Virus record (IMG/VR): IMGVR_UViG_3300032116_000004
Coordinates: 124,001-188,000 of that record
Direction: 5' to 3' (one strand)
DNA length: 64,000 bases
In this document: positions 1 through 64,000 of the stretch, piece by piece
Layout of the letters: the number at the start of each line of letters is the position of its first letter
Position numbering within the stretch: position 1 is the first letter of the stretch
Notes under the pieces: generated by a model
What the model was told of the DNA's origin: nothing
Seen by the model: only the letters and a program-made list of their open reading frames with translations
The model's database searches: none
Position numbers and translations under genes: made by a program

Positions 1-316
1 CGGTGGTGTGGATATCAGTCCCATTGGAGACTGCATGAAAACTGAAGTGTGGGCCATGGGTCGTGAACTGGGCGTGTTGCAAGATATCATTGATGCCGCT
101 CCCACTGATGGTTTATGGGCAGATGGTCGCACTGACGAACAACAGTTAGGCATGACCTACGCCGACCTTGAAGTGGCCATGCGCATGGACCAGGGCGAAA
201 TACAGTGCGATAACAAAGAGCTCAAGAAAAATCTAAAACGATATCGAGAGATCCGTGCTCGCAATCTACACAAGATGCAGGCTATTCCGGTGTGTAAATT
301 CAAAGATCAAGAATGA
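1..316 (+). CDS. nadE: NH3-dependent NAD+ synthetase, C-terminal part (5'-truncated by window)
   Basis: DISPIGDCMKTEVWAMGRELG...PTDGLWADGRTDEQQLGMTY matches the NadE C-terminal motifs. Confidence 0.85.
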   Translation, partial: GGVDISPIGDCMKTEVWAMGRELGVLQDIIDAAPTDGLWADGRTDEQQLGMTYADLEVAMRMDQGEIQCDNKELKKNLKRYREIRARNLHKMQAIPVCKFKDQE

Positions 317-1719
317 CGCCTTGGCAGGAATTTTATCTAAGCATAAAAGATTCATCATGGCCGGACTGCGACCATGAACAAGATTTTTTATCTCTACCAC
401 AGTGGATACAGGATGAGTGTCAACAAGTTCATGGTTATGTGATAGGTAGTTACAGAAATCAGCCTCGATATCAACACAAAACATTTCCCATAAAAACTGC
501 CACAGCTTGTCAACTCAAATGGAACTGGAGCACAGTTTATCTTACGACAGAAAATACTGCCAGTTGTCATCGCACCAATCATCACAAGTTTGATATCGAT
601 GTATTTGATTTTCACAACACTCCTAGCAAGTTGGACGATAGATCTCGCATGCTCCAGGGATTTTGGCCCGAAAAAGGTTGTGGTTATTGTCGAGATATAG
701 AAACGGCCGGAGGACAAAGTGACAGGATAACCAATCTTGATATGCCTGGAATGTTTGCTCCGCCAGAACTGGATGATGATCTTGTTGCTATCCAAGTCAC
801 TCCTCGTATATTAGAAGTTTACTTTGACAATGTCTGTAATTTGAAATGTGTGTATTGCGGTCCGCATTTCAGCAGTTTATGGGATGCTGAAAACAAAAAA
901 CATGGTAAGTTTGAAAAAAATGGTTTGATCATCTCGAATACATTTAAGAAAAGTCCTGATATCGCAAAAAATAAAACCAAGATGTTTGAGTGGATATCGC
1001 AACACGGACATAGCCTTACCAACTTTAATTTCCTTGGCGGCGAGCCTTTGTTCCAAAAAGATCTCGATGATTGTCTGGATTTTTTTGATCACAACCCAAT
1101 GCCGGAACTAGAGTTCCAGATTTTTACCAATCTCAATGCTACTCCGGCTCGAGTGTCTGCGGTGGTAAGCAAAATTAAAAATCTCATTGACAAACAACAT
1201 CTCAAAACTTTTGTGGTAACTGCCAGTCTCGATTGCTGGGGACCTGAACAAGAATATGCACGTTTTCCTCTCAAACTAGACATTTGGGAAAAAAATTTCC
1301 GATACCTGCTTGATCAATCTTGGATTAGATTAATAGTAGGTAGCACACTGACTCCTCTCACTATCAAGACTCTGCCTGATCTTATTGAGCGCATCAATCA
1401 ATGGAGAAAGATACGCCATGTATCTCATTACATGAACAGTGCAGAATCACCGTTGCACATGCATGTTGATATTTTAGGCGATGTTTTCGTGGATGATTTT
1501 AATAGAGCTATCCAGATCATGCCCGAGAATGATGCGGAGCAGATCAATATCAAAAAATATCTGCAAGGCATTGCTCAAGAAAGCGCCAGCAAAGGATTTG
1601 ACACAGAGGAAATCATAAAGCTCCGAGAATTTTTAACCGAACTCGATCGGCGTAGAGCAACCAATTGGCAACGAGTTTTTCCTTGGTTAGAGCCTATTTT
1701 TCAGCAGGTTGACCAATAA
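313..1719 (+). CDS. Radical SAM protein with extra Cys-containing N-terminal region
   Basis: CNLKCVYC motif, GGEP motif, additional Cys (C..CHR, CGYC). Confidence 0.85.
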   Translation: MTPWQEFYLSIKDSSWPDCDHEQDFLSLPQWIQDECQQVHGYVIGSYRNQPRYQHKTFPIKTATACQLKWNWSTVYLTTENTASCHRTNHHKFDIDVFDFHNTPSKLDDRSRMLQGFWPEKGCGYCRDIETAGGQSDRITNLDMPGMFAPPELDDDLVAIQVTPRILEVYFDNVCNLKCVYCGPHFSSLWDAENKKHGKFEKNGLIISNTFKKSPDIAKNKTKMFEWISQHGHSLTNFNFLGGEPLFQKDLDDCLDFFDHNPMPELEFQIFTNLNATPARVSAVVSKIKNLIDKQHLKTFVVTASLDCWGPEQEYARFPLKLDIWEKNFRYLLDQSWIRLIVGSTLTPLTIKTLPDLIERINQWRKIRHVSHYMNSAESPLHMHVDILGDVFVDDFNRAIQIMPENDAEQINIKKYLQGIAQESASKGFDTEEIIKLREFLTELDRRRATNWQRVFPWLEPIFQQVDQ

Positions 1720-1737
1720 TCCAAAAGGTATTATAAT
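1709..1737 (+). promoter_or_regulatory. sigma70-like (early) promoter
   Basis: TTGACC-17 nt-TATAAT. Confidence 0.75.
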
Positions 1738-1766
1738 AATACAATGATAACATTTTGGAGTCATCA

Positions 1767-2168
1767 ATGACCATGCACTTGGAAGGCCCTTGGTTGACCA
1801 CCACTGGCAAAGTAAAAAGCAAACGCCGCCGGTGGGCATCTGCTGATGCGGCCCGCCGAGCCCGTGATCTCAAAGCCGAGTGGGAGCAACGACAACTGGA
1901 ATGGGCCAAACTGGCTCCTAATTTTTCCGGTAAAAAAGTTTCTGTGACTGTGAGCAAAAAATTTCCATCCTACGGTCCGCCACCCGGACGCGAGACTCCT
2001 TATATCCCCAGCCTCAATGGTGGTGTGGATTCTACCCCGGCAGTGAAAGCGCCGGACAAGGTCTACACTGGCACCAAGATCAAGGGCATAGGTACCATGC
2101 ACAAATCTAATGCAGTTCCTATCTTTTCAGACGAAGAAGCCGAAGCCATCGCTCACATGAGACGATAA
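1767..2168 (+). CDS. Hypothetical phage protein
   Basis: GGAG SD before ATG 1767; downstream of promoter; C-terminal KVYTGTKIKGIGTMHKSNAVP. Confidence 0.75.
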   Translation: MTMHLEGPWLTTTGKVKSKRRRWASADAARRARDLKAEWEQRQLEWAKLAPNFSGKKVSVTVSKKFPSYGPPPGRETPYIPSLNGGVDSTPAVKAPDKVYTGTKIKGIGTMHKSNAVPIFSDEEAEAIAHMRR

Positions 2169-2257
2169 TGCCTAATCCAGGACCGTTGATCGCTTATGTG
2201 TTGTTCTGTGTGGTCGTGCCCTTGGCCTTGGCCGCGCTTTACATATTTTTGTCATGA
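2168..2257 (+). CDS. Small membrane peptide (29 aa), not in ORF track
   Basis: MPNPGPLIAYVLFCVVVPLALAALYIFLS; TAATG and ATGA overlaps with both neighbours. Confidence 0.55.
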   Translation: MPNPGPLIAYVLFCVVVPLALAALYIFLS

Positions 2258-2472
2258 TCCTATATCCAGCAAGAGTAGAATGGCAAGCCGGAGATACCAT
2301 ACTGAGTTGGGACGGATTCTTGGAGAGCGTGATCGAAGTGTTTGGACTTCCCGGCGATCGTTATGTCACTGAACTGGATGCCAACTACATGGATTTCAAA
2401 TTTTACACCGAGCAGGACCGCATGTTGTTTTTGACAGGTTGGTCAGCCCGCACTTTACCGGAGCAACGATGA
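2254..2472 (+). CDS. Hypothetical protein
   Basis: Coupled ORF in operon. Confidence 0.65.
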   Translation: MILYPARVEWQAGDTILSWDGFLESVIEVFGLPGDRYVTELDANYMDFKFYTEQDRMLFLTGWSARTLPEQR

Positions 2473-2771
2473 TAGAACAAGGACTTTGGGAATACGATCA
2501 AGTGGATGCCGAAGAGCGAGAACAACTAAAAAAGTGGTTGCGTGGCCTGCTACAGGAACGAGTGGTCACTGTGGAATTCGTCAAGGCCGATGGTAGCCCC
2601 AGGCGCATGGAATGCACACTGGCCGAGAGCGCAGGGGCTAAATATTCCACCAATGAAAGCACACGAAAAAAACCTCATCCTGACACCTGCGTGGTCTGGG
2701 ATACCAATCAAAACGCCTGGCGCAGTTTCCGCTGGGATCGTCTAAAACGGATCACATTCAATCTTGGCTAA
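2469..2771 (+). CDS. WYL_2/Sm-like SH3-fold phage protein
   Basis: [19 protein letters not shown]...VWD...WRSFRWD pattern. Confidence 0.65.
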
Positions 2772-2982
2772 AGAAGAAGGCGTAAAAATGGAAGGCACTG
2801 TGGTTGACGTGCTACCCAATGCCATGTTCCGGGTAAAAATAGACGGGCACGAAAATCCTGTGATGGGCATCATTTCGGGCAAGATGCGCATGCACAACAT
2901 CAAGATCCTGCTGGGAGATAGGGTAGAGATGGAGTTCAGTCTCTACGACCTAACCAAAGGGCGCATCACCCGTAGGAGATAA
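2764..2982 (+). CDS. infA: Translation initiation factor IF-1
   Basis: [24 protein letters not shown]...[17 protein letters not shown]...YDLTKGRI. Confidence 0.95.
2878..2982 (+). repeat. Direct repeat copy 1 (3' half of infA)
   Basis: 105 bp near-identical to 4586-4690. Confidence 0.95.
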
Positions 2983-3852
2983 ATGTTGTCTTTCTACATT
3001 GTGCCCAGTTTGGACACACACAATACCAAATTTACTTACGGTGAAGCACCGGAAAGATCCTGGTACTACGAATTTGTGACCGGAAAACAAGATCTCTTGA
3101 TCACTGTGGGAGACAGTTGGACCTGGGGAGATAGTCTGGGTCAGATCGATTTTGACAAAGGAATCTTCGATGATATCACTCACAGGACTTCGCATGTTTT
3201 TGGCAGACTGCTGGCAGACAAACTAAACAGAGACTTTCTCATGTTGGCCAAGTGTGGTGCTACCAATTCGGAAATACACAGAATGGCGTTTGGGTATATC
3301 GATCAGATCAAATCAAAATATCGTAAAATTACTGTGGTAATCACGCTCACAGAATTAATGAGAGAAATCACAGGGGATCCATGGTGGTTAGACCCAGCGC
3401 CAACTGAAAATTCATTGGATGGATTCCTAACAGACTATGAATACAATATGCTGGCAACTTTTCATGCGGCCATGCTTGAGCATCCTGATGTGCAATGGAT
3501 CTTGGCAAGAAACTTTACAGTGTCCTATCCATCAAACATCAGTAAGTTTCCGTATATGCTGAAAAAAACCTGGGTTGATATCTTAGCAGAAGCACAAGAA
3601 GATAAATCATTGTATCCACAGGACGCTAGAATTGTCAGTCAGTTAGGATTTGTTCCGTTGGAAGAATATTTACAAAAACGATCGTTGCATCGGTCCTGGC
3701 GACGAGATTTATATGGTCTCATGAGTTCAGCTTCGCTGGCTATAGATTGGTTGATGGACAGTGATCTAAACTATAAAAAAGCCACCAAACATCCCACTGA
3801 ACGAGGGCATGAATTGTGGGCAGATTATCTATACGATATTGTAAAAGGATGA
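2983..3852 (+). CDS. SGNH/GDSL-hydrolase-like protein
   Basis: ITVGDSWTWG block I, GATN, C-terminal KHPTERGH. Confidence 0.65.
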   Translation: MLSFYIVPSLDTHNTKFTYGEAPERSWYYEFVTGKQDLLITVGDSWTWGDSLGQIDFDKGIFDDITHRTSHVFGRLLADKLNRDFLMLAKCGATNSEIHRMAFGYIDQIKSKYRKITVVITLTELMREITGDPWWLDPAPTENSLDGFLTDYEYNMLATFHAAMLEHPDVQWILARNFTVSYPSNISKFPYMLKKTWVDILAEAQEDKSLYPQDARIVSQLGFVPLEEYLQKRSLHRSWRRDLYGLMSSASLAIDWLMDSDLNYKKATKHPTERGHELWADYLYDIVKG

Positions 3853-3865
3853 TATAAAACTAATC

Positions 3866-4561
3866 ATGAAAAACAAAATTGTGGGGTTCGGGGATAGTTT
3901 CGTATTTGGCAGTGAACTTGATGACAACGACGACGGACATAACTCCTGGATCGGCCTATCGGCAAAAAAACTAGGAGTCACATATGAGACCACTGCTGTT
4001 CCAGGATGCGGTAACGAAAATATCGCTCGACAAATACTGACATATTTTTCTAACAATCCATCAGATGATGTGGTAGCAGTGATCAATTGGACCTGGGGAG
4101 CTCGATGGGATTTTTATGTTCCAGGATTGGAACAATGGACCACGTTGGGTTTAACCTGTGTTCCTAGCAAACTGGCACCAATGGTAGGAATAGAAGAAGC
4201 AGAAAAAATACTGGAATTTTATAACAAATATCCTGGACATTCTACCTTATGGGACAAATGGCGGAGTCTGCAAACAATCTACATGGTGCAAACATTTTTA
4301 AAACATAAAAAAATATCCAATATTCAGACTTACATGGATTATGAACTTTGGGACACTCAATGGCATGCTCCAGACTACATCAGGACCTTGCAAGATTTTA
4401 CTAGGCCTTGCATGCAAAATTTTCAGGGTTTGAATTTCTTGGATTGGAGCAGGTCAAAGGGATTTACAGTCACCGACCCAGGTCTGCACCCCCTAAAAGA
4501 GGCTCATGATGCAGCCTGTGATTTGTGGGTGGATAGTTATGCCCAAGCATTAAAAGACTAA
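3866..4561 (+). CDS. SGNH/GDSL-hydrolase-like protein
   Basis: GFGDSFVFG, PGCGN, INWTW, LHPLKEAH. Confidence 0.65.
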   Translation: MKNKIVGFGDSFVFGSELDDNDDGHNSWIGLSAKKLGVTYETTAVPGCGNENIARQILTYFSNNPSDDVVAVINWTWGARWDFYVPGLEQWTTLGLTCVPSKLAPMVGIEEAEKILEFYNKYPGHSTLWDKWRSLQTIYMVQTFLKHKKISNIQTYMDYELWDTQWHAPDYIRTLQDFTRPCMQNFQGLNFLDWSRSKGFTVTDPGLHPLKEAHDAACDLWVDSYAQALKD

Positions 4562-4585
4562 ATATCTATATGCACATTAGTTTAA

Positions 4586-4690
4586 GGCAAGATGCGCATG
4601 CACAACATCAAGATCCTGCTGGGCGATAGGGTAGAGATGGAGTTCAGCCTCTACGATCTAACCAAAGGTCGCATCACACGCAGGCGCTAA
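4586..4690 (+). pseudogene. Orphan duplicate of infA 3' half (repeat copy 2)
   Basis: Encodes the identical [34 protein letters not shown]; differences only synonymous; no infA 5' half. Confidence 0.85.
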
Positions 4691-4710
4691 ATACCATAAA
4701 GGAATGCTTT

Positions 4711-5142
4711 ATGGGATTCGTAAAAGGCAACGACGGTAAACCCCGTTCTATTAAAAATCCACTGGAAGGCTCGATAGGAGACGCCGATCTCGGTGAGGTC
4801 ACGTTCCAGAGCATAACCATCGGCGGAAATGTTGCCGCCGCAAACATACTCACAAATGGCTATCGATATGCCAACGGTGTTGCAGTGGTATTCGGCGGTG
4901 GTAATGTTACTGCAAATTCAGTGAGTTACTCCCAGACCAATCCAGGAGACTGGCCCACAGTGCTAGCCAATGTGCAGGGCGCACTGGACAGCGTGGCCAA
5001 CACCGTGGCCAACATAGAAACAGGTAGCGGATTTAGTTTTATGGGACCTTACAGTAACGATGCCACAGCCGCCGCAGGCGGAGTGGCCATTGGTCAGGTG
5101 TATTTCAACAACTCTGGTGGGTTGGTAGTGAGGCAAACATGA
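4711..5142 (+). CDS. Probable virion structural protein
   Basis: TAAATA at 4688, AAGGA SD; Gly/Asn/Ala-rich; YSNDATAAAGGVAIGQVY motif. Confidence 0.6.
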   Translation: MGFVKGNDGKPRSIKNPLEGSIGDADLGEVTFQSITIGGNVAAANILTNGYRYANGVAVVFGGGNVTANSVSYSQTNPGDWPTVLANVQGALDSVANTVANIETGSGFSFMGPYSNDATAAAGGVAIGQVYFNNSGGLVVRQT

Positions 5143-5717
5143 TGGAAACAGCCGCCGCAATAGCAGAATTTATCAATCTAGTAGAAGCATCTACTCGTCC
5201 TGCCAAACTGGAAACCACTCCTTTGCCCTACGGGATGAAAGATCTAGATCCGGTGATGAGCGAAAAAACCCTGGATTATCATTTTGAGCATCTGGCCCGT
5301 GGCTACGCCAAACGCTACAACGCAGGTGAAGGCAACGCAGATTTCAATCGTGCTGGCAGTTTCTTGCACAACATGTTCTTCCCGCAGTTTCGTGCTCCCA
5401 AGAGCGGCAATCGCCCTAGAGGATCCAGCCTCAAACTCATCGAGCAAAAGTTTGAAGATTTTGATACATTCAAGGACTCAGTGAAAGAAACCGCCATGAA
5501 GATACAGGGATCGGGATGGGTATATCTATCCACTGCAGGCGAAATCAAGACCATCAAAAATCATGCTGTTCGCACTGACATAGCCTTGCTGATCGACTGG
5601 TGGGAACATGCCTGGGCCCTGGATTACCAAAGTGACAAAGAAGCCTATCTCAACAATGTGTGGCGCATCATCAACTGGGACATCATCAACGAGCGCATTG
5701 GTATCATCGAGGAATAA
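5139..5717 (+). CDS. sod: Fe/Mn superoxide dismutase with short N-terminal leader
   Basis: LPY..L.P.MSEKTLDYH, LHNMFF, GSGW, DWWEHAW ligand motifs. Confidence 0.9.
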   Translation: MMETAAAIAEFINLVEASTRPAKLETTPLPYGMKDLDPVMSEKTLDYHFEHLARGYAKRYNAGEGNADFNRAGSFLHNMFFPQFRAPKSGNRPRGSSLKLIEQKFEDFDTFKDSVKETAMKIQGSGWVYLSTAGEIKTIKNHAVRTDIALLIDWWEHAWALDYQSDKEAYLNNVWRIINWDIINERIGIIEE

Positions 5718-5720
5718 ACT

Positions 5721-6044
5721 ATGCAGTTAACGGAATCAGCACAGAGCAAGATACAAGACATATTCGCCGAGGAAAACAATGCCAATCTCAAACTGCGTGT
5801 GTTCGTGCAGGGCGGTGGTTGCTCGGGCATGCAGTATGGTTTCACATTTGATGAAGCACAAAACGAAGACGACTTTGATTTTGATTACAATGGTGTCAAA
5901 CTCTTGGTAGATTCCATGTCATGGGGCTACCTGCAAGGTGCTACAATAGACTACAAAGACGACATCATGGGCAGTAGTTTCAGCATAGAAAACCCCAACG
6001 CACAGACCACCTGCGGTTGCGGATCAAGTTTCTCACCTTACTAG
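5721..6044 (+). CDS. erpA: Fe-S cluster insertion protein (HesB/IscA/ErpA family)
   Basis: [17 protein letters not shown] ... [14 protein letters not shown]. Confidence 0.9.
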
Positions 6045-6056
6045 CATAGATCCAAA

Positions 6057-6093
6057 CTGCCTGTTCCGGTAAATATACCAAAGGAACAGGTAG
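6057..6093 (+). promoter_or_regulatory. Late promoter TAAATA inside SD-sequestering hairpin
   Basis: ctgcctgttcc (6057-67) pairs with ggaacaggtag (6083-93); TAAATA at 6070-75. Confidence 0.7.
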
Positions 6094-9000
6094 ATGGCCC
6101 AAGATATTATCAATATTGGCCCACAGCCCAATGACGGGCAGGGTGACAATTTACGCACAGCGTTTGACAAAACCAACGACAATTTCAATCAGATCTGGAC
6201 AGCCGGTCCTGTAGGATCCAATGTCCGTATCGCAGGCAACGTCATCTCCACGCTCCAGGTCAATCAAGATCTAGCCCTGAGCCCCAATGGTGTGGGCAAT
6301 GTGCGCCTCAACAACAACACCATTCCCGGCGCCAACAACACCTGGTTCCTGGGCTCTGCCACCATGCAGTGGCGCGGTTTGTATACGGCGTCGGTAGAAA
6401 CCGGCAACATAACCATCACTGGCACGCTCACAGTGCCCGGCGATGCTGTGATCCAGGGCAATCTCACTGTGGAAGGCGATACCATACAGATTGGCAACAT
6501 CGTCACTGACACCAAGACCATACAGTTGGCCAACACAGCGGCCAATGCCATCCAGGCCAATGGATCGGGCATCACTGTGGGTGCTTCGGACAACATAGCC
6601 ACGTTCCTTTACAATTCCACTTCCAACTCCTGGGTCACCAATCTACCGATCACCTACGCCAACGGTCAACCCATAGGCAAAACGCCTGGCGGCAGCAACA
6701 CCTACATACAGTTCAATGATGCCGGCAACTTTGGCGGCAACGCCAACTTTACCTACAATCGTGCCACAGGCAATTTTTATCTAGGTGGCGCCAATCTCCG
6801 AGCAGTCGCAGGCAACAGCCAACCCTACATCCTTCAGGTGCCCGGAATCGCGTTCCAAGGCGGATCAGCCATCATGGAATGGGACGCAGTAAATCAACAC
6901 GTGGATGTTTCCAACAGTTTTTCTATTTCTGGCACACTGCAATTATACGGCAACTATCCCGGCGATGGAGCGGTAATTACCACAAGCGGCGGGTCTGGGG
7001 TAGACATAACCATTGAACCCTCAGGCAATCTCTATCTCAACGCCGATGGCGGGGAAGTGATTGTTTCTGATCAAACCGCCAGTGTGGATACCAACACAGG
7101 AGCACTCAAAGTCTTGGGTGGCGTTGGAGTAAATGGCAACATCAATGTGGGCGGTAACATCACTGGTGCCAATATCACGGCCAACTATTTCGTTGGCAAT
7201 GGTAGCTTGCTCACCGGCGTGTCCAGTTATGCCAACGCCAATGTGGCAGCCTATGGCGAAGCAGGATGGGCTGGCAATATCATACCCTCGGCCAATGCCA
7301 CTTACAGCCTGGGCAACACCACCACAAGAAGATGGAAAGATATCAATCTTTCCGGTAACATCAACATCGGCGCTGCCAATATCAGCACAGTGCCTGGCAA
7401 TCTACAAACTGCTGTCCTGAGCGTGCCCGGTATCTCTTTCCTGGGTGGCAATGCCATCATGGAATGGGATCCTACCAACCAACACGTTGATATCAGCAAC
7501 AGTTTCAGCGTCAGTGGCACTTTGGCATTGTATGGTAACTATCCTGGCACCGGAGCACTGATCGCTACATCAGGCGGTTCTGGTGTAGACATCAAGATAG
7601 AACCCTCAGGCAACTTGTATCTCAACGCCGACGGTGGCGAAGTCATAGTATCGGATCAAACTGTCAGTGTGGATCCCAACACAGGAGCTCTCAAGGTCTT
7701 GGGTGGCGTTGGAGTAAATGGCAACATCAATGCGGGTGGCAACATCACCGGCAACTATTTCATTGGCAACGGCAGCCAACTCACAAACTTGCCTAGCACT
7801 GACTGGGCTAATATTGGTAATATCACTAATGCCAATGGACCACAAAATATAGCAATAGGAGAAAATGTTCACCAAACATTTACTTACACACCTGGATTTG
7901 GAACTGTGGCCATCGGATATAATGCAGGTCAAACCAACCAAGGTGGATTAACCGTGGCCGTTGGTTGGCAGGCTGGTCAATCCAATCAAAGTAATAATGC
8001 TATAGCAATTGGATATGCCGCAGGCCAAACTGGGCAAGAAGATGGTGCTGTGGCTATTGGTGCTTTTGCTGGTGCTCAACTCCAGGGTGCCGATGCCATA
8101 GCAATTGGTAAGTACGCTGGTTATAATGGAGTTGGTGTAGCACAACCTGATAACACCATCTTCCTAAATGCCACAGGCACAAATATGGGAGGCGTGCCCG
8201 CACAAACAAATAGTTTCTATGTAGCACCCATACGCAATGATGTGGCCAATGTGGCTGAGGTCATGTTCTACAACACTACCAGCAAGGAAATTACCTATGG
8301 CAATGTCATAAGTGTTGCTGGTAACATCACAGGCGGCAACGTCAACACTGGCAAGATCACACTCACCAACGGTGCAGTGATACGAGACACCGCAGGTGAT
8401 GCAGTGGCCATTGGACAACAAGCTGGTGAAACATCACAAGGCAACTATGCAGTGGCCATGGGCTTCCAAGCTGCCATAACCTCACAAGGCATTGGAGCAG
8501 TGGCCATTGGTCGAGAAGCCGGCAACGCACAAGGTGCCTACGCAGTGGCCATTGGTCAAGAAGCTGGGTTTGCCGGGCAGAGCAGTGGTGCAATAGCCAT
8601 AGGTTTAGAGGCTGGCAACAATAATCAAGGCGGCGATTCAGTGGCCATTGGTTACCGTGCCGGAGGGGAAGACCAAGACATCTATGCAGTGGCTATAGGT
8701 TATCAAGCTGGTAACAATACCCAAGGTGGTTCAGCAGTGGCCATTGGTGAAATGGCTGGTACCGACACACAAGGCGTCTCAGCAGTGGCCGTAGGTGACG
8801 GAGCTGGTCGAATCACACAAGGCGAATATGCGGTAGCCTTGGGCTACGGTGCTGGTGACACCAATCAAGGCAACAATTCAATCATCATCAATGCCACCGG
8901 TGGCATACTTAATCAAACCACTGCCAATACATTCACAGTGGCACCCATACGCAATGATGTGGCCAATGTGGCTGAAGTCGTGTTCTATAATACCACATCA

Positions 9001-9432
9001 AAAGAAATCACCTATGGTAATGCTATCAGTGTAACTGGTAACATCTCAGGTGGAAACATTATCACCGCAGGCAACATCACCGGCAACACAGCCGGCTTTG
9101 CCCTAGGTTATAGAGACATACCGCAGGTCGCATTCACAGCTAACGCAACCATTGCTACCACAGACGCTGGCAAGCACTTCTACTCCACCCAAAGCACCGA
9201 CTACATCCTCACAATAGCCAACAACGCCAGCCAAGGGTTTGCGACAGGTGCAGCCATCACAGTGATCAATCAAGGCACAGGCAATATCACAGTGGCCCAA
9301 GGATCTGGAGTAACTCTTTACCTGGCTGGTAATGCCACATCAGGCAACAGGACAGTGGCCACATTTGGTATGGCCACAATCATGAAGGTGGCCACAGACA
9401 CCTGGTTCATCAACGGCACCGGAGTCAGCTAA
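6094..9432 (+). CDS. Tail fibre / adhesin-like virion protein
   Basis: N-terminal INIGPQPNDGQGDNLRTAFDKTNDNF (T4 gp9/10-like anchor), GNITG repeats, YadA-head-like AVAIGxxAG repeats. Confidence 0.8.
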   Translation: MAQDIINIGPQPNDGQGDNLRTAFDKTNDNFNQIWTAGPVGSNVRIAGNVISTLQVNQDLALSPNGVGNVRLNNNTIPGANNTWFLGSATMQWRGLYTASVETGNITITGTLTVPGDAVIQGNLTVEGDTIQIGNIVTDTKTIQLANTAANAIQANGSGITVGASDNIATFLYNSTSNSWVTNLPITYANGQPIGKTPGGSNTYIQFNDAGNFGGNANFTYNRATGNFYLGGANLRAVAGNSQPYILQVPGIAFQGGSAIMEWDAVNQHVDVSNSFSISGTLQLYGNYPGDGAVITTSGGSGVDITIEPSGNLYLNADGGEVIVSDQTASVDTNTGALKVLGGVGVNGNINVGGNITGANITANYFVGNGSLLTGVSSYANANVAAYGEAGWAGNIIPSANATYSLGNTTTRRWKDINLSGNINIGAANISTVPGNLQTAVLSVPGISFLGGNAIMEWDPTNQHVDISNSFSVSGTLALYGNYPGTGALIATSGGSGVDIKIEPSGNLYLNADGGEVIVSDQTVSVDPNTGALKVLGGVGVNGNINAGGNITGNYFIGNGSQLTNLPSTDWANIGNITNANGPQNIAIGENVHQTFTYTPGFGTVAIGYNAGQTNQGGLTVAVGWQAGQSNQSNNAIAIGYAAGQTGQEDGAVAIGAFAGAQLQGADAIAIGKYAGYNGVGVAQPDNTIFLNATGTNMGGVPAQTNSFYVAPIRNDVANVAEVMFYNTTSKEITYGNVISVAGNITGGNVNTGKITLTNGAVIRDTAGDAVAIGQQAGETSQGNYAVAMGFQAAITSQGIGAVAIGREAGNAQGAYAVAIGQEAGFAGQSSGAIAIGLEAGNNNQGGDSVAIGYRAGGEDQDIYAVAIGYQAGNNTQGGSAVAIGEMAGTDTQGVSAVAVGDGAGRITQGEYAVALGYGAGDTNQGNNSIIINATGGILNQTTANTFTVAPIRNDVANVAEVVFYNTTSKEITYGNAISVTGNISGGNIITAGNITGNTAGFALGYRDIPQVAFTANATIATTDAGKHFYSTQSTDYILTIANNASQGFATGAAITVINQGTGNITVAQGSGVTLYLAGNATSGNRTVATFGMATIMKVATDTWFINGTGVS
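6838..7751 (+). repeat. Intragenic duplication (~330 bp units at 6838-7166 and 7423-7751)
   Basis: VPGI.F.GG.AIMEWD...GNIN.GGNITG occurs twice, 585 bp apart. Confidence 0.9.
8221..9022 (+). repeat. Intragenic repeat pair (8221-8305, 8938-9022), each closing a YadA-like repeat block
   Basis: VAPIRNDVANVAEV.FYNTTSKEITYGN twice. Confidence 0.85.
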
Positions 9433-10160
9433 TGAGCGGCATCATGCAGATGGTGGCCAACAATGTGCAACAGGCCGCGACTCCCGCTCCCAGCATTGTG
9501 ACCTTGAATCTGCAACTGTATTTGAACGCGGCTGATCCGGCCAGCTATCCAGGTTCAGGCACGACCTGGACTGACTTGAGCCCAAATGCTTATTCAACCA
9601 CCTTGATTGGTGCACCGGCTTTCAATTCAACCTACTTTAATTTTGATGGCACCACTGAGTATGTGGACACCAATCAAAGTCTATCTGCAGAAGAATTTTC
9701 AGTGGGTGCTTGGTTCCGATCATCAGCCGGCGGCATCAAGATGATACTTAGCAAAGAGGAAACAGGAGGGTGGCCTTGGAACTATCGCATCTGGCTCAAC
9801 GGCGGACAGATCATAGGTGACATCGCACAGAGCGGTGCATCAACTAGAAACATCAACAGCCCATTGACCAACTACAACAACAGCGCCTGGTATCTTGTCA
9901 TGTATACCCGTAGCACTGCAACTCAAACCTTGTATGTGAATGGCGCCCAGATCGCCACAGCCGCAGGATCATTTCCATCGGGCACTATTTCAAATGCTCA
10001 AGAACTCTGGGTAGGACGAAGCGCATTCACAGGTGGAAGCCCAACTGGCAGTTACCAGTATGTGGGCGATCTAGGACAGGTATTTGTCTATAATCGTGTT
10101 TTAGACTCTGCAGAAATCCTACAAAACTACAACGCTACAAAGGCTACTTACGGTTTGTAA
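9432..10160 (+). CDS. LamG/concanavalin A-like lectin domain virion protein
   Basis: SYPGSGTTWTDLS, FDGT.EYV, LYVNG, VYNRVL..EILQNYNA. Confidence 0.8.
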   Translation: MSGIMQMVANNVQQAATPAPSIVTLNLQLYLNAADPASYPGSGTTWTDLSPNAYSTTLIGAPAFNSTYFNFDGTTEYVDTNQSLSAEEFSVGAWFRSSAGGIKMILSKEETGGWPWNYRIWLNGGQIIGDIAQSGASTRNINSPLTNYNNSAWYLVMYTRSTATQTLYVNGAQIATAAGSFPSGTISNAQELWVGRSAFTGGSPTGSYQYVGDLGQVFVYNRVLDSAEILQNYNATKATYGL

Positions 10161-10202
10161 ACGCCTCCAAAATAGCATAAATATCTCAAAGCGAGGTAAA
10201 AC

Positions 10203-10466
10203 ATGTCGATAGAAGTGATCAACGTAGGAACTGTGCCCAATGATGGAACTGGAGATGGCTTACGCACGGCTTACATCAAGTGTAACAACAATTTTGCGTT
10301 CCTGAACTCATTCACCAGCAACAATGCACCCACACTGAGCACGGGTTCAGTGGGCGATTCAGCAGGGCAAACAGCCTATGATGGCTCTTACTACTATGTG
10401 TGCTTCCAGGACTATGATGGTTCATCAGTGATCTGGGGCAGGATCTCGCTTGACACGAGTTGGTAA
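10203..10466 (+). CDS. Small baseplate/fibre-anchor-like protein
   Basis: INVGTVPNDGTGDGLRTAYIKCNNNF, same anchor motif as 6094; TAAATA at 10178. Confidence 0.7.
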   Translation: MSIEVINVGTVPNDGTGDGLRTAYIKCNNNFAFLNSFTSNNAPTLSTGSVGDSAGQTAYDGSYYYVCFQDYDGSSVIWGRISLDTSW

Positions 10467-10469
10467 AAC

Positions 10470-13304
10470 ATGGCACAACCACAGTGGATAACTCCTGCTG
10501 GAGACCTAGGAACCATAGCCGAGGGCTTGTTTTTCCAAACGCCCGTTGAGGCAGTGGATCCCGACGGCGGCACGGTAAAATATAGGCTCATAGCCGGCAC
10601 CTTGCCCGGAGGCATCCAAGTCAAAGCCAACGGTGTGATCGAAGGTGTGCCCGCGGCCTTTGCATCTGTGCAGGGCGTGCCCATTGAAGTTTCTGAAAAC
10701 ATAACCAGTCGTTTCGCTGTGCGTGCCTATGTGGAAACACCCGGCGGCATAGTTCGACTCAATGACCGAACTTTTACCATCACTGTGACGGGACAGGATT
10801 TGCCACAGTTCATCACGCCGGCCGGATCCATTGGTCTGTTCTATGATGGCGACACAGTGGAATACCAGATCCTCTACGAAGACAGTGATCAAAACGATCT
10901 GGTCGTAGTCACACTGGAAGATGGTGATTTGCCTCCAGGTCTGCGCATATCAGCCACTGGCCTGATTGAAGGTTATATTGAACCTGTGGCTCCTCTGCCA
11001 GACACTGCCATCGCAGGGTATGATAGAACTGGCACTGCATTCGATCAATATCCTTTTGATTTTTCATCCCGATCGATCTCTACCAACTACCAGTTTACTC
11101 TCCAGATATCCGACGGTAAAGATCGCACACAAAGAACTTTTGAGATGTTTGTCGTGAGCCGTGACAGCCTCACAGCCGACACCACAGACTTCACAGCCGA
11201 CAACAATGAAATCACTGCCGACGTGCTGCCACAACGAGCACCATTGATCACTAACTATCCACCTGATGGATATATCGGACTGTATCGCCATTCCAACTTC
11301 TTTGCCTATCAGTTCCAGGCCATAGATCTCGACGGCGATCAATACCTTTTTGAGATAGCAGCCGGTGACTCTGCTGACCTGCCTCCTGGTCTGACCTTGG
11401 ATCAAACCACTGGTTGGTTGTATGGTTACATACCCGATCAAGGCGCCACGGAAAATGCATACAATTTTGTGGTATACGTCTACAAAAAAGACAATCCCAC
11501 ACTGATTTCCAATCCTTATCCTTACAGCATAGATACCATTGGTGACATAGAAACTGCTGTGACCTGGATCACGCCCACCAACATTGGCATCATCGACAAT
11601 GGTGGATTGAGTTTGTTCGCAGTAGAAGCTGTGACCAACAGCGATAGATCTCTGCAGTATCGACTCAAACCCGGTGCCGGCGCTGCCGAAAATTATGTTC
11701 CCGGAGTCTACAACAAACTGCCTCAAGGGTTGAATTTATTATCATCTGGACACATATCAGGCCGTGTGAGTTTCAATACCTTTGCTCTGGATGGTGGAAC
11801 CACTACATTCGATAACATGCGCACCACACGGCTGGTGCCCGCGCCTACAACATTTGATTCGGTGTTTAACTTCACAGTGGAAGTCTACAGTTCAGATGGA
11901 CTGATATCCACGTTCAAGAATTTTTATATCACTGTCAATCGTGAGTTCAACGAGCCCTATGAGAGCCTGTATATACAGGCCATGCCCAGCGAAGCCGACA
12001 GAGAACTCATTGACAGTCTGCTCCAGAACCAGGACATCATGGATCCAGATCTCATATTCCGCGATGATGATCCATGGTATGGTGTGAGCCGTAATGTCGT
12101 ATATCAGCATGCGTTTGGATTAAGAGCTGCCACGCTGGAGCAATATGTAGAGGCCTTGGACCTCAACCATTTCCGCAAACAGTTGACATTGGGCGAGATC
12201 AAGGTAGCACAGGCCCGATACAACAATACCGGAGCCGTGGCCTATGAAGTGGTCTACAGTGAGATCATAGATTCGGGCGTGAACGATGCGGGCGAAAGTC
12301 CACCACAATCAGTGCCCGTGGCTTTCCCGTTCCAGGATCCCTATGATCCTTCAGTGACCATCACTGACGTATATCCCAACAGCCTGATCGAGATGCGAGA
12401 CCAGGTCATTGATACCGTAGGACAGTATAGCCAGGTGTTGCCGTTGTGGATGACATCCAAGCAGGCCAACGGGCGTGTGTTGGGCTTTACCAAAGCCTTC
12501 ATCATAGCCTATACCAAGCCCGATCGAGGCAATCAATTGGCCTACAACATCCGCACACAGTGGGGTGAGCGATTGAACTTAGTGGATTTTGAAGTGGATC
12601 GTTTGATCCTGGATCGTTTGATGACTCGCAACTGGGTGGCCTTCGATGATTCTACCATAGATGGGGAATGGGAACCGAGCCCAAGTTCCACCACATTTGA
12701 TCGTTTTGACAGGCCCAGCAATCTCAACTTCATTGGGCGTGTGGACTATGCCACTGAACTCAGTTTTGCTGACGTCAACAACCAAACCTTGGCCTATATC
12801 GCCAGCTTGGGCGGCATAGATGGTGACATTGGTAGTGCGCTGAACAATCGCACCTTGGTGTTCAAGAAACAGTATGATTGGCCCGGTGGCGAAACCGATG
12901 ATGAAGCATTCACAGACTGGCCCAGCACCTACGATCAGTTGATCTATGACAGCACTCCATTGGACCCTAGTTCCATACTTCCCCAGCAACAACGGCTAGC
13001 CATATGGAAGATGACCGTGGTAGGGGGCAATTACATCTCCTTGAGCCTGGTCAAAGAAGCCAACATCTATGACTATGTGTTTATCACACGTGGTGCAACA
13101 TGGGCTAACACCGAACTGTATCTGCCCAATCAGATCGCACGGGTATGGAGCCTGATTCCTGAGCCAGCCACCCAAGAAACCACTTTCGATGATCGCAGTC
13201 TGCTGTTCAACGCACCCAGCGATCAGTGGAAATACACCGATGAATACAACCGTTATTTGCTGTTCCCCAAAGTCAATATCCTGGGGCCCGATCTACAAGA
13301 ATAG
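10470..13304 (+). CDS. Large virion structural protein with putative Ig-like repeats
   Basis: Repeated W.TPAG.LG / G.LPPGL.L...G.I.G modules. Confidence 0.75.
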   Translation: MAQPQWITPAGDLGTIAEGLFFQTPVEAVDPDGGTVKYRLIAGTLPGGIQVKANGVIEGVPAAFASVQGVPIEVSENITSRFAVRAYVETPGGIVRLNDRTFTITVTGQDLPQFITPAGSIGLFYDGDTVEYQILYEDSDQNDLVVVTLEDGDLPPGLRISATGLIEGYIEPVAPLPDTAIAGYDRTGTAFDQYPFDFSSRSISTNYQFTLQISDGKDRTQRTFEMFVVSRDSLTADTTDFTADNNEITADVLPQRAPLITNYPPDGYIGLYRHSNFFAYQFQAIDLDGDQYLFEIAAGDSADLPPGLTLDQTTGWLYGYIPDQGATENAYNFVVYVYKKDNPTLISNPYPYSIDTIGDIETAVTWITPTNIGIIDNGGLSLFAVEAVTNSDRSLQYRLKPGAGAAENYVPGVYNKLPQGLNLLSSGHISGRVSFNTFALDGGTTTFDNMRTTRLVPAPTTFDSVFNFTVEVYSSDGLISTFKNFYITVNREFNEPYESLYIQAMPSEADRELIDSLLQNQDIMDPDLIFRDDDPWYGVSRNVVYQHAFGLRAATLEQYVEALDLNHFRKQLTLGEIKVAQARYNNTGAVAYEVVYSEIIDSGVNDAGESPPQSVPVAFPFQDPYDPSVTITDVYPNSLIEMRDQVIDTVGQYSQVLPLWMTSKQANGRVLGFTKAFIIAYTKPDRGNQLAYNIRTQWGERLNLVDFEVDRLILDRLMTRNWVAFDDSTIDGEWEPSPSSTTFDRFDRPSNLNFIGRVDYATELSFADVNNQTLAYIASLGGIDGDIGSALNNRTLVFKKQYDWPGGETDDEAFTDWPSTYDQLIYDSTPLDPSSILPQQQRLAIWKMTVVGGNYISLSLVKEANIYDYVFITRGATWANTELYLPNQIARVWSLIPEPATQETTFDDRSLLFNAPSDQWKYTDEYNRYLLFPKVNILGPDLQE

Positions 13305-13362
13305 CGTTTTTCAATGACTGCGCCAATCCGGCTAAATATATCCATAAACTAGGAATATAAAG

Positions 13363-14256
13363 ATGGCATCAAACATCAACCCAAACAACATTGACACAGC
13401 GTATCCCATCGCTGGTCAGGACAACGATTCGCAGGGTTTCCGCGATAACTTTACCAACATCAAGACCAACTTTGAGTTCGCCGAACAAGAAATTGACGAC
13501 CTGCAGAGCAAGGTCCTGCTCAAAGCCGCGCTCACAGGCACCACCCTAGACAACAACATGGCTGGAGCGGCCCTGGTGGCACCTACCATGCGTGGCGTTC
13601 GTTACACACGCATCGCGCCCACGGCCACATCGGGCAACATCACTGTGGACTTCGCCGCCGGCAGTTATTATCGCATCAATCAAAACGGCAACATCAATCT
13701 AGCATTTACCAACATTCCCAGCGCAGGCAACTACGCAGAATGGACCGTGCAGTTGATCGTGGCCAATGCTGGCAATGCTGTGACACTACCTAGTTCAGTT
13801 TCCATCGGCAACACCAACATACAAGGCGCAGATGCCAACAACGTGGTCACTTTCAATCAAAGCGGCACCTATAGTCTGAAGTTTTCTACCAGCGACGGTG
13901 GTTCTTCGGTGGATGTAGAAGATCTAGATAGACCACGCAACCAATTCATGAATCCTTTGTTCCTGCAAGTGCCCGAATCATTCGCGGCCAACGGCAACGT
14001 GAGCCTGACCAATTCCACCACGGTGTTCACTTCCAACGCCAACAGGACGGGCAACCTCAATGCCGGCACCACGGGACAGATCAAGATCTTGGCCTATGGC
14101 AATGCCGCTGCCGGAAACACCCGAATCACCGTGGCCAATGCGGCCTGGGGCGGATCCAACATCGCTAACCTTTCTGCGGTGGGTTCGGCCTGCACCATGC
14201 AGTATGTGAACTCCAAATGGTTCGTGATCGGTAACAACGGCGTCACTTTCAGTTGA
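13363..14256 (+). CDS. Virion structural protein
   Basis: TAAATA at 13333; YPIAGQDNDSQGFRDNF N-terminus; Asn/Gly/Thr-rich. Confidence 0.7.
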   Translation: MASNINPNNIDTAYPIAGQDNDSQGFRDNFTNIKTNFEFAEQEIDDLQSKVLLKAALTGTTLDNNMAGAALVAPTMRGVRYTRIAPTATSGNITVDFAAGSYYRINQNGNINLAFTNIPSAGNYAEWTVQLIVANAGNAVTLPSSVSIGNTNIQGADANNVVTFNQSGTYSLKFSTSDGGSSVDVEDLDRPRNQFMNPLFLQVPESFAANGNVSLTNSTTVFTSNANRTGNLNAGTTGQIKILAYGNAAAGNTRITVANAAWGGSNIANLSAVGSACTMQYVNSKWFVIGNNGVTFS

Positions 14257-14267
14257 TCCAAACGTCA

Positions 14268-14308
14268 TTGACACACCCGCTCCTCTATGTTACACTAGCA
14301 TAGAGGAG
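14268..14308 (+). promoter_or_regulatory. sigma70-like promoter overlapped by SD-sequestering hairpin
   Basis: TTGACA-17-TACACT; ctcctctatg (14280-89) pairs with catagaggag (14299-308). Confidence 0.65.
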
Positions 14309-14317
14309 TTTTCATTT

Positions 14318-14758
14318 ATGCCCATAGATCTCAATCGTTACAGCGAATTCGTCCAAAAGGTCACCAGCGGTGCCAGCAATGACCTTACCACGTTCATGAA
14401 TACCCTGGATCGACTCGATGCCAATTATGAACTGTTTGATGGTGAGATGCGCCACGGACCCGACATCAATGTGCCATTGTTGCTGACCGCGGCCTTGGGC
14501 ATGGCGGCCGAGACCGGTGAGTTCTGCGAGATCCCCAAAAAGATCTTCTTCCAGAACAAAGCACTCAACGAAGAAGCAGTTTTCCATATGAAACGCGAAT
14601 TGGGCGACATCATGTGGTATTGGATCAATGCCTGTAGGGCACTGGATCTCGATCCCAATGAAGTCATCGCTGAGAATGTGCGCAAACTCCAGAGCCGATA
14701 TCCTGGAGGCACATTCGACCCTTATCACAGCGAGCATCGCCTGCCGGGAGATCTGTGA
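14318..14758 (+). CDS. MazG-like nucleotide pyrophosphohydrolase
   Basis: ALGMAAETGEFCEIPKK...RELGDIMWY...NVRKLQSRYP. Confidence 0.85.
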   Translation: MPIDLNRYSEFVQKVTSGASNDLTTFMNTLDRLDANYELFDGEMRHGPDINVPLLLTAALGMAAETGEFCEIPKKIFFQNKALNEEAVFHMKRELGDIMWYWINACRALDLDPNEVIAENVRKLQSRYPGGTFDPYHSEHRLPGDL

Positions 14759-14994
14759 TGGAACATCCTTTGATCGGTGATCTCGGAGAACTCACCTTGG
14801 AACAACTGCACGAAAAGATCAATGAACTGCATCGCAAGTTGGGTGTGGCGGCGAGATCTGGCAATGGTTACCTGTGCGATCAACTGCGCATGGCCATAGA
14901 AAGTTATACCAACCGCGCTCGACAGATACAAGATAAACAATATCAAGAAGCACAGAAAAATTTCGACGACAAGATAAACATTTCCAACCACTGA
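14755..14994 (+). CDS. Hypothetical protein
   Basis: Coupled ORF. Confidence 0.7.
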   Translation: MMEHPLIGDLGELTLEQLHEKINELHRKLGVAARSGNGYLCDQLRMAIESYTNRARQIQDKQYQEAQKNFDDKINISNH

Positions 14995-15584
14995 TGAATG
15001 TCCGTATAGAATACCCTGCTGAGTTCCTGGCTGCCGCCCATTGGGAGGACTCAGTGCTGATGAATTGCTACACCGTGCGCTGTGAGATGATCACTGGCAC
15101 CAATGATGCGGTAGAGCAAAACGTGGCCCTGGAACGCTTGAAATGGATCCTGTTCCAGGCCATGCAGAATTCGGTGTTCATTGATGCCCGAGAAAAAGCC
15201 ACCATAAAACGCTTGGAAGCGGCAGGCCTGAGGACTGTGCCGTTGCCCGCACCTCCAGTTGACCAAGTGATAGGCATGATGTTATACTCTAAATTAGAAG
15301 CAGTGATGGAAGGTCGCATATCGGTCATGCAACTGTCTCTGAGTTCGGAATTGGGAGAAAATGTGATCTATTATCAAAACAACATGGAATCTCTAGGGCC
15401 ATTGGCCCAGCCCGGTTGGTGGCAGAATCCCGAACCTGTGTGCAGTGATGCTAGGCCCACTGCAGGCAAAGTGGTAGATATTGGTGCCAGCCAGACTTGG
15501 AAAAGCCTGGATCTGCACTGGACGCAAGATGACGACGATGTGAAATCCAACGTGGTAGCATTCCGCAAAGATGAAGACAAATAA
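14994..15584 (+). CDS. Hypothetical protein
   Basis: Coupled ORF. Confidence 0.7.
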   Translation: MNVRIEYPAEFLAAAHWEDSVLMNCYTVRCEMITGTNDAVEQNVALERLKWILFQAMQNSVFIDAREKATIKRLEAAGLRTVPLPAPPVDQVIGMMLYSKLEAVMEGRISVMQLSLSSELGENVIYYQNNMESLGPLAQPGWWQNPEPVCSDARPTAGKVVDIGASQTWKSLDLHWTQDDDDVKSNVVAFRKDEDK

Positions 15585-16092
15585 ATTTGGTGAAATCATA
15601 CTGGGTGAACCAGATCTCTGCGATCTGCTCATGCAAGGCCGTGATGTCGCTAACATGTCACATGTGACAGTGGACCCCAGTGTGAACATAGAGCAAGTGG
15701 CTGTCATGCTGGACGATCCCAAGAGTTTGTTGACTTGGGGATTCCCTGAAGCATCCGACATCGCTGTGCCGGAGTTTGATCGTGTCAGGCAAGGCCATTG
15801 GTTCATGCCCGACGAATATCAGCAACTGGACATAGCCCAGCATGTGCTGTCGTTGTGTGACACACCGGAACAACTGCAAAGGGCTGGTGCGGAACTGCTG
15901 ATGTTCCAGGAACGTGAACTATTTGATCTCTTGCGATATCTCAAATATCTCGTGGATGTCATGCGACAAAACAATGTTATTTGGGGAGTGGGTCGAGGAT
16001 CCAGCGTGGCCAGTTATGTGCTGTATCTACTGGGCGTGCATAGGATTGATTCGATGTTCTATGATTTAGATCCTGTAGAATTCCTCCGTTAA
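15571..16092 (+). CDS. Stand-alone DnaE (Pol III alpha) palm-fragment-like protein
   Basis: WGVGRGSSVASYVLYLLGVHRIDS ... EFLR. Confidence 0.75.
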   Translation: MKTNKFGEIILGEPDLCDLLMQGRDVANMSHVTVDPSVNIEQVAVMLDDPKSLLTWGFPEASDIAVPEFDRVRQGHWFMPDEYQQLDIAQHVLSLCDTPEQLQRAGAELLMFQERELFDLLRYLKYLVDVMRQNNVIWGVGRGSSVASYVLYLLGVHRIDSMFYDLDPVEFLR

Positions 16093-16118
16093 ATACACTA
16101 TTACCAGGAGTAGGAAAA

Positions 16119-16577
16119 ATGACCAAAAAAGTATATAGGACAGCGCAAGGCAAGACAGTGGATCTTGGCAGCCTGATCTTACAAAATGAAACAGTGCGTG
16201 CCGTGGGCAACATGGGCGTGAACGCTCGTGGTGACAGGGTAGATGGACAGAATCGTTCCATCGATTCGCGCAATCAACGTGTGGGACGGCAGTATGCCCG
16301 CCAGACCACCAATGTCAGCGACCAGCGCAAAACCAAATCACGCCAAGACGAGATGCAGGCCGACGAAGTGGTAAATGACACAGTGATCCAGGATCAACCC
16401 ATTGCGGAAACCGTGGCCGAACCCGTGGTGGAATCTCCCACATCAGCTGCCTCGCCATCGCCAATACCAGAAGGTGGATTGGCAGCCGCTATAGCCAAAG
16501 CACGCTCGATCAAACAAGAACCATTGAAATCACCTCGACAACAACGACAAGACACACCAGGAGTGCAGAAAATATGA
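16119..16577 (+). CDS. Hypothetical late protein
   Basis: TAAATA at 16090, SD AGGA. Confidence 0.7.
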   Translation: MTKKVYRTAQGKTVDLGSLILQNETVRAVGNMGVNARGDRVDGQNRSIDSRNQRVGRQYARQTTNVSDQRKTKSRQDEMQADEVVNDTVIQDQPIAETVAEPVVESPTSAASPSPIPEGGLAAAIAKARSIKQEPLKSPRQQRQDTPGVQKI

Positions 16578-16945
16578 CCAGAGCCGCTTTTGCTCCGCAT
16601 CGTATACACAAATTGAAAGCGTTGCATGACGCTGTGATAGTGTCAGACATGGAGTTCAAAGGACGACAACTCAGTTCGGGTATCATCCTCATGAACGACA
16701 ACGGCAAAGCCAACGGCATCCGACCACGCTGGGGTCAGGTCTATGAAGTGGGACCCGAACAGCAGGATGTTCGCCCAGGACAGTGGATCTGCGTGGCCCA
16801 TGGTCGTTGGACACGCGGACTAGAGATAGAAGATGACAGCGGCGTAAAGACCATACGCAAGGTAGATCCCAAGGATATCTTGTTGATCAGCGACGAGCAT
16901 CCAGGATCTGATGATACCATATCTGAGGCAGTGTCAGGGACCTGA
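16574..16945 (+). CDS. GroES-like co-chaperonin
   Basis: LKALHDAVIV...SSGIIL...GQVYEVGP...DVRPGQ...KDILL. Confidence 0.7.
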   Translation: MTRAAFAPHRIHKLKALHDAVIVSDMEFKGRQLSSGIILMNDNGKANGIRPRWGQVYEVGPEQQDVRPGQWICVAHGRWTRGLEIEDDSGVKTIRKVDPKDILLISDEHPGSDDTISEAVSGT

Positions 16946-17187
16946 TGGGTTTCCAAAAACCTGATTTACACGGTGCTGAAATGGCCATAAGGAAGGCCGC
17001 GACCGAAATACGCAGTCCTTACAACGATGGATTCACTTCAGCATATCTCAAACTAGAACTCTATCAACTCAAATGCATGCTGGAAGATCTCTATCAGGAT
17101 CTCCCTAGATTCGGCGACGAAGAAACATGGGAAAAGATACGCATGGTAGAGGTATTGAGCAAGAAAGAACAGCATGGGCAAAGGTAG
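16945..17187 (+). CDS. Hypothetical protein
   Basis: Coupled ORF. Confidence 0.65.
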   Translation: MGFQKPDLHGAEMAIRKAATEIRSPYNDGFTSAYLKLELYQLKCMLEDLYQDLPRFGDEETWEKIRMVEVLSKKEQHGQR

Positions 17188-17395
17188 CACGCCAAGACCG
17201 TTTTCAGTTGATCAATCAACCTTTGATTCCAATTGGGATCAGATTTTTAAAAAACCCAAAAAGACCGAAGGTGAACTGCAGGCCGAAGCCTTCCTGCGAG
17301 ACGAATATTACGACTTAGATGATGGATGGGACCATTACAGCGGCTTGCCCAATCCCAAAGCATATAGAAAGGACGATGATGCAAATAAGAGTTAA
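17174..17395 (+). CDS. Hypothetical protein
   Basis: Overlapping ORF in operon. Confidence 0.65.
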   Translation: MGKGSTPRPFSVDQSTFDSNWDQIFKKPKKTEGELQAEAFLRDEYYDLDDGWDHYSGLPNPKAYRKDDDANKS

Positions 17396-17579
17396 ACAAA
17401 ATCCTGAAGAATTTGGTAAGTGTGGTTGTGGGCGTAGTCCAACTGGCAAATGCTGTGGGTGGCATGCCTTGACAGAAGATGCTTATCGTGTTAAACTAAG
17501 CGAGTGGGAATTTGAACAATACAAAAAACAAGCCCAGGAAACATGGGGCGATAGTTGCACAACAGGAAAAGGCGAATGA
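17379..17579 (+). CDS. CDGSH-like Fe-S/zinc-finger small protein
   Basis: CGCGRSPTGKCCGWH resembles C-x-C-x2-S...C-D-G-S-H; AAGGA SD. Confidence 0.6.
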   Translation: MQIRVKQNPEEFGKCGCGRSPTGKCCGWHALTEDAYRVKLSEWEFEQYKKQAQETWGDSCTTGKGE

Positions 17580-17695
17580 AACGATTGAGGATGGCATTGG
17601 CTCGATGGATATTGGGACAACACTGTGCCTGTTACAACATGGGTTATCATAAAATGTGTGATTATACAAAACGTCGGATTGGTAATAAAAAATGA
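17576..17695 (+). CDS. Small hypothetical protein (39 aa), not in ORF track
   Basis: MKRLRMALARWILGQHCACY...; ATGA overlaps at both ends. Confidence 0.5.
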   Translation: MKRLRMALARWILGQHCACYNMGYHKMCDYTKRRIGNKK

Positions 17696-18612
17696 AAGAA
17701 CTATGGACAGAAAAATATCGCCCACGTGAACTCAAAGATTATGTGTTCCGCGATGACGCACAACGGCAACAGGTAGAAGGCTGGGTCAAAAGTGGGGCTA
17801 TTCCACATCTGCTATTTTCGGGCGCCCCAGGTGTGGGCAAGACTACCTTGGCCAAGATACTGATCAATGAACTAAAGATTGATGACTATGATATATTAGA
17901 AATCAACGCCAGCCGCGAAAACTCAGTGGACACCATCCGAGACAAGATCACTGGCTTTGTGCAAACCATGCCTTATGGCGTATTTAAAGTGGTGCTACTA
18001 GACGAGGCAGATTACATATCGCCCAACGGTCAGGCCGCACTGCGTGGTGTTATGGAGACTTATCATGCTAGTGCTCGGTTCATACTTACTTGTAACTATC
18101 CTAACCGCGTTATTCCTGCTCTGCACAGTAGATGCCAAGGATTTCATATCGAGCGGGTTGACGTCACTGAGTTTACTGCTCGCATGGCTACTGTTCTGGT
18201 AACAGAAAGTGTGGAGTTTGATCTTGATACTCTAGATACCTATGTCAAAGCCACTTATCCGGATTTGCGTAAGTGTTTGAACATGTGCCAAATGAATTCC
18301 ACAGGTGGCAAACTAGAACGTCCACACGGTGACGAAGGTGGCACACGAGAGTGGAAACTGGATGTCGTAGATCTGTTTAAACAAGGTCGCATCCGAGAAG
18401 CCCGTGTGCTGTTGTGTCAGTCAGCCAGGCCTGAGGAAATGGAAGACGTGTTCCGTTGGATGTATGACAATTTAGATCTTTGGCACACTGATGTCCACAA
18501 ACAAGATCAAGCCATAGTGATCATACGCAATGGTATAGCCAACATACCCATGGTAGCAGATCAGGAGATCAATCTTGCCGCTACCATGATCGAACTAGCG
18601 GGACTCAGATGA
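17692..18612 (+). CDS. Clamp loader ATPase subunit (T4 gp44/RFC-like)
   Basis: LWTEKYRP, GAPGVGKTT, LEINAS, LLDEAD, SRC. Confidence 0.92.
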   Translation: MKELWTEKYRPRELKDYVFRDDAQRQQVEGWVKSGAIPHLLFSGAPGVGKTTLAKILINELKIDDYDILEINASRENSVDTIRDKITGFVQTMPYGVFKVVLLDEADYISPNGQAALRGVMETYHASARFILTCNYPNRVIPALHSRCQGFHIERVDVTEFTARMATVLVTESVEFDLDTLDTYVKATYPDLRKCLNMCQMNSTGGKLERPHGDEGGTREWKLDVVDLFKQGRIREARVLLCQSARPEEMEDVFRWMYDNLDLWHTDVHKQDQAIVIIRNGIANIPMVADQEINLAATMIELAGLR

Positions 18613-18899
18613 GATATCTCATCATCAATTACTACCGCAAACCCAATGGCAAATTGGACGAAGCCACCACGGTAAGCAAAAAGGTCAAGATGCGCGACTG
18701 GCAATCAGCCGCGGTGATTTTAGATTTCAAAGAATGTAAAGTTTTAAAAGCCACGCTGGATGGTCAGTCAGTGCCCAAAGATTTCGATCGTATCGTTGCA
18801 TTCTATCATCAACATTACCCCAACATCATCGAAAGACTATTCAACGAAAACGGTTATGAGATCAAAACTGCGGAACCTGGATCGACTGATCCTAACTGA
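18609..18899 (+). CDS. Hypothetical protein
   Basis: Coupled ORF. Confidence 0.65.
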   Translation: MRYLIINYYRKPNGKLDEATTVSKKVKMRDWQSAAVILDFKECKVLKATLDGQSVPKDFDRIVAFYHQHYPNIIERLFNENGYEIKTAEPGSTDPN

Positions 18900-19473
18900 T
18901 TGTGATGGAGTGCTCCTGGATTGGGAGTGGGCGTTCAATGTGTGGGTGCAACAGCACGGGTTCGTAGAACAGCCCGATGCAAAACTGCACTACGACATGG
19001 GCATACGCTACGGCACGTCCAAAGAACAGATACGCAAACTCATAAAGATATTCAATGAATCCGCTTCTATCGGATTCCTTCCGGCCTTGAGAGATTCGGT
19101 CTACTATGTCAAACGTCTGCACGAGGAGTATGGTTTCAGATTCCACTGTATTACCAGTCTCAGTCGAGATGAGAACGCACAGAAACTGCGTGAAATGAAT
19201 CTGCAAAAAATCTATGGTGCCACAGTATTTGAACGCATCGTGTGTTTGGATACCGGTGCCCATAAAGACGAAATCTTGCAGGAATACGAAGGCACTGGAT
19301 GTTGGTGGGTCGAAGACAAGCCCGAAAATGCTCTAGCAGGCTGGCAACAAGGGCTCAAACCCATCCTCCTAGAGCATGGGCACAACATGGGATATGACCA
19401 CCCAGATATTACAATATGCAAGAACTGGGCGGACATTTTCCGTCAAGTCACAGGATCCTCTTATTCAGCATAG
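18856..19473 (+). CDS. HAD-superfamily nucleotidase-like protein
   Basis: LTDCDGVLLDW, WVEDKPEN. Confidence 0.8.
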   Translation: MRSKLRNLDRLILTDCDGVLLDWEWAFNVWVQQHGFVEQPDAKLHYDMGIRYGTSKEQIRKLIKIFNESASIGFLPALRDSVYYVKRLHEEYGFRFHCITSLSRDENAQKLREMNLQKIYGATVFERIVCLDTGAHKDEILQEYEGTGCWWVEDKPENALAGWQQGLKPILLEHGHNMGYDHPDITICKNWADIFRQVTGSSYSA

Positions 19474-20213
19474 AGTCCTAGCACTGTGTCAATGATGGGG
19501 TGACGTTGTATATCCCGTTTTCCTAAGGTGCATACTGCTAGGCCATTTCCTGATTGAGATTTCAGTCTCTCGCAGAGATCTAGTAGGCCATTGTCTCGCT
19601 TGGTGCGGTCGGTCTGTTCAACGTCCCCGGTAACTACGATTTTTGAACCGCTGCCAATGCGGCTCAAAAGCATTTTCATCTGTCCCGGAGTGGCATTCTG
19701 CATCTCGTCAGCGATGATCCAACTGGATTTGAAAGTCCTGCCTCGCATGAAAGCCAAGGGTGAGATTTCTATGATCTGGTCGTCCATCATCTTGACAATG
19801 TCTTGTGGTCTGTAGTATTCACGCAACACATCCAGCAGTGGCCTGGTCCACGGTTCCATCTTTGATATCAGATCGCCGGGCAGGAATCCATGTCGCTCAT
19901 CCTCTACTCCTATCGCAGGACGGGTTAGAACTATCCTTTCACATTGCCCGGCTTTGAGAGCCTTGATGGCCGCTTGCATGGCCAAATAGGTCTTGCCCGT
20001 TCCAGCAGGACCTACAGCCACCACTATGTGTTGGCTGGGATCTAACAGGGTTAAAATGAGATGTTCTTGATTGCGGGTTTTTGGCACTAGATCTATGTGC
20101 CTGGTTTGTCGGAGTGCTTGGTTAAAGTTGATGGTGTTTTCTTGCTGTGTGTGAATACGTCGTTGGGCTTTGGCCCCTCTTGCTCTACTCAATGTCAATT
20201 CTCCTTTGAACAT
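19461..20213 (-). CDS. phoH: PhoH-family ATPase (start uncertain)
   Basis: GPAGTGKTYLA, LTRP, GFLPGD, FMRGRTF, DEMQN, TGD; minus-strand TAAATA at 20235-40. Confidence 0.92.
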   Translation of the reverse strand: MFKGELTLSRARGAKAQRRIHTQQENTINFNQALRQTRHIDLVPKTRNQEHLILTLLDPSQHIVVAVGPAGTGKTYLAMQAAIKALKAGQCERIVLTRPAIGVEDERHGFLPGDLISKMEPWTRPLLDVLREYYRPQDIVKMMDDQIIEISPLAFMRGRTFKSSWIIADEMQNATPGQMKMLLSRIGSGSKIVVTGDVEQTDRTKRDNGLLDLCERLKSQSGNGLAVCTLGKRDIQRHPIIDTVLGLYAE

Positions 20214-20361
20214 TTGTGCGCTACCTCACATGAATATTTAGGTCATTAACTTGAGTCATAACACAGGACAGAATTCCAAGATCAGCCCACTAAATATTAG
20301 GCTTTGCCCATGCCTGCCAGGCAAAAAACAGCAAACTATCGCTGACCATAAATACTTGACC

Positions 20362-20946
20362 ATGGACAGCAATATCTTCAAAAACGATCAAGACTATTGG
20401 CTCATAGCCGACAACATCCGCGACATCTATCTCAGTGACGGCAGCCTCAGCACATTGCTGGATTTTGAGCGTGTGTTAGACGAACTGGATATCTATGCCT
20501 TTAAAAACTGGCAGTTGGGCGAGTTAGTGTCAGGACCCGACATTGGCAAATACAAAGTAGGTTGCATATTCATGTGGCCCGGGGAACTCATGCCAGACCC
20601 ACGCGGTGCCCGTAGATTGTTGCCCTTTGACTGCGAAGTGCGCTTCAAAAAGACCCGCATGAAAGTGCCCAAGAAGATCGAAAAACCCACGGATTTCCGT
20701 CCTGGCACACACAAAGCCAAACTCATAGACAAACCCGTATGGTTGGTAGAAATCGTCATGCCCAAGAATCTCATGAATGACATCCGCACCGGTGCCGTGG
20801 AACTGGAAGATGAGACCATAGACCTAGAAGAACTGGATCAAGCCTATGAGCAGGATCTAGATCAGGAACAATATCAAGACCAAGGTGCCGTACAGCAGGC
20901 CCAGGCCACGTTGGCACCATCTGGAGGAATCCCCAATGTTGTCTGA
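20362..20946 (+). CDS. Hypothetical late protein
   Basis: TAAATA at 20349, 7 nt before ATG. Confidence 0.7.
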   Translation: MDSNIFKNDQDYWLIADNIRDIYLSDGSLSTLLDFERVLDELDIYAFKNWQLGELVSGPDIGKYKVGCIFMWPGELMPDPRGARRLLPFDCEVRFKKTRMKVPKKIEKPTDFRPGTHKAKLIDKPVWLVEIVMPKNLMNDIRTGAVELEDETIDLEELDQAYEQDLDQEQYQDQGAVQQAQATLAPSGGIPNVV

Positions 20947-21469
20947 AGGACTTAATTTCAAAGACTTGGTAGGCATGATGAAGCCCACCATACACATCGA
21001 TGAGTTCTCATCCAAGATGGGTGATGATGACGAGATCTTGGTAGCATCATTTTTCGTGCGCGATCGCCAAGCCGCCAAGGACATAGTGAACTGGTTGGAA
21101 AAGGGCTACGATGCAGTGATTGATGCAGATACCAGTCCCGGCGAGATCCGACCCAATCGATATCTGGTCTACACAGAAATGAAACGCCGATCCAATGTAG
21201 CAGACAAACTGGAAGAAATACTCAGCGATTTTTCCACGCTCACAGAATACGAAGACAGTTCCAAATGGACCTTGGTCTACAGAGGCAAAGATCAACCATG
21301 GTCAGTGGAAGCATTCAACGCCACTGTGCCTACCAGTCCCAAAGAGTATCGCCGTCGTGTGGAGAGCGATCTCAACGAAATGCGTTCTGCATCTGGCTTG
21401 CCTGTGCGGCAGATCTATGAACGCGAAGCAGATATCAGAACCTTACAAAGTGCTGCCGGTCTGATATAA
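20936..21469 (+). CDS. Hypothetical protein
   Basis: GGAGG SD before MLSEGL. Confidence 0.7.
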   Translation: MLSEGLNFKDLVGMMKPTIHIDEFSSKMGDDDEILVASFFVRDRQAAKDIVNWLEKGYDAVIDADTSPGEIRPNRYLVYTEMKRRSNVADKLEEILSDFSTLTEYEDSSKWTLVYRGKDQPWSVEAFNATVPTSPKEYRRRVESDLNEMRSASGLPVRQIYEREADIRTLQSAAGLI

Positions 21470-21485
21470 GCTGCTACATACTCCT

Positions 21486-22103
21486 ATGATAGTGAGTTGT
21501 GGCGACAGTTTTTTCTACGGTAGCGATCTACAAGATGCAAACAGCACATGGCCCGCGCTGGTCGCGCAGAGACTGGACTCAGAGTATCATTGTCTAGCCC
21601 AACCTGGCGTGGGCAATCTCCGCATACTACAACAAGTGATTGAGGCGCTGGATCGTTTTGGGCCCCGGGCCACCTATCTCGTCAACTGGACCTGGATTGA
21701 TCGTTTTGATTATGTCCACAGCCAAGACGCCCAGTGGCATACCATACGGCCCGCATTGGATGATTCACCAAATGACGATCTTTACTATAGACATTTCCAC
21801 GGTGAACTGTCAGACAAGTTCCGGAATTTGATCTATGTATCACATGCGTGCGACATGATGCAAGGTCATCGATGTGTGATGACTTACATGGATCGATTGC
21901 TGTTGGATCAACAATGGCATGCTCCGGATTATGTGCAGGTTTTACAAAGCAAAATACACCAACATCTCCAGGATTTTGATGGACAGACATTCCTCGAATG
22001 GAGCCGAGGTCGTGGCTTTGCCGAGAGCCCAGGTTGGCATCCACTGGAGGCAGCGCATGTGGCAGCCGCTGATCATTGGTTACACAGAGTGTCTGCACTA
22101 TGA
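21486..22103 (+). CDS. SGNH/GDSL-hydrolase-like protein (paralog of 3866)
   Basis: CGDSFFYG, PGVGN, VNWTW, QWHAPDY, WHPLEAAH shared with 3866..4561. Confidence 0.7.
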   Translation: MIVSCGDSFFYGSDLQDANSTWPALVAQRLDSEYHCLAQPGVGNLRILQQVIEALDRFGPRATYLVNWTWIDRFDYVHSQDAQWHTIRPALDDSPNDDLYYRHFHGELSDKFRNLIYVSHACDMMQGHRCVMTYMDRLLLDQQWHAPDYVQVLQSKIHQHLQDFDGQTFLEWSRGRGFAESPGWHPLEAAHVAAADHWLHRVSAL

Positions 22104-23209
22104 GTTATTGTCCTTTGCCATTCCGACATGTTTTCATTGAGCCACGAGGTATCAAGCCTTGTTGCAGTTTCACAGAGACTGCTCCGATCACTGTGACTCA
22201 GTGGTTGTCCAGTGATCGATTGAGGAATTTGCAACAAAACATCCTGTCAGGATCCATAGACTCTGGATGTGCTGACTGTATCCGTAACGAACAACAGCAT
22301 GGTGTGGGCACCAGACTGGGAGCGTTGCAACACTATGGTTCCACTCCTGTGTCAGACACTGATATAGATTATGTGGATTATCGTTCCAGCAACGTCTGCA
22401 ACTTTCGATGCCGGTCATGCGAACCTTATTTTTCCAACGGTATCGCACAAGATGTGCGCCAGAGCGAATTCTTACAAACTCTCTATCAGATTCCGCCAGA
22501 AAAAACCGCCACAGTGTCAGACAAACAATGGATCTTGGACAACATATCGACCATTGATAGACTGATGTTCACCGGCGGTGAACCTACCTTATTGCCCGAA
22601 GTAAAAGAAATAGTCAATCGTATACGACGTGAGCAGTTAGATACCAAGATCATCATGATCACCAATGGCAGCTTCCGTGATCCATGGTGGTTGGAAATCG
22701 CCAGCACCATGCCCAATGTTAATTTCACTGTGAGTCTTGATGCTGTGGGCCCAGCTGCAGAAATCATACGCCACGGCACCAGTTGGTCGCAGATCGAGCG
22801 CAACGTCCTGTATCTAGCCAACCATGGTCACAGTGTGAACTTCAGCACAGTGATAACGCAACTAAATTTTTTCCAACTTGGACCCTTGCTGGCATTTATC
22901 AACATCGTCCGGAAATTCAACGATCGTCCCAACGGACGCACACAGTTCATACAGATATGCAACCATCCTAGATACTTCTCTCCCATTAACTGGCCAGATC
23001 ATATGCGTCCTGCGGCCATTGACTATCTTGATTGTTTGTTGGCTCTGGATTTTGTAGATTCTGCACGTGATGTCCTGGTAGATCTGCGCAACAACATCAT
23101 CCAGCATGAATTTGACTCCGATGCATGGACCACTGCCCAACGTGTGAACCTAGAACTAGACGTCTTGAGAAAACAAGACCATACTTGGCTATTTGAGCCC
23201 ACAAAATAA
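22100..23209 (+). CDS. Radical SAM protein with N-terminal SPASM/twitch-like Cys cluster
   Basis: CNFRCRSC, TGGEP, KPCC...CADC. Confidence 0.85.
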   Translation: MSYCPLPFRHVFIEPRGIKPCCSFTETAPITVTQWLSSDRLRNLQQNILSGSIDSGCADCIRNEQQHGVGTRLGALQHYGSTPVSDTDIDYVDYRSSNVCNFRCRSCEPYFSNGIAQDVRQSEFLQTLYQIPPEKTATVSDKQWILDNISTIDRLMFTGGEPTLLPEVKEIVNRIRREQLDTKIIMITNGSFRDPWWLEIASTMPNVNFTVSLDAVGPAAEIIRHGTSWSQIERNVLYLANHGHSVNFSTVITQLNFFQLGPLLAFINIVRKFNDRPNGRTQFIQICNHPRYFSPINWPDHMRPAAIDYLDCLLALDFVDSARDVLVDLRNNIIQHEFDSDAWTTAQRVNLELDVLRKQDHTWLFEPTK

Positions 23210-23236
23210 CTAAATACCGACACAAGGAGCAAAACA

Positions 23237-23857
23237 ATGTCCGTGATATCTCGCGATCAACTCAAAGAATGCATAGGCAACAATGCTTATCTAGACCAGT
23301 GGTGCCAAGCACTCAATGCCATACTGCCAGAATACGGCATCAATACTGCCGAGCGTGTGGCCGCTTTTGTCGCACAGTGCGCACACGAATCGGGTGGATT
23401 CAAGTTCCTCACAGAAAACCTCAACTACAAAGCCGCTAGCCTGCGCAAAGTTTTCCCCAAATACTTCCCCACTGATGAACTCGCGGCAGCCTATGAAAAA
23501 CAGCCCGAACGCATTGCCAACAGGATATATGCTAACAGAATGGGCAACAGCGATGAAGCATCTGGAGACGGATGGCGCTATCGTGGTCGCGGCCTGATCC
23601 AACTCACTGGGCACGACAACTATGCTTTCTTTGCAGGCAGTCTTGACATACCCGTGGAAGAAGCCGCTGAATATCTGCAGACCTTTGAAGGTGCTGTGCA
23701 AAGTGCCTGTTTCTTCTGGGAGCAAAACAAACTCAACGATTGGGCAGACAAGCGAGACATCCTCACTCTTACCAAACGCATCAACGGTGGAACCATCGGT
23801 CTCGAAGACCGCAAAAAGCATTATGAGCATGCCCTCCACGTGCTGGGAGCTCACTGA
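23237..23857 (+). CDS. Glycoside hydrolase family 19 endolysin
   Basis: AQCAHESGGF, ENLNY, YRGRGLIQLTG, TKRINGG; TAAATA at 23211. Confidence 0.9.
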   Translation: MSVISRDQLKECIGNNAYLDQWCQALNAILPEYGINTAERVAAFVAQCAHESGGFKFLTENLNYKAASLRKVFPKYFPTDELAAAYEKQPERIANRIYANRMGNSDEASGDGWRYRGRGLIQLTGHDNYAFFAGSLDIPVEEAAEYLQTFEGAVQSACFFWEQNKLNDWADKRDILTLTKRINGGTIGLEDRKKHYEHALHVLGAH

Positions 23858-24465
23858 TGTTTAGCATCCAGATGATGCTACAGTTGATTCCAGACAGCAT
23901 CTTTGTTTGGATCACCTATGCCATGCTGGCTGCAGGCCTTGGTGCCTACGTGGCCAGCAAGGTTCTGTTGTGGTTGCCCGTGATCAGCACTTACAAACTA
24001 CCAGTGGAGCTGATAGGTGTAGCGGTCTTGGTAGTTGGCGCTTATTTCTACGGTGGTGTGGCCTATAGAGAAATGATTGCTGAATATCGAGAAAAAGTGC
24101 GAGTCGCAGAACAACAAAGCCGAGAAGCCAACGAGCAACTGGCTGAAGAAGTAAAGAAAAAAGCCAAAGTCATAAAGGAAACTGTGTATGTCAACAGAGA
24201 AATCATCAAGGAAGTCACTGGTGGGCAGATTGATGCTACTTGCCGCTTGCCCCGTAGTGCTGTCAGCGTGCATGACCGCGCCAGTCAAAATGAAGTGGCC
24301 GGACGTGCCGAAGGAACTGATGGAACCCCCAGTGAAGTTAAAGCCAGTCAGCTCCTTACCACAGTCGTCGAAAACTACGGCTCCTGCCACGACAACGCGG
24401 CGAGATTAGAAGCATGGCAGCAGTGGTATAGAGATCAGAAACGAATCTGGGAGTCCATACGATGA
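23857..24465 (+). CDS. Rz-like inner-membrane spanin
   Basis: N-terminal TM helices, coiled coil, follows endolysin. Confidence 0.65.
   Translation: MFSIQMMLQLIPDSIFVWITYAMLAAGLGAYVASKVLLWLPVISTYKLPVELIGVAVLVVGAYFYGGVAYREMIAEYREKVRVAEQQSREANEQLAEEVKKKAKVIKETVYVNREIIKEVTGGQIDATCRLPRSAVSVHDRASQNEVAGRAEGTDGTPSEVKASQLLTTVVENYGSCHDNAARLEAWQQWYRDQKRIWESIR
24188..24409 (+). CDS. Embedded Rz1-like outer-membrane lipoprotein spanin
   Basis: Alternate frame inside Rz-like gene; lipobox VLSAC then Pro-rich TAPVKMKWPDVPKELMEPP. Confidence 0.6.
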   Translation: MSTEKSSRKSLVGRLMLLAACPVVLSACMTAPVKMKWPDVPKELMEPPVKLKPVSSLPQSSKTTAPATTTRRD

Positions 24466-24791
24466 TGGACATCATGATGCTGATGGAGACCAAGATCAGC
24501 ATGAGCCTGGTGTTGGCCCTGTGTTTTATCTTCCTCCTGATCATCTTGTGGGTGTATCAAAGAGACAGTTCAAACAATGTAGATATCAAAGATCTATTCT
24601 GCACCGATGGAAAGATCGATGAAAAGAAATTCACACGCCTGGGCGCCTGGGTGGTCAGCACATGGGGTTTTGTCTACCTCATAGTGGATCAGCGTTTTTC
24701 AGAATGGTATTTTGTTGGATACATGGGTGCCTGGGTGGCCAATGCATTGTTTGACAATTACATGCAAAAAGACAAAGAATCTAAAAGTTAA
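24462..24791 (+). CDS. Holin-like membrane protein
   Basis: About 3 hydrophobic segments, charged tail, in lysis cassette. Confidence 0.5.
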   Translation: MMDIMMLMETKISMSLVLALCFIFLLIILWVYQRDSSNNVDIKDLFCTDGKIDEKKFTRLGAWVVSTWGFVYLIVDQRFSEWYFVGYMGAWVANALFDNYMQKDKESKS

Positions 24792-24807
24792 AATTTAAAG
24801 GAGAAGT

Positions 24808-24927
24808 ATGATGCTGGAAACTATATTTTGGTTGGCATTGGGAGCGTTTATAGGGTGGAACTTTCCTCAACCCGAATTCGCTAAAACTATACAGGCCCGG
24901 ATCGTGGGTCTATTCAAGAAAGGGTAA
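24808..24927 (+). CDS. Small membrane protein (39 aa), not in ORF track
   Basis: AAGGAG SD; MMLETIFWLALGAFIGWNFPQP. Confidence 0.65.
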   Translation: MMLETIFWLALGAFIGWNFPQPEFAKTIQARIVGLFKKG

Positions 24928-24930
24928 AAA

Positions 24931-25146
24931 ATGAAACATATCATATTCGCCGCGGGATTGGCCTTGGCAGTATCTTATCCGGTGATCGCCGCTGATACCA
25001 AACCAGAGACTCGCAAAGTCTGTGTGGATGTCAAGGACAAAGATGGAAAAGTGGTCAAAAACAAAGATGGCACTAACAAGCAGAACTGCCGAGAAGTCAA
25101 AGCACATCAAAAGCACGAAGGAACCAAAGTTCCTGAAAAGAAATAG
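24931..25146 (+). CDS. Small secreted Lys-rich protein
   Basis: Sec signal MKHIIFAAGLALAVSYPVIA; two Cys. Confidence 0.65.
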   Translation: MKHIIFAAGLALAVSYPVIAADTKPETRKVCVDVKDKDGKVVKNKDGTNKQNCREVKAHQKHEGTKVPEKK

Positions 25147-25168
25147 CTTCTAAAAGGTAGCACGGACC

Positions 25169-25204
25169 AAGGGCATGTAGTATAATTACTACTGCCCTTT
25201 TCTT
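25169..25204 (+). terminator. Hairpin + U-tract; also contains TATAAT -10 box for dnaJ
   Basis: aagggca...gtagta/tactac...tgccctt followed by T-rich run. Confidence 0.55.
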
Positions 25205-25999
25205 ATGACTGATTACTACCAAACCCTGGGTGTGCCCCGCACAGCCTCCGAAGATGATATCAAAAAGGCCTTCCGCAAGTTGGCCATGAAGCATCATCCT
25301 GACCGCGGTGGTGATGAGAAAAAATTCAAAGAAATCAATGAAGCCTATGATACCTTGGGCGATGCCACCAAGCGCCAGCACTATGACAATCCTCAGGTGC
25401 GTATCAACGTCAACGGCAATCCTTTCCACGGCGGTGGTGGACCTTTCAACTTTGATACCATATTTGAGATGTTCGGTGCAAGGATGAATCCACGTGGCCA
25501 ACAAGCACCGCGCAATCAGCGCATCAGTATCTGGATTTCATTGGAGACTGCTGTGGTTGGTGGACCTCGCACTGTGAGCATGCACACCCAAACAGGCACA
25601 CAGGCCTTGGAAATAACCATACCACCGGGGATCAATGACAATGAAAATGTGCGTTATCCGGGCTTGGGCCCGGGTGGTCAAGATCTCATTGTCAACTATC
25701 GTGTGCATGGGCACCCCGGCTGGCAGCGAGATGGACAAGATCTTTATACCGAACGAGGTGTGGATTTCTGGCAATTGATCCTGGGTCATAATCTAGAGAT
25801 CACAGATCTACAAGGTCGTGTGTTGAGTTTGGCCATACCACCACGCACACGTCCCGGAACTATGTTACGAGCGCGAGGACGCGGAGTCGTGCGAGAAGGA
25901 CACACCACCGGCGATTTGATAGTGAGATTGCGTGCCGAAATGCCCGGTAACATACCCGAAGAAATCATCGCTATACTGGAAAAACACACCAATAAATAA
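25205..25999 (+). CDS. DnaJ/CbpA-type co-chaperone (no zinc finger)
   Basis: DYYQTLGV...HHPDRGG J-domain plus DnaJ C-terminal domain. Confidence 0.9.
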   Translation: MTDYYQTLGVPRTASEDDIKKAFRKLAMKHHPDRGGDEKKFKEINEAYDTLGDATKRQHYDNPQVRINVNGNPFHGGGGPFNFDTIFEMFGARMNPRGQQAPRNQRISIWISLETAVVGGPRTVSMHTQTGTQALEITIPPGINDNENVRYPGLGPGGQDLIVNYRVHGHPGWQRDGQDLYTERGVDFWQLILGHNLEITDLQGRVLSLAIPPRTRPGTMLRARGRGVVREGHTTGDLIVRLRAEMPGNIPEEIIAILEKHTNK

Positions 26000-26003
26000 T
26001 TTT

Positions 26004-26450
26004 ATGAAGTTGACACGCAGGGTTTTACACAATCAAGCCAAGCCTGTAGATTTCCAGTATCCTGTCCGCAATCATGATCTGGCCACCCAGATGTTTGGGT
26101 TGATGCGCTTGCAAAATGGCATAGGATTGGCAGCTCCACAGATTGGCCTTTCCAAACGATTGTTTGTGATGAGCGTTGACGGACACGATCGGGCGTGCTT
26201 TAATCCTGTCATAGTGTCTAGCAGTGATGTGTTTGCCGAATTTGAGGAAGGATGCTTGAGTTTTCCCGGAGACTCATGTATACTTAAAAGACCCGATGCG
26301 ATCAGGGCGAGATACCAAAATCATTTCGGTGATTGGGTCGAAGCAGATCTTTCGGGACTTGAAGCCAGATGTTTCCAACACGAGTTGGATCATCTACAAG
26401 GAATAACCATGCATGATCGAGCCAAGGAACAGAATGCAACAGAATCCTGA
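26004..26450 (+). CDS. def: Peptide deformylase
   Basis: GIGLAAPQIG, EGCLS, QHELDHL. Confidence 0.92.
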   Translation: MKLTRRVLHNQAKPVDFQYPVRNHDLATQMFGLMRLQNGIGLAAPQIGLSKRLFVMSVDGHDRACFNPVIVSSSDVFAEFEEGCLSFPGDSCILKRPDAIRARYQNHFGDWVEADLSGLEARCFQHELDHLQGITMHDRAKEQNATES

Positions 26451-28695
26451 AATTGAACAAATATTAGCCCAGGCGCAAAAACTGGCCCGCGTAAAGCGAC
26501 ACGAATATGTCACGCTGGAACACCTGGCCTTGGCCTTGGTAAGGCATCAGCCTTTCACGCAGGTCATCGTCAAGTTTGGCACGCCTGTGGATCATCTCGA
26601 TCAAGACCTTGAAAGTTATATCGACAGCATGGTCAGCCTGCGTATGAATCGCGACGAAGATCCCAAGAAAACCAATGGATTGGAACGTGTGTTCAATCGT
26701 GCGCTCACCCAGGTGTTGTTCACAGGCCGCAGGCAAGTGACCACTATAGATCTATGGTTGGCCATCATGAACGAGTCAAACAGCCATGCACACTATTATT
26801 TCCTCAAGCACGGGCTGGAAAAGAAAGAGTTCATCGAATTTTGGCAAGCCAACTACACTACCAAGGACGGAGTGATCAGTGATGATCAGGCCAACGAAAT
26901 CCTCACCGAACACTGTATCAATTTCAGCCAGCGGGCGAGAGAGGATAAACTGGAGCCCTTGATCGGGCGATCCACAGAACTCAATGAAATCATCACGGTA
27001 TTGGCCAAAAAGTTTAAGTCAAACGTGCTCATGGTAGGAGATCCCGGAGTGGGCAAGACTGCCATCGCCGAGGGCCTGGCCACGCTGATATACAACGGCA
27101 CAGTGCCAGAATTCCTAAAGGATCATGAAGTCTGGAGCCTGGAGATTGGCTCATTGCTGGCAGGAAGCAAATATCGCGGCGAGTTCGAAGAAAAACTCAA
27201 GGCCGTGCTCATGGCCTTGGAACATAAGAAAAATGTCATACTGTTCATAGATGAAGCGCACACCATGCGCGGTGCTGGTGCAGGGTCTGGATCCAGTCTA
27301 GACTTTGCCAACATGATCAAGCCGGCCATAACCAAGGGCTTGCTCAAAGTCATAGCATCAACCACTTGGGAAGAATACTATGAGTCGTTTGAAAAAGATC
27401 GCGCATTGATGCGCCGTTTCTATCGTGTGAGCATCGACGAACCTGATCATGATACTACCATACGCATACTGACAGGATTGCAACCTCGCATGGAAGAATT
27501 CCATCGGGTCAAAATCAACGCAGATGCCATCACCAAAGCAGTGGAACTGGCCAGTCGTTATATCACTGATCGCAAAAATCCTGACAAGAGCATAGATCTA
27601 GTAGATGCGGCCTGTGCCCGAGAACGCATCAAAGATCTTGATGATGTGGTGATCACCGCAGATTTGATCCAGGATCAAGTGGGCCGTGTGGCCAATATTC
27701 CACCCGAACGTGTGAAGAATGATGTAAACACCCGAGTGACCGAACTAGACAGCAACATCAAGCAAAAACTTTACGGTCAGGATCATGTGGTGGATCAAGT
27801 GTTGGAACGTATCTATGTGAACTTCGCTGGTATCGCATCAGGTCGCAGGCCAGTGGGCAGTTTCCTTTTCCTGGGCCCCACTGGCACAGGTAAAACAGAA
27901 CTGGCACGGCTGTTGGCCGACAATCTCGACATGAAACTGTTGAGATACGACATGAGCGAATATCAAGATCGACACACCGTGAGTTCACTGCTGGGAGCAC
28001 CTCCGGGCTATGTGGGCTATGATGACAGCCAACTGGCCGGGGGCAAACTGATCAATGATCTTTCTAAACATCCATTCTCAGTGCTGTTGTTCGATGAAGT
28101 GGAAAAAGCCCACCCAGACATAGCCAACATCTTCCTGCAGATGATGGACGAAGGCACCATCACTGGAAGCAATGGCAAGACCGTGGACGTCAAGAACTGC
28201 ATCATCATCATGACGTCAAATCTAGGTGCTCGAGACAATGAAAATAACACAATCGGGTTTGGCCAGAGCCTCGAGAAGACCGGCGAAGAAGATCGCGCTG
28301 TGAAAGATTACTTCCGCCCGGAACTGCGCAATCGCTTGGATCTCATCTGCAAATTCAACAAACTGGATCCGCTGAGTATCAAGAAAGTGGTCATCAAGTT
28401 CGTAGACGAACTCAAACGCAGTCTAGTGGATCGCAACATCAGACTCACGCTGACAGAAGCCATGGTGGAGCATCTAGCAGACGTTGGCTATGATCCCAAG
28501 ATGGGTGCGAGGCCGTTGGGTCGCAAAATCGACGAACTGATCCGCGTGCCATTGAGCCGCAAGATCCTGTTTGATCGCTTGCAGGACTGCGAAATCACAG
28601 CAGACTATCGCGATGGCACAGTGGCTTTCAGCGATCTCAACCCAATACCCAGCACAGGAACCGTGGACGCCGATGGTATCATACAAGTCGACTAG
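26434..28695 (+). CDS. clpA: ClpA-like AAA+ chaperone
   Basis: Clp N-domain, two AAA modules (GDPGVGKT, GPTGTGKT), GARPL. Confidence 0.9.
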   Translation: MQQNPEIEQILAQAQKLARVKRHEYVTLEHLALALVRHQPFTQVIVKFGTPVDHLDQDLESYIDSMVSLRMNRDEDPKKTNGLERVFNRALTQVLFTGRRQVTTIDLWLAIMNESNSHAHYYFLKHGLEKKEFIEFWQANYTTKDGVISDDQANEILTEHCINFSQRAREDKLEPLIGRSTELNEIITVLAKKFKSNVLMVGDPGVGKTAIAEGLATLIYNGTVPEFLKDHEVWSLEIGSLLAGSKYRGEFEEKLKAVLMALEHKKNVILFIDEAHTMRGAGAGSGSSLDFANMIKPAITKGLLKVIASTTWEEYYESFEKDRALMRRFYRVSIDEPDHDTTIRILTGLQPRMEEFHRVKINADAITKAVELASRYITDRKNPDKSIDLVDAACARERIKDLDDVVITADLIQDQVGRVANIPPERVKNDVNTRVTELDSNIKQKLYGQDHVVDQVLERIYVNFAGIASGRRPVGSFLFLGPTGTGKTELARLLADNLDMKLLRYDMSEYQDRHTVSSLLGAPPGYVGYDDSQLAGGKLINDLSKHPFSVLLFDEVEKAHPDIANIFLQMMDEGTITGSNGKTVDVKNCIIIMTSNLGARDNENNTIGFGQSLEKTGEEDRAVKDYFRPELRNRLDLICKFNKLDPLSIKKVVIKFVDELKRSLVDRNIRLTLTEAMVEHLADVGYDPKMGARPLGRKIDELIRVPLSRKILFDRLQDCEITADYRDGTVAFSDLNPIPSTGTVDADGIIQVD

Positions 28696-29368
28696 CCCTT
28701 TGACCATTAAAATACATCGTAGAGATAGATCTTATTTCGATCTCTATGAGTATTGTTTGGCTTTCCGCATGGACGAGATGAGTTGTGTGCGAGAGATGGA
28801 GCATGACCGCATCGATCGCATGATCAACCATCGCAATGACTGGCGGCAACGCAGTCCGAACTTTGGTGGATCTTGGGCCAGCCGCCGGGGTCAGATCACC
28901 GAAGAACAGCGAGCCAATTGCCATGCCATGTTGGATTTCCTGCAGGCACAACAGAATTACAAAATCACAGTGTCAGGTGATTGGGGATATGTTTACACCA
29001 GCGATCTGGGCCTGATCCGCACCATAGAACAGTTGCCTTATGTGCATGCAGTGAGCGTGAAACGCAGTGTGTTGGATCGCCCCAGAGACACGCTGAGGAT
29101 CCAGAACAGCCAGCACGAGTTCCGGTCCTATTTCCGGGCACAGCGTCTGGATGAACCTCAACGCCACAATCTAGTGGACTTCTTGATCAAGCAAGAAAGC
29201 ATACGATTGGGACCGGGTCTGGCGCAGTTTATTGAACAGGATCAAAAACACTATTATGTCAGTGAAAACTTTTTCATTGATCATGATGGCATGGGCATAG
29301 TTACTATGCTGAGCCTGTTGTTACCTCGTATCACAAGGAAAACAGTCAAACTCATACGCGATAAATAA
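28673..29368 (+). CDS. Hypothetical protein
   Basis: Long ORF, start approximate. Confidence 0.65.
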   Translation: MVSYKSTSPLTIKIHRRDRSYFDLYEYCLAFRMDEMSCVREMEHDRIDRMINHRNDWRQRSPNFGGSWASRRGQITEEQRANCHAMLDFLQAQQNYKITVSGDWGYVYTSDLGLIRTIEQLPYVHAVSVKRSVLDRPRDTLRIQNSQHEFRSYFRAQRLDEPQRHNLVDFLIKQESIRLGPGLAQFIEQDQKHYYVSENFFIDHDGMGIVTMLSLLLPRITRKTVKLIRDK

Positions 29369-29374
29369 AAAACC

Positions 29375-29539
29375 ATGGCAAAATTACACGAAGAAATCAT
29401 CGTAGTCAAAGTAAGCAAATTGCTCAAGGACACAGAACAGGCACAACCCATAATGGGCGCTGAAACCGTGGCCAGTCTCGAACAGGTAATCCAAGAGCTT
29501 GCTGGATCCAATGTATTGGTAGAAATCGCTACCGAATGA
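29375..29539 (+). CDS. Small hypothetical protein (54 aa), not in ORF track
   Basis: TAAATA 7 nt upstream; MAKLHEEIIVVKVSKLLKD; ATGA overlap with next gene. Confidence 0.7.
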   Translation: MAKLHEEIIVVKVSKLLKDTEQAQPIMGAETVASLEQVIQELAGSNVLVEIATE

Positions 29540-29907
29540 AAACCGAAGATCTAGTGCTACTTCCGTTGACTATCTATGGCACACCATCTGGCAACTATGA
29601 TGGCAGTTCCGACACGGACTTTGCAGGCGATCGACAGAAAGCCGTGGCCTATTATCGCAGGGCATCGGGCACACAGAGCGTGCTGTTTGATGTTAACGAT
29701 TTCATAGGTGACATCAAGATCCAGGGTTCGCTGGATGCAGATCCCACGCAGAATGCCGAATGGTTCGACGTCTATACATTCCCCGACGATTCAGCGGCCA
29801 CGTCTGCCACAGTGAGCGTGGCCATCACGGGCAATTTCGCCTGGATGCGAGCCACGGTCACTGGCTTCCTAGGCGGCACTATCAACAGCGTATTGCTCAC
29901 ATACTAA
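29536..29907 (+). CDS. Hypothetical (possibly virion) protein
   Basis: Beta-rich ORF in late operon. Confidence 0.65.
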   Translation: MKTEDLVLLPLTIYGTPSGNYDGSSDTDFAGDRQKAVAYYRRASGTQSVLFDVNDFIGDIKIQGSLDADPTQNAEWFDVYTFPDDSAATSATVSVAITGNFAWMRATVTGFLGGTINSVLLTY

Positions 29908-29910
29908 ATC

Positions 29911-30345
29911 ATGGATCGTATCAAAATTAGCCTGGATGTAATCAATGCCTCTGAATATCATAATATGGGTATAGAATTATGGATAGACCGTGACAAATTT
30001 TTTGATAACACAGTGTCGCCTGGTCGTCATCATGTCATACATGAGTTTGAGTGTGCGGATGGAGATCATTGGTTGAAAATCGTGCTCAAGAACAAGACTC
30101 ATGAAAATACGCACATCGACGAACACGGAAATATTGTCAGCGATGCCCTAATCAATGTCAGCAATGTTTGTTTGGATGAAATCAACATTGACACCATGAT
30201 GCATTCGTTGGCCGACTATGTGCATGATGGCAACAATAGTAAAACCATTGCTGTGCATGATTTCTTTGGAGACCTTGGCTGTAACGGGCATGTGCAAATG
30301 AAATTTTCAGCGCCAGTTTATCTCTGGTTGCTAGAGAACATGTGA
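29911..30345 (+). CDS. Hypothetical protein
   Basis: ORF. Confidence 0.65.
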   Translation: MDRIKISLDVINASEYHNMGIELWIDRDKFFDNTVSPGRHHVIHEFECADGDHWLKIVLKNKTHENTHIDEHGNIVSDALINVSNVCLDEINIDTMMHSLADYVHDGNNSKTIAVHDFFGDLGCNGHVQMKFSAPVYLWLLENM

Positions 30346-30348
30346 TAC

Positions 30349-30356
30349 TATAAATA
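30349..30356 (+). promoter_or_regulatory. T4-type late promoter TATAAATA
   Basis: Full consensus 5 nt before ATG 30362. Confidence 0.75.
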
Positions 30357-30361
30357 CTGGT

Positions 30362-31882
30362 ATGAAAAAATTAGTGATCATACCAGGTGGATTCCACCCT
30401 TATCATGCCGGGCACAAAGCCTTGTATGATGCCGCACGTGAAGCGTTTCCTTCGGCCGAAGTGTATGTGGCGGCCACAGACGATACCACTGGTCGTCCAT
30501 TTCCATTCAAGACCAAGAAGTTCCTGGCACAGCAAGCCGGCATCCCCAGCAACAGATTCATCCAGGTAAAATCACCTTTCAGCGCAGAAGAAATAACCCA
30601 ACATTTTGATCCCAACGAAACACAGTTGATTTTTGTTCGTTCAGACAAAGATCGCGATCAGAATCCTCAGCCAGGCCAGCCTGGACAGATAATCACACGT
30701 GGTCCTCGTAAAGGACTGAGCCCTTATTTACAGCCCTACCGTCGCAACGGTCTCGAACCCATGAAAGATCATGCTTACATGACTTATCTGCCCACTGTGC
30801 AGTTTGGTCCGGGCATGACGTCAGCCACTGAAATCCGTGCCAAATGGCCCGGCATGGATCCCAAACAAAAAGCCGCTCTGGCTGGTGTGCTGTATCCCTT
30901 GGCAGCCGACAATCAAGCAAAGATAGCCAAGATCGTGGAAATACTAGACACAGTGATGGGCGTCGGGAAAGACGTCAATGAGGAACAACTCAATGAACTA
31001 GATCTTTTCAATAAACGCACAGACTATATCAAAATGGGCAATGATCAGTTTATTGACATAGGATATCGTGTGACTGATAGATTTGGTCAGCCAGGCAACC
31101 CTCTGGTCACTAATTCCAAAATTCGCTGGGTGCCACCGCAAGAGGCTGTGACTCTTAAACTCAATGATCGTGTGACTGATGTTAGTCGCAAAATGGATTC
31201 GGACAATGTATTCACTCTTGATTCTAGTCTGATTCCACCAAACGTGAAATCTCAGATAGCACAATGGATCAAGACCCACCCTGCACCAACCACTGAAGCA
31301 GTGCTGGTAAATGATCCAGACGCTGGCCATCAGATCATACCTGACGGTGGCATGGGCACCTGGGACGAGGCCAGCATGGTCAACAATCTCGCCCGTAAGT
31401 TTGCCGACATGGTCAACATGGTCAAAGGCAAAAACTACTCTGGACTGCAATATGCACTTTACAAAGGTGGCGTGGTCAAGAGCTTGGTTGACGCCTTGGC
31501 AGAATACGAGCGTTTCATGCAGAAACAAGGTCGCAGACCCATAGCACGTGGCCGAGAAGTTGACATGAGCCAACTCAATCTCGCAGAAAAAATCCGGATG
31601 AGGATGCCTGTGGAAGAATCTCCCGACTATATCGAAGAAGGTGATGTGGTTCCGTTTCCGCCCTCGGCCACTCCGCCCGAGGGCTATGAGCAAGCCAAAC
31701 AATTGGCCTTCAAAATAGTAGACATAGCCAAAGACGAAAAGATACAGGATCCTGGTCCTATGTTGGCTCCACTGCGCAGAGATCTGCAAATGCTGGGCTG
31801 GCGCATGAGGATGGACAACAGCGGAATGCGCTTGATCCATACCCGTTCAAATTGGAACACCATCATTGACCCAATGAAATAA
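30362..31882 (+). CDS. HxGH nucleotidyltransferase (cytidylyl/NMNAT-like) fused to further modules
   Basis: PGGFHPYHAGH, SATEIR; downstream modules separated by VNEEQLNE, TTE, LAE, VEE, IEE. Confidence 0.75.
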   Translation: MKKLVIIPGGFHPYHAGHKALYDAAREAFPSAEVYVAATDDTTGRPFPFKTKKFLAQQAGIPSNRFIQVKSPFSAEEITQHFDPNETQLIFVRSDKDRDQNPQPGQPGQIITRGPRKGLSPYLQPYRRNGLEPMKDHAYMTYLPTVQFGPGMTSATEIRAKWPGMDPKQKAALAGVLYPLAADNQAKIAKIVEILDTVMGVGKDVNEEQLNELDLFNKRTDYIKMGNDQFIDIGYRVTDRFGQPGNPLVTNSKIRWVPPQEAVTLKLNDRVTDVSRKMDSDNVFTLDSSLIPPNVKSQIAQWIKTHPAPTTEAVLVNDPDAGHQIIPDGGMGTWDEASMVNNLARKFADMVNMVKGKNYSGLQYALYKGGVVKSLVDALAEYERFMQKQGRRPIARGREVDMSQLNLAEKIRMRMPVEESPDYIEEGDVVPFPPSATPPEGYEQAKQLAFKIVDIAKDEKIQDPGPMLAPLRRDLQMLGWRMRMDNSGMRLIHTRSNWNTIIDPMK

Positions 31883-31933
31883 TCGTGCTACAATCGCTAG
31901 ACTAAATATACGCACATTATTTTAGAGGACTCC

Positions 31934-32878
31934 ATGAGCGAACAACAGCAACCACAACCGGGCCAGACCCAGATCCAAGTCAATGTAGATTTCTTGCGCC
32001 AACAGCGTGTGCATCTCTGTATGCCCTGCTATGGTGGCCAGCTCACTGAGTCTACATTCATGAGTTATATCAAATGGTCAAACACATGCCGACAGTTGGG
32101 CTTGGACTGGACTATAGAAACCATGACCAATGAATCATTGATTTCACGTGCTAGAAATACTCTAGTTGCCAAGTTCTTGAACACTCCTGGCAGCACACAC
32201 TTGATGTTCGTGGATGCTGACATTGGTTGGGAACCGTGGCATTTGCTGGTGCTACTAAACGCAGACAAAGACGTCATTGGTGGCTTATACCCAATGAAGA
32301 CCATGCCCGTTAAGTGGGTGGTCAATGGCTTCGAAGGTGCCAAAGAAGAAGGACCCTTACAGGAAGTATCAAAAACAGGCACAGGCTTTATGTTGATCAA
32401 GCGACATGTGTTTGAAAAGCTCGCTCGCCATCCTGCTGTGAAAACTTTCGCCAATGATATCGGCCTGCCCAAAGAACTTGATCCACACATGAAGACCTAC
32501 TTTGACACAGCAGTGCGTGAAAATCGCTACTATTCTGAAGACTGGACGTTCTGTGAAAACTGGCGCGATTTCGGTGGCGAAGTATGGGTAGACAAGCGTG
32601 TGTTGCTCAAGCACACAGGAACCTATGTGTTTGACTATGCTGTGCAACCGGCCTTGTATCAGAGTCTCAAGGAAGAAATGGAACGCAACGGACAGCTACC
32701 AGTGGCACAACCCGTGAATACACCGGTATCTACCACACAGACCAGCGACTACAGCCAGCATGAAAAACTTGCTGTGCCAGCCGCCGACGCTGTGCCCACA
32801 CAACCTGTGCCTGTGCAGGCCAAAGTGGTGGCCAAAACCAAACCTCAAGCAAAAAAGGCCAAAGCACAATCTAAATAA
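31934..32878 (+). CDS. GT-A fold glycosyltransferase-like protein
   Basis: ESLISRARN, LMFVDADIGW (DxD), GTGFMLI, SEDWTFC; TAAATA at 31903. Confidence 0.75.
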   Translation: MSEQQQPQPGQTQIQVNVDFLRQQRVHLCMPCYGGQLTESTFMSYIKWSNTCRQLGLDWTIETMTNESLISRARNTLVAKFLNTPGSTHLMFVDADIGWEPWHLLVLLNADKDVIGGLYPMKTMPVKWVVNGFEGAKEEGPLQEVSKTGTGFMLIKRHVFEKLARHPAVKTFANDIGLPKELDPHMKTYFDTAVRENRYYSEDWTFCENWRDFGGEVWVDKRVLLKHTGTYVFDYAVQPALYQSLKEEMERNGQLPVAQPVNTPVSTTQTSDYSQHEKLAVPAADAVPTQPVPVQAKVVAKTKPQAKKAKAQSK

Positions 32879-32889
32879 ATAGATGTGCC

Positions 32890-35800
32890 ATGGACATCAA
32901 TGAATTAGACAGTTACCGCCTGTCGGACGCGGTAAAGTTTCACACTGAATTAAACCCTGCACTCTGGGACGGCGATCGCATGCGTCCCGAAGTGCGTGAG
33001 GCCCTGATCAAAATCGCCGATGATTTCCGCGAATTCCTGGGCATCAGTGATCTCGCAGTGGAAGATATCACTGTGAGTGGATCCAATGCCGCATACACCT
33101 ATACTCCCCATTCCGACATAGATCTGCATCTCTTAGTAGATTTCAGCAAGCTCAATCCCGACCAAGTATATCAAGAGCTGTTCAACGCAAAGAAATATCA
33201 ATACAACGATCAACACGATATAAAAATCAGAGGCTATGACGTCGAGCTCTATGTGCAAGACGCAGGCAAGCCTGTTCGCAGCCTTGGTGAGTATTCCATC
33301 GTGCGTGACGACTGGACTCGTATTCCCGTGCGACGCCAAGGCAATCTCGACGAAAAATCAACCCAAGCAAAATACGAAAAACTCAGAGACCTGATTGAGC
33401 TTGCACTGACCAGCGATGATCTCCAAACAGTCACCAATCTCACTGACGTGATAAAACGATATCGGCAGGCCGGATTGGATGAACATGGCGAGTTCGGACC
33501 TGAGAATCTGGCCTACAAGATCCTGCGCACACAGGGCTTGGTCAAGCGATTGTTTGATCATCGTGCCAGCCTAGAAGATTCAAAACTGAGCCTGGCTGAG
33601 CGCCGAAAGAAAAAGAAAAAATCCAAAAAGAAATTCCGTTACGGTTCTTTTGGTGGATACTATTATCCAGGCTATGGTTATTATGGTCAGACCGGCGACG
33701 CCGAAGCCGCAGACGGTGGTGGTGATGGGGGCGGAGAAAGTGTGCGCGAAGACACAGAGATCAAAGTCCAAGCCAAGAGCATACCCATAGACAAAGTGGT
33801 GCGACGCTTCGTGCATTTTGCCGCGCACTATCTCAAACTAGATCAACTGCCTCGCATCATCTTGCAAGGTGAAAAATTTACCAAGCACATCCATTCAATG
33901 GGCCATTATGTAGATGACAAGAAAATGATCGAGGTGGCCACGCACGGTCGCCACATCATGGACATCCTGCGCACCGTGGCACATGAACTCACACATTACA
34001 AACAGCATGAACGCTTGGGCCGAGACATGCCTGACACAGCGGGTCGCACTGGCAGTCCCTACGAAAATGAAGCCAATGCCAAGGCCGGCATAATTATGCG
34101 CCATTTCCAAAATCGTTATCCAGAATTCTTTGGCGCAGAAACAGTGGAAGAACAACTCACGGAGTTTTCACCCGCACAGTCTGGTGCTACCGGTGAAGAC
34201 GATGACATCGAAGCACACTATGGTGATCAGACTCCACCAGGACCAGAATTCCCTCCTACCATGCCCGCAGGCACTGTGAGGGTAGATGTGAGCGATGTGT
34301 ATGACTGGTATAAACTGGGACAGCATATCTCCAACATGAAAGGCTTGGGCAAGCATGACTTTGGTGCAGGTCCGCCCAGTTCCATAATCTCGTTTGGCGA
34401 TGAAGAAACTGAACATAAGTTTATCAAAGATCTTGAAGCCACGGGCCTAGATGTCACTGACATCGATCCCAAGGATCCCCGGCAACCCGCTGGCATGCGA
34501 AAAGTCAAGACCGATCCTACCTACAATGTAGACGAGGGTCTAGGAAAAACACTGGCCACTGGTGCCTTGGCAGCCGCTGCCGCACTGGGACAGCCAGCAC
34601 AGGCACAGGATGTGGGGCGCACGGCCTATCAGATAGGCAAGCAGATATATCAACCCTCGGGCATATTCACCCGTGCAGGTGCTGAAGAAGAACTCAAGGG
34701 CATAGCCCGAGACATGGCACGTGGCAGCAGAGAAATACGTGTGGGTGGCAAGTTGATCTATGGTGGCCCTAGACCGCAAGGTGAGCGTGTTGCGTCAAAC
34801 GCCGCGGCTGCATCAGCAGAAGAAGCCTATCGACAGGCCCTGGAAAATGCCATCAACCGCGCACAACAACAGCATGGTCCTATCACACTGGGCCCCGGCG
34901 GTTGGAAAGTTGTGGATTATGAAGCCGACCAGATGGGCAACACATTCCGTGCCATGGTGGCCATAGAAGGTCCTGCACCGCGCAGAGAATCCATACAGAC
35001 GCCTGTGAGTCGCAGCCAAAAGGATCGCGAAGATTACTACAAGTTTGTCATGGGCAAGGCCACGACAGGTCGTCCTTTGACACGCTCGGAACAAGAATTC
35101 ATCAAGACCTATCGTCTACAACAGAAAATACAAGGTAAAGTGGCCGAAGATGCCGCAGGATACATCCCCACCAAGAAGCAGGCCCGAGATCCACGTTTCA
35201 AAACAGCACTCACAGTGGACATCCGACCTGGACAGGTAGGCAAGGAAGCCAACAAGTTGGGATTGCAGACCGACAGCCAAGGACGTCCTGCACTGTTGAT
35301 CAAGAACTTGGCCAATGCCTTGAAGGAATACAAAGAGACTGGAGTGTTTGAAGCAGTCAATCCCGTGACTCCTGCCGTGCCAGACCCACGACAAAAAATA
35401 GATCCATATCAAGGGCAGGCCCAGAAACGACAAAGACCACAAGACCGACCAAAGAAAAAAACACCATCGAGCACTGGCAATCCAAGATTCGTCAATATCG
35501 AAGTCAAAGAAGACGAAGATCTCATGGAAGTCAAGATGTCGCCCGGGGCCTTGGAAGCCTGGGCACGATCACCTGAAGCCGAAGGTATACGTGCTGGCTT
35601 TGAAGCAGAAATGATCTTCCGTGATACCCGCCGTGACGAAGATGAAGACTACGATCAAGAACCTGACTACGACTACGATGAGCGGCCCGATGACATCGAC
35701 CATGTCATAGACTTCTTCTCCAATGATGACTATGGCTATGGTTTGAGTCGCCAAGGCGCCAGGAATCTACGAGAAAGCCTGTGGGAAGCCTATACGGAAT

Positions 35801-37989
35801 GGGTGGATGAACAGATCAGCGAGAGTTGGGACGAGAATGCCGAAGATCAAGTGCGTGACTACATGGAGACCAACGTCTGGGACGATGACTCAGAACGCGA
35901 AAGCCGTATCCAAGACAAGGTCGAGGAAATGTTTGGTGACGAGGCAGTGCCCGCTATAATGAAAGCCGGCGACAGCGCACCAAGATTCACCCGGAGTTCA
36001 GATCAAGATGAATATGCACAATCCAACGAATTATACCAAAAATTCAAGCAAGCATCCGATGCGGCCTACGAAGCATTCGAAGAAGAAATAACCAATGAGT
36101 TTGAAAGCCAAGGCGAATATTACGATGCGGCTCGCGAATATTATTGGGACATGACGCGAGAAGGCGGCGAGTTTGACGAGCGCGACTTCCTCCGTGACCG
36201 CTATGGTTACATGACTGACATCGCCAACGAAGAAAGCCTTGACTGGCCCTACTGGAGCGGCGGTTCCTCTGGCACTGGCAGCCGTGAGTGGAGCGATATT
36301 GGTGACAGTTTACAGCGTGCCATTGACATGCCAGTGAGAGTGAGTTCAGGCTATCACTCAACCACACGCCGGCCCGGTCTATGGATCATCGAACCCGACG
36401 GCAGCCTAGATCCCGATGATCGTGATGATGAAATGGGCCTGGAGATCGTGTCTCCGCCCTTGCCCTTGCCAGAAACCCTGGAAAAATTAAAACAGGTCAT
36501 TGAGTGGGGTAACTCAGAAGCCGATGCCTACACCAACTCGTCCACCGGCTTGCACATGGGCATCTCTATACCCTATGTGGGCGGTGACGTAGACTATGTC
36601 AAATTGGTGCTGTTCATGGGCGACGAATATGTGTTAGACAAGTTTGGTCGTGCTTCCAACACCTATGCGGCATCGGCCATGGAAAAACTACGCAACAGCA
36701 TGCGAGTGGCACGCCGCCGTGGCACCTTGACTGAAGCCCGATTTGATCCCATGGGTGCGCTAGAACTGGTGCAGAAAAATCTCATTGAACTGGCTGCTCG
36801 TTATGTGCAGAACGGTGTGGGAGACAGCAAGTATACTTCCGCACACATCCAGGACGGCTACATCGAGTTCCGTAGCCCTGGTGGTGATTATTTGAGCATG
36901 GAGAGTCGCGGTGAATATGATGACATCCGCAATACCATGTTGCGTTTTGCTCGGGCCATGCAGATCGCAGGCAGCCCCAGCCTGGAACGTCGAGAGTATG
37001 CCAAGAAACTCTATAAACTGATCTCACCTGGTGCACAGGATGACGGTCTCAAGTTATTTTCTCAATTTGCCGCTGGCACCATAACTCCAGAAGAACTCAA
37101 GAAACAGTGGGCCAATGCTGTGCTCCAGAAAGAGATACCCACCACTGGTCAAGAAGAGTGGGAAGTGTATGATCAGCGCAAGTCTGGTCCGGATGGAGTG
37201 ATCGACTCTTTCTATGCTGATGAATATGACACTGCCTATATGAAAGCCCAGGACAAGTATGGCAACACACCCGAATGGCGCAATTTGGACATCCGTAAGA
37301 AACAACCCTGGTATGATGTCAAGGATTCCTACGGTGACATCATACTCACTGTGAGAGCCAGAGATTTTGACAGCGCCAAACAAAAGGTCCAGGCAGAGTA
37401 TGGGGATCGACTCTCCGACGATTGGGAGATATATCGCAGGCCCGATGACACTCCTGAGCCAGAAAAGAAACTGAGTCCACGTGCTCAAGTGGCCAAACGC
37501 CTCAAAGAACCCAAGGTCACACCGGCAGTGGCCGCAGACAATGAGCGAGATCGTGAACAGATACAGGCCCGCATAGGTGAGCCTCAACCCGCAGGCGCAG
37601 TATCAGACGCCGGACACTATCGTGTGATGTGGGATGAGCGCAGGAATGGAACAGTAACCAGTGATTCTTTGAACATTGATGCTGCCAGTGCCGAAGCAGC
37701 CAGACAGAATGTGCTAGATGCGTTGCAAATGCAAGGTCGAGATGTCATACAGATATCTGCACACCCCCAACAGCCACCAGCCTGGCGGCGCAATCGAGAA
37801 CCTGTTGCCACATCAACACAGGGCGAATTCTCAGGACAGTGGCAAGTTCGTAATGCCAATACCGGAGAAGTGGTTTACACATTCAGTGGCATAGGCAACA
37901 GTCAAGGCGATGCCAATCGTGTGGCACAACAATGGGTCCAACGCACTAGATTTGATGATCCTGTAGAAGTCGTTCCAGAGTTGAGATAA
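32890..37989 (+). CDS. 1699-aa multidomain polyprotein: Pol-beta NTase, HExxH peptidase-like, signal-peptide module, amidoligase, others
   Basis: SGSNA..DIDLH..ELYVQD; AHELTH..ENEANA; GFEAEM/EPDGSL/LEIVSP/STGLH/IEFR. Confidence 0.8.
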   Translation: MDINELDSYRLSDAVKFHTELNPALWDGDRMRPEVREALIKIADDFREFLGISDLAVEDITVSGSNAAYTYTPHSDIDLHLLVDFSKLNPDQVYQELFNAKKYQYNDQHDIKIRGYDVELYVQDAGKPVRSLGEYSIVRDDWTRIPVRRQGNLDEKSTQAKYEKLRDLIELALTSDDLQTVTNLTDVIKRYRQAGLDEHGEFGPENLAYKILRTQGLVKRLFDHRASLEDSKLSLAERRKKKKKSKKKFRYGSFGGYYYPGYGYYGQTGDAEAADGGGDGGGESVREDTEIKVQAKSIPIDKVVRRFVHFAAHYLKLDQLPRIILQGEKFTKHIHSMGHYVDDKKMIEVATHGRHIMDILRTVAHELTHYKQHERLGRDMPDTAGRTGSPYENEANAKAGIIMRHFQNRYPEFFGAETVEEQLTEFSPAQSGATGEDDDIEAHYGDQTPPGPEFPPTMPAGTVRVDVSDVYDWYKLGQHISNMKGLGKHDFGAGPPSSIISFGDEETEHKFIKDLEATGLDVTDIDPKDPRQPAGMRKVKTDPTYNVDEGLGKTLATGALAAAAALGQPAQAQDVGRTAYQIGKQIYQPSGIFTRAGAEEELKGIARDMARGSREIRVGGKLIYGGPRPQGERVASNAAAASAEEAYRQALENAINRAQQQHGPITLGPGGWKVVDYEADQMGNTFRAMVAIEGPAPRRESIQTPVSRSQKDREDYYKFVMGKATTGRPLTRSEQEFIKTYRLQQKIQGKVAEDAAGYIPTKKQARDPRFKTALTVDIRPGQVGKEANKLGLQTDSQGRPALLIKNLANALKEYKETGVFEAVNPVTPAVPDPRQKIDPYQGQAQKRQRPQDRPKKKTPSSTGNPRFVNIEVKEDEDLMEVKMSPGALEAWARSPEAEGIRAGFEAEMIFRDTRRDEDEDYDQEPDYDYDERPDDIDHVIDFFSNDDYGYGLSRQGARNLRESLWEAYTEWVDEQISESWDENAEDQVRDYMETNVWDDDSERESRIQDKVEEMFGDEAVPAIMKAGDSAPRFTRSSDQDEYAQSNELYQKFKQASDAAYEAFEEEITNEFESQGEYYDAAREYYWDMTREGGEFDERDFLRDRYGYMTDIANEESLDWPYWSGGSSGTGSREWSDIGDSLQRAIDMPVRVSSGYHSTTRRPGLWIIEPDGSLDPDDRDDEMGLEIVSPPLPLPETLEKLKQVIEWGNSEADAYTNSSTGLHMGISIPYVGGDVDYVKLVLFMGDEYVLDKFGRASNTYAASAMEKLRNSMRVARRRGTLTEARFDPMGALELVQKNLIELAARYVQNGVGDSKYTSAHIQDGYIEFRSPGGDYLSMESRGEYDDIRNTMLRFARAMQIAGSPSLERREYAKKLYKLISPGAQDDGLKLFSQFAAGTITPEELKKQWANAVLQKEIPTTGQEEWEVYDQRKSGPDGVIDSFYADEYDTAYMKAQDKYGNTPEWRNLDIRKKQPWYDVKDSYGDIILTVRARDFDSAKQKVQAEYGDRLSDDWEIYRRPDDTPEPEKKLSPRAQVAKRLKEPKVTPAVAADNERDREQIQARIGEPQPAGAVSDAGHYRVMWDERRNGTVTSDSLNIDAASAEAARQNVLDALQMQGRDVIQISAHPQQPPAWRRNREPVATSTQGEFSGQWQVRNANTGEVVYTFSGIGNSQGDANRVAQQWVQRTRFDDPVEVVPELR

Positions 37990-38573
37990 TGCGATCTCAG
38001 GAATTTATCTCAGAAGTAAACTTTCCCGATGAGTTATCAGTGAGCGACCGCATACAAAACTATTTTTTTGATCGCGGCTATCAGTTGGCCGGCGAAGGAC
38101 GCGATCAGATAGCCTTGTTGAGTCCCAGAAACACCATACTCAAAGTCTTGGGCATAGGTGAAGATGAGCGCGAACAGATAGTAAAAAACTACGTGAAATT
38201 TTTCGTCAACAATCAGAACGATCCTTATATTCCCAGGATTTACAACGTGGGTGATTTTGAAGTAGATGGAGAAACATATTTTGTGTATGAGATGGAATAT
38301 CTAGACTATGTGGCCAACGAAGAAGCCACGCTGGACTATCTAGAAAATCTCATGTCAGCAGTGGCACGCGGACGTGATCGTGTGCAGGAGTTCATGAAGA
38401 ACAATCCTGCTCCTAAAGAACTGGATCGTGATGACATCGTGGGTTTAGTAAATACTACGCTGAAATTAGAACAAGCCTTGGGCGGCCAGGCACCATTGGA
38501 TCTCAGCCAGATAGAGAACCTTCGCCGCCGCAGTGATGGACATCTAGTGATAATGGACCCCTACAGCCTATGA
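37989..38573 (+). CDS. Protein-kinase-like protein with MRxxEF leader
   Basis: AGEGRD, ILKV, IPRIY, MEYL, DLSQIEN, VIMDP. Confidence 0.55.
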   Translation: MRSQEFISEVNFPDELSVSDRIQNYFFDRGYQLAGEGRDQIALLSPRNTILKVLGIGEDEREQIVKNYVKFFVNNQNDPYIPRIYNVGDFEVDGETYFVYEMEYLDYVANEEATLDYLENLMSAVARGRDRVQEFMKNNPAPKELDRDDIVGLVNTTLKLEQALGGQAPLDLSQIENLRRRSDGHLVIMDPYSL

Positions 38574-38968
38574 GAGCACAAGAATTATTAGTCGAAATCA
38601 CTCGCAGAGACTTCTTGCGTGGTGCAGGTGCCGTGGCTGGCTCTGCGGCATTGGGATCGGCACAGGCTCAATCCGATCGGAACATCACCAAGATTATCAA
38701 CTCGGCTGCCATGTTGTGGGTGATATGTAAAAAACACTATCCCAACAACCCCAACACCCGAGAACTAGAAGAAACAGTCAAACGGCTTTGGAAAAGTAAA
38801 AGCGACAATGCTGTGGCATTTAATGAAGAATACACAGCAATGAAAGAAAGATTGGCAGATTGGGAAGCCCGAGATCCTGCCGGCTATGCCAACTTTGTCA
38901 ACCGATATATGATGAACTTTGCCAAGATTAAAGCCAACTTGGAAACATTACCAGAGATGATGATATGA
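38570..38968 (+). CDS. Leader + twin-arginine signal protein
   Basis: MRAQELLVE then ITRRDFLRGAGAVAGSAALGSAQA. Confidence 0.75.
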   Translation: MRAQELLVEITRRDFLRGAGAVAGSAALGSAQAQSDRNITKIINSAAMLWVICKKHYPNNPNTRELEETVKRLWKSKSDNAVAFNEEYTAMKERLADWEARDPAGYANFVNRYMMNFAKIKANLETLPEMMI

Positions 38969-40809
38969 GAGCACAAGAATTCGCTAATTCCAAACTAGTC
39001 ATCTTTGACATCGACGATACCCTGGTCAACACAGACACCAAGGTCAATGTGGTGCGAGATGGCCGGATCGTGAAGCAACTCAACAGTCACGATTTCACGC
39101 ACTATCACTTACAGCCCGGTGAAGAGTTTGACTTTGGTGCTTTCCGTGATGCCCGCGAATTCTACACACAGGCCCGGCCCATACCCGGCATGATCCGCCA
39201 ACTCAAACAAGACATCGCCACGGGCAACAAAGTGATCATGCTTACTGCCCGCTCGGACTTCAATGACCGAGAAGTTTTCCTGGACACATTCCGCCAGTAT
39301 GGCATTGACATGTCAAAAGTGCATGTGTATCGTGCTGGTAACTTGAACATCAAAGCCGCCACAGAAGAAAAGAAAAAGATCATACTACAACATCTCTTGG
39401 GCAAAGAACACTACGACAAGATCATCATGTATGATGATTCTGTGCCCAATTTAAATGCTTTTCTTAGCCTCAAACAAGATTATCCATGGTCTAAGTTCTA
39501 TGCCTGGCACGTGGATCCATCAGGAAAGGCAGACGAGTATCATAGGACTGATATCCGTGTCACAGAAGTCAGTGCGGATCGCTTGCAACAGTATCTAAAT
39601 CGCGCTGGACAACAGGTTGATCGCAGACAGGAAAGAATGGCCCAGGCCCGTGAGCGACTCAACAAGAGTTATGAAATATACCATGCAGACCGTCCTGCTG
39701 GCTCCAGCCAGATTGTAGATCGTTTTGAATCTGACACCCCTGCGGAAGCCCAACGTTATTATGAAAAGTTTATTCAGAACTACGAAAGTGATCGAGACTT
39801 TGATTTACAACTGCGTCGAAGCACAGGCATCGTGGAAGATTCATTCCGAGGCATCGATATCTCCATGGAAAAGGAAGATGATGAAATCATGGTCCAGGCG
39901 TCGGCGGGTGGCAAGCAGTTAGGGTCAGTGTTGTTTGTGGAATACGATGGCTATCTCATGCCACAGGATCTTGAAGTAGATGAACGATTCCGTGGGCAAG
40001 GTATCGCCCAGGCCATGTATGACTATGTGAAAAGCCTGGGTTATCGCATACGCAGGAGTGGCCAGCAGACCGACGCAGGTTCTGGATTCTGGAGAAAACA
40101 TCGTCCAGAACAGAATGTCTGGGAACAAAGTGTGGCGAAAGGCGATAAAATGAGCCTCATTAATCTAGATCAATCCTTGGCCGACACACCATCGGTATGG
40201 AAAAAATTCATAAGTTTGTTGCCACCACAATTGGCCCGAGAGTTTGTGGATGAGCGTCCAAGACCCGATCAAGACGATATAGACTTTCTCACTCCTTTGC
40301 GTCTGGTCAGTCCGCAGCCTGTATCAGTGCGTGTGGCCGACTTATTGCGTCATCCAGAGAATCAAGGAACCATTGGTAGATCGCCCGACGATGTGGTAAC
40401 AGCAGTAAACCAACGATGGGGTCTCAAGATCCCGTCAGGTAAGAAATATGATCCCAATCCCGCACGATATCGTGCCTATGCCCAGATGGCACCCGGCACA
40501 GCCAGTCCTTCAGTCATGGCCGACGGGGTGATCCTGTTTGGAGCAGGCAGATTCGTGGCCGCGGCTCTGCGTGGTGATGAAACCATGCGTGTGTGGAGCA
40601 TGACAAGAAAGCAAGGCGTGAAGGAAGTAGAGGAAAACTTTGCTGATGGTCGAGTAAAGGGCAAGAGCCGCCCGGGTCGTGTGAAACGTGCGGGTGCTAG
40701 TTGTAGTGGATCAGTCACAGATCTGCGTGCCCGTGCCAAGAAGTATGGTGGAGAACGGGGCAAAATGTATCATTGGTGCGCCAACATGAAGTCAGGTCGG
40801 AAGAAATAA
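38965..40809 (+). CDS. Polyprotein: HAD phosphatase + GNAT + ParB-like + basic Cys module
   Basis: FDIDDTL/LTARS/YDD; VDERFRGQGIA..QTDAG; ILFGAGR; NFADG..HWCAN. Confidence 0.75.
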   Translation: MRAQEFANSKLVIFDIDDTLVNTDTKVNVVRDGRIVKQLNSHDFTHYHLQPGEEFDFGAFRDAREFYTQARPIPGMIRQLKQDIATGNKVIMLTARSDFNDREVFLDTFRQYGIDMSKVHVYRAGNLNIKAATEEKKKIILQHLLGKEHYDKIIMYDDSVPNLNAFLSLKQDYPWSKFYAWHVDPSGKADEYHRTDIRVTEVSADRLQQYLNRAGQQVDRRQERMAQARERLNKSYEIYHADRPAGSSQIVDRFESDTPAEAQRYYEKFIQNYESDRDFDLQLRRSTGIVEDSFRGIDISMEKEDDEIMVQASAGGKQLGSVLFVEYDGYLMPQDLEVDERFRGQGIAQAMYDYVKSLGYRIRRSGQQTDAGSGFWRKHRPEQNVWEQSVAKGDKMSLINLDQSLADTPSVWKKFISLLPPQLAREFVDERPRPDQDDIDFLTPLRLVSPQPVSVRVADLLRHPENQGTIGRSPDDVVTAVNQRWGLKIPSGKKYDPNPARYRAYAQMAPGTASPSVMADGVILFGAGRFVAAALRGDETMRVWSMTRKQGVKEVEENFADGRVKGKSRPGRVKRAGASCSGSVTDLRARAKKYGGERGKMYHWCANMKSGRKK

Positions 40810-40817
40810 GTAATATC

Positions 40818-41000
40818 ATGCGAGCAAGAGAACTCACAGGACACAAGTGGATCACCACTATAACCATAAGCAATCCTGACTATACCGGCCGGATTGATGT
40901 GTCAGTGTATGCCCACAATCAAGCACAGGCCCGACAACTGCTCAAAGCGCAGTATCGCATCCAGGATCATCACATCGGATCCATCAGGAAGGCGCCATGA
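40818..41000 (+). CDS. Small protein with MRAREL leader
   Basis: Leader motif; ATGA overlap with next gene. Confidence 0.65.
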   Translation: MRARELTGHKWITTITISNPDYTGRIDVSVYAHNQAQARQLLKAQYRIQDHHIGSIRKAP

Positions 41001-41314
41001 GAGTCGCAGAATTCATCGCAGAAGATCTGTCAGCGGCTGGCTTCCGTATCCATGTTAGTCCACACCTGGATAATCGTGCAGAAAATCGCGGCATATCCAT
41101 GGCCACCATCTTGGGCATACTCAACAGATTGGATCGGGTGCGCAGACACATCCGTGGATTTGAGCCCAACTCACAGTTCAATGTCTATGACAGCCAACAC
41201 AACATACATCTTGGCATGATGCGATCAGGATTCGATCCAGATAAACTGTTGTTGAACACAGTGTATCACAACGAAAACTACCACGGGCGCAATCCCGTCA
41301 TAAAGGTTCGATAA
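40997..41314 (+). CDS. Possible BECR/DUF4258-like ribonuclease with leader
   Basis: MRVAEFIAE; SPHLDNRAENRGIS ... LNTVY. Confidence 0.45.
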   Translation: MRVAEFIAEDLSAAGFRIHVSPHLDNRAENRGISMATILGILNRLDRVRRHIRGFEPNSQFNVYDSQHNIHLGMMRSGFDPDKLLLNTVYHNENYHGRNPVIKVR

Positions 41315-41901
41315 TGAGAGCACAGGAGTTCCAGGAAGTGGCACTGCTGACCCGGGTCAAAGGCAAGGGCGAGGAGCCCAGCAATCTGCCCAAGTTTGGA
41401 CGGCCCATACTGCCCAAAGAAGAGATCAAATACCTTGGGAAAAAAGTCGGCAACATGGGCCGCTATGAGATCTGGCGAGACTATGTGGGTAGCCAGGTCA
41501 GTTACATCCTGGTAGATCCCCAAAGCCGCAGAGCCATAATCCATGCCTTTGGCAGCAGATATCAGAGAAATCCCAACTCATTCATAGTGGCAGGCCTGTA
41601 TGCCGCACCCGGCAATCCTGTGCGTGCCAGCCAGTTCTATCATGCCTTGATCACGGAATTAGGACTGGATCTCATTTCTGATATCAAGCAGAGTCCCGGA
41701 GGCTACAAAGTGTGGCGTGAATTACAGCAAAGATTTCGTGACGTGAATGTATATGGCTATGATACCAAGCGCAACGAACTGCTGAACGTCACTGCACGTG
41801 ATGAAGAAATGACACATGTGCCCGCTGAAATCGTGCGCAAGGGCGGGCCCGATGTCAAAGACGTGGCCCGCAACATCAGGCTAGTGGCCACAGCAAAGTG
41901 A
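41314..41901 (+). CDS. GNAT-like protein with leader
   Basis: MRAQEFQE; ASQFYHAL...LISDIKQSPGGYKVWREL. Confidence 0.5.
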   Translation: MRAQEFQEVALLTRVKGKGEEPSNLPKFGRPILPKEEIKYLGKKVGNMGRYEIWRDYVGSQVSYILVDPQSRRAIIHAFGSRYQRNPNSFIVAGLYAAPGNPVRASQFYHALITELGLDLISDIKQSPGGYKVWRELQQRFRDVNVYGYDTKRNELLNVTARDEEMTHVPAEIVRKGGPDVKDVARNIRLVATAK

Positions 41902-41934
41902 TCGCCAGCAGGCGCACACGCCGGTAAATATCGC

Positions 41935-42225
41935 ATGAAATCAACATTCGTAAAATTAAACGTAGATCTACACTGCGATTGGAAAAAGACTCCGCCGCCC
42001 TATAGACTCTATGTCAACGATGAACTGTTCACTGAACGCACCTACATCTGGGGTGGCACACAGTATCTCCAAGAAATCATCAGCCTCAGCGCACCGCCTG
42101 GACGCTACAGCCTACGTATCGACAATCTGGGCGATCCTGACTGCAAATTCAAACTGCGCAATCTCTCAGTAGAAACAGGATCAGCCACGGTGCTGGATTC
42201 TAAAACCGTGGAGATCACCCAATGA
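41935..42225 (+). CDS. Hypothetical protein
   Basis: TAAATA 4 nt upstream. Confidence 0.7.
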   Translation: MKSTFVKLNVDLHCDWKKTPPPYRLYVNDELFTERTYIWGGTQYLQEIISLSAPPGRYSLRIDNLGDPDCKFKLRNLSVETGSATVLDSKTVEITQ

Positions 42226-42404
42226 GAGCCCGAGAATTCGTCACAGAAACCACGGTCAGCGGTGCCATAGCCACGGTTGCACAGCCCATGATGGCCGTGC
42301 TCGCAAGAGAACCTGCACAAGCACCCGCTGATAAATATAAAACTACTTCTAGGAAGCCGGCACCAGATGTTAACCGACGATTTAAAAACTCTTTTAGCAA
42401 GTAA
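42222..42404 (+). CDS. Small protein with MRAREFVTE leader
   Basis: Leader motif; ATGA coupling. Confidence 0.65.
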   Translation: MRAREFVTETTVSGAIATVAQPMMAVLAREPAQAPADKYKTTSRKPAPDVNRRFKNSFSK

Positions 42405-42807
42405 CTTTGCATATTATCTCAAGGCACAGATGTTCCATTGGAACGTGGAAGGCCCTGATTTCGGGCAACTGCACGAATTTTTCGGCGAAGTCTACGCTGA
42501 TGCCTACGGCGCTGTGGACCAGATAGCCGAATACATCCGCACCCTGGATGACTACGCTCCCGGAAGCCTAGAGCGTTTTTCAGAACTCAGCGAGATCCCT
42601 GGACAGACCAAGATTCCCCGAGCCCGGCTCATGCTGGAAGAATTGCTACAAGATACCGAAACCATGAAAGCCATGGTCATGCGTGTGTTTGAATCTGCAC
42701 AGGCCGAAGGTCGCGAAGACATCGCTAACTTCATGGCCGAACGCCAAAACAGTCATGGCAAGTATGCCTGGCAGACACGCTCATTCCTCAAGGATCAACG
42801 AGCATGA
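42367..42807 (+). CDS. dps: Dps-family mini-ferritin
   Basis: HWNVEGPDFGQLHEFFGEVY...DQIAEYIR...HGKYAW. Confidence 0.9.
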   Translation: MLTDDLKTLLASNFAYYLKAQMFHWNVEGPDFGQLHEFFGEVYADAYGAVDQIAEYIRTLDDYAPGSLERFSELSEIPGQTKIPRARLMLEELLQDTETMKAMVMRVFESAQAEGREDIANFMAERQNSHGKYAWQTRSFLKDQRA

Positions 42808-43739
42808 GCAATGACATAGCCCGCATACTGACCAAGTTTGATCAACTCAACGAAGGGTTGAACCAACAACAGACTGCCGTGAAGCAGATGCCTGCACTGT
42901 TTAAAATGAAATCACAGGGTCCTGTGTTGGGCGGAGATCCCAACCGCCCTGCGCCCAGCAAAGGTTACTATTTTGGTGGTGAGGGCGAGGAACCCACTGT
43001 GAATCGCGGTGGTTACAATAAACTACGAGATCGCACAGATTATCTTGACAAGCGTGATATCTTGTTCCGCCAGCTCACTCCTGGCATAGATCCACAAACC
43101 AGAGAAGCCATCAAAGATCGATTGGCCCAATTAGAAAAAGCTGCCGAGATGTCTGGGCTGACAGAAAACACCGAAGACAATCCCATGAGAGATGCAGTGC
43201 TTGGGCGCATCCGTCGTGGCAGATTGGATCTCATAGAAAAATATGGTCTGGACCATGTGCTGTCCGCTGTGGATGATGTCACAGACGGTGATGATGATTG
43301 GTACGAAATTGGATCCAGTGATGTCAGCGCCTATATCAAGCGTGTGGAAGATCTCTTGCGTGATCACTATGGTAGCCGTGACGAAGTAGTTGAAAGCGCC
43401 ACTACCGAAGACGTGATCTCCACTGTTAAGAAAAAACTGGGCGACTATCTACAAGACATAGCCACGCAGATCAAGACAGATCCTGATCTCAAAGACAAAA
43501 TGCCCCAGGACATGGATCGGATCTCTCCTGTGGTCAAGACCATCACCACAGACGATGGCAAAGAAATCAAGATACACGGCAACGAAGATGACGGATTCCG
43601 CATCACTATAAAGAACAAGGCCTTGTCATCCGAATTTGACAATCTTGACGAAGCTGTGATGGCCTGCGAGATGTATTGTGCTCGCCGACGCAACATGCAA
43701 GAACAAACGTCAAACAACGACTATCTGGAAGAACGATAA
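42804..43739 (+). CDS. Modular hypothetical protein with xxE junctions
   Basis: QLNE, GLTE, VVE junctions. Confidence 0.7.
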   Translation: MSNDIARILTKFDQLNEGLNQQQTAVKQMPALFKMKSQGPVLGGDPNRPAPSKGYYFGGEGEEPTVNRGGYNKLRDRTDYLDKRDILFRQLTPGIDPQTREAIKDRLAQLEKAAEMSGLTENTEDNPMRDAVLGRIRRGRLDLIEKYGLDHVLSAVDDVTDGDDDWYEIGSSDVSAYIKRVEDLLRDHYGSRDEVVESATTEDVISTVKKKLGDYLQDIATQIKTDPDLKDKMPQDMDRISPVVKTITTDDGKEIKIHGNEDDGFRITIKNKALSSEFDNLDEAVMACEMYCARRRNMQEQTSNNDYLEER

Positions 43740-46399
43740 TGAATCTGTTTAATCTAATTGAAAATACCACAGGCGGCTACGACAATCTCCGCGCACTGTT
43801 ACAGGCCGTGAGCACCCGCTCGCCAGCCGATCTCAACATAGGTGGTGAACCCATCACCCTGGACTACATGGAAGCTAACTTCCTCAACGGTATCTATCGA
43901 GCATATTTGAAAGCCGGACGCCAAGAAGAATTCATCCAGGACCTGGGCGATGCACGGCGCTTTGACATGCACATGAAGAAACTGCGCGATCTCATCGCTA
44001 AACAGAAATCCTTCCGTGGATCAGTTCCGGGTCAACGTGGTGTCACAGGCGATGTTCCTGCTGGTGTGATGGAAGGTCTGGAAGCCTTGGAAGAGATAGC
44101 CATGCAGGATCCCAACAATCCCACAGATCAAAATGCCGGCAAATTGAACTGGACTCGCATGATCCAGGACTACATGGGCAACAAACCCTACACTGAATTT
44201 GAATTTGGCACGGATCGTCCGCTCACTCTGTATCGCACACAGATCTATGCCATACTCAAAGCATTTGGCAACATGAAACCACAGCAGAAACTCAACATCA
44301 TCCTCAACACCTTTGGCAACAAAGTGGCTACCGTGGAATACCTTGACAAACTGCGTGCCAAGGGCATGATGCCCAAAAAAGTGCCTGCCTATGTGGCGCC
44401 TGGCACAGAGGCTCCTGCACCGGGACAGATGAGCCTTCCGGGCATAGACATGCCTCGCATCAAAGAAGCTCAAAAAAAAAGTCCGCAAGAATTAGCTAGA
44501 GACACGGCTGTTTCGGCCAAGGTCCAACGTGCGTTCCAACTGGCCAGGGCTCGTCAACCTGCCGCTGCCTCTGACATCGAAGCCTTTGTCAAAGATGAAA
44601 TAGAACGTGGCGAAGAACTAGCACAACAGGTCGGTCAGTTACAGCAAGACAATGAACAACAGAGCCAGCAGATAGCACAACTGACCAAGGCCGTGAGCCA
44701 GCAAGCCAAGGCCGAACCTGAACCAAAGCCACCTGCACCATCAGCACCTGCCGCACGGGCACCCACGGCACCTGCCAAACCAGAAAAAGAACCCACTGCC
44801 AAAGCAGAGCCCGAGGCCCTGCCCAAGGACAAAGAAGAACCCAAGACCGAACCCAAGGCCGAACCTGCACCGCAGACACAACCGGCTCCAGCCAAGGCTC
44901 GCAAGCCCAGGGCTAAACCTCGTGCCAAACCACAAAAGGCCCCCGGGGAATTGCCGCCCGTGGATACCACCATCCAGATGCCACCACAGCAGATACCCGA
45001 TCAGCGACCTTCAGCGCAGATATTGCAGTTTCCTGGCGGCAAGAAAGATGAAGTAGGCGCTGCCATGCAAGGCCTGGATCTTGGTGATTTGCCACGTGCC
45101 GCGGGACAAAACGAAAGCGTGAGAGTCACTGTGAGAGGCAATCCGTTGTTTGAAGGCAAGGATGGCACTGTGAAACAACGCATCGCCGATGACTTCTTCC
45201 TGGTAGATGTAGATGGATTTGGATCACATGCTTTCCATGTCAGCAAATTGGTGTTTGAGATGCAAACCCGACTGGATCGCTTCAATATTGACAGACCCAT
45301 GTTGCCATCCGGCGTGGCCAAGGTCCAATACGCCCGTGACAACAACATGTATGATGATGCCCGCATACAAGAAGCCTTGCCTGACAAGGCCATGGCTGTG
45401 TTGAAAAATCTACAGCAACAGCAACAACAACCAGAACCTGCAATTGATCTCAATACACCTGCTGGTCCACGACGTGGTCGTCCTACCAATGCCCAACGAG
45501 CACAGCGCCACGAAGAGTTCTTGACTCTCCGACGTCGCATAGCATTGTTGGACGAGTTGATCCAGATGAAAGAACAGATTGATCGCTTGTTCCTCAAGGC
45601 ACAGAATGTGCGTGGCGGTATCTATCCTGGCTTGCAAGCAGACATTGAGATGGAAGAACTGTATCCTGTGCCAGAAACAGATCGCCAATTCCAAGATCTC
45701 CGAGACAAATACACCAAAGACTTAACCGCACTGCAAAAGTTCTTGGCCATGAAGAAGGCAGTGTATCGTGAAGACGAAGATTCGATGTTGGGCGAAAGCA
45801 CTGCCTTGGTGCGCTTGAAACAAGCACGTCAGGCACTGAGTCAACAAGGTGTGGCGGAAGGCACCGACGACGTCAAAAAGCGAATGTCCAAGTTGGAAGC
45901 ACTGGCCTTGGCTGCAAATCGTGCCGGTGATGATGCAAAATGCAAAATGTATCAGCAAAAGATTCAATCACTCAAACAAAAATTATCTAGAGATATGTCA
46001 ACAGGTGTAGCGGAAGCAGTTACAGATGTAAAGGCTGGCATGGCTGAAATATATCATCGCCTGGCTCCCAAAATAGAACGCCACCGAGACAGTTTCCTTG
46101 CCGGGCAACTGTATGATGAGTTGGAAAACTATGCTGAACTACACGGTGCCGAAGGCGAGTTCAAAAGGATGATGGCCACGGCCAGGAACAGTGCCCACAT
46201 GGAATATGATACCAACCCGGGTGGTTTCCAAAACTGGTTCTGGTTCTTGCCATTTGAAAAACAGTTGGATGAAAAACAAGATGCTTGTTACCGCAAGGTA
46301 AAAAGTCGTTACAAAGTATGGCCTTCGGCTTATGCATCGGGTGCCTTGGTCCAGTGCCGCAAGAAAGGTGCTGACAACTGGGGCAACAAGAAAAAATGA
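43739..46399 (+). CDS. Large modular polyprotein with Pro/Lys/Glu linker and GVAE junctions
   Basis: MNLFNLIE leader; QGVAEG, TGVAEA, QLDE; C-terminal ACYRKVKSRYKVWPSAYASG module. Confidence 0.75.
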   Translation: MNLFNLIENTTGGYDNLRALLQAVSTRSPADLNIGGEPITLDYMEANFLNGIYRAYLKAGRQEEFIQDLGDARRFDMHMKKLRDLIAKQKSFRGSVPGQRGVTGDVPAGVMEGLEALEEIAMQDPNNPTDQNAGKLNWTRMIQDYMGNKPYTEFEFGTDRPLTLYRTQIYAILKAFGNMKPQQKLNIILNTFGNKVATVEYLDKLRAKGMMPKKVPAYVAPGTEAPAPGQMSLPGIDMPRIKEAQKKSPQELARDTAVSAKVQRAFQLARARQPAAASDIEAFVKDEIERGEELAQQVGQLQQDNEQQSQQIAQLTKAVSQQAKAEPEPKPPAPSAPAARAPTAPAKPEKEPTAKAEPEALPKDKEEPKTEPKAEPAPQTQPAPAKARKPRAKPRAKPQKAPGELPPVDTTIQMPPQQIPDQRPSAQILQFPGGKKDEVGAAMQGLDLGDLPRAAGQNESVRVTVRGNPLFEGKDGTVKQRIADDFFLVDVDGFGSHAFHVSKLVFEMQTRLDRFNIDRPMLPSGVAKVQYARDNNMYDDARIQEALPDKAMAVLKNLQQQQQQPEPAIDLNTPAGPRRGRPTNAQRAQRHEEFLTLRRRIALLDELIQMKEQIDRLFLKAQNVRGGIYPGLQADIEMEELYPVPETDRQFQDLRDKYTKDLTALQKFLAMKKAVYREDEDSMLGESTALVRLKQARQALSQQGVAEGTDDVKKRMSKLEALALAANRAGDDAKCKMYQQKIQSLKQKLSRDMSTGVAEAVTDVKAGMAEIYHRLAPKIERHRDSFLAGQLYDELENYAELHGAEGEFKRMMATARNSAHMEYDTNPGGFQNWFWFLPFEKQLDEKQDACYRKVKSRYKVWPSAYASGALVQCRKKGADNWGNKKK

Positions 46400-46929
46400 G
46401 ATATCGAGAGATCCTTGAAGCATGCTGGACTGGTTATAGAAAAGCCGGTATGAAGCGCAAGGGTGATCGCTGGGTTCCCAACTGTGTGCCTGTGAGCGAA
46501 CAGCACATGGAAGAAAATCTCCGAGACTGGTTCAAAGAGAAGTGGGTGCGATTTGGGCCCGACGGTAAGATCCGTGGTGACTGCGCCAGAGGTTCCGACT
46601 CAGAAGGCAAGCCAAAGTGCCTGCCACAGTCAAAAGCACACAGCCTAGGCAAAAAAGGTCGTGCGTCGGCAGCAGCCAAGAAGCGTAGAGAAGATCCCAA
46701 TCCAGAACGCAGAGGTGCTGCCAAGAATGTGTCCACAAAGGTTCGCGAGGATGCAGTGCAAGATCTAGTGAAAGATCTAAAAAATCCACACAGTTATGAT
46801 GCCATTGATCACATGATGCAGACCATTGCTAAAAAATCTGGAATCACTGCAAAAGAACTGCATGATCGTTTCGTGAAAAAACATGACATAACTCCAGACG
46901 AATACATCAAACGCAAAGGCAACAAATGA
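46396..46929 (+). CDS. Leader + basic Cys modules
   Basis: MRYREILE; ACWTGY..VPNCVP; MEE-NLRDWFKEKW..KPKCLP; VRE. Confidence 0.7.
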   Translation: MRYREILEACWTGYRKAGMKRKGDRWVPNCVPVSEQHMEENLRDWFKEKWVRFGPDGKIRGDCARGSDSEGKPKCLPQSKAHSLGKKGRASAAAKKRREDPNPERRGAAKNVSTKVREDAVQDLVKDLKNPHSYDAIDHMMQTIAKKSGITAKELHDRFVKKHDITPDEYIKRKGNK

Positions 46930-47333
46930 GAAATCTAATCAACCGCATGGAAGCCATAGAACAAGGTTGTCCCCCTGCAACACAAAACATTGACCTCAAC
47001 CTCAAGAACAGGAAGAAAGCCATAGATGAATATGACTATGGTCCCATGGATCCCAACGCTCCCAACGAAGAATATTGGGAAAGGATAGCCGCAGAGTGGA
47101 ACATGGACGACGTCGATCAAGCCAAGTCGGCACGCTGTGGCAACTGCGCGGCCTTTGACATATCAGATGACATGCAAGATTGCATAGCCAAAGGCATCGG
47201 TGCAGAACCTGGGTCGGACCCTATGAGCACCATAGATGCAGGCACCTTGGGTTATTGCAAATTCCTCAAATTCAAATGTGCTGCCAAACGCACCTGCACC
47301 GCTTGGGTGGAAGGTGGTCCCATAACAAAATGA
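46926..47333 (+). CDS. Cys-rich hypothetical protein with leader
   Basis: MRNLINRMEAIE; CGNC, YC, C....TC. Confidence 0.7.
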   Translation: MRNLINRMEAIEQGCPPATQNIDLNLKNRKKAIDEYDYGPMDPNAPNEEYWERIAAEWNMDDVDQAKSARCGNCAAFDISDDMQDCIAKGIGAEPGSDPMSTIDAGTLGYCKFLKFKCAAKRTCTAWVEGGPITK

Positions 47334-47677
47334 GAGTGACTGACATCGTGCGCGAGACCAAAGATATTGCCAGTTTCCTAAGTGGTCAATCTCCCATGGT
47401 AACGCTGCCACCTGGTAGTGCTAGAGCCAAGATTTTCACACCACAGGATCGCCAGGCCATAGAACGTTTTGTTCCTGCGGTGCGCGACATGACCGATCAT
47501 GACGCACTGGAATCGGCCAAAGAGTTTTTAGAAACTTTCTTGAATCGCATCAAAACCGGCGAACAGTTGGACAGGACTGACCTTCGCATAGTCGGCGGAC
47601 TCTATGACATCATCCGCAAACAAACCGATCGTTATGACACGTTTATGAGGAAATACAATCTAGATGAAAGCCAGTGA
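47330..47677 (+). CDS. Hypothetical protein with MRVTDIVRE leader
   Basis: ATGA coupling; leader. Confidence 0.7.
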   Translation: MRVTDIVRETKDIASFLSGQSPMVTLPPGSARAKIFTPQDRQAIERFVPAVRDMTDHDALESAKEFLETFLNRIKTGEQLDRTDLRIVGGLYDIIRKQTDRYDTFMRKYNLDESQ

Positions 47678-48194
47678 ATTCGTTTCTGAGAAATGGAGCC
47701 GCAAATACAAACGCTCTATCAACTGTGCCCGGCCTCGTGGTTTCAGCCAGAAAGCGCACTGTGCTGGTCGTCGAAAGACCGACGAAGCCATAGGTGCCAA
47801 TTACAACACCGCTCGTAGCATCGCTCAGGACATCCATGATTATGTTCTGAACATAGGACAGACCATTAGTCTGCAAGGGTCTCGAGGTCGTCCATATGTA
47901 GAGCAACTGCAATCAGAAATGTTGCCCATGATCGAGGAACTGCGTGCGCTTGGCTACGACTATCACCCCGAAGCCCGAGACTACATGGTGCCATTGACCA
48001 TAGACAATGCTCTCGATCCCAGACTGACCGAAGAACAACTGGATGAGATACTCATGTTTAAAGGATCACCTTGCACCGTGGACTGCTCGGGTCACAGGGC
48101 AGGATACGAGTGGTGGTTCCGCAAACGCAAGACTCCCAACTCATGGAGCCCCAGTTTCAACAAGGGCGCTGCCTTGGCAGCCGCAGGTAAGTAA
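47664..48194 (+). CDS. Three-module protein with MKASEFVSE leader
   Basis: KWSRKYKRSINC..HC / KTDE / QLDE-ILMFKGSPCTVDCSGH. Confidence 0.7.
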   Translation: MKASEFVSEKWSRKYKRSINCARPRGFSQKAHCAGRRKTDEAIGANYNTARSIAQDIHDYVLNIGQTISLQGSRGRPYVEQLQSEMLPMIEELRALGYDYHPEARDYMVPLTIDNALDPRLTEEQLDEILMFKGSPCTVDCSGHRAGYEWWFRKRKTPNSWSPSFNKGAALAAAGK

Positions 48195-48198
48195 CGGT

Positions 48199-48282
48199 AT
48201 GGACTATCCTGTATATCCCGAAGATGACGGTTCGGATCGTTGTCGTAATCCCTACAGCCCTGTGGCAAAGAACACACCTTAG
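48199..48282 (+). CDS. Small peptide MDYPVYPEDDG... (27 aa)
   Basis: ATG after upstream stop with AGGT SD-like site. Confidence 0.4.
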   Translation: MDYPVYPEDDGSDRCRNPYSPVAKNTP

Positions 48283-48351
48283 GACCGCTATGGTGCGTGG
48301 CCGGCTGCTGGCCTGACTGACGGATTCGCTACCCCTAGGTCTAAAGTGAGC
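48275..48351 (+). ncRNA. Candidate structured RNA
   Basis: GC-rich largely intergenic segment with ttaggacc/ggtctaa enclosing ggccgg-ctg-ctggcc hairpin. Confidence 0.3.
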
Positions 48352-48363
48352 ATAATTATTTAG

Positions 48364-48612
48364 ATGTATAACATTGTACCATCGTCATGGCAAGGATCTG
48401 CCGATCAATGCACGGGTGAGATGGCATGGTTAAAAGAACTTGGGTCTAATTTCTATTGTGCTCTATGGCAAGCATGGCCAAAATATGATTTACCACTTGG
48501 ATACGATGGTTACGTCATCTCGTTTCACCTCGAGTCTGGTGATTTTGCTATAGAGTGCGAAAAGGTAAACCTAAGCACATCTGATCAGGTTATTAGATAT
48601 TTTAAATCTTGA
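48364..48612 (+). CDS. Hypothetical protein, possibly a gene remnant
   Basis: AT-richer short ORF without clear SD. Confidence 0.4.
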   Translation: MYNIVPSSWQGSADQCTGEMAWLKELGSNFYCALWQAWPKYDLPLGYDGYVISFHLESGDFAIECEKVNLSTSDQVIRYFKS

Positions 48613-48637
48613 CTAAATCTGGGATATCGTGTATTAT
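48609..48637 (+). promoter_or_regulatory. sigma70-like promoter of replication operon
   Basis: TTGACT-17-TATTAT. Confidence 0.65.
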
Positions 48638-48657
48638 ACGACAACAAAGGAGATATT

Positions 48658-48918
48658 ATGGATACCAAAACATTCAACGCCGAACAAAAAGCCAAACTCA
48701 CCCAAATCATCAATGAAGGCATGCAGGTCATGCACGAGATCGAAACGCTGACTGGCGGACTCAATGACACTGTCAAGGCCGTGGCCGAAGAAATGGAAAT
48801 CAAACCCAGCATTCTCAAAAAAGCCATCAAGGTTGCGCACAAGGCCGAGTTTGGTAAAACCCAGCAGGAGCAAGAACTGTTGGAAACGATTTTGACCACC
48901 GTGGGCAAAACTCTATAA
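48658..48918 (+). CDS. T4 DsbA/GapR-like small DNA-binding protein
   Basis: Helical 86 aa, VAEEMEIKPSILKKAIKVAHK; strong SD. Confidence 0.5.
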   Translation: MDTKTFNAEQKAKLTQIINEGMQVMHEIETLTGGLNDTVKAVAEEMEIKPSILKKAIKVAHKAEFGKTQQEQELLETILTTVGKTL

Positions 48919-48999
48919 TTACTGTTATCGAAACAGCGCATCGCCCACGTCACGGGCATGAATCAAGGTATGAGCGAGCCATAAGTCGCCTGGAGAACA

Positions 49000-51660
49000 A
49001 TGAGTTACGTAGACGCACTATTTGATCGTGATCACGATCGCATACATGTGGTAGAACGCCTGGATGGGCGTAGAGAATACCGAGAGTATCCTGCCACATA
49101 CATTTTTTATTACGACGATCCCCGAGGCAAGTTCCGTTCGATCTACGGCAACTCTGTTTCGAGATTTTCTACACGCAACAACAAAGAGTTCCGCAAAGAA
49201 CTGCGCATCCAGTCGGGCAAGCAAATCTATGAGTCCGACATCAATCCTGTGTTCCGTTGCTTCGAAGAAAACTACAAAGGACAAGATGCTCCTCGACTGC
49301 AGACAGCATTCTTTGACATCGAAGTAGACTTCGATGCTGAGCGCGGATTTTCCAAGCCCGAGGATCCATTCAATCCTATCACTGCCATATCGGTCTATCT
49401 TGACTGGTTAGATCAGTTGGTAACACTGGTGGTTCCGCCACGTCACATGAGCCAGGAGACTGCTCAAGAGATTGCCAGCGAGTTTGACAATACCTTGGTA
49501 TTTGAACGTGAAGAGGACATGTTAAAAACATTCCTGGATCTAATAGATGATGCAGACGTGCTGTCAGGGTGGAACTCAGAAGGCTTTGATATTCCTTATG
49601 TGATCATGCGTACCACTCGTGTATTGAGCAAAGATGACACACGAAAGATGTGCTTGTGGGGACAACTGCCCAAGCAACGCACCTTTGAACGATTCGGCGC
49701 AGAAAATCTCACTTTCGATCTCATTGGACGTGTGCATATGGATTACATGCAACTCTACAGGAAATATACCTATGAAGAAAGACACTCCTATAGTCTGGAT
49801 GCCATCCTCGAATATGAAGGACTTGAAGGAAAAACTAAATTTGAAGGAACCCTGGACCAACTCTACAACCAAAACTTCAAAACATTCATACAGTATAACC
49901 GACAGGACGTCAACGGTCTGGCCCAGATGGACAAAAAACTCCGGTTCCTGGATCTAGCCAACGAACTAGCCCACGCCAACACTGTGTTGCTACAGACCAC
50001 CATGGGTGCTGTGGCAGTCACAGAGCAAGCAATCATCAACGAAGCCCACGAACGTGGTATGGTAGTTCCCAACAGGAAAGAGAGACTCACAGATGAAGAC
50101 ACGCAAGCCGCAGGTGCCTATGTTGCTTATCCCAAAAAAGGCATCCACGAATGGGTCGGTGCCATCGACATCAACTCACTGTATCCCTCGGCTATTAGAG
50201 CCCTCAACATGGCGCCAGAAACCATCGTCGGGCAACTGCGCCCCATAATGACTGACCGGTATATCCGAGACAAGCAGACTTCCGGTGCGAGCTTCGCGGC
50301 TGCCTGGGAAGGCCTGTTCGGCAGTCTTGAGTATACAGCCGTGATGGAACAACAGCGTGGCACAGAGATCACCATAGACTGGCAGGACGGTGAAGAGACC
50401 GTGCATAGTGCCGCAGAAGTGTGGAAGATGGTTTTTGACTCAAATCAGCCATGGATCCTCAGCGCCAATGGAACTATATTCACTTTTGAAACCGAAGGTG
50501 TGATTCCGGGACTGTTGGCACGCTGGTATAGAGAGCGCAAGGAACTCCAGAATCATCTCAAACAAGCCACTAGCAAAGCCGATCAGGAATTTTGGGACAA
50601 ACGACAGTTGGTCAAGAAGATCAACTTGAACAGTCTGTATGGTGCCATCCTCAACCCCGGTTGTAGATTTTTCGACAAGCGCATCGGTCAATCAACCACG
50701 CTCACGGGTCGGGCCATCGCACATCACATGGATGCCTTTGTCAACGAGTGTGTCACAGGAAAATACGATCACACAGGTGATGCTATCATCTATGGCGATA
50801 CAGATTCTGTATATTTTTCTGCCTGGCCTGCGCTGAAACAAGAAGTGGAACAAGGACGCATGACATGGTCCAAAGAGATCTGTGTGCAACTCTATGATTC
50901 GATCGCAGAACAAGTCAACCAGAGTTTTCCAGCATTCATGGAACAGGCATTCCATTGCCCTAGAGAGATGGGCGAGATCATCCGAGGCGGTCGAGAGCTG
51001 GTGGCAGATCGCAGTTTGTTCATCACCAAGAAGCGTTATGCTGTCAACATCTACGACAAAGAAGGCAAACGCAAAGATGTTGAGGGCAAAACAGGACAGA
51101 TCAAGGCCATGGGGCTAGATCTCAAGCGCAGTGACACACCCAAGATCATCCAGGACTTCCTATGGTCATTGTTGGAAAGAGTGTTGGCCGGTGCCCAACG
51201 AGATGAAATCATAGAACGCATCAAAGAATTCAAATATGAATTCAAAGAACGCCCAGGTTGGGAGAAAGGTTCGCCCAAACGTGTGAACAATCTCACACAG
51301 TATGCCAAGAAAGAAGAACGTGAAGGCCGTGCTAACATGCCAGGTCATGTGCGAGCAGCCATGAACTGGAACTCCATGCGACGCATGAATTCAGACAACT
51401 ACTCCATGCAAATTGTGGATGGCATGAAGACCATCGTTTGCAAACTGAAATCTAATGCCCTGGGCTGGACGTCCATTGGATATCCCACAGATGAATTGCA
51501 CTTGCCTGCTTGGTTCCGAGAATTGCCATTTGATGATGCAGAAATGGAAGCCACAGTAGTGGATCAAAAGATAGACAATCTGTTGTCGGTACTGGACTGG
51601 GATCTTTCATCGGCCACCGATACCACCAACACTTTCCAATCATTTTTTGACTTAGCATGA
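49000..51660 (+). CDS. Family B DNA polymerase
   Basis: FDIE exonuclease, GWNSEGFD, DINSLYPS, KINLNSLYG, YGDTDS, KKRY. Confidence 0.97.
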   Translation: MSYVDALFDRDHDRIHVVERLDGRREYREYPATYIFYYDDPRGKFRSIYGNSVSRFSTRNNKEFRKELRIQSGKQIYESDINPVFRCFEENYKGQDAPRLQTAFFDIEVDFDAERGFSKPEDPFNPITAISVYLDWLDQLVTLVVPPRHMSQETAQEIASEFDNTLVFEREEDMLKTFLDLIDDADVLSGWNSEGFDIPYVIMRTTRVLSKDDTRKMCLWGQLPKQRTFERFGAENLTFDLIGRVHMDYMQLYRKYTYEERHSYSLDAILEYEGLEGKTKFEGTLDQLYNQNFKTFIQYNRQDVNGLAQMDKKLRFLDLANELAHANTVLLQTTMGAVAVTEQAIINEAHERGMVVPNRKERLTDEDTQAAGAYVAYPKKGIHEWVGAIDINSLYPSAIRALNMAPETIVGQLRPIMTDRYIRDKQTSGASFAAAWEGLFGSLEYTAVMEQQRGTEITIDWQDGEETVHSAAEVWKMVFDSNQPWILSANGTIFTFETEGVIPGLLARWYRERKELQNHLKQATSKADQEFWDKRQLVKKINLNSLYGAILNPGCRFFDKRIGQSTTLTGRAIAHHMDAFVNECVTGKYDHTGDAIIYGDTDSVYFSAWPALKQEVEQGRMTWSKEICVQLYDSIAEQVNQSFPAFMEQAFHCPREMGEIIRGGRELVADRSLFITKKRYAVNIYDKEGKRKDVEGKTGQIKAMGLDLKRSDTPKIIQDFLWSLLERVLAGAQRDEIIERIKEFKYEFKERPGWEKGSPKRVNNLTQYAKKEEREGRANMPGHVRAAMNWNSMRRMNSDNYSMQIVDGMKTIVCKLKSNALGWTSIGYPTDELHLPAWFRELPFDDAEMEATVVDQKIDNLLSVLDWDLSSATDTTNTFQSFFDLA

Positions 51661-52601
51661 AACTCAGCAGATTAATCACCTACAAACACATGGTCGACGG
51701 GTTGCATATCAGTCACATCCAGGACCAAATAGAAACTGAACTAAAACAGATCCACACTGATCTTTCCATACAAAATATAGATTTTGATAATCTCAAATCT
51801 GAAATCGAAAAGCAGAGCCAAATGATACGGCAAAGCATGACAGCCATTGAATCATTGCTGGCTCAATTTAAAAAAAATCTACATGGCTTCGTGGACAGCA
51901 TAGAAGAGCCTTATTACGCCCGGAGCGAAAGCCTTTATCAAGAGAGTCGCAAAGATTCTGCTGAATACACGCTGGATCAATTGCAGTTCAAAAAACTGCT
52001 GTATGAACCGGCCACCAATGAATTTTTCCAAAGCCGACTGAAATTGCATTCGAACTTCAAATGGCCGGCCTTGGAGATTCGTCCTGGATTTGGAGATCTC
52101 ACTCCATGTCTTGTGGCCTGCGATCCTTTGTATCTAGTTGACACCAATGATGCACTCCTGCAACCTGTCAAAAAAATGTTTACTCCAGAATACCAGCGAC
52201 GCATCAGATATTACACCATCGACGAATCGGCCAAGCACATTCTCAACCAATTGCCCCGACAACAGTTTGGTATTATAGTAGCAGTGAATTTTTTTAACTT
52301 CCGTCCTCTTCCTTTGATCAAAAAATACGTGCAGGAATCGTTCTCGCTGTTGAAACCTGGAGGATCCTTGATTTTTACCTATAATAACTGTGACTATCCA
52401 ATAGGTGTTGACAATTTTGAAAATTCGTATTATTGTTATACACCAGGACATCAAATCGCTGAAATCTGTAAACAAGCAGGATTCAGGATAGCGGCCAGTT
52501 TTGATCTAGAGAACAATGTGAGTTGGCTCGAACTACAAAGACCGGGAAGACTGAGTAGCATACGTGGCGGACAGGCTTTAGGCAAAATACAATCACTTTA
52601 A
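51657..52601 (+). CDS. Class I SAM-dependent methyltransferase with N-terminal coiled coil
   Basis: LEIRPGFG, LVD, LLKPGG. Confidence 0.65.
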   Translation: MKLSRLITYKHMVDGLHISHIQDQIETELKQIHTDLSIQNIDFDNLKSEIEKQSQMIRQSMTAIESLLAQFKKNLHGFVDSIEEPYYARSESLYQESRKDSAEYTLDQLQFKKLLYEPATNEFFQSRLKLHSNFKWPALEIRPGFGDLTPCLVACDPLYLVDTNDALLQPVKKMFTPEYQRRIRYYTIDESAKHILNQLPRQQFGIIVAVNFFNFRPLPLIKKYVQESFSLLKPGGSLIFTYNNCDYPIGVDNFENSYYCYTPGHQIAEICKQAGFRIAASFDLENNVSWLELQRPGRLSSIRGGQALGKIQSL

Positions 52602-52612
52602 CGGAGAACCAA

Positions 52613-53344
52613 ATGAGAGACTTTTTATTAGACTTAGTAGAACACACACATGATCTCGGTTGCATCGACCTAATCAAGATCACAGGCACAGACAAAGAAA
52701 CTGTGATAGATGCCTTGGCTGAGGACAAGAGCGTGGTCGTGAATGCACGATTCGCCACGCCAGTGGCTGAATTCATGGGCACGTTCGGCATGCCCAATCT
52801 CAGCAAATTAAAGATCCTGATTAACTTGCAGGAGTATCGCGAACACGCCACCATCACTGTGAATCGCCAAGACCGTAATGGTGTGGACTCGCCGGTAGGC
52901 ATGCATTTTGAGAACAAAGTAGGAGACTTCAAGAACGACTATCGATTCATGGTCGCAGAAGTGGTCAGCGAAAAACTCAAACAGTTTAAGATGAAACCAG
53001 TGACCTGGCATGTGGAATTCGAGCCCACAGTGGCCGCTATCCAGCGTCTCAAGATGCAGGCACAGGCCAATGCCGAAGAAACTTCATTCATGGCCAAAAC
53101 CGAAGGCACTGATCTCAAGTTTTTCTTTGGTGATCACTCCACACACGCAGGCAACTTCGTGTTCCAACCTGCGGTCAGCGGCAAACTCACCCGTCCATGG
53201 TTATGGCCAGTCCAGCAGTTCATCGCTATCATGAATCTCACTGGTGACAAGACTGTGCGTTTCAGCGACGATGGTATTGCCAAGATCACTGTGAACTCAG
53301 GCATCGCCACTTACGATTACATGTTACCGGCCTTGAGCAAGTGA
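52613..53344 (+). CDS. Sliding clamp (gp45-like)
   Basis: 243 aa beta-rich protein next to polymerase; clamp loader present in window. Confidence 0.6.
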   Translation: MRDFLLDLVEHTHDLGCIDLIKITGTDKETVIDALAEDKSVVVNARFATPVAEFMGTFGMPNLSKLKILINLQEYREHATITVNRQDRNGVDSPVGMHFENKVGDFKNDYRFMVAEVVSEKLKQFKMKPVTWHVEFEPTVAAIQRLKMQAQANAEETSFMAKTEGTDLKFFFGDHSTHAGNFVFQPAVSGKLTRPWLWPVQQFIAIMNLTGDKTVRFSDDGIAKITVNSGIATYDYMLPALSK

Positions 53345-53982
53345 TCAGAAATGTAGTCCGTTACCAGCCTCCTGATATCTGGGGAGTGTTGTGTATAGAC
53401 ATCTGGCAAGATGCTCGCACCGACGAGTTTTACCAAACGTTCCTCCAGAGATTGTCTAAATATCCAGTGGGTGCTGTGGTTAACTGCACCTTGGATCTGG
53501 TGATTGACTATGCGGATGTGAGCGTGTATAATACACTTGATAGATACCACTGGCGATCAACAGATACCCAAGAACAAATACGCAACATGATGCTACTAGA
53601 TCTCGTCAAAGCCAGTGGGCAAAACAGGACCAGTCGCTTGATACATGATGCTTTGTTTGACCAAAACACTGTGCATATCAGCCAAAAGCAAACATTTAAC
53701 TATCATGTGGATCGGTTCTTTCCTGACATAAAGGATTGGATCGTGCTTGGCAGTGCCTGGGGCAAGTGTTTACACTACGGACCATTGGGTATAGATAAAT
53801 TGGTAGATCTACCAAATTGGAGATTCCATATCTTTCCTCAATGGAGTATACAGACAGAAACTCAGCAGGCACCGGATCTGCAACAGATACACGACGATTA
53901 TTTTGTATGGGCACCCATCGAAGATGATGGGTATAGACTGATAACAAGAGCACAAAATCACAAATGGATAGAGACGACTTAA
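53341..53982 (+). CDS. Hypothetical protein
   Basis: GTG-start coupled ORF. Confidence 0.6.
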   Translation: MIRNVVRYQPPDIWGVLCIDIWQDARTDEFYQTFLQRLSKYPVGAVVNCTLDLVIDYADVSVYNTLDRYHWRSTDTQEQIRNMMLLDLVKASGQNRTSRLIHDALFDQNTVHISQKQTFNYHVDRFFPDIKDWIVLGSAWGKCLHYGPLGIDKLVDLPNWRFHIFPQWSIQTETQQAPDLQQIHDDYFVWAPIEDDGYRLITRAQNHKWIETT

Positions 53983-55487
53983 CATCTAAACAGCAAGACT
54001 ATGCTGTGTTCCTCCCGGCCATCTCCAGTTTCTACGCTGGATACATCGGTCGCGAACGCCATGGTGTAGGACTGGATGCAGGTCGGTTGCCCTCGGCCAT
54101 TGGTGACATGGAAGCCATGAACTGGCTCAATCCTACCAAGGCTTTGTTTCCCTATCGTTGGAGCTTGTATTCCGCAGGACACGCCAATCTAGATTTGAAT
54201 AAGTTTGATGCCAAAGAGGACATGATCCGCAACAGAGATCCCAACACCATCATGCTGGCAGACTCAGGTGGATTCCAGATCGCCAAAGGTGTATGGCCCG
54301 GGCGCTGGGCAGATCCCACAGATAAAAAGTCAGAGCAACAACGAGAAAAAGTTCTTAAATGGCAGATGGGCATAGCCACATACGGAATGACCATGGACAT
54401 ACCCACATGGACATTCCGAGACCCCAAGGCTGCTGAAGCATCGGGTATTCACAGTTATGATGATGCTGTCACAGCCACACAATACAACAACGAATTCTGG
54501 ATCGCTAATCGCTACGGCGATACCCGGATCTTGAACGTGCTCCAAGGCGGTAACCATGCCGAGGCCGATCATTGGTATGATCTCATGAAACACTATTCTG
54601 ATCCCAAGCGTTATCCAGATCGGCATTTCAATGGATGGGGCATGGGTGGCCAGAACATGTGTGACGTGCATCTCATACTCCGCCGCTTGATACATCTCAT
54701 ACATGATGGACTGTTAGAAAAAGGTGTGCATGACTGGATGCACTTCTTGGGCACTTCAAAGTTGGAATATGCCTGTCTGCTCACAGACGTCCAACGTGCC
54801 ATAAGAAAATATCACAATGCCAATTTCACCATAAGTTTTGACTGTGCCAGCCCGTTCCTGGCCACTGCCAATGGACAGATATACACACAGCTCAGGACTG
54901 AAAACAGAGGCAAGTGGAGTTACATGATGAGCCCCACAGCAGACGATAAAAAATATGCCACGGACACTCGTGCATTCCGAGATGCTGTGCTACAGGACCG
55001 GATACATGACACATTTGAAGATAGCCCTATATCTGCCCGTATGAAGATCCAGGATGTGTGCATCTATAAACCCGGCGATTTGAACAAAATTGGCAAAGAA
55101 GGTCGCACATCGTGGGACTCTTTCTCTTACGCACTAATGATGGGTCACAATGTGTGGCATCATATCCGGGCGGTACAAGAAGCCAATCGGAGATATGATG
55201 CAGGAGAAGTTCCCGGAATGCTTGTGCGAGAAACCTTTGATCGTGTATACTTTAGAGACTTAGTAGATACCATTTTCCAACAACGTGATCGCAATCGTAG
55301 TTTGACTATCATAGATGAAAACTCTAAATTCTGGGACCAGATCATCGGCACACGAGGGTTCACGGGTAAACGCACTACCAATGCGCATACTCAATTCAAC
55401 GCTTTCTTTGATGTGGAAGATGATGACAGTTCCGAAGAAGAATTTGATCAATCCAAACTAGACGCCCTGGAGAACCTAAATGTATGA
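53964..55487 (+). CDS. TGT-fold guanine transglycosylase (DpdA-like)
   Basis: LADSGGFQ, TMDIP, VLQG, GWGMGG, HFLG, SFDCASP, HN. Confidence 0.75.
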   Translation: MDRDDLTSKQQDYAVFLPAISSFYAGYIGRERHGVGLDAGRLPSAIGDMEAMNWLNPTKALFPYRWSLYSAGHANLDLNKFDAKEDMIRNRDPNTIMLADSGGFQIAKGVWPGRWADPTDKKSEQQREKVLKWQMGIATYGMTMDIPTWTFRDPKAAEASGIHSYDDAVTATQYNNEFWIANRYGDTRILNVLQGGNHAEADHWYDLMKHYSDPKRYPDRHFNGWGMGGQNMCDVHLILRRLIHLIHDGLLEKGVHDWMHFLGTSKLEYACLLTDVQRAIRKYHNANFTISFDCASPFLATANGQIYTQLRTENRGKWSYMMSPTADDKKYATDTRAFRDAVLQDRIHDTFEDSPISARMKIQDVCIYKPGDLNKIGKEGRTSWDSFSYALMMGHNVWHHIRAVQEANRRYDAGEVPGMLVRETFDRVYFRDLVDTIFQQRDRNRSLTIIDENSKFWDQIIGTRGFTGKRTTNAHTQFNAFFDVEDDDSSEEEFDQSKLDALENLNV

Positions 55488-55683
55488 GAATCGCATCAAG
55501 CACCTAGAGCATGTCCACGAAATGCTGGACAAAAAAATTGATGTCATGGAACGGACCGGTGTGTTCGAAGACAACAACATACACGATCTCAAAAAACAAC
55601 GATTGCAGGTCAGAGACCAGTTGGCCGAATTGCGCAGGAAACAGCATGAACATGATCAAGAAGTTGACCAAGGAGATGATTGA
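55480..55683 (+). CDS. DUF465/YdcH-like small coiled-coil protein
   Basis: HEMLDKKI...LKKQRLQVRDQL. Confidence 0.65.
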   Translation: MYENRIKHLEHVHEMLDKKIDVMERTGVFEDNNIHDLKKQRLQVRDQLAELRRKQHEHDQEVDQGDD

Positions 55684-56195
55684 TGGATAGGCCCGGACAC
55701 AACAACGCAGAATTCTTTTTCGGCCGAGAAGTGGAACATACTCCGGCCTTGGACCAGCACACGCTGTTCGTGATAGGTTATCAGTCAGTGGAATCCATAG
55801 AACAGGCCTTGGCCCAATCCACACAGGATACCCAGCACATCTTTTTTGGGGCCAATGATTCATATCGTCCCAAGACCAATCCTGACTATGTTGGTTGGGA
55901 AAATGTCATACAAACTTTCCTGGGTCGTGGATATTGGTGTAGCCTGGATATACCTTTCCAGTATGTGGAAGAATTCCACGAGGGTGGGCTGTGTGAGCAT
56001 GATAGATTCATCCCCATCATCAAGATTCCCATTCCTTATATAAAATTGTGGAACTACAACACTTGTATCAAGATCGATGACAAGGATTTTGCGGCTACCA
56101 ATCCTGGAGTATGGGTCCATAATCTACATGATGTGCTAGATAGAGAAAAATTCACTGATTGGTCTAAATACGATAAAGATCTTGTAGTATCATGA
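55680..56195 (+). CDS. Hypothetical protein
   Basis: Coupled ORF. Confidence 0.7.
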   Translation: MMDRPGHNNAEFFFGREVEHTPALDQHTLFVIGYQSVESIEQALAQSTQDTQHIFFGANDSYRPKTNPDYVGWENVIQTFLGRGYWCSLDIPFQYVEEFHEGGLCEHDRFIPIIKIPIPYIKLWNYNTCIKIDDKDFAATNPGVWVHNLHDVLDREKFTDWSKYDKDLVVS

Positions 56196-56353
56196 GTTGG
56201 ATTTTTATGATGTTTATGCACGGCTATATAATAGAAGTGGACAGTTTTATCTCCAGGCAGGCATGTGTAGATAAAATGAAACAATACAATAGAGCCGCCG
56301 AACAGAGTGGCAGTATTTTCCTAGTATGGTGCGAATCAAGGCCTCGTGCTTGA
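56192..56353 (+). CDS. Small hypothetical protein (53 aa), not in ORF track
   Basis: ATGA overlap; fills the gap between genes. Confidence 0.5.
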   Translation: MSWIFMMFMHGYIIEVDSFISRQACVDKMKQYNRAAEQSGSIFLVWCESRPRA

Positions 56354-56377
56354 GACCTTTTATGTGGGGAGAAATTT

Positions 56378-56719
56378 TTGAAATACTGGACCGAACTTTC
56401 AGAAAGCGATCGCGCTCATGTTGCGTGGACTCTGAGTTTGGTATTGGCTGCCACTGTGCTGGTGCTTTATGCCATAGCCGCCAGTCGTGGACAGGATGTG
56501 GATTATTTCAAGACTCGCTTGGGACTCATGGAACAGCGTTTGAACTACATGGATCAAAAGATAGACAAAGTAGCACAGGGGCAACACGATCAAAAAGAAC
56601 ATCTCAATGAGATCCGTAGGATGCATGAAGCACAACAGCGGCAACTCGAAGACCAGCAAAAATGGCTGGATTTTTATAAAACCTTACCACAACTACCCAA
56701 ACCACCTACCAAGAGGTAA
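56378..56719 (+). CDS. Single-TM coiled-coil protein
   Basis: Hydrophobic helix then heptads. Confidence 0.65.
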   Translation: MKYWTELSESDRAHVAWTLSLVLAATVLVLYAIAASRGQDVDYFKTRLGLMEQRLNYMDQKIDKVAQGQHDQKEHLNEIRRMHEAQQRQLEDQQKWLDFYKTLPQLPKPPTKR

Positions 56720-56721
56720 TC

Positions 56722-57264
56722 ATGGCTCGACTTTATAGAATCACTCCATTGCAAAAAAAATCAGTGGAATATTTCGTGGATGTTTATGAAAAACTTCCAG
56801 ACGGAAGGATCAGAGGGTTTGATGTAACCGAAACTTGGCGATGGGGGCAGGCTTTCAGAGAAGAAGATGAACCAGTATATGAAAGCGAAGGCACTGTATT
56901 TTGTCGTCCTGAAGTTGGGTGGGGTTGCGAACTGGATGATTTGGTAGCCGTGCATGTGAATTATGGTTGCTGGGACATGGATGGCAATGTCTATGATGAT
57001 GGATTCACAGAAGAAGAAAAAGCCCAAATAGAAGCACTGTTGCGATGGGAAACCGAAGATGAAGATGGTCGTTGCGGAACCGGGTGGATCTATGACGGTG
57101 ATCATAATTGGGAAATCGAAGACGAGCACGTGGCCATATTGGAACCATACAAGGTTGACCTAGTGGATGAAGATGCTTATAATGAAGTAATAGAAGAGAA
57201 TGTCGCACTTGAAAAATTAACCCCATCAAATGGTTGGCCATTTCCAACTGAGGAATCTAAATAA
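56722..57264 (+). CDS. Acidic hypothetical protein
   Basis: GAGG SD, ORF. Confidence 0.7.
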   Translation: MARLYRITPLQKKSVEYFVDVYEKLPDGRIRGFDVTETWRWGQAFREEDEPVYESEGTVFCRPEVGWGCELDDLVAVHVNYGCWDMDGNVYDDGFTEEEKAQIEALLRWETEDEDGRCGTGWIYDGDHNWEIEDEHVAILEPYKVDLVDEDAYNEVIEENVALEKLTPSNGWPFPTEESK

Positions 57265-57488
57265 TGAATGTGAAAGAACTAGCAGAACAAGCGATCTATC
57301 GGGCTCAACACTTGCAAGAGTTTGAGGTATTGCGCGATGAAAACGACATGATGCTCAACGGAACCATACGCTATGACATTCGGCACAGGCCTGGCACACC
57401 ATATCGTATCACAGTGCCTGCAATGACACAGGCCGAAGCCGAAGTTCGTGTGGACGAGTGGATTGAAGAAATGAGGAATGTAGAATGA
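57264..57488 (+). CDS. Hypothetical protein
   Basis: Coupled ORF. Confidence 0.65.
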   Translation: MNVKELAEQAIYRAQHLQEFEVLRDENDMMLNGTIRYDIRHRPGTPYRITVPAMTQAEAEVRVDEWIEEMRNVE

Positions 57489-57979
57489 TTGTCAGCGAAA
57501 GAGAAACCATTGAACGTATCCGTGAAGCCGCTGATCGCAAAATCTGGGTCACATTCCAGAAAGAAGGTATCCATAAATACCCAGCGGCGCTGACAGATCC
57601 TATGTTGGCCACAGGAGATGAGTATGATGTTTCGTTCCTTGGTTATCCTCACCGTCACATCTTTCATTTCAGGGTGTGGATCGATGTGTTCCACAATGAC
57701 AGGGACATCGAGTTCATCCAATTCAAGCGGTGGCTCTTGTCGTTGTATTCCAGTGCCCAGCCAGCCGATGTCTTGCGTGATCGGACCGTTCACAATAATC
57801 AAAATTCAGTATTGAGCCTGGATTACAAGTCTTGCGAGATGATCGCAGACGATCTGTATCTGCAAATAGCAGGCCGTTATCCTGGCCGTGCTGTGTGGAT
57901 TGAAGTGGCCGAAGATGGTGAGAACGGCTGCCTCATCAAGTATAATACTCACCGTCCCTATCAATCAATCACAATCTAA
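57485..57979 (+). CDS. QueD/PTPS-like T-fold protein
   Basis: GIH, HRHIFHFRV, IEF, SCEMIA, VAED; context with folE and TGT-like gene. Confidence 0.65.
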   Translation: MIVSERETIERIREAADRKIWVTFQKEGIHKYPAALTDPMLATGDEYDVSFLGYPHRHIFHFRVWIDVFHNDRDIEFIQFKRWLLSLYSSAQPADVLRDRTVHNNQNSVLSLDYKSCEMIADDLYLQIAGRYPGRAVWIEVAEDGENGCLIKYNTHRPYQSITI

Positions 57980-57990
57980 GAGGAATCAAC

Positions 57991-58206
57991 ATGGGCAAGC
58001 CCACGTTCAAACCCAATCCCCGTAGCCGCCAGGTATGGGAAGACCTAGACCGTTATCTTGAATTCTGTTGCGATTATGGCTACAAGTTCAACGAAGCGGA
58101 TCTATACAATAACCGCGTGTATGCTTTCCAGCAGTTCCGCAAACTGGAAGCCGGCAAGGAGCCCCGAGACATGTGGGCACAAGATGCCAATCGGAGACCA
58201 CGCTGA
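57991..58206 (+). CDS. Hypothetical protein
   Basis: GAGGA SD. Confidence 0.7.
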   Translation: MGKPTFKPNPRSRQVWEDLDRYLEFCCDYGYKFNEADLYNNRVYAFQQFRKLEAGKEPRDMWAQDANRRPR

Positions 58207-59405
58207 TGCGTAAGATATTCTACATGGGGTTGGAAAGTTACGAAGCCCGCTACACTCTACAACTCACGGAATGGAACAAACGTGTGTTTGACCGCCGCGG
58301 CCTTGACGTTGTATATGTGCCTGGCTCCACCATTGATGATACCAAATCAATCAGTGTAGGACAGGTGCTAGACGCTCACGGTCGAAGTTATTTTTCAATG
58401 AGCCAGATGATGAACCTAGTGCAGATGATGCGCAACGGTGATGTCACTGATCAAGATGTGATCTATTTTGAAGACATGTTCCAACCCGGTATCGAGAGCT
58501 TACCTTATATTCTTGATCAAGTGCCTGACAATCTCAGACCGCGTATCTTTGTGCGCTGTTTGGCACAGGCCATTGACCCCGATGACTTCGTGCATGTCTG
58601 GGGCATGGCAGGCTGGATGTCGACTTATGAAAAGATGGTAAATCAGATCCCCAATGTCGCTGTGTTGGCCACCAACGAAGAGATGGTAGCACACATGCGC
58701 ATCGCAGGGTGGACTGCTCCCATCTACAATATTTCAGGCTTGGCATTTGGCAAGGCGGAAGTGCTCGAGCGCATAGGTGGCAAAGACCATGTTTGTGATT
58801 TTGACGTGAGACCATATCGTGTGGGATTTGCCGCACGATTTGATCAAGAGAAACAACCAGACTTCTACATGGATCTCATTGACATGTGGCATGAGCAAGG
58901 CAGATATCCGGTTGAGTTCGCTGTGTTCCAAGGAGGCCCATTGCGCTCAAACAACTCACGTTATATCGAACGTGCTCGTGACATGGAACGCCAAGGCCGC
59001 TTGAAAATCTATGAGAATCTAAAGAAAAATGATTACTATAATCTTCTCAACAATACTCGTGTGCTGTTTAATTGTGCTCTACAAGATTGGGTATCTAACA
59101 CAGTATCAGAAGCCGATACTCTTGGTTGTAATGTGTTATATCCTGCTTATCGCAGTTTCCCTGAAACCTTTGCCAACGATCCTAACCGACTTTATGTTCC
59201 TTGGTCGATAGATGATGCTTTCACCAAACTGGGGTTGTTGCTCAAAGAACCACACCACAACATGGGATTGATCTCTGACTGGACTGATGGCACAGTGGAT
59301 CGCATCGTAGATATCATCCAAGGCCAAGGCGAGCAATGGAATCGTTCAGGCAATCGCTACAGAGATCACGTGCCCGAAAACAAGTATCATGTGGTCAAAA
59401 TTTAA
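58206..59405 (+). CDS. GT-B fold glycosyltransferase
   Basis: FAARFDQEKQP, QDWVSNTVSEADTLGC, SFPE. Confidence 0.75.
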   Translation: MRKIFYMGLESYEARYTLQLTEWNKRVFDRRGLDVVYVPGSTIDDTKSISVGQVLDAHGRSYFSMSQMMNLVQMMRNGDVTDQDVIYFEDMFQPGIESLPYILDQVPDNLRPRIFVRCLAQAIDPDDFVHVWGMAGWMSTYEKMVNQIPNVAVLATNEEMVAHMRIAGWTAPIYNISGLAFGKAEVLERIGGKDHVCDFDVRPYRVGFAARFDQEKQPDFYMDLIDMWHEQGRYPVEFAVFQGGPLRSNNSRYIERARDMERQGRLKIYENLKKNDYYNLLNNTRVLFNCALQDWVSNTVSEADTLGCNVLYPAYRSFPETFANDPNRLYVPWSIDDAFTKLGLLLKEPHHNMGLISDWTDGTVDRIVDIIQGQGEQWNRSGNRYRDHVPENKYHVVKI

Positions 59406-59407
59406 AC

Positions 59408-60025
59408 ATGAAACAAAAAGTTTTAATCATTGGTGCCAGTGGTGGTATAGGATCATCATTATCGAGATTGATGTCAACCCATGATTATGATGTTGCAGGT
59501 TGGTCTTCACAGGATTTAGATCTAAATTATCCTGGAAGAATTTTTGATTGTGATTTTTCTCATTTTGACATTCTTGTAAATTGTGCCGGGCACAATCGTG
59601 GAACTTGGCGAGGTAATTTACAAAACACCTGGGAAAATCAACTCAGCATGATAATTGTAAACTATGCATCAAACTTTTTTTTGATGAAACATTATGCAAA
59701 ATCGAGAGATTCAGGAACTTACGTTTGGATCAGTTCCGACAGCATAGATCAACCAACTATCTACCAGGGTGTATATGCAGGTACCAAAATGGCCAGTAAG
59801 TTCAGTTTAGATCTTTTAGCCAAAGAAGCCGATCATATTACCGTATTATCTGCTAAAGTTGGACTTACCAAAACCAATTTCAGATATAGAAATTTTGAAG
59901 GCACCAAGTCCTGGCAGGAGGTAGAGGAGACTTATGGTGATAGAAAACTCATGTCAGCGGATTCGGTGGCGCAACGTCTTTTTCAAGGAATAAAAAGTAA
60001 CACAAAGGAAATGGTAATCACATGA
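59408..60025 (+). CDS. Short-chain dehydrogenase/reductase
   Basis: IGASGGIG, LVNCAG, YAGTK. Confidence 0.85.
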   Translation: MKQKVLIIGASGGIGSSLSRLMSTHDYDVAGWSSQDLDLNYPGRIFDCDFSHFDILVNCAGHNRGTWRGNLQNTWENQLSMIIVNYASNFFLMKHYAKSRDSGTYVWISSDSIDQPTIYQGVYAGTKMASKFSLDLLAKEADHITVLSAKVGLTKTNFRYRNFEGTKSWQEVEETYGDRKLMSADSVAQRLFQGIKSNTKEMVIT

Positions 60026-60399
60026 ACGGTAAGATAAAATTTATATTACCCGATATCAACGACAAAGCAATAGATTCGCGTGGTGCAATTTACAGCTTTA
60101 TACCACATGATGAAATTGTGGAATTCTGTTATGTTACTACCAAATCAGGACATGCTCGAGGTCATCATTACCACAAAGAGTTCGACGAATACCTCATGTT
60201 AGTGGATGGAGAAGGCATATATCTTGAGTTATTAGATGATGGAACTGTGAGGAAAATAGTAATAGGTGCTGGGCAAACTTTATATGTGCCTAGACTAACT
60301 CCACACACATTTATACCGATAACCGATTGTAAATCAGTAAGTTTTCTTACCAAACGATGGGACAACTGTCAAGAACCTATTACACCAATTAAGATATGA
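60022..60399 (+). CDS. Cupin, sugar 3,4-ketoisomerase (FdtA/WxcM)-like
   Basis: DSRG, RGHHYH..E, P...H. Confidence 0.65.
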   Translation: MNGKIKFILPDINDKAIDSRGAIYSFIPHDEIVEFCYVTTKSGHARGHHYHKEFDEYLMLVDGEGIYLELLDDGTVRKIVIGAGQTLYVPRLTPHTFIPITDCKSVSFLTKRWDNCQEPITPIKI

Positions 60400-60445
60400 A
60401 TTGGCGGAGAAATAAAATTTATATTGTTACAATAATGGAAAAATT

Positions 60446-61408
60446 ATGACTATGAAATCAAACTGTGTAATAGTAACGGGTGCTAGTGGTTATATAGGAG
60501 GACAAACTATTCTCCGACTTGGAGATGCTGGACATAATGTCATTGGTATTGATATACGGCCTGCTCCAGATCATTTGAAAAGTGCGTGCAATAGGTTCTA
60601 TCAAGAAGACTTTGCCAACGAATTTGCATTGAGCCTTTTGGACCAATTTGAACCACGGGCCATCATCCACTGTGCTGGCACTAGCCTCGTAGGCCCCAGC
60701 GTGACCAATCCTGAGCGTTACTATGACAACAATTTTGTCAAGACCAAACGCATGTTGGACCGACTGATCAAACATGAAATCAAGTCCAGAGTGATATTCA
60801 GTTCCAGCGCGGCTGTGTATGGAGAACCTGTGATGACTCCGTGTTCTGAATTGGATCCGCCTCTGCCCGTGAGTCCCTATGGTGAGAGCAAACTCATGAT
60901 AGAAATGGCGTTAAACAGTTATAGCCGTGCTTATGGACTAGACTATGTGAGTTTCCGTTACTTCAACGCCTGTGGGGCTGATCCCCGTGCCCGTCACGGT
61001 CAAGCCAATGCCGCTACTCACATCATTGCCAGAGTTCTGGAAAGCATGAGAGACGGAAAAGAGTTTGTGCTCAATGGTGAAAATTATCCGACCCAGGATG
61101 GAACTTGTGTGAGAGACTACATTCACGTAGATGATCTTGCCCGTGCGCACGAGATGGCCATAGAGCCGGAAATTCCTGCTGGCGTGTATAATCTTGGATC
61201 GTCATCAGGATACAGCAATCGCGAGATCATGGATCTGGCACAAAAAGTCGCAGATAAATCTTTAAAATTTTCTGCAGGTCCTCAGAGAGAAGGTGATCCT
61301 GCTGTGCTCACGGCTGCCAGCGACAAATTCAATTTAGTGAGTGCATGGGTTCCTAGATACAATATCGAAGAAATAATCCAGCATGCGTGGGCCTGGTATA
61401 CACGATGA
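60446..61408 (+). CDS. galE: UDP-glucose 4-epimerase
   Basis: TGASGYIG, FSSSAAVYG, YGESK, RYFNACG, DGTCVRDYIHV. Confidence 0.9.
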   Translation: MTMKSNCVIVTGASGYIGGQTILRLGDAGHNVIGIDIRPAPDHLKSACNRFYQEDFANEFALSLLDQFEPRAIIHCAGTSLVGPSVTNPERYYDNNFVKTKRMLDRLIKHEIKSRVIFSSSAAVYGEPVMTPCSELDPPLPVSPYGESKLMIEMALNSYSRAYGLDYVSFRYFNACGADPRARHGQANAATHIIARVLESMRDGKEFVLNGENYPTQDGTCVRDYIHVDDLARAHEMAIEPEIPAGVYNLGSSSGYSNREIMDLAQKVADKSLKFSAGPQREGDPAVLTAASDKFNLVSAWVPRYNIEEIIQHAWAWYTR

Positions 61409-61986
61409 GTTTTGACCCAATTTTTCAATTTGAAAAACAATTATCAGAATACACCGGTGCACCTTATGCTGTGATGACTGATTGTTGCACACATGCTATA
61501 GAGTTATGTTTACGGCATGAACTACCTAACTGGACATCATTCACTGCTTTTACCTATCTTTCTGTGCCCATGCTGATGCATAAACTTGGGATCGAATATA
61601 AATTGGTGCAGGAAGATTGGATTGGCGAATATCGTTTTCACAATACCCGTATCTGGGATTCGGCACGCCGGCTAGAACGCGGTATGTATCGACCTGGCAT
61701 GATGCAATGTTTGAGCTTTGGCCGAGGTAAACCGTTGGAGATAGGGCGAGGCGGTGCCATATTGCTTGACGATGCTCGGGCGTATCGTGTATTATTAGAA
61801 CAGAGATATGATGGTAGAGACTTGACCATCATCCCCTGGCAAGACCAAAAAACTTTTAGGGTGGGGTATCATTATAAACCAACCATAGAAGAGGCAGAAA
61901 AAGGTATCGAATTGCTACCAAAAGTAGATGAGAAACCTAAATATGTCTCATACCCGGATCTAAGACAGATCCAGATCATTGACTAG
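61405..61986 (+). CDS. Short DegT/DnrJ/EryC1/StrS-like PLP protein
   Basis: FEKQLSEYTGAPYAV..CT.A, DSA, LSFGRGKPL..GRGG. Confidence 0.7.
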   Translation: MSFDPIFQFEKQLSEYTGAPYAVMTDCCTHAIELCLRHELPNWTSFTAFTYLSVPMLMHKLGIEYKLVQEDWIGEYRFHNTRIWDSARRLERGMYRPGMMQCLSFGRGKPLEIGRGGAILLDDARAYRVLLEQRYDGRDLTIIPWQDQKTFRVGYHYKPTIEEAEKGIELLPKVDEKPKYVSYPDLRQIQIID

Positions 61987-62015
61987 CCATCCTCGGCTCT
62001 AACTCGGAGAAAAAA

Positions 62016-62852
62016 ATGACAGAAAAAAAACAAGAATTATTTGATGCGATAAAAAACACAAAGTTGGTAAGCGAAGCACCTTTCCATCCTGGCTATGAAG
62101 ATGCTGCCATGAATCTTACCAACACAGGACTGGACGCCATGGTCAATGATCGAGGTTATCAAACGGCCTATCTCGGCGATGCTATCCGATTCCAAATGCG
62201 GCGTGAAGGCAAAAGATTCTGGGCTGGAGACAATGTATCGGAATATGTGAATCCTGCCACCAAAGAAATCCTGATCAATGAGGCCACCGAAGCGTTTGAG
62301 TTAGTGCTAGATCGTTTGCTGATCGATAGAGAAACGGATCCCAACTCCAAGGGCACCGCACGTCGTTTGGCCAAGATGTATTTCAATGAGATCATGGCCG
62401 GAAGATATGAATCTGCACCCGACTGCACTGCTTTCCCCAACGACTCGGCAGACCGATACGAAGGCATGCTGGTGGTGCGCAGTGAGATCCGGAGCATGTG
62501 TAGCCATCACCATCAACCAGTGGTTGGAGTGGCCTATATTGGAATCTTGGCCGCACACAAACTCATCGGTCTCAGCAAATACACTCGCATCGCGCAATGG
62601 TGTAGCCGTCGCGGAACTCTACAAGAAGAATTGTGCAACGACATCGCCCGAGAGATCATGAAAGTGACCGAAAGTTCTGATGTAGGCGTATATGTGCAAG
62701 CCACGCATGGGTGTTGTGAAAATCGCGGCATCATGGCCCATTCTAGCCTTACCCAGACAACCGTTCTAAACGGTGCATTCCGGACGGACCCGGCTGTGAA
62801 AAAAGAGTTCATCGATAATATCAAACTGCAACAGGACTTTGCGCCTAGGTAA
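62016..62852 (+). CDS. folE: GTP cyclohydrolase I with N-terminal extension
   Basis: SMCSHHHQP, IGLSK, LQE, HGC..RG. Confidence 0.93.
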   Translation: MTEKKQELFDAIKNTKLVSEAPFHPGYEDAAMNLTNTGLDAMVNDRGYQTAYLGDAIRFQMRREGKRFWAGDNVSEYVNPATKEILINEATEAFELVLDRLLIDRETDPNSKGTARRLAKMYFNEIMAGRYESAPDCTAFPNDSADRYEGMLVVRSEIRSMCSHHHQPVVGVAYIGILAAHKLIGLSKYTRIAQWCSRRGTLQEELCNDIAREIMKVTESSDVGVYVQATHGCCENRGIMAHSSLTQTTVLNGAFRTDPAVKKEFIDNIKLQQDFAPR

Positions 62853-62870
62853 GTGAGCACTTACCTATTT
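62846..62870 (+). terminator. Perfect inverted repeat at folE stop
   Basis: taggtaagtg-ag-cacttaccta then ttt. Confidence 0.55.
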
Positions 62871-62910
62871 GACCAATAATCCTAGATCAACTATAATATT
62901 GATATTATAG
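62869..62910 (+). promoter_or_regulatory. sigma70-like promoter with palindrome over -10
   Basis: TTGACC-17-TATAAT; ctataatat-tg-atattatag. Confidence 0.7.
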
Positions 62911-62928
62911 ACAAATCTGGAACGACCA

Positions 62929-64000
62929 ATGGATTTCAAACGCAGTATCATTGCTGTATCAATCTCTGGCATAATGTCTACCTTGGCCGGCTGTGGGGGT
63001 GGTGGTGGTGGTGGCACTAGTTCAACGCTCGGTGGTTTTGTCCGATCAGAAGTTCCTTTCCATACTCCTGTGCGCATATCGTCGGCTATAGATCCTTTGG
63101 TCAAAGTCGATGGAGCGGCACCTGTATTTGATATCTTTGAAGCAAATGTCACTGGTAGTGGCAACGATATCATATTGGCAGGTAGACAAACACAATATGC
63201 CACACCCGAAACCTGGAGTAACAGCCGGATCAGTTTGTTCGCATGGCAAAACGGAACTTTAGTCGACCGCACTGCACAGTGGTTTCCGGGTGGTATCAAC
63301 GAAATACTAGGCACAGAACCCAGCGTGAAGTTTGCTGATCTATTCAACACAGGTCGCCAAGACATGTTGGTTGCACCCAGCACGGACATGCAACACTATG
63401 GCCCTGGTTATGTGTTCGCCAACCAAGGCACACATTTCAATCGCATATCAATTCCTCTCAACAATGTATGGGCCCACGACAGCGCCATCGCAGACATGGA
63501 CGGAGACGGTTTTAAAGATTTGCTGTTTGTCGATTATGGACCAAACACCACCTTGGCAATCAACAATCGAGTCAATAACTTTACCGCATATACCGATAGC
63601 AGAGGCACGGCCGGTGATCTGCGGTGGGGTGGATCCAGCATTGTTGCTGACAGTTTTCTAGGCAATGGACAGAAACAGATCATAGTAACTGACAATGCTT
63701 GTAATACTGCCAACGCCGCATGCAGTAATGCTCGCACCACCAAGATGTATAGCTACACCATCGTTGGAGGGCAACTGAATTATCAATACATAGCCGATCT
63801 TCCTGCACCATTGTTGGATCACAATGTGAGAGTGGTATCGCATGATTTCAACGAAGATGGACGACCCGATGCCATTGTTTTTAGCCGTCTTGGTTTCCAT
63901 ACCAAACAAAGTGCCATCCAATTCCTGAAAAACAACGGCGCCGCTGTGTTCCAAGATGTGACCACAGATACACTGGTCGGTTATGATACCAATACCTATT
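62929..64000 (+). CDS. Lipoprotein with FG-GAP/VCBS repeats (3'-truncated; missing from ORF track)
   Basis: MDFKRSIIAVSISGIMSTLAGC lipobox, poly-Gly, ADMDGDGFKDL and HDFNEDGRPDA; open to window end. Confidence 0.85.
   Translation, partial: MDFKRSIIAVSISGIMSTLAGCGGGGGGGTSSTLGGFVRSEVPFHTPVRISSAIDPLVKVDGAAPVFDIFEANVTGSGNDIILAGRQTQYATPETWSNSRISLFAWQNGTLVDRTAQWFPGGINEILGTEPSVKFADLFNTGRQDMLVAPSTDMQHYGPGYVFANQGTHFNRISIPLNNVWAHDSAIADMDGDGFKDLLFVDYGPNTTLAINNRVNNFTAYTDSRGTAGDLRWGGSSIVADSFLGNGQKQIIVTDNACNTANAACSNARTTKMYSYTIVGGQLNYQYIADLPAPLLDHNVRVVSHDFNEDGRPDAIVFSRLGFHTKQSAIQFLKNNGAAVFQDVTTDTLVGYDTNTY

Follow-up and report, generated by a model that had tools for sequence, protein, structure and literature searches.

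A conserved export-signal-like segment at a module boundary within a giant phage polyprotein

A 1699-aa protein of a T4-like jumbo phage carries, exactly at the boundary between two shuffled modules, a conserved segment resembling a bacterial Sec signal peptide, which could act only once the protein has been cut at that point. This suggests that the phage makes a periplasm-bound factor by cutting up a polyprotein, although cleavage, export and packaging are all inferred from sequence, without a signal-peptide predictor score or experimental data. The sequence analyzed (hereafter referred to as the window) is a stretch of 64,000 nucleotides, corresponding to positions 124,001 to 188,000 of the IMG/VR record IMGVR_UViG_3300032116_000004. 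In the descriptions below, a slash indicates a junction or a proposed cleavage site.

The signal-like segment and its position in the polyprotein

The features of the polyprotein and of the genes downstream from it are as follows (window coordinates):

32890..37989 (+), ORF of the 1699-aa polyvalent polyprotein (P0001), with a conserved N-terminal unit (aa 1-421), a shuffled cassette region (about aa 422-875) and a conserved C-terminal part containing an amidoligase
33013..33210 (+), nucleotidyltransferase-like domain (aa 42-107; Pfam NTP_transf_2, E 0.006, below cut-off; phrog_36119, E 2.9e-42); the first ~235 aa have stand-alone homologues in cultured phages (tblastn matches to Maribacter, Synechococcus and Lak phages)
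33907..34086 (+), zincin-like metallopeptidase region (aa 340-399) with HELTH at 365-369 (MPTase-PolyVal, PF18818, 12.9 bits, cut-off 27.5; Peptidase_M78, 11.9 bits, also below cut-off); this unit ends T-V-E-E421/Q422, the first junction, where alignments break at about residue 422
34237..34536 (+), module A (aa 450-549), hyper-conserved (mean column identity 90% over 54 distinct copies), ending in a K-T-D-x-x-Y-x-V-x-E tail
34528..34536 (+), junction motif V547-D548-E549 (aliphatic-x-Glu), with proposed cleavage after E549
34537..34605 (+), signal-peptide-like segment G550-A572: n-region GLGK (34537-34548), h-region T554-G567 (34549-34590) and c-region QPAQA (34591-34605), with the predicted signal peptidase I site between A572 and Q573
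34606..34989 (+), putative mature module Q573-E700, with two predicted helices followed by a small domain, ending P-R-R-E700/S701 (V-R-E or V-K-E in most homologues)
34786..34968 (+), confidently modelled beta-alpha-beta-beta domain (aa 633-693, pLDDT 85-94)
34990..35148 (+), next cassette (aa 701-753), which follows module A directly in most homologues and ends V-A-E753/D754
36298..36567 (+), Amidoligase_2 domain (aa 1137-1226; Pfam E 7.9e-7, 29.6 bits, cut-off 22)
37989..41901 (+), run of five ORFs (starts 37989, 38570, 38965, 40997 and 41314) with the N-termini MRSQEFISE, MRAQELLVE, MRAQEFANS, MRVAEFIAE and MRAQEFQEV, respectively, resembling the T4 capsid-targeting sequence MKTYQEFIAE (PMC8442874)
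38570..38968 (+), 132-aa ORF with a leader ending L-V-E9, followed by a twin-arginine signal ending AQA/QS

The first-pass annotation, made from the sequence alone, described an internal Sec-type signal peptide directly after a V-D-E junction, and the presence of this sequence was confirmed: G550-A572 is present directly after V547-D548-E549, and is followed by Q573-D574. The end of the region that it delimited (34990) is the first base after E700, which proved to be the other boundary of the same module. The segment has a single Lys (K553), a core of 14 uncharged residues (T554-G567) and a c-region with a helix breaker and small residues at -3 and -1 (G567-Q-P-A570-Q-A572/Q573). It contains the most hydrophobic 11- and 15-residue windows of the protein, and is its only uncharged hydrophobic stretch of 12 or 14 residues. 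The h-region is nevertheless Ala-rich and weak, with a best 10-mer Kyte-Doolittle mean of 1.76, versus 1.93-3.14 for the phage's own N-terminal signals, most of which end A/Q, as this one does. The n-region lacks the S/T-R-R-x-F-L-K motif of Tat signals, and the copy in the window has no Cys and, thus, no lipobox. Prediction of a complex between residues 550-600 and E. coli signal peptidase I (LepB) gave no answer and is not evidence either way.

In a single sequence, this pattern is only weakly non-random. A loosely defined signal-like pattern (K/R upstream, a 12-mer of uncharged residues with a mean Kyte-Doolittle value of at least 1.15, and small-x-small downstream) was found in 7% of whole-protein shuffles and in 2.8% of shuffles of residues 500-700. 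It is therefore conservation that carries the weight, and pure chance was rejected on the basis of conservation and of the lipobox distribution described below. In the AlphaFold model, the segment is not buried in a fold (burial would have counted against the initial interpretation), the corresponding residues (1-24) having a pLDDT of about 35.

Module shuffling and conservation of the signal among homologues

The central modules are shuffled among 121 metagenomic homologues, from a family with at least 260 metagenomic members. Local alignments to 120 homologues break at residues 549-552, and breaks were also observed at residues 700-703. Module A ends in V-x-E in 107 of 108 copies, with a highly variable P1' residue, and is followed by at least 12 unrelated sequences. 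The AF2 model of module A was of low confidence (mean pLDDT 52.8), and was used only to note that the last ~23 residues before the junction are non-regular (pLDDT below 50). All 33 homologues containing the module found in the window keep the K/R, the uncharged Ala-rich core and a small-x-small site before Q/S (variants AKA/Q, AKS/Q, ATA/Q and AQA/Q). All 33 copies start straight after [LIVM]-x-E and end in [VR]-[RK]-E.

A broader screen identified a junction-adjacent hydrophobic segment in 63 of the 121 homologues, about 60 of these segments being signal-like and lying straight after such a Glu. At the true junctions, P3 is L (31), V (16), I (12) or M (2). A K or R lies within the first 3-7 residues after the junction in nearly all signal-like copies, P0030 (GIGQ) being an exception, and the distance from the junction to a small-x-small/Q site is 18-24 residues. 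In about 15 copies, the segment instead has a Cys preceded by SLSG, AGTSG, AGTAG or AGTPG and followed by S/A/T. A strict PROSITE-style lipobox pattern matched only six times in the 121 proteins, always in this segment, with the Cys 15-24 residues after a Glu and a K/R in the first seven, although most of the lipobox variants have a Pro at -2 (TPGC), which is not canonical. The homologues P0048 (AQA/Q type) and P0039 (lipobox type) are 44% identical (E 9e-28) over this segment and the downstream mature part, so the signal type switches within one orthologous module.

A profile search of 1.84 billion representatives with the downstream domain yielded eight hits, six of which were polyproteins or polyprotein fragments, the other two being spurious repeat proteins, and a word-based search with the short lipoprotein-type form yielded nothing. 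The downstream domain thus has no stand-alone or known secreted homologue in these searches, which neither supports nor refutes export. Residues 573-700 gave only weak matches to dodecin, SPOR, DUF4189 and lipoprotein folds (TM at most 0.37 by query), Pfam found nothing for residues 423-560, 550-700 or 701-900, and the ESM Atlas yielded only unnamed viral clusters with scores of at most 0.62. No DNA or protein match to the cassette region was found in 50,697 phage records, in which only the N-terminal nucleotidyltransferase matched.

Possible processing and routing of the module

The genome encodes a Peptidase_S77 protein (PF03420, E 4.8e-28, genome positions 312548-312967) that aligns with the structure of the T4 gp21 prohead protease (5JBL, E 2.9e-15), and T4 gp21 cuts after L/I-x-E (PMC9026906). 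The gp23-like capsid protein has I-L-E34/N and L-K-E42/N at the place where T4 gp23 is matured. The same kind of run of genes with leaders like the capsid-targeting sequence was also found after the polyprotein in a related contig (L002). The parallel with a Tat signal drawn in the first-pass annotation is real: the 132-aa ORF begins MRAQELLVE/ITRRDFLRGAG, its score exceeds the cut-off for Pfam TAT_signal (28.8 bits, cut-off 22.7), and its homologues keep both leader and signal. The host is diderm, as the phage carries a Porin_4 gene (E 2.8e-38).

The interpretation we favour, with moderate confidence, is that residues 550-572 constitute a Sec-type (signal peptidase I) export signal embedded in a polyvalent polyprotein built from cassettes ending in aliphatic-x-Glu. 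Cleavage after E549 and E700 would release a 151-residue fragment with the signal at its new N-terminus. Export by the host Sec machinery and cleavage at AQA/QD would then leave a periplasmic protein of about 128 aa (Q573-E700), the same module being made as a lipoprotein in homologues. In our preferred scenario, which is inferred, the gp21-type protease cuts the polyprotein inside the prohead, the pieces are injected with the DNA, like T4 internal proteins, and the signal-bearing piece is re-exported from the cytoplasm to the envelope of the newly infected cell, for example to exclude superinfecting phages or to counter an envelope defence. However, the N-terminus of the polyprotein (MDINELDSY) lacks the MRAQEF-type leader, so packaging is not indicated by this criterion, the P3 residue at the junction is Val rather than the Leu/Ile of the T4 consensus, and aliphatic-x-Glu is a low-information motif also found inside domains. 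It remains possible, but rather unlikely, that T4-like jumbo phages package both the polyprotein and the neighbouring CTS-tagged proteins in the head, with cleavage after Glu unmasking Sec, lipoprotein or Tat signals, such that ready-made proteins reach the periplasm or outer membrane and act there, in superinfection exclusion or against envelope-level defences, before any phage gene is expressed.

Other explanations are less well supported. The signal may be the same, but with the junctions cut by the polyprotein's own zincin domain in the cytoplasm of the producing cell, the module being exported there with nothing packaged or injected. A zincin with HExxH does lie upstream, the signal-bearing module directly follows the zincin unit in most homologues (at about aa 400-460), autoprocessing of polyvalent proteins by such MPTase domains has been proposed (PMC5512222), and the polyprotein has no capsid-targeting leader. 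We nevertheless consider this doubtful. The same Glu-ending junction is found far from the zincin, at E549, E700 and E753, the zincin scores are below cut-off, and the determinants lie on the non-primed side (P1 Glu, P3 aliphatic) with a free P1', a pattern matching the gp21 type that would probably be unusual for a zincin. In addition, fusion of the modules would bring no obvious benefit if the products simply acted in the producer cell. It is also unlikely that the segment is a weakly hydrophobic helix that is not removed, such as a signal-arrest-release-like or anchor segment tethering an ejected or assembling protein to the inner membrane. The core is 79% Ala/Gly/Thr (11 of 14 residues) with only three Leu, a composition that appears similar to that of SAR domains, and ejected proteins of other phages insert into membranes. 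However, 14 residues is short for a membrane span, a helix-breaking G-x-P and a small-x-small site are conserved after the core, and the lipobox Cys in orthologues implies processing by signal peptidase II. Furthermore, the cassette is absent from about half the homologues and is not, therefore, an essential entry component.

A flexible Ala/Gly/Pro-rich inter-domain linker with only a coincidental likeness to a signal appears very unlikely. The segment does lie at a domain boundary, is low in complexity and has a low pLDDT, and similar patterns arise in shuffles at the frequency reported above, but linkers do not keep an N-terminal K/R, a charge-free core of fixed length and a -3/-1 site over about 50% sequence divergence. 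Moreover, the strict lipobox was found at this spot and nowhere else in the 121 proteins, and other junctions in the same proteins have no such segment. An internal translation start was rejected. Nothing but the signal-like look of the segment favours it. The codons are GAG GGT CTA GGA AAA, so Leu551 is encoded by CTA, which is not a start codon, and there is no ribosome-binding site. The nearest upstream ATG (M535) has no ribosome-binding site and is not conserved, the second residue is often Trp or Ile in homologues, and there is no promoter-like site on the + strand. The segment could therefore act only after cleavage, as the first-pass annotation had inferred.

Comparison with known systems

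Polyvalent phage proteins and protease-matured head proteins are both known, and both are thought of as cytoplasmic effectors. A conserved export signal switching between Sec and lipoprotein types, exactly behind a protease-type junction, would be a new routing principle, and, if the pieces are injected, the phage could alter the periplasm or outer membrane within moments of infection. Aliphatic-x-Glu followed by a variable residue would also provide a concrete cleavage rule for this large uncharacterised family, making the long-standing prediction of polyvalent-protein processing directly testable. No description of export signals inside packaged phage proteins was found in the literature searched. 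Like the polyvalent proteins of phages and conjugative elements described by Iyer et al. (PMC5512222), this protein is a very large mosaic with a zincin-like peptidase region (although its MPTase-PolyVal score is below cut-off) and nucleotidyltransferase and amidoligase domains, and with extensive domain shuffling between relatives. Those authors predicted proteolytic processing and delivery with the DNA, but did not mention signal peptides or transmembrane segments, whereas, here, the cassette boundaries are a defined aliphatic-x-Glu site and about half the family carries an internal Sec-like or lipoprotein-like signal.

The genome resembles that of T4 in having gp21-, gp23-, portal- and scaffold-like head genes, junctions compatible with the L/I-x-E rule (ending in Glu, generally with an aliphatic P3, cleavage itself being inferred), and neighbouring genes with leaders very like the capsid-targeting sequence, forming a variable cluster, as at T4 internal-protein loci (PMC9026906, PMC8442874). 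However, T4 internal proteins are single small proteins cut once, whereas a 1699-aa chain lacking the leader would here be cut at several internal junctions, and, to our knowledge, no T4 internal protein is known to carry an export signal behind its cleavage site. In the jumbo phages phiKZ, 201phi2-1 and SPN3US, many head-packaged proteins are cut after Glu at short motifs by a gp21-related protease (PMC9026906, PMC5694885), but no unmasked export signals are described in the papers searched, the motif is S/A-x-E and the phage lineage is different. Envelope-targeted exclusion factors, such as the T5 Llp lipoprotein (PMC9586334) and, probably, T4 Sp and Imm, offer a plausible functional analogy, as small phage proteins sent to the periplasm or outer membrane by ordinary Sec or lipoprotein signals. 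They have no sequence or fold similarity to this module, and appear to be encoded by separate genes, with N-terminal signals, expressed after infection. Finally, in eukaryotic viral polyproteins, such as those of flaviviruses and pestiviruses, an internal signal sequence also directs one product across a membrane, coupled to proteolytic processing, but these signals probably act co-translationally and are cut by host signal peptidase, whereas the weak, Ala-rich signal described here follows 549 residues with no other hydrophobic stretch and would need prior cleavage and post-translational Sec export in a bacterium.

Organization of the polyprotein and its cassette junctions

All sizeable genes of the window (positions 124001-188000 of a single 315,778-bp viral contig) lie on the + strand. 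The segment of interest is located in a 1699-aa ORF. The features of this ORF relevant to the analysis are as follows:

32890-37989, + strand: the 1699-aa polyprotein ORF
33601-33720, + strand: low-complexity stretch (aa about 238-277) between the nucleotidyltransferase and zincin domains
34237-34536, + strand: cassette preceding the junction (aa 450-549, hereafter referred to as module A)
34528-34536, + strand: V547-D548-E549, the junction motif
34528-34990, + strand: one mobile module together with its upstream junction

Pfam and PHROGs searches identified a nucleotidyltransferase-like N-terminus, a zincin-like region with HELTH at residues 365-369 (scores below cut-off) and an Amidoligase_2 domain at residues 1137-1226. 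The low-complexity stretch consists of a run of Lys (RRKKKKKSKKK), followed by a Gly/Tyr-rich piece (GGYYYPGYGYYG) and a Gly/Asp-rich piece, and residues 900-1120 are extremely acidic (up to 35 D/E per 100). The first-pass annotation had proposed that a Sec-type signal peptide lies directly after a junction within this protein, and the sequence on which this proposal was based is indeed present: V547-D548-E549 is followed by G550 to A572 (GLGK, then 14 uncharged Ala/Leu/Gly/Thr residues, then QPAQA) and by Q573-D574. This segment holds the most hydrophobic 11- and 15-residue windows of the protein, and is its only uncharged hydrophobic stretch. Taken alone, however, it is only weakly significant, as a loosely defined signal-like pattern arises in 7% of shuffles of the protein.

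A search with residues 500-760 yielded 260 homologues, all of them metagenomic proteins of about 1000-2700 aa, on contigs of up to about 370 kb. Local alignments of the 120 sequences retrieved showed the central third of these proteins to be a set of cassettes that are reordered, inserted or missing, with breakpoints in the query at about 422, 549-552, 700-703 and 751-756. Module A is extraordinarily conserved, with a mean column identity of 90% over 54 distinct copies (85-98% identity), whereas the flanking cassettes are about 50% identical. In 107 of 108 copies it ends in V-x-E; the residue after the Glu is A, T, V, D, N, S, G, E, F or M, and at least a dozen unrelated sequences follow. The last ~10 residues of module A (K-T-D-P-T-Y-N-V-D-E) are almost invariant, yet predicted to be non-regular. 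Such conservation suggests binding to a conserved partner (protease, scaffold or portal), although nothing identifies this partner. The cassette beginning with the signal-like segment was found in 33 of the 120 sequences, in which it follows at least four different upstream contexts, always directly after [LIVM]-x-E, and always ends in P-[VR]-[RK]-E, corresponding to E700 in the window. The interval 34528-34990 indicated by the first-pass annotation therefore delimits one mobile module together with its upstream junction.

Signal-like segments in the homologues

We scanned all 121 proteins for uncharged hydrophobic runs. In this screen, 63 of them carried a junction-adjacent run, and about 60 of these runs are signal-like. 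Most are located at about aa 400-460, straight after the zincin unit. Two kinds of segment were observed. One is signal-peptidase-I-like, with a K/R within a few residues of the Glu, an Ala-rich core and then AQA↓Q, AKA↓Q, AKS↓Q or ATA↓Q (the arrow denotes the putative cleavage site), with a length of 18-24 residues measured from the junction. The other has a Cys preceded by SLSG, AGTSG, AGTAG or AGTPG and followed by S/A/T. A strict PROSITE-style lipoprotein pattern matched only six times in the 121 proteins, and all six matches lie in this segment, with the Cys 15-24 residues after a Glu and a basic residue in the first seven. The two kinds precede homologous mature sequences: the homologues P0048 (AQA↓Q) and P0039 (lipobox) share 44% identity (E 9e-28), and the window's copy aligns with the lipobox-type homologue P0099 through the shared QDVGRTA...RAGAEEEL region.

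Switching between soluble-periplasmic and lipoprotein signals within one orthologous family is what real exported families do, and is hard to explain for a linker or a buried helix. The AlphaFold model of residues 550-700 leaves its residues 1-24 as a free, low-confidence helix (pLDDT about 35) and models only residues 633-693 confidently, as a beta-alpha-beta-beta unit, so that burial of the helix in a predicted fold, the objection foreseen in the first-pass annotation, does not apply. An internal start is not present either, the codons being GAG GGT CTA GGA AAA. The phage's own N-terminal signals mostly end in A↓Q, like this one. Nevertheless, the core is less hydrophobic than those of these N-terminal signals (1.76 against 1.93-3.14), and most lipobox variants have Pro at -2. 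Outside the window, the genome (231344-232483 and neighbours; 309396-315438) carries a Gram-negative porin gene (Porin_4, E 2.8e-38), which shows that the host is diderm, several ORFs with ordinary N-terminal signal or lipoprotein signals, and a T4-like head module (portal, acidic protein, S77 protease, scaffold and gp23-like capsid protein).

No function could be assigned to the module. A profile search of 1.84 billion representative proteins found only six real hits, all polyproteins or polyprotein fragments, plus two spurious repeat proteins, and a search with the short lipoprotein-type form found no stand-alone protein. Fold searches gave only weak dodecin-, SPOR-, DUF4189- and lipoprotein-like matches, Pfam and the ESM Atlas gave nothing useful, and docking on E. 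coli signal peptidase gave no answer. The cassette is optional, being absent from about half the family, which points to an accessory factor rather than to an essential entry component.

Candidate proteases and the downstream ORF cluster

The genome encodes a Peptidase_S77 prohead protease (E 4.8e-28) that aligns with T4 gp21 (5JBL), and its gene sits among genes for a portal, an acidic protein, a scaffold and a gp23-like capsid protein. T4 gp21 cuts after Glu in L/I-x-E (PMC9026906), and the capsid protein encoded here has I-L-E34↓N and L-K-E42↓N where the mature T4 gp23 begins. The region following the polyprotein and other genes of the window comprise:

37989-41901: cluster of five consecutive, mostly overlapping ORFs (starts 37989, 38570, 38965, 40997 and 41314)
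38570-38968: 132-aa ORF of this cluster, with a twin-arginine signal
38965-40809: 614-aa protein of this cluster, combining a HAD-type phosphatase-like N-terminus (DxDxT near residue 15; PHROG polynucleotide kinase family) with a weak GNAT acetyltransferase hit and a very basic C-terminal tail
26413-28695: 760-aa ClpB/Hsp100-like protein with two AAA domains (phrog_4871, E 2.6e-233)
313-1719 and 22076-23209: two radical-SAM-domain proteins of unknown role
6094-9432 and 10470-13304: two large proteins (1112 and 944 aa) without a PHROG match, the first with several Gly/Ala-rich uncharged repeats and the second with a He_PIG Ig-like domain, which may be fibre or surface proteins

The products of the five ORFs start MRSQEFISE, MRAQELLVE, MRAQEFANS, MRVAEFIAE and MRAQEFQEV, and are strikingly similar in this respect to the T4 capsid-targeting sequence MKTYQEFIAE, which is cut after its final Glu (PMC8442874; PMC9026906). 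Three of the five have [LI]-x-E at positions 7-9, whereas those starting at 38965 (F-A-N-S) and 41314 (F-Q-E) do not. The bodies are unrelated: a 194-aa protein with only a weak PHROG match to a T7-type protein kinase, the Tat-signal protein, the HAD-phosphatase/GNAT fusion and two unknowns. A related 341-kb contig (L002) has eight such ORFs after its polyprotein (14884-19775). In L002 the ClpB/Hsp100-like protein sits next to DnaJ and peptide deformylase genes, so these phages carry their own chaperone and protein-maturation set. The locus of the five ORFs looks like a hypervariable T4-type internal-protein cluster, that is, one encoding proteins packaged in the head and injected. The second ORF is the Tat case with which the first-pass annotation drew a parallel: ITRRDFLRGAG...AQA↓QS comes right after L-V-E9 of the leader, the signal is canonical and passes the Pfam TAT_signal cut-off, and all five homologues keep leader plus signal. 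Its mature part has no family assignment.

The junction rule, with an invariant P1 Glu, an aliphatic P3 and a free P1', puts the determinants on the non-primed side, which probably fits a serine protease of the gp21 type better than a zincin. However, the N-terminus of the polyprotein itself lacks the leader of the downstream ORFs, which argues against its packaging, and no cultured relative exists to provide a proteome. Autoprocessing by the zincin of the polyprotein, as proposed by Iyer et al. for polyvalent proteins in general (PMC5512222), remains a possible alternative.

Comparison with known systems

The presence of the signal-like segment reported in the first-pass annotation is confirmed, and its interpretation as an export signal acting only after cleavage at the junction is supported by comparative evidence, although cleavage, packaging, export and function remain inferences. 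The new element is the conserved internal Sec or lipoprotein signal placed immediately behind a protease-type Glu site, paralleled by a Tat signal in a neighbouring gene. Such an arrangement is described neither by Iyer et al., in whose paper the terms “signal peptide” and “transmembrane” do not occur (PMC5512222), nor in the other literature searched. In other respects, the protein belongs with the polyvalent proteins of Iyer et al., as it has the mosaic multi-effector architecture and a zincin motif, albeit with a sub-threshold Pfam score and with delivery untested, and the locus looks like the T4 internal-protein and gp21 system.

What the first reader, a model, noticed from the sequence alone, without database searches (positions are those of the whole stretch)
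38570..38668. Twin-arginine (Tat) signal hidden behind the leader
Seen: MRAQELLVE is followed directly by ITRRDFLRGAGAVAGSAALGSAQA, matching the Tat consensus (S/T-R-R-x-F-L), an h-region and an A-x-A site. Known: Tat exports folded proteins post-translationally. Inference: a two-step address in which the protein is packaged in the capsid, trimmed at Glu9, injected folded, then exported by host Tat to the periplasm (e.g. superinfection exclusion or envelope repair). I know no described example, but cannot exclude that the leader is simply a long n-region.
Basis: partly seen in the sequence, partly recalled or inferred. Interest (0 to 1): 0.85.

Follow-up and report, generated by a model that had tools for sequence, protein, structure and literature searches.

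The report
Tat export signal behind capsid leader
A small gene of an uncultured T4-like giant phage carries a genuine, conserved twin-arginine (Tat) export signal directly behind a 9-residue leader that resembles the T4 capsid-targeting tag. The same leader-plus-Tat module sits on cell-wall enzymes in related phages, so these phages may inject proteins that the new host then exports to its own periplasm, but that route is untested.

Summary
ORF 38570..38968 (+, 132 aa) reads MRAQELLVE, then ITRRDFLR, a Gly/Ala h-region and AQA. It passes the curated cut-offs of Pfam TAT_signal and TIGR01409, with or without residues 1-9. Leader, RR motif and A-x-A site are kept in every homolog, down to 39% identity in the mature part.

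The leader (M-R-A-x-E-F-[ILV]-x-E) heads 8-10 neighbouring genes and about 200 distinct ORFs in viral contigs. It is conserved as a peptide and closely resembles the T4 capsid-targeting sequence MKTYQEFIAE.

New here: leader+Tat is a recurrent module. I found 23 distinct N-termini in 36 fetched loci (some duplicates of one contig), always with 2-3 residues between Glu9 and RR. Cargo includes GH19 wall hydrolases, a LysM-SLT transglycosylase and M48 peptidases. In some relatives the Tat motif lies inside fusion proteins, always just after [IL]-x-E.

The two-step route (packaged, trimmed at Glu9, injected, exported by host Tat) fits all this but is unproven; I put it at about 0.4. The main rival is direct Tat export in the producing cell with the leader serving another role. 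Known Tat classes I and V explain the architectures without cleavage. No described precedent was found.

The parts
38570..38968 (+). ORF of 132 aa: leader + Tat signal + 99-aa helical mature domain
38570..38596 (+). 9-residue leader MRAQELLVE, an instance of the group-wide M-R-A-x-E-F-[ILV]-x-E leader that resembles the T4 capsid-targeting sequence. L-V-E fits the T4 prohead-protease consensus as I recall it (L/I-x-E).
   Evidence: one search shows only that T4 CTS residues 8 and 10 govern processing
38597..38620 (+). Twin-arginine motif I-T-R-R-D-F-L-R (RR = 38603-38608)
   Evidence: invariant in homologs
38621..38659 (+). Weakly hydrophobic Gly/Ala-rich h-region (residues 18-30)
   Evidence: mean Kyte-Doolittle about 1.1 by my hand count, typical of Tat rather than Sec signals
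38660..38668 (+). A-Q-A signal-peptidase I site; predicted cleavage after Ala33
   Evidence: the -1 Ala is invariant and -3 is A, V or I in homologs
38669..38965 (+). Mature domain: 99 aa, 11.6 kDa, pI 8.7, confident helical bundle, no known fold or family
   Evidence: invariant H56, P58, N59, N60
37989..38573 (+). Upstream leader gene (MRSQEFISE), weakly similar to the T7 0.7 protein-kinase family
38965..40809 (+). Downstream leader gene (MRAQEFANS), HAD/PNK-like plus GNAT, 614 aa. Its first 17 nt are identical to those of the Tat gene.
40818..42404 (+). Four further leader genes (40818, 40997, 41314, 42222), mostly small and basic, with one non-leader ORF (41935) among them
46396..48194 (+). 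More leader-type starts (46396 MRYREILEA; 47664 MKASEFVSE)
32890..37989 (+). 1699-aa polyvalent-type protein (nucleotidyltransferase, HExxH zincin, amidoligase). Its modules occur as separate leader genes in other phages.
34537..34605 (+). Internal signal-peptide-like stretch (GLGK, then an Ala-rich h-region, then AQA) directly after a module end ...NVDE

Best explanation
The gene encodes a small helical protein destined for the periplasm. Its N-terminus is a composite of two addresses. Residues 1-9 are this phage group's version of the T4 capsid-targeting propeptide. Residues 10-33 are a cleavable class-I Tat signal.

Proposed course (inferred):
1. The protein is made in the infected cell.
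2. The leader recruits part of the pool to the prohead core.
3. A T4-type prohead protease clips it after Glu9 (L-V-E|I).
4. The trimmed protein, now starting I-T-R-R, enters the next host with the DNA and refolds.
5. TatBC recognises it and it is exported. Signal peptidase cuts after AQA.

Some of the pool is probably also exported directly in the producing cell. Relatives use the same leader-Tat module to send wall hydrolases and M48 peptidases to the periplasm.

Shown: the two signals, their conservation, their recurrence and the envelope-type cargo. Inferred: packaging, cleavage, injection, and export after injection.
For: Tat signal:
- It passes two curated models with or without the leader.
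- It is invariant in homologs.

Leader:
- It heads 8-10 window genes and about 200 distinct ORFs in at least 120 viral contigs.
- Codons vary (AGA/CGA, all four GCN) while the residues are kept, so selection acts on the peptide.
- In 100 ORFs not selected for positions 7-9, 88% have [LIVMF] at position 7 and 68% have Glu at position 9.
- The T4 CTS is MKTYQEFIAE. Its first 10 residues suffice for packaging, and residues 8 and 10 govern processing.

Phage lineage:
- The DNA polymerase and clamp loader are T4-type. The nearest isolates are Phosso, Atu_ph07 and 121Q.
- Group 2 jumbo phages, the group that includes Atu_ph07, carry the T4 gp21 protease according to PMC7824862.

Cargo and neighbours:
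- Leader cargos are mostly basic, pI 9-10.6, like the T4 internal proteins.
- They lie next to a polyvalent protein, a class predicted to be injected.
- Homologous cargo carries other lineage-specific leaders in Lu11 and LR756508.

Leader+Tat module:
- 23 distinct N-termini in 36 fetched loci, some of them duplicates of one contig.
- The gap between Glu9 and RR is always 2-3 residues, although 0-10 were allowed in the scan.
- Cargo: GH19, LysM-SLT and M48.
- The leader stays conserved on these exported proteins.

Fusion proteins:
- In these the Tat motif always follows [IL]-x-E: ITE, IAE, LDE.
- Fused and unfused forms swapped recently: dS of the mature part is 0.02.
Against: - There is no direct evidence of packaging, cleavage or injection.
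- The prohead protease was not found in the window or on any leader contig. Its presence rests on clade-level literature.
- A working Tat signal would already export the protein in the producing cell, competing with packaging.
- An 11-residue n-region is ordinary for Tat signals. Class V Tat substrates (FecR) show that a Tat signal can work behind a folded N-terminal domain without cleavage.
- Wall hydrolases behind the module could simply be Tat-exported lysis enzymes.
- The benefit of injecting a muralytic enzyme into the cytoplasm only to export it again is unclear.
- After trimming only 2-3 residues would precede RR, which is shorter than usual (my knowledge).
- Expression timing is unknown.
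- The constant spacing may reflect common descent of one mobile module rather than a functional constraint.
Confidence: 0.4

Rival explanations
1. Direct export only. The protein is an ordinary class-I Tat substrate, made and exported in the infected cell, where it could act in lysis control, envelope remodelling or exclusion. The leader is just the first part of the n-region. It is shared with neighbours because it has another peptide-level role (expression tag, degron or chaperone tag, perhaps for the phage Clp ATPase, or a pro-sequence) and is irrelevant to routing.
For: - The n-region length and net positive charge are normal for Tat signals.
- The HMM scores hardly change when the leader is removed.
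- The cargo in relatives (GH19, SLT, M48) acts in the periplasm and needs nothing more than Tat.
- A Clp-type ATPase lies near leader clusters in the window and in L128/L129.
- The nearest isolate, Phosso, has no such leader in the 43 kb around its polymerase gene, so the leader is not a general feature of the clade.
Against: - It leaves the close match to the T4 CTS (QEFIxE at the same distance from Met1) in a T4-type phage as a coincidence.
- It does not explain why [IL]-x-E is kept right before the Tat motif even when the rest of the leader is lost in fusions.
- It does not explain why cytoplasmic enzymes and exported enzymes share one tag.
- It does not explain why homologous cargo carries different lineage-specific leaders.
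Confidence: 0.35
2. Uncleaved or internal Tat signal used as a membrane anchor (Tat class III or V). The h-region stays in the inner membrane and tethers a periplasmic helical domain. In the fusion variants it tethers it to a cytoplasmic domain (ParB-like, or weakly PGDYG-like), giving a transmembrane two-domain protein.
For: - Fusion architectures place folded domains before the Tat motif.
- The class V precedent is FecR.
- In L130 a Gly-rich hydrophobic stretch precedes the motif, reminiscent of class IV.
Against: - The window protein has only 9-11 residues before RR.
- The h-region is short (13 residues), weakly hydrophobic, and followed by a conserved A-x-A site. This points to a cleavable signal.
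- The same cargo occurs with and without the N-terminal domain, at near-identical sequence.
Confidence: 0.1
3. The Tat-like motif is a chance or non-functional resemblance. One possibility is a conserved linker with a role inside the capsid.
For: Export has not been tested, and the function of the mature domain is unknown.
Against: - Two curated models pass their cut-offs.
- RR, F-L, the h-region and A-x-A are conserved over deep divergence.
- The same module precedes peptidoglycan hydrolases, which must reach the periplasm.
Confidence: 0.03

Closest known systems
T4 capsid-targeting sequence (CTS) of internal proteins IPI-III
   Same: - A short N-terminal tag, MKTYQEFIAE in T4 against M-R-A-x-E-F-[ILV]-x-E here.
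- It sits on unrelated, mostly basic cargo in variable gene cassettes of a T4-type phage.
- [ILV]-x-E lies at the positions that govern processing in T4.
   Different: - One residue shorter, with R-A in place of K-T-Y.
- Far more genes carry it: 8-10 within about 10 kb here.
- No T4 internal protein is known to carry an export signal.
- Packaging and cleavage are untested here.
Class I Tat substrates (cleavable N-terminal twin-arginine signal)
   Same: T-R-R-x-F-L-R motif, a weakly hydrophobic h-region and an A-x-A site. The curated HMM thresholds are passed.
   Different: - The n-region is a conserved module shared with non-exported phage proteins.
- The gene is phage-encoded. The exact TRRDFLRGAG coding pattern occurs in only 4 IMG/VR contigs, all of this phage group.
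Class V Tat substrates (FecR) and class IV (Streptomyces Rieske): internal Tat signals
   Same: Relatives place the same Tat motif behind folded domains: L128, L129, L135 and L130.
   Different: - Those known signals are uncleaved anchors. Here an A-x-A site is kept.
- An [IL]-x-E always precedes the motif.
- The window protein itself has no N-terminal domain.
Polyvalent proteins of phages (Iyer et al. 2017, cited in PMC7824862)
   Same: The adjacent 1699-aa protein combines nucleotidyltransferase, zincin and amidoligase modules. Such proteins are predicted to be injected and processed. Its modules exist as separate leader genes elsewhere.
   Different: The Tat protein is a separate small gene. 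Export signals inside or beside polyvalent proteins did not come up in the passages of that overview that I searched.
Exported or virion-borne phage muralytic enzymes (signal-peptide and SAR endolysins; T7 gp16 internal-core transglycosylase; my knowledge)
   Same: Related phages put GH19 and LysM-SLT enzymes behind the leader-Tat module, so they reach the wall without a holin.
   Different: - Those known enzymes use Sec or direct ejection into the envelope, not Tat.
- No natural Tat-type phage endolysin turned up in the literature search.

Membership tests
T4-type capsid-targeted internal protein (CTS protein) | N-terminal tag of about 10 residues resembling MKTYQEFIAE | tested here: met
   MRAQELLVE here. 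The group consensus is M-R-A-Q-E-F-I-x-E, conserved at peptide level.
T4-type capsid-targeted internal protein (CTS protein) | Processing site [L/I]-x-E at the end of the tag, cleaved by the prohead protease | tested here: inconclusive
   The motif is present (L-V-E|I), and E9 and [ILV]7 are enriched in unselected leader ORFs. Cleavage itself cannot be tested with these tools.
T4-type capsid-targeted internal protein (CTS protein) | The phage encodes a gp21-type (S77) prohead protease and scaffold core | tested here: inconclusive
   No head genes in the window or in the leader loci. The 80 gp21-bearing contigs fetched carry no leader ORFs within 3 kb. The only support is clade-level literature plus T4-type replication genes.
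T4-type capsid-targeted internal protein (CTS protein) | Protein present in virions in trimmed form and delivered to the host | not testable with these tools
   The phage is uncultured. No isolate carries the leader families that were queried.
Tat substrate, class I | S/T-R-R-x-F-L-K motif at the n/h boundary | tested here: met
   T11-R-R-D-F-L-R17. PF10518 28.8 bits against a 22.7 cut-off; TIGR01409 26.0 against 16.7.
Tat substrate, class I | Uncharged, moderately hydrophobic h-region followed by an A-x-A site | tested here: met
   Residues 18-30, then AQA; conserved in homologs.
Tat substrate, class I | Export depends on TatABC and on the RR pair | not testable with these tools
   Needs reporter export in wild type against a tatC mutant, and an RR-to-KK mutant.
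Tat substrate, class V (FecR type) | Internal, uncleaved Tat signal preceded by a folded cytoplasmic domain | tested here: not met
   The window protein has only 9-11 residues before RR and keeps an A-x-A site. Relatives P0006, P0007, L129b, L135 and L130 do have preceding domains.

The most novel reading that the evidence does not exclude
A group of uncultured T4-like giant phages packs periplasm-directed proteins into the capsid by means of a CTS-like leader. The cargo includes wall hydrolases, a lytic transglycosylase, M48 peptidases and this helical protein. Head maturation unmasks a minimal Tat signal. After injection the new host's own Tat system exports these pre-made effectors to the periplasm. 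This would be an 'inject-then-export' route that lets an incoming phage act on the envelope before any gene is expressed.
Probability: 0.35. Interest if true: 0.85.

Novelty: new variant of a known kind. Interest (0 to 1): 0.68.

Why it matters
Known phage-injected proteins act in the cytoplasm or form the ejection conduit. None is known to be re-addressed by a host export pathway.

If the two-step route is real, it defines a new class of virion-delivered envelope effectors. Possible roles are exclusion of other phages, receptor removal, wall remodelling and priming of lysis. It would also show that head maturation can unmask a second sorting signal.

If the rival is right, the result is still new. 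It would give a family of Tat-exported phage wall hydrolases and peptidases, a holin-independent and Tat-dependent way for phage enzymes to reach the wall. It would also give a conserved 9-residue N-terminal tag whose function needs explaining.

Either way the module is short, portable and directly testable in T4/E. coli. It offers a possible tool for delivering proteins to the periplasm by phage.

Tried and rejected
No useful result:
- No nucleotide or protein match to the gene or its region in 50,697 phage records. Two widespread leader families also have no isolate match.
- The mature domain has no family. Pfam, PHROGs and NCBIfam show only the Tat signal.
- An exhaustive HMMER search of 1.84 billion representatives gave two close relatives (fusion forms) and one weak hit to an unrelated repeat protein.
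- The AlphaFold model is confident, but Foldseek against the PDB gave nothing with E below 0.9. A PDB sequence search gave nothing.
- The ESM Atlas lead to Psb27/PsbQ (score 0.57) was rejected as unsupported.
- Promoter and terminator scans and the T4 late-promoter motif were at chance level, so timing is unknown.
- No tRNAs.

Attempts to link the leader to a gp21 protease failed:
- T4 head proteins against the window and 166 loci gave no hit.
- A gp21 profile scan of viral contigs returned 80 loci. None of their listed contig names matched the leader contigs by eye, and none had a leader ORF nearby.

Rejected readings:
- A nucleotide-level signal (promoter or translational operator) as the cause of leader conservation. 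Synonymous codons vary freely, including AGA/CGA.
- Gene conversion as the sole reason for signal conservation. dS in the signal is not consistently lower than in the mature part.
- Assembly error as the cause of the fusions. L128 and L129 differ in DNA sequence yet both stay in frame.

Full report
**1. The observation**

ORF 38570..38968 (+ strand, 132 aa) starts at an ATG that overlaps the stop of the upstream gene. It reads MRAQELLVE, then ITRRDFLR, then GAGAVAGSAALGS, then AQA, then QSD.... There is no other in-frame start before residue 48.

- Pfam TAT_signal matches residues 9-29 at 28.8 bits (cut-off 22.7).
- TIGR01409 matches at 26.0 bits (cut-off 16.7).
- With residues 1-9 removed, both models still pass.

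Five homologs from metagenomes are 98% to 39% identical. They keep M1-E5, E9-A21 (including RR) and the final Ala of the A-x-A site unchanged, while the mature part diverges. dN/dS is about 0.08 for the mature part and about 0.13 for the signal.

**2. What the window is**

PHROG and tblastn matches show a T4-superfamily giant phage.

- The DNA polymerase is 48% identical to Sinorhizobium phage Phosso, 43% to Atu_ph07 and 42% to 121Q.
- A gp44-like clamp loader, a Clp-type ATPase, Dps/ferritin, radical-SAM enzymes and FolE are present.
- The source is a 315,778-bp freshwater contig.
- No isolate is close at DNA level.
- An embedded spanin-like gene pair with a lipobox suggests a host with an outer membrane.
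- No head genes lie in this window.

**3. The leader**

Eight ORFs between 37989 and 46929 begin with MR..E[FLI]. Two more leader-like starts lie at 47330 and 47664.

My rough estimate of chance matches is about 3. The hits yielded about 200 distinct leader ORFs, often clustered.

Codons vary (AGA/CGA, all four GCN, TTT/TTC) while the residues are kept. In 100 leader ORFs that were not selected for positions 7-9, 88% have [LIVMF] at position 7 and 68% have Glu at position 9. Conservation is therefore at the peptide level.

The T4 capsid-targeting sequence is MKTYQEFIAE. Its first 10 residues suffice for packaging. Residues 4 and 7 matter for targeting and residues 8 and 10 for processing. The present leader matches it closely, and some copies read QEFIAE exactly.

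Further points in favour of a virion-targeting propeptide:
- Cargo is diverse: kinase-like, HAD-GNAT, ParB-like, zincin, amidoligase, and small basic proteins. It is mostly basic.
- Modules of the adjacent 1699-aa polyvalent-type protein occur as separate leader genes in other phages.
- Homologous cargo carries other leaders in other lineages: MKIQLAVA in Lu11, and M..LL[VF]E in the huge phage LR756508, there next to an ORF whose N-terminus reads to me like a tail sheath (not tested).
- Group 2 jumbo phages carry the T4 gp21 protease according to PMC7824862.

I could not show the protease in this genome or on any leader contig. I rate 'leader = CTS-like propeptide' at about 0.65-0.7.

**4. The Tat module is recurrent**

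The exact T-R-R-D-F-L-R-G-A-G coding pattern occurs in only four IMG/VR contigs, all of this phage group. Scans for leader followed by RR-x-F-L gave 9 contigs at fixed spacing. With 0-10 residues allowed between Glu9 and RR they gave 32 contigs, 29 of them true hits.

In all there are 23 distinct leader-Tat N-termini in 36 fetched loci. Some loci are duplicates of one contig. The gap between Glu9 and RR is always 2 residues (IT, ID, MD) or 3 residues (DLS, DMS, DLT, NMS, DIS, DVS).

Cargo behind the module:
- Glyco_hydro_19 wall hydrolases (most cases).
- A LysM plus SLT transglycosylase (L146).
- Peptidase_M48 (L154, L155).
- At least two unknown families.
- The window's own family.

These genes sit in the same leader clusters, next to amidoligase, zincin and ferritin genes. 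I saw no recognisable lysis genes among the listed neighbours. Because the cargo acts on the envelope, the Tat signals are very probably functional.

**5. Internal Tat motifs**

In some relatives the same Tat module is in frame behind other domains:
- leader, ParB-like domain, ...VPAEQITE, then ITRR (L128);
- ...VPVEHIAE, then ITRR (L129);
- an N-terminal domain with a weak, sub-threshold PGDYG match, ...GMTEQELDE, then LTRR, with a different cargo (L129, L135, L136);
- an 880-aa protein, ...GMYEEELDE, then LTRR (L130).

In every case [IL]-x-E directly precedes [IL]-T-R-R. L003 (separate gene) and L129 (fusion) have nearly identical mature parts (dS 0.02), so the two states exchanged recently. 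L141 is a read-through fusion of the Tat gene with the next leader gene.

The window's polyvalent protein also has a signal-peptide-like stretch right after a module end ...NVDE.

These patterns fit cleavage after Glu that exposes an export signal. They are not proof, for three reasons:
- The degenerate sites may simply descend from leaders.
- Internal initiation is possible.
- Tat class IV and V substrates show that internal Tat signals can work uncleaved (PMC13673990).

**6. Mechanism and rivals**

Best explanation, at about 0.4: a composite address. The leader takes the protein into the prohead and is clipped after Glu9. The trimmed protein enters the next host, refolds, is exported by Tat and is cut after AQA. 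Part of the pool is probably exported in the producing cell as well.

T4 work suggests that packaged proteins refold after delivery, so 'injected folded' is unlikely.

- Main rival, at about 0.35: direct export only, with the leader serving some other peptide-level role.
- Minor rival: an uncleaved membrane anchor (0.1).
- Minor rival: a non-functional motif (0.03).

Against the best explanation:
- There is no evidence of packaging.
- Tat export would compete with packaging in the producer cell.
- The benefit of injecting muralytic enzymes is unclear.
- The protease is unverified.
- Expression timing is unknown.

**7. Function of the cargo**

The mature 99-aa domain is a confident helical bundle (pLDDT above 90) with invariant H56, P58, N59 and N60. 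It has no match in Pfam or in the PDB, by sequence or by fold. The Psb27/PsbQ lead from the ESM Atlas is too weak to use. Its role in the periplasm remains unknown.

**8. Novelty**

Literature searches found no phage protein that combines a capsid-targeting tag with a Tat signal, and no natural Tat-type phage endolysin.

I file this as a new variant of known kinds: a CTS-type cassette protein and a class-I Tat substrate combined in one module. It comes with a testable and more radical reading.

Noticed in passing
window 37989-42404, 46396-46929, 47330-48194: A cluster of 8-10 genes that all start with M-R-[AS]-x-E-[FL].., the same 9-residue leader. The first 17 nt of 38570 and 38965 are identical. 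The leader heads about 200 distinct ORFs in at least 120 viral contigs.
   Followed up: yes
window 32890-37989 (internal stretch 34537-34605): A 1699-aa polyvalent-type protein with a nucleotidyltransferase domain, an HExxH zincin at 33982-34011 and an amidoligase domain. It contains an internal signal-peptide-like segment right after ...NVDE. Its modules are separate leader genes in L019, L072 and L008.
   Followed up: partly
window 23857-24465 and 24188-24409; also 24931-25146: A possible embedded spanin pair: a 202-aa ORF with an N-terminal membrane helix, and inside it in another frame a 73-aa ORF with lipobox LSAC. Nearby is a 71-aa ORF with a Sec-type signal and no leader. No endolysin was recognised next to them.
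   Followed up: no
window 42222-42404 and 40818-41000: Two small leader proteins of 60 aa each belong to widespread families of 50-70 residues. One has a Ser/Gly/Ala-rich middle and a very basic tail, which recalls the basic internal proteins of T4.
   Followed up: partly
L126 (Pseudomonas phage Lu11, JQ768459 146980-167828): At least eight near-consecutive genes begin with MKIQLAVA or a close variant. This is a different shared leader, placed on cargo homologous to leader cargo of the present phage group.
   Followed up: partly
L139 (uncultured huge phage LR756508, 203155-243727): A third leader type, M..(K)LL[VF]E, on several neighbouring genes, one of them homologous to the same cargo. The genes lie close to an ORF whose N-terminus looks like a tail sheath.
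   Followed up: no
L159 3628-4338 (- strand): Two adjacent leader-Tat genes in one contig. One is a GH19 hydrolase. By N-terminal similarity to L154, the other belongs to the M48 peptidase family (not scanned itself). Their signal modules are nearly identical.
   Followed up: partly
window 47664-48194; end of 38965-40809; L031, L069, L072, L130: A recurring Cys/His-containing motif (..KYK.SINC..P.GFSQKAHCAGR.. and related C-terminal ..HWCANMKSG..) in several leader proteins. L130 has a twice-repeated CNMTEAGE.CP.HG..ECG motif flanking the Tat module. Function unknown.
   Followed up: no
window 26413-28695, 42367-42807, 313-1719, 22076-23209, 60446-62852: Accessory genes typical of this class of giant phage: a ClpA/B-like ATPase, Dps/ferritin, two radical-SAM enzymes, a nucleotide-sugar epimerase and a GTP cyclohydrolase. 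The last hints at a 7-deazaguanine DNA modification pathway.
   Followed up: no

What the first reader, a model, noticed from the sequence alone, without database searches (positions are those of the whole stretch)
40126..46018. Recurrent QGVAEG-type junction conserved at DNA level
Seen: caaggtgtggcggaaggc (45845), acaggtgtagcggaagca (46001), caaagtgtggcgaaaggc (40126, QSVAKG), caaggcgtgaaggaagta (40612), all at module boundaries; a looser QGKVAED at 35131. The first two bracket a ~50-aa module. Inference: a short sequence that may serve both as protease site and as microhomology for inserting or swapping modules.
Basis: partly seen in the sequence, partly recalled or inferred. Interest (0 to 1): 0.6.

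Follow-up and report, generated by a model that had tools for sequence, protein, structure and literature searches.

The report
In-frame recombination linker in phage polyproteins
A six-residue junction (QGVAEG), written with the same rare codons in well over a hundred uncultured freshwater giant-phage contigs, marks the exact points where small protein modules are inserted, deleted and reordered inside large phage proteins, and it also looks like a cutting site for the phage's T4-type head protease.

Summary
All five sites are in frame and lie at real module boundaries of three multi-module proteins. Only 45845 is canonical; the other four are decayed copies.

The 12-nt core is in frame in a long ORF at 263 of 265 sites. 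Very diverse modules lie on both sides.

- **Breakpoints:** between relatives, similarity ends within 1-2 codons of the core. Whole-module indels are flanked by the core as a 15-18-nt direct repeat.
- **Codons:** they do not vary freely. In loci collected by protein homology alone, 10 of 19 GVAE peptides use GGT GTG GCG GAA, against 0.6% expected from codon usage.
- **Protease site:** the genome is a T4-like jumbo phage with a gp21-type (S77) prohead protease. Junctions follow a hydrophobic-x-Glu rule. Neighbouring genes start with leaders like the T4 capsid-targeting sequence.

Best reading: this is an inter-module linker with two roles, a protease site (inferred by analogy) and a short homology patch for in-frame module shuffling (supported by comparison of relatives). 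I found no prior description. I rate it a new variant of known kinds: T4 internal proteins, PeSL linkers and polyvalent proteins.

The parts
45845..45862 (+). Canonical linker CAAGGTGTGGCGGAAGGC (QGVAEG). It joins the upstream part of the protein to module M1.
   Evidence: The exact 17-mer is in at least 120 viral contigs. HSPs to relatives start at residues 723-726. Metagenome contigs show joints at 45843 and 45861.
45863..46000 (+). Module M1, 46 aa (GTDDVKK...). In relatives it is a mobile module placed after M2, or absent.
   Evidence: The order is permuted in L006-L011, and the module is missing in L013-L015.
46001..46018 (+). Decayed linker ACAGGTGTAGCGGAAGCA (TGVAEA) at the M1|M2 boundary. 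It matches the consensus at 13 of 18 bases.
   Evidence: Relatives have GLAE, LVAE, GVNE or LMQE at this point. A contig loose end at 46000 continues with a canonical core.
46019..46258 (+). Module M2 (AVTDVKAGMAEIY ... NWFWFLPFE).
   Evidence: A contig joint 46258->45843 shows the order M2 then linker-M1 in a relative.
46259..46396 (+). Module M3, a C-terminal Cys-containing module (..DACYRKVKSRYKVWPSAYASG..). It is also found in 365 phage records, almost all cyanophages.
   Evidence: It matches phrog_727 and gives a sub-threshold DUF5872 hit.
43676..46399 (+). Multi-module protein P0002. The likely true start is ATG 43739, with leader MNLFNLIE.
40126..40143 (+). Decayed linker CAAAGTGTGGCGAAAGGC (QSVAKG) after the GNAT-like module of P0001. 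It matches the consensus at 16 of 18 bases.
   Evidence: HSPs end at residues 388-393. The orthologous junction in L173 reads ..WEQGVAE followed directly by NFADGK.
40612..40635 (+). Decayed linker QGVKEVEE before the C-terminal module of P0001. The predicted cut is V-E-E|N.
   Evidence: Across 66 different upstream contexts of this module, P1 is Glu in 66 of 66 and P3 is V/I/L/M in 59 of 66.
40636..40806 (+). Module E of P0001 (NFADGRVKGKSRPG...). It also occurs as a stand-alone gene behind an MRAHEFITE-type leader.
38965..40809 (+). Multi-module protein P0001: a HAD-like module, an unknown module, a GNAT-like module, module D and module E. The modules are shuffled in relatives.
35131..35151 (+). 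Decayed linker CAAGGTAAAGTGGCCGAAGAT (QGKVAED). It is the consensus with a 3-nt insertion and one synonymous change.
   Evidence: It lies at the largest internal cluster of HSP ends in P0003. The downstream module (..SGYIPTKKQARDPRF) has 26 different upstream contexts; P1 is Glu in 25 and P3 is V/I/L/M in 20.
32890..37989 (+). Polyvalent protein P0003: a nucleotidyltransferase-like N-terminus, an HExxH zincin-like module, an amidoligase domain and many unknown modules.
   Evidence: Amidoligase_2, 29.6 bits. One search gives MPTase-PolyVal at E 0.014, below the cut-off. One search shows module shuffling.
37989..38015 (+). Leader MRSQEFISE, which resembles the T4 capsid-targeting sequence, on a 194-aa ORF.
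   Evidence: The T4 capsid-targeting sequence string is held in PMC8442874.
38570..38968 (+). Small ORF with leader MRAQELLVE followed at once by a twin-arginine (Tat) signal.
   Evidence: (PF10518, 28.8 bits).
41314..41337 (+). Leader MRAQEFQE on a 195-aa ORF.
46396..46929 (+). A 177-aa ORF with leader MRYREILE followed by a string of small Cys-containing modules. The same modules occur in cyanophage syn9 gp114.

Best explanation
The motif is the inter-module linker of polyproteins that resemble strings of T4 internal proteins. They belong to a clade of uncultured freshwater T4-like jumbo phages of about 300-350 kb. The linker appears to work at two levels.

**As peptide ([K/E]-Q-G-V-A-E|G).** It is one version of a general junction rule, hydrophobic-x-Glu followed by a small residue. 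This is the type of site cut by gp21-type (S77) prohead proteases. A polyprotein would enter the prohead through one N-terminal leader like the capsid-targeting sequence. It would then be cut into modules of about 50-200 aa that travel with the DNA.

**As DNA (A(A/G) CAA GGT GTG GCG GAA GGC).** The 15-18 identical bases give the phage recombination machinery a patch of homology in a fixed reading frame. Crossovers between linkers of co-infecting or ancestral genomes then insert, delete, permute or swap whole modules without breaking frame or fold. Linkers that mutate drop out of this exchange and decay. The window's four degenerate sites are such decayed copies.

**Shown:**
- The junction is real.
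- Breakpoints coincide with it.
- Its codons are fixed far beyond codon usage.
- It is virus-specific.

**Inferred:**
- Cleavage occurs after the Glu, by the S77 protease.
- The polyproteins are packaged in the capsid.
- Homology-guided recombination, rather than a dedicated enzyme, makes the joints.
For: **Spread and frame.**
- The exact 17-mer is at 162 sites in at least 120 viral contigs.
- The 12-nt core occurs 265 times in the loci, 263 of them in frame in ORFs of 80 aa or more.
- Up to 7 cores lie in one locus. Neighbouring cores are a median of 79 aa apart.

**Breakpoints.**
- Identity between relatives ends within 1-2 codons of the core on either side.
- The same upstream module is joined to several downstream modules, and the reverse.
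- Modules M1, M2 and M3 are permuted among homologues.
- In-frame indels of 459 nt and 318 nt are flanked by 17-18-nt repeats of the core.
- Metagenome contigs show joints at 45843 and 45861.

**Codons.**
- 87 of 152 sites not selected by the DNA search, and 10 of 19 sites in homology-collected loci, use GGT GTG GCG GAA. Codon usage predicts 0.6-1.2%.
- GCG is the rarest Ala codon in these sequences.
- The loci range from 36 to 47% GC (5th-95th percentile).
- Internal control: the leader MRAQEF is conserved as peptide, but its commonest 18-mer is only 5 of 35.

**Protease side.**
- The genome has an S77 protease and a gp23-type capsid protein. S77 is found in 6 of 24 linker-bearing records, most of which are fragments.
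- Junction rule: P1 is Glu in 66 of 66 and 25 of 26 contexts. P3 is V/I/L/M in 59 of 66 and 20 of 26, against a 21% background.
- T4-family head proteases cut after Glu at short motifs (PMC5694885 and PMC9026906).
- Leaders such as MRAQEFIAE resemble the T4 capsid-targeting sequence MKTYQEFIAE.
- Four of the five such leaders in the genome lie in this gene cluster.
- 41 of 98 linker-bearing ORFs start with such a leader, against 105 of 952 other ORFs.
- Stand-alone copies of module E start with a leader that ends exactly at the polyprotein junction.
- Tat-type signals sit directly after junctions. They could only function if freed at the N-terminus.
Against: - No cleavage, packaging or recombination was observed directly.
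- P3 of the canonical linker is Val. To my recollection the T4 sites have Leu or Ile there.
- The gene cluster lies next to the DNA polymerase and a ClpB-like gene, far from the head genes. Virion location is therefore not implied by position.
- Each genome has only 0-4 exact cores, so selection for evolvability within a genome would be weak.
- Homologous junctions do decay. Only 3 of 8 junctions upstream of M1 are canonical.
- A homology patch of 17-18 nt is short for T4-type recombination.
- Selection for intact modules alone would also place surviving breakpoints at linkers.
- The 102-call control set for leaders includes non-genic frames.
Confidence: 0.55

Rival explanations
1. The motif is only a peptide-level linker or cleavage site. 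The shared DNA spelling reflects recent common descent of junctions that travel with their modules, and has no role in recombination.
For: Orthologous junctions drift at both peptide and DNA level. Exact copies per genome are few. Many sites share one flank and are therefore not independent.
Against: The same four codons, including the rarest Ala codon, occur in dozens of contexts with unrelated flanks on both sides. Flanks of related pairs show third-position divergence (identity 0.58-0.89), whereas flanks of unrelated pairs are at random identity right up to the core. The equally conserved leader peptide varies freely in its codons. Indels carry the core as a 17-18-nt direct repeat.
Confidence: 0.15
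2. A dedicated enzyme recognises the roughly 17-bp core as its site. This could be a site-specific recombinase or a homing-type endonuclease of these phages. Modules would then be true mobile in-frame cassettes, comparable to integron cassettes.
For: Conservation falls off sharply at both ends of a 15-18-nt core. Some ORFs stop 0-7 codons after a linker, like empty sockets. The indel pattern of one cassette plus one core copy fits integration of a circle. PeSL mini-circles in T4-type phages are a precedent (PMC2839356).
Against: I did not look for a linked recombinase or nuclease, and none was found. T4-type recombination is said to need only small patches of homology (PMC2839356). Junctions without the canonical core also carry indels.
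Confidence: 0.12
3. The junction is cut, but not by the head protease. The cutter would be the zincin-like module embedded in the 1699-aa protein, or a host protease acting in the cytoplasm. Alternatively, the junction is a flexible spacer that is never cut.
For: Iyer et al. 2017 predict self-processing of polyvalent proteins by embedded zincin peptidases (PMC5512222). P0003 has an HExxH module with weak MPTase-PolyVal similarity. The cluster lies among replication genes.
Against: Glu at P1 with a hydrophobic P3 is the signature of T4-family head proteases. Leaders like the capsid-targeting sequence accompany these proteins. The zincin hit is below the family cut-off. P0001 and P0002 have no zincin module.
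Confidence: 0.2
4. The fixed codons serve an RNA-level or translation-level signal, such as a structure, a pause site or an internal start.
For: The core is purine-rich and G-rich, with stretches that loosely resemble a Shine-Dalgarno sequence (read from the sequence).
Against: There is no Rfam family. There is no stable or shared fold in five contexts, with z-scores from -0.37 to +0.85. The logo shows no conserved start codon just downstream of the core.
Confidence: 0.03

Closest known systems
T4 internal proteins (IPI-III, Alt) with their capsid-targeting sequence, processed by the gp21 prohead protease
   Same: Both are diverse small cargo proteins that share only a short N-terminal leader (T4: MKTYQEFIAE; here: MRAQEFIAE and similar). 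Both have a cut site after Glu, and a gp21-type S77 protease is present. The T-even internal-protein loci are hyperplastic (PMC3012670, PMC9026906, PMC2839356).
   Different: Here the cargo modules are concatenated into polyproteins of up to 1699 aa. The junction is repeated internally. The internal junction, unlike the leader, is fixed at the codon level. Packaging and cleavage are untested.
PeSL cassettes of T4-type phages (Arbiol et al. 2010, PMC2839356)
   Same: Both are short conserved sequences that flank variable units and act as recombination linkers. Both account for indels between close relatives, and both occur in T4-type phages.
   Different: PeSLs are intergenic composites of about 100 bp (promoter plus stem-loop) that move whole genes. 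This linker is 15-18 nt, coding and in frame, has no stable RNA fold, and moves parts of proteins.
Polyvalent proteins of phages and conjugative elements (Iyer et al. 2017, PMC5512222)
   Same: Both are large phage proteins that combine unrelated enzymatic domains with many unknown modules (here nucleotidyltransferase-like, zincin-like, amidoligase, HAD and GNAT). Both show extensive mosaicism, and delivery into the host with the DNA is predicted for the family.
   Different: That paper never uses the word 'linker' and proposes processing by embedded zincins. A junction conserved at the codon level is not part of the description.
Inner-body and ejection proteins of phiKZ, 201phi2-1 and SPN3US, cut at many sites by gp21-related proteases
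   Same: Both involve large head-internal proteins cut after Glu at short motifs, with redundant sites (PMC9026906, PMC5694885).
   Different: The motif there is S/A/G-x-E or A-x-E, and the proteins are not module strings with a DNA-level linker. The nearest cultured relatives by capsid protein (PA5oct and Phosso, about 66% identity) lack the DNA core.
Linker sequences of the modular theory of phage evolution
   Same: The idea is the same: short conserved DNA at module borders guides exchange (discussed in PMC2839356; the theory itself is from my own knowledge).
   Different: That idea was proposed for gene modules. Here it operates inside reading frames and is coupled to a peptide function.

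Membership tests
Substrates of a T4 gp21-type (S77) prohead protease / capsid-targeted internal proteins | The same genome encodes an S77 prohead protease together with T4-type head genes. | tested here: met
   PF03420 scores 95.5 bits at genome position 312548-312967. Gp23 (PF07068) scores 332 bits. The gene order is portal, scaffold, protease, scaffold, capsid.
Substrates of a T4 gp21-type (S77) prohead protease / capsid-targeted internal proteins | The cut site is C-terminal to Glu within a short motif that has an aliphatic P3. | tested here: met
   P1 is Glu in 66 of 66 and 25 of 26 junction contexts. P3 is V/I/L/M in 59 of 66 and 20 of 26. The canonical linker reads V-A-E|G. This is a sequence match only.
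Substrates of a T4 gp21-type (S77) prohead protease / capsid-targeted internal proteins | An N-terminal leader of about 10 residues, like the capsid-targeting sequence, ends in the cut site. | tested here: met
   Leaders include MRSQEFISE, MRAQELLVE, MRAQEFQE, MRYREILE and MNLFNLIE in the window, and MRAQEFIAE in relatives. They are enriched on linker-bearing ORFs, 41 of 98 against 105 of 952.
Substrates of a T4 gp21-type (S77) prohead protease / capsid-targeted internal proteins | The proteins are found cleaved inside virions. | not testable with these tools
   This needs virion proteomics. The complex prediction of protease with linker peptide gave no answer.
Polyvalent proteins (Iyer et al. 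2017) | One phage polypeptide holds two or more unrelated effector-type domains. | tested here: met
   P0003 has Amidoligase_2 above its cut-off, plus nucleotidyltransferase-like and HExxH modules. P0001 has DUF2608/HAD above its cut-off and a sub-threshold GNAT hit.
Polyvalent proteins (Iyer et al. 2017) | A zincin-like MPTase acts as the hub domain. | tested here: inconclusive
   An HExxH motif is present in P0003. PF18818 gives E 0.014 and 15.9 bits against a cut-off of 27.5.
PeSL recombination cassettes | An intergenic element combines an early promoter with a stem-loop. | tested here: not met
   The core is in frame inside ORFs at 263 of 265 sites. There is no stable fold.
PeSL recombination cassettes | The element flanks units that are present or absent between close relatives. 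| tested here: met
   The window and L004 differ by a 459-nt module with an 18-nt overlap. L124 and L087 differ by 318 nt with a 17-nt overlap.
Integron-type site-specific cassettes | A dedicated recombinase acts on a structured attachment site. | not tested
   I made no search for a linked recombinase. The core has no inverted repeat or stable fold.

The most novel reading that the evidence does not exclude
The roughly 17-bp core is the attachment or cleavage site of a dedicated phage enzyme. The modules of 50-200 aa are then true mobile cassettes that hop in frame between polyproteins of different phages. This would be a protein-level counterpart of the integron, supplying injected effectors.
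Probability: 0.12. Interest if true: 0.92.

Novelty: new variant of a known kind. Interest (0 to 1): 0.78.

Why it matters
- **Phage evolution.** It would show that modular evolution in phages also operates inside genes. It would do so through a portable linker that keeps the reading frame, marks a processing site and guides recombination, a bacterial-virus counterpart of exon shuffling.
- **Annotation.** The linker and the hydrophobic-x-Glu rule give a simple way to cut thousands of unannotated giant phage ORFs into their functional units. By analogy with T4 internal proteins, many of these units are likely injected anti-defence effectors.
- **Testability.** Both roles can be tested. The Glu can be mutated for cleavage, and the linker can be recoded synonymously for recombination.
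- **Engineering.** It suggests a natural design for loading several cargo proteins into T4-type capsids behind a single targeting leader.

Tried and rejected
- **Paralogous modules inside the genome.** blastp found none.
- **Close DNA relatives among cultured phages.** None were found. The nearest isolates by capsid protein, PA5oct and Phosso, lack the core even with one mismatch allowed.
- **Complex prediction, S77 protease with a 41-aa linker segment.** The result was no answer (score 0.01). It is not evidence either way.
- **RNA element.** There is no Rfam family and no stable or shared fold.
- **Prokaryote genomes.** The 18-mer matched 56 stretches. All but one are high-GC chance or unrelated hits. 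The exception (L323) is a 39% GC contig with 3 copies, binned with a Bacteroidetes MAG, which gives only a weak hint of the host.
- **Late-promoter scan (TATAAATA).** There are only 8 forward copies in the genome, one of them just before ORF 30362. This is too few to time the expression of the cluster.
- **Literature.** Searches for the peptide string and for conserved linkers in jumbo-phage polyproteins found no prior description. Repoila et al. 1994 is not held in the library, so I cite it only through other papers.
- **Structure prediction of the C-terminal modules.** I did not run it. No usable alignment exists because the modules are permuted among relatives.

Full report
**1. What is in the window**

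The window is bases 124001-188000 of a single 315,778-bp virus record, estimated 91% complete. They lie in three long ORFs.

| ORF | Length | Content |
|---|---|---|
| 32890-37989 | 1699 aa | nucleotidyltransferase-like N-terminus, HExxH module, amidoligase domain |
| 38965-40809 | 614 aa | HAD-like and GNAT-like parts |
| 43676-46399 | 907 aa | no Pfam family |

Taken alone, the window does not make the case.
- Only 45845 carries the consensus DNA.
- 40126 matches it at 16 of 18 bases. By my own arithmetic, tens of such pairs are expected by chance in 64 kb.
- The pattern test is circular, because the pattern was built from the sites.
- The genome holds no paralogous modules and only five six-frame G[VI]AE hits.

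**2. Relatives show that the sites are module borders**

I collected homologues of the 907-aa protein from viral contigs by protein similarity. Its last three modules are separable units.

- M1 covers residues 724-775, M2 covers 776-861 and M3 covers 862-907.
- In six relatives M2 precedes M1, and M3 sits at the end of the next ORF. In three others M1 is absent.
- HSPs start at residues 723-726 and 777-780, which are the two motif sites.
- A 93%-identical relative (L004) carries an extra 153-aa module. It is flanked on both sides by the linker, written with the same 15 bases.

The other two proteins behave the same way.
- The five modules of the 614-aa protein occur in many orders and combinations, with borders at residues 388-393 and about 550-557.
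- Bin 750-759 holds the largest internal cluster of HSP ends in the 1699-aa protein, 23 ends, at the QGKVAED site.
- Orthologous junctions in relatives can carry the canonical peptide where the window has a decayed one. In L173 the GNAT module ends ..WEQGVAE and is followed directly by the last module.

**3. The linker is widespread, in frame and virus-specific**

These hold 162 sites, often 2-4 per contig, spaced by multiples of three.
- Across all loci held, the 12-nt core occurs 265 times, 263 of them in frame in ORFs of 80 aa or more.
- Up to seven cores lie in one locus. Neighbouring cores in one ORF are a median of 79 aa apart, with a main cluster at 50-82 aa.
- The consensus peptide is [K/E]-Q-G-V-A-E-G-[S]. 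Information content falls to background within two codons on either side.
- In 596 Gb of prokaryote genomes the 18-mer gave 56 stretches. All but one are high-GC chance or unrelated hits.
- Near-complete genomes of the clade hold 0-4 exact copies, clustered within a few kb.

**4. Breakpoints map to the core**

Among 231 in-frame sites, 36 pairs share only the upstream flank and 30 share only the downstream flank. In both sets, per-base identity drops from about 0.9 to about 0.3 within one or two codons of the core.

- One upstream module is found joined to three different downstream modules, and one downstream module to four different upstream ones.
- An all-against-all DNA comparison found in-frame indels whose ends overlap by 17-18 bases of the core. 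It also found indels at variant linkers and at gene starts.
- Contigs from independent freshwater metagenomes show joints at 45843 and 45861, and a loose end at 46000 that continues with a canonical core. These are assemblies of relatives, not reads.

**5. Codons do not vary freely**

| Sample | Sites using GGT GTG GCG GAA | Expected from codon usage |
|---|---|---|
| Sites in DNA-ascertained loci that were not themselves selected by the exact search | 87 of 152 (57%) | 0.7% |
| 142 loci collected by protein homology alone | 10 of 19 (53%) | 0.64% |

- From the window genome's own codon usage the expectation is 1.2%.
- GCG is the rarest Ala codon in these sequences.
- The loci span 36-47% GC (5th-95th percentile).
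- As an internal control, the N-terminal leader MRAQEF is equally conserved as peptide in the same loci. Its commonest 18-mer accounts for only 5 of 35.
- Flanks of related pairs show ordinary third-position divergence, with identity of 0.58-0.89.
- The linker is not immutable. Of eight homologous junctions upstream of M1, three are canonical and the rest have drifted.

**6. Why a protease site is likely**

The genome is T4-like. It has portal, scaffold, S77 (gp21-type) prohead protease and gp23-type capsid genes in T4 order. S77 is found in 6 of 24 linker-bearing records, most of which are fragments of genomes of about 340 kb.

T4-family head proteases cut after Glu at short motifs (PMC5694885 and PMC9026906). 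Junctions here follow that rule whether or not they are canonical.
- For the last module of the 614-aa protein, 66 different upstream contexts have Glu at P1 in 66 and V/I/L/M at P3 in 59.
- For a module of the 1699-aa protein, the figures are 25 of 26 and 20 of 26.
- The background frequency of V/I/L/M is 21%.

Genes of the cluster begin with leaders such as MRSQEFISE, MRAQELLVE, MRAQEFQE and MRYREILE. Relatives have MRAQEFIAE. The T4 capsid-targeting sequence is MKTYQEFIAE, a string held in PMC8442874. Its role and its processing at residues 8 and 10 are described in PMC9026906.
- Four of the five such leaders in the genome lie in this cluster.
- They are enriched on linker-bearing ORFs, 41 of 98 against 105 of 952. 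The control set includes non-genic frames.
- Stand-alone copies of a module start with a leader that ends exactly where the polyprotein junction ends.
- Some leaders run straight into a canonical linker.
- Tat-type signals lie directly after junctions, which makes sense only if the N-terminus is freed.

All of this is inference by analogy. No cleavage was observed, and the complex prediction gave no answer.

**7. Why recombination at the core is likely**

The sharp breakpoints, the direct-repeat indels and the codon fixation together point to exchange guided by the DNA identity. T4-type phages offer a precedent in PeSLs, conserved intergenic elements that flank variable genes and recombine into mini-circles. 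The same paper notes that T4 recombination needs only small patches of homology and links similar elements to the variable internal-protein loci (PMC2839356).

A donor carrying linker-module-linker can add a module and one linker copy to a recipient that has a single linker. Linkers that mutate leave this pool and decay, which fits the window's four degenerate sites.

Several caveats apply.
- A patch of 17-18 nt is short.
- There are few copies per genome.
- Selection for intact modules would by itself favour junction breakpoints.
- A dedicated enzyme cannot be excluded.
- RNA-level explanations found no support.

**8. Comparison with what is known, and verdict**

The proteins fit the polyvalent-protein concept of Iyer et al. 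2017. That paper never uses the word "linker" and proposes zincin self-processing. The zincin-like module here is below the family cut-off.

The nearest cultured phages by capsid protein, PA5oct and Phosso at about 66% identity, lack the core. Cyanophage proteins such as syn9 gp114 are strings of the same small Cys-containing modules without the canonical linker. Searches of the held literature found no description of the motif.

- **Observation:** confirmed.
supported, with the protease role inferred and the shuffling role shown by comparison.
- **Novelty:** a new variant of known kinds.
- **Interest:** 0.78.

Noticed in passing
window 38570-38968; L004:815-1273; window about 34540-34615: Signal-peptide-like stretches sit directly after predicted junctions. 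The small ORF at 38570 has leader MRAQELLVE followed by a Pfam TAT_signal. The module inserted in L004 (and the one in L068) starts ..EEIDRRGFLKGLGAAA. The 1699-aa protein has an Ala-rich hydrophobic stretch ending AQAQ right after ..NVDE. Some released modules may therefore be exported.
   Followed up: partly
L039, L041, L050, L070, L118, L134 (sites listed): Some ORFs stop 0-7 codons after a canonical linker (for example ..QGVAE*..QGVAEGKK*). They could be scars of module loss or sockets for module gain.
   Followed up: no
window 46396-46929; L276 (syn9 gp114); L277 (S-B64 AWD90049): The same small Cys-containing modules (..CWxGY..VPNCVP.., ..WF..W...G.C...KCLP.., ..DACYxKVKSRYxVWPSAYASG..) are strung together in T4-like cyanophage proteins. 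They are joined there by hydrophobic-x-Glu junctions but without the canonical DNA linker.
   Followed up: partly
window 37989, 38570, 38965, 41314, 46396, 43739: Nearly every gene of this cluster begins with a leader resembling the T4 capsid-targeting sequence. Whole-gene indels between relatives have their breakpoints at the ATGAGAGC start, as reported for the T-even internal-protein loci.
   Followed up: partly
window 26413-28695: The phage encodes a 760-aa ClpB/ClpA-like double-AAA+ protein (Clp_N, AAA, AAA_2, ClpB_D2-small) a few kb upstream of the polyprotein cluster. It has no protease domain.
   Followed up: no
window 33600-33745 (residues about 238-285 of the 1699-aa protein): A Lys-run followed by a Tyr/Gly-rich and Gly/Asp-rich low-complexity stretch lies between the first two modules. 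A similar stretch precedes a module junction in L192.
   Followed up: no
window 43676-43741: The 907-aa ORF most likely starts at ATG 43739, which overlaps the stop of ORF 42804-43739, rather than at TTG 43676. This gives the leader MNLFNLIE.
   Followed up: partly
window 30349-30362: One of only eight forward TATAAATA copies in the genome (the T4 late-promoter consensus, from my own knowledge) lies 5 nt before the ATG of ORF 30362-31882, at the head of the cluster.
   Followed up: no
window 44900-46400: Contigs from freshwater, lake-water and so-called 'fungus' metagenome runs from 18 studies hold this stretch. Five more runs hold only about half of it, consistent with mosaic relatives.
   Followed up: partly
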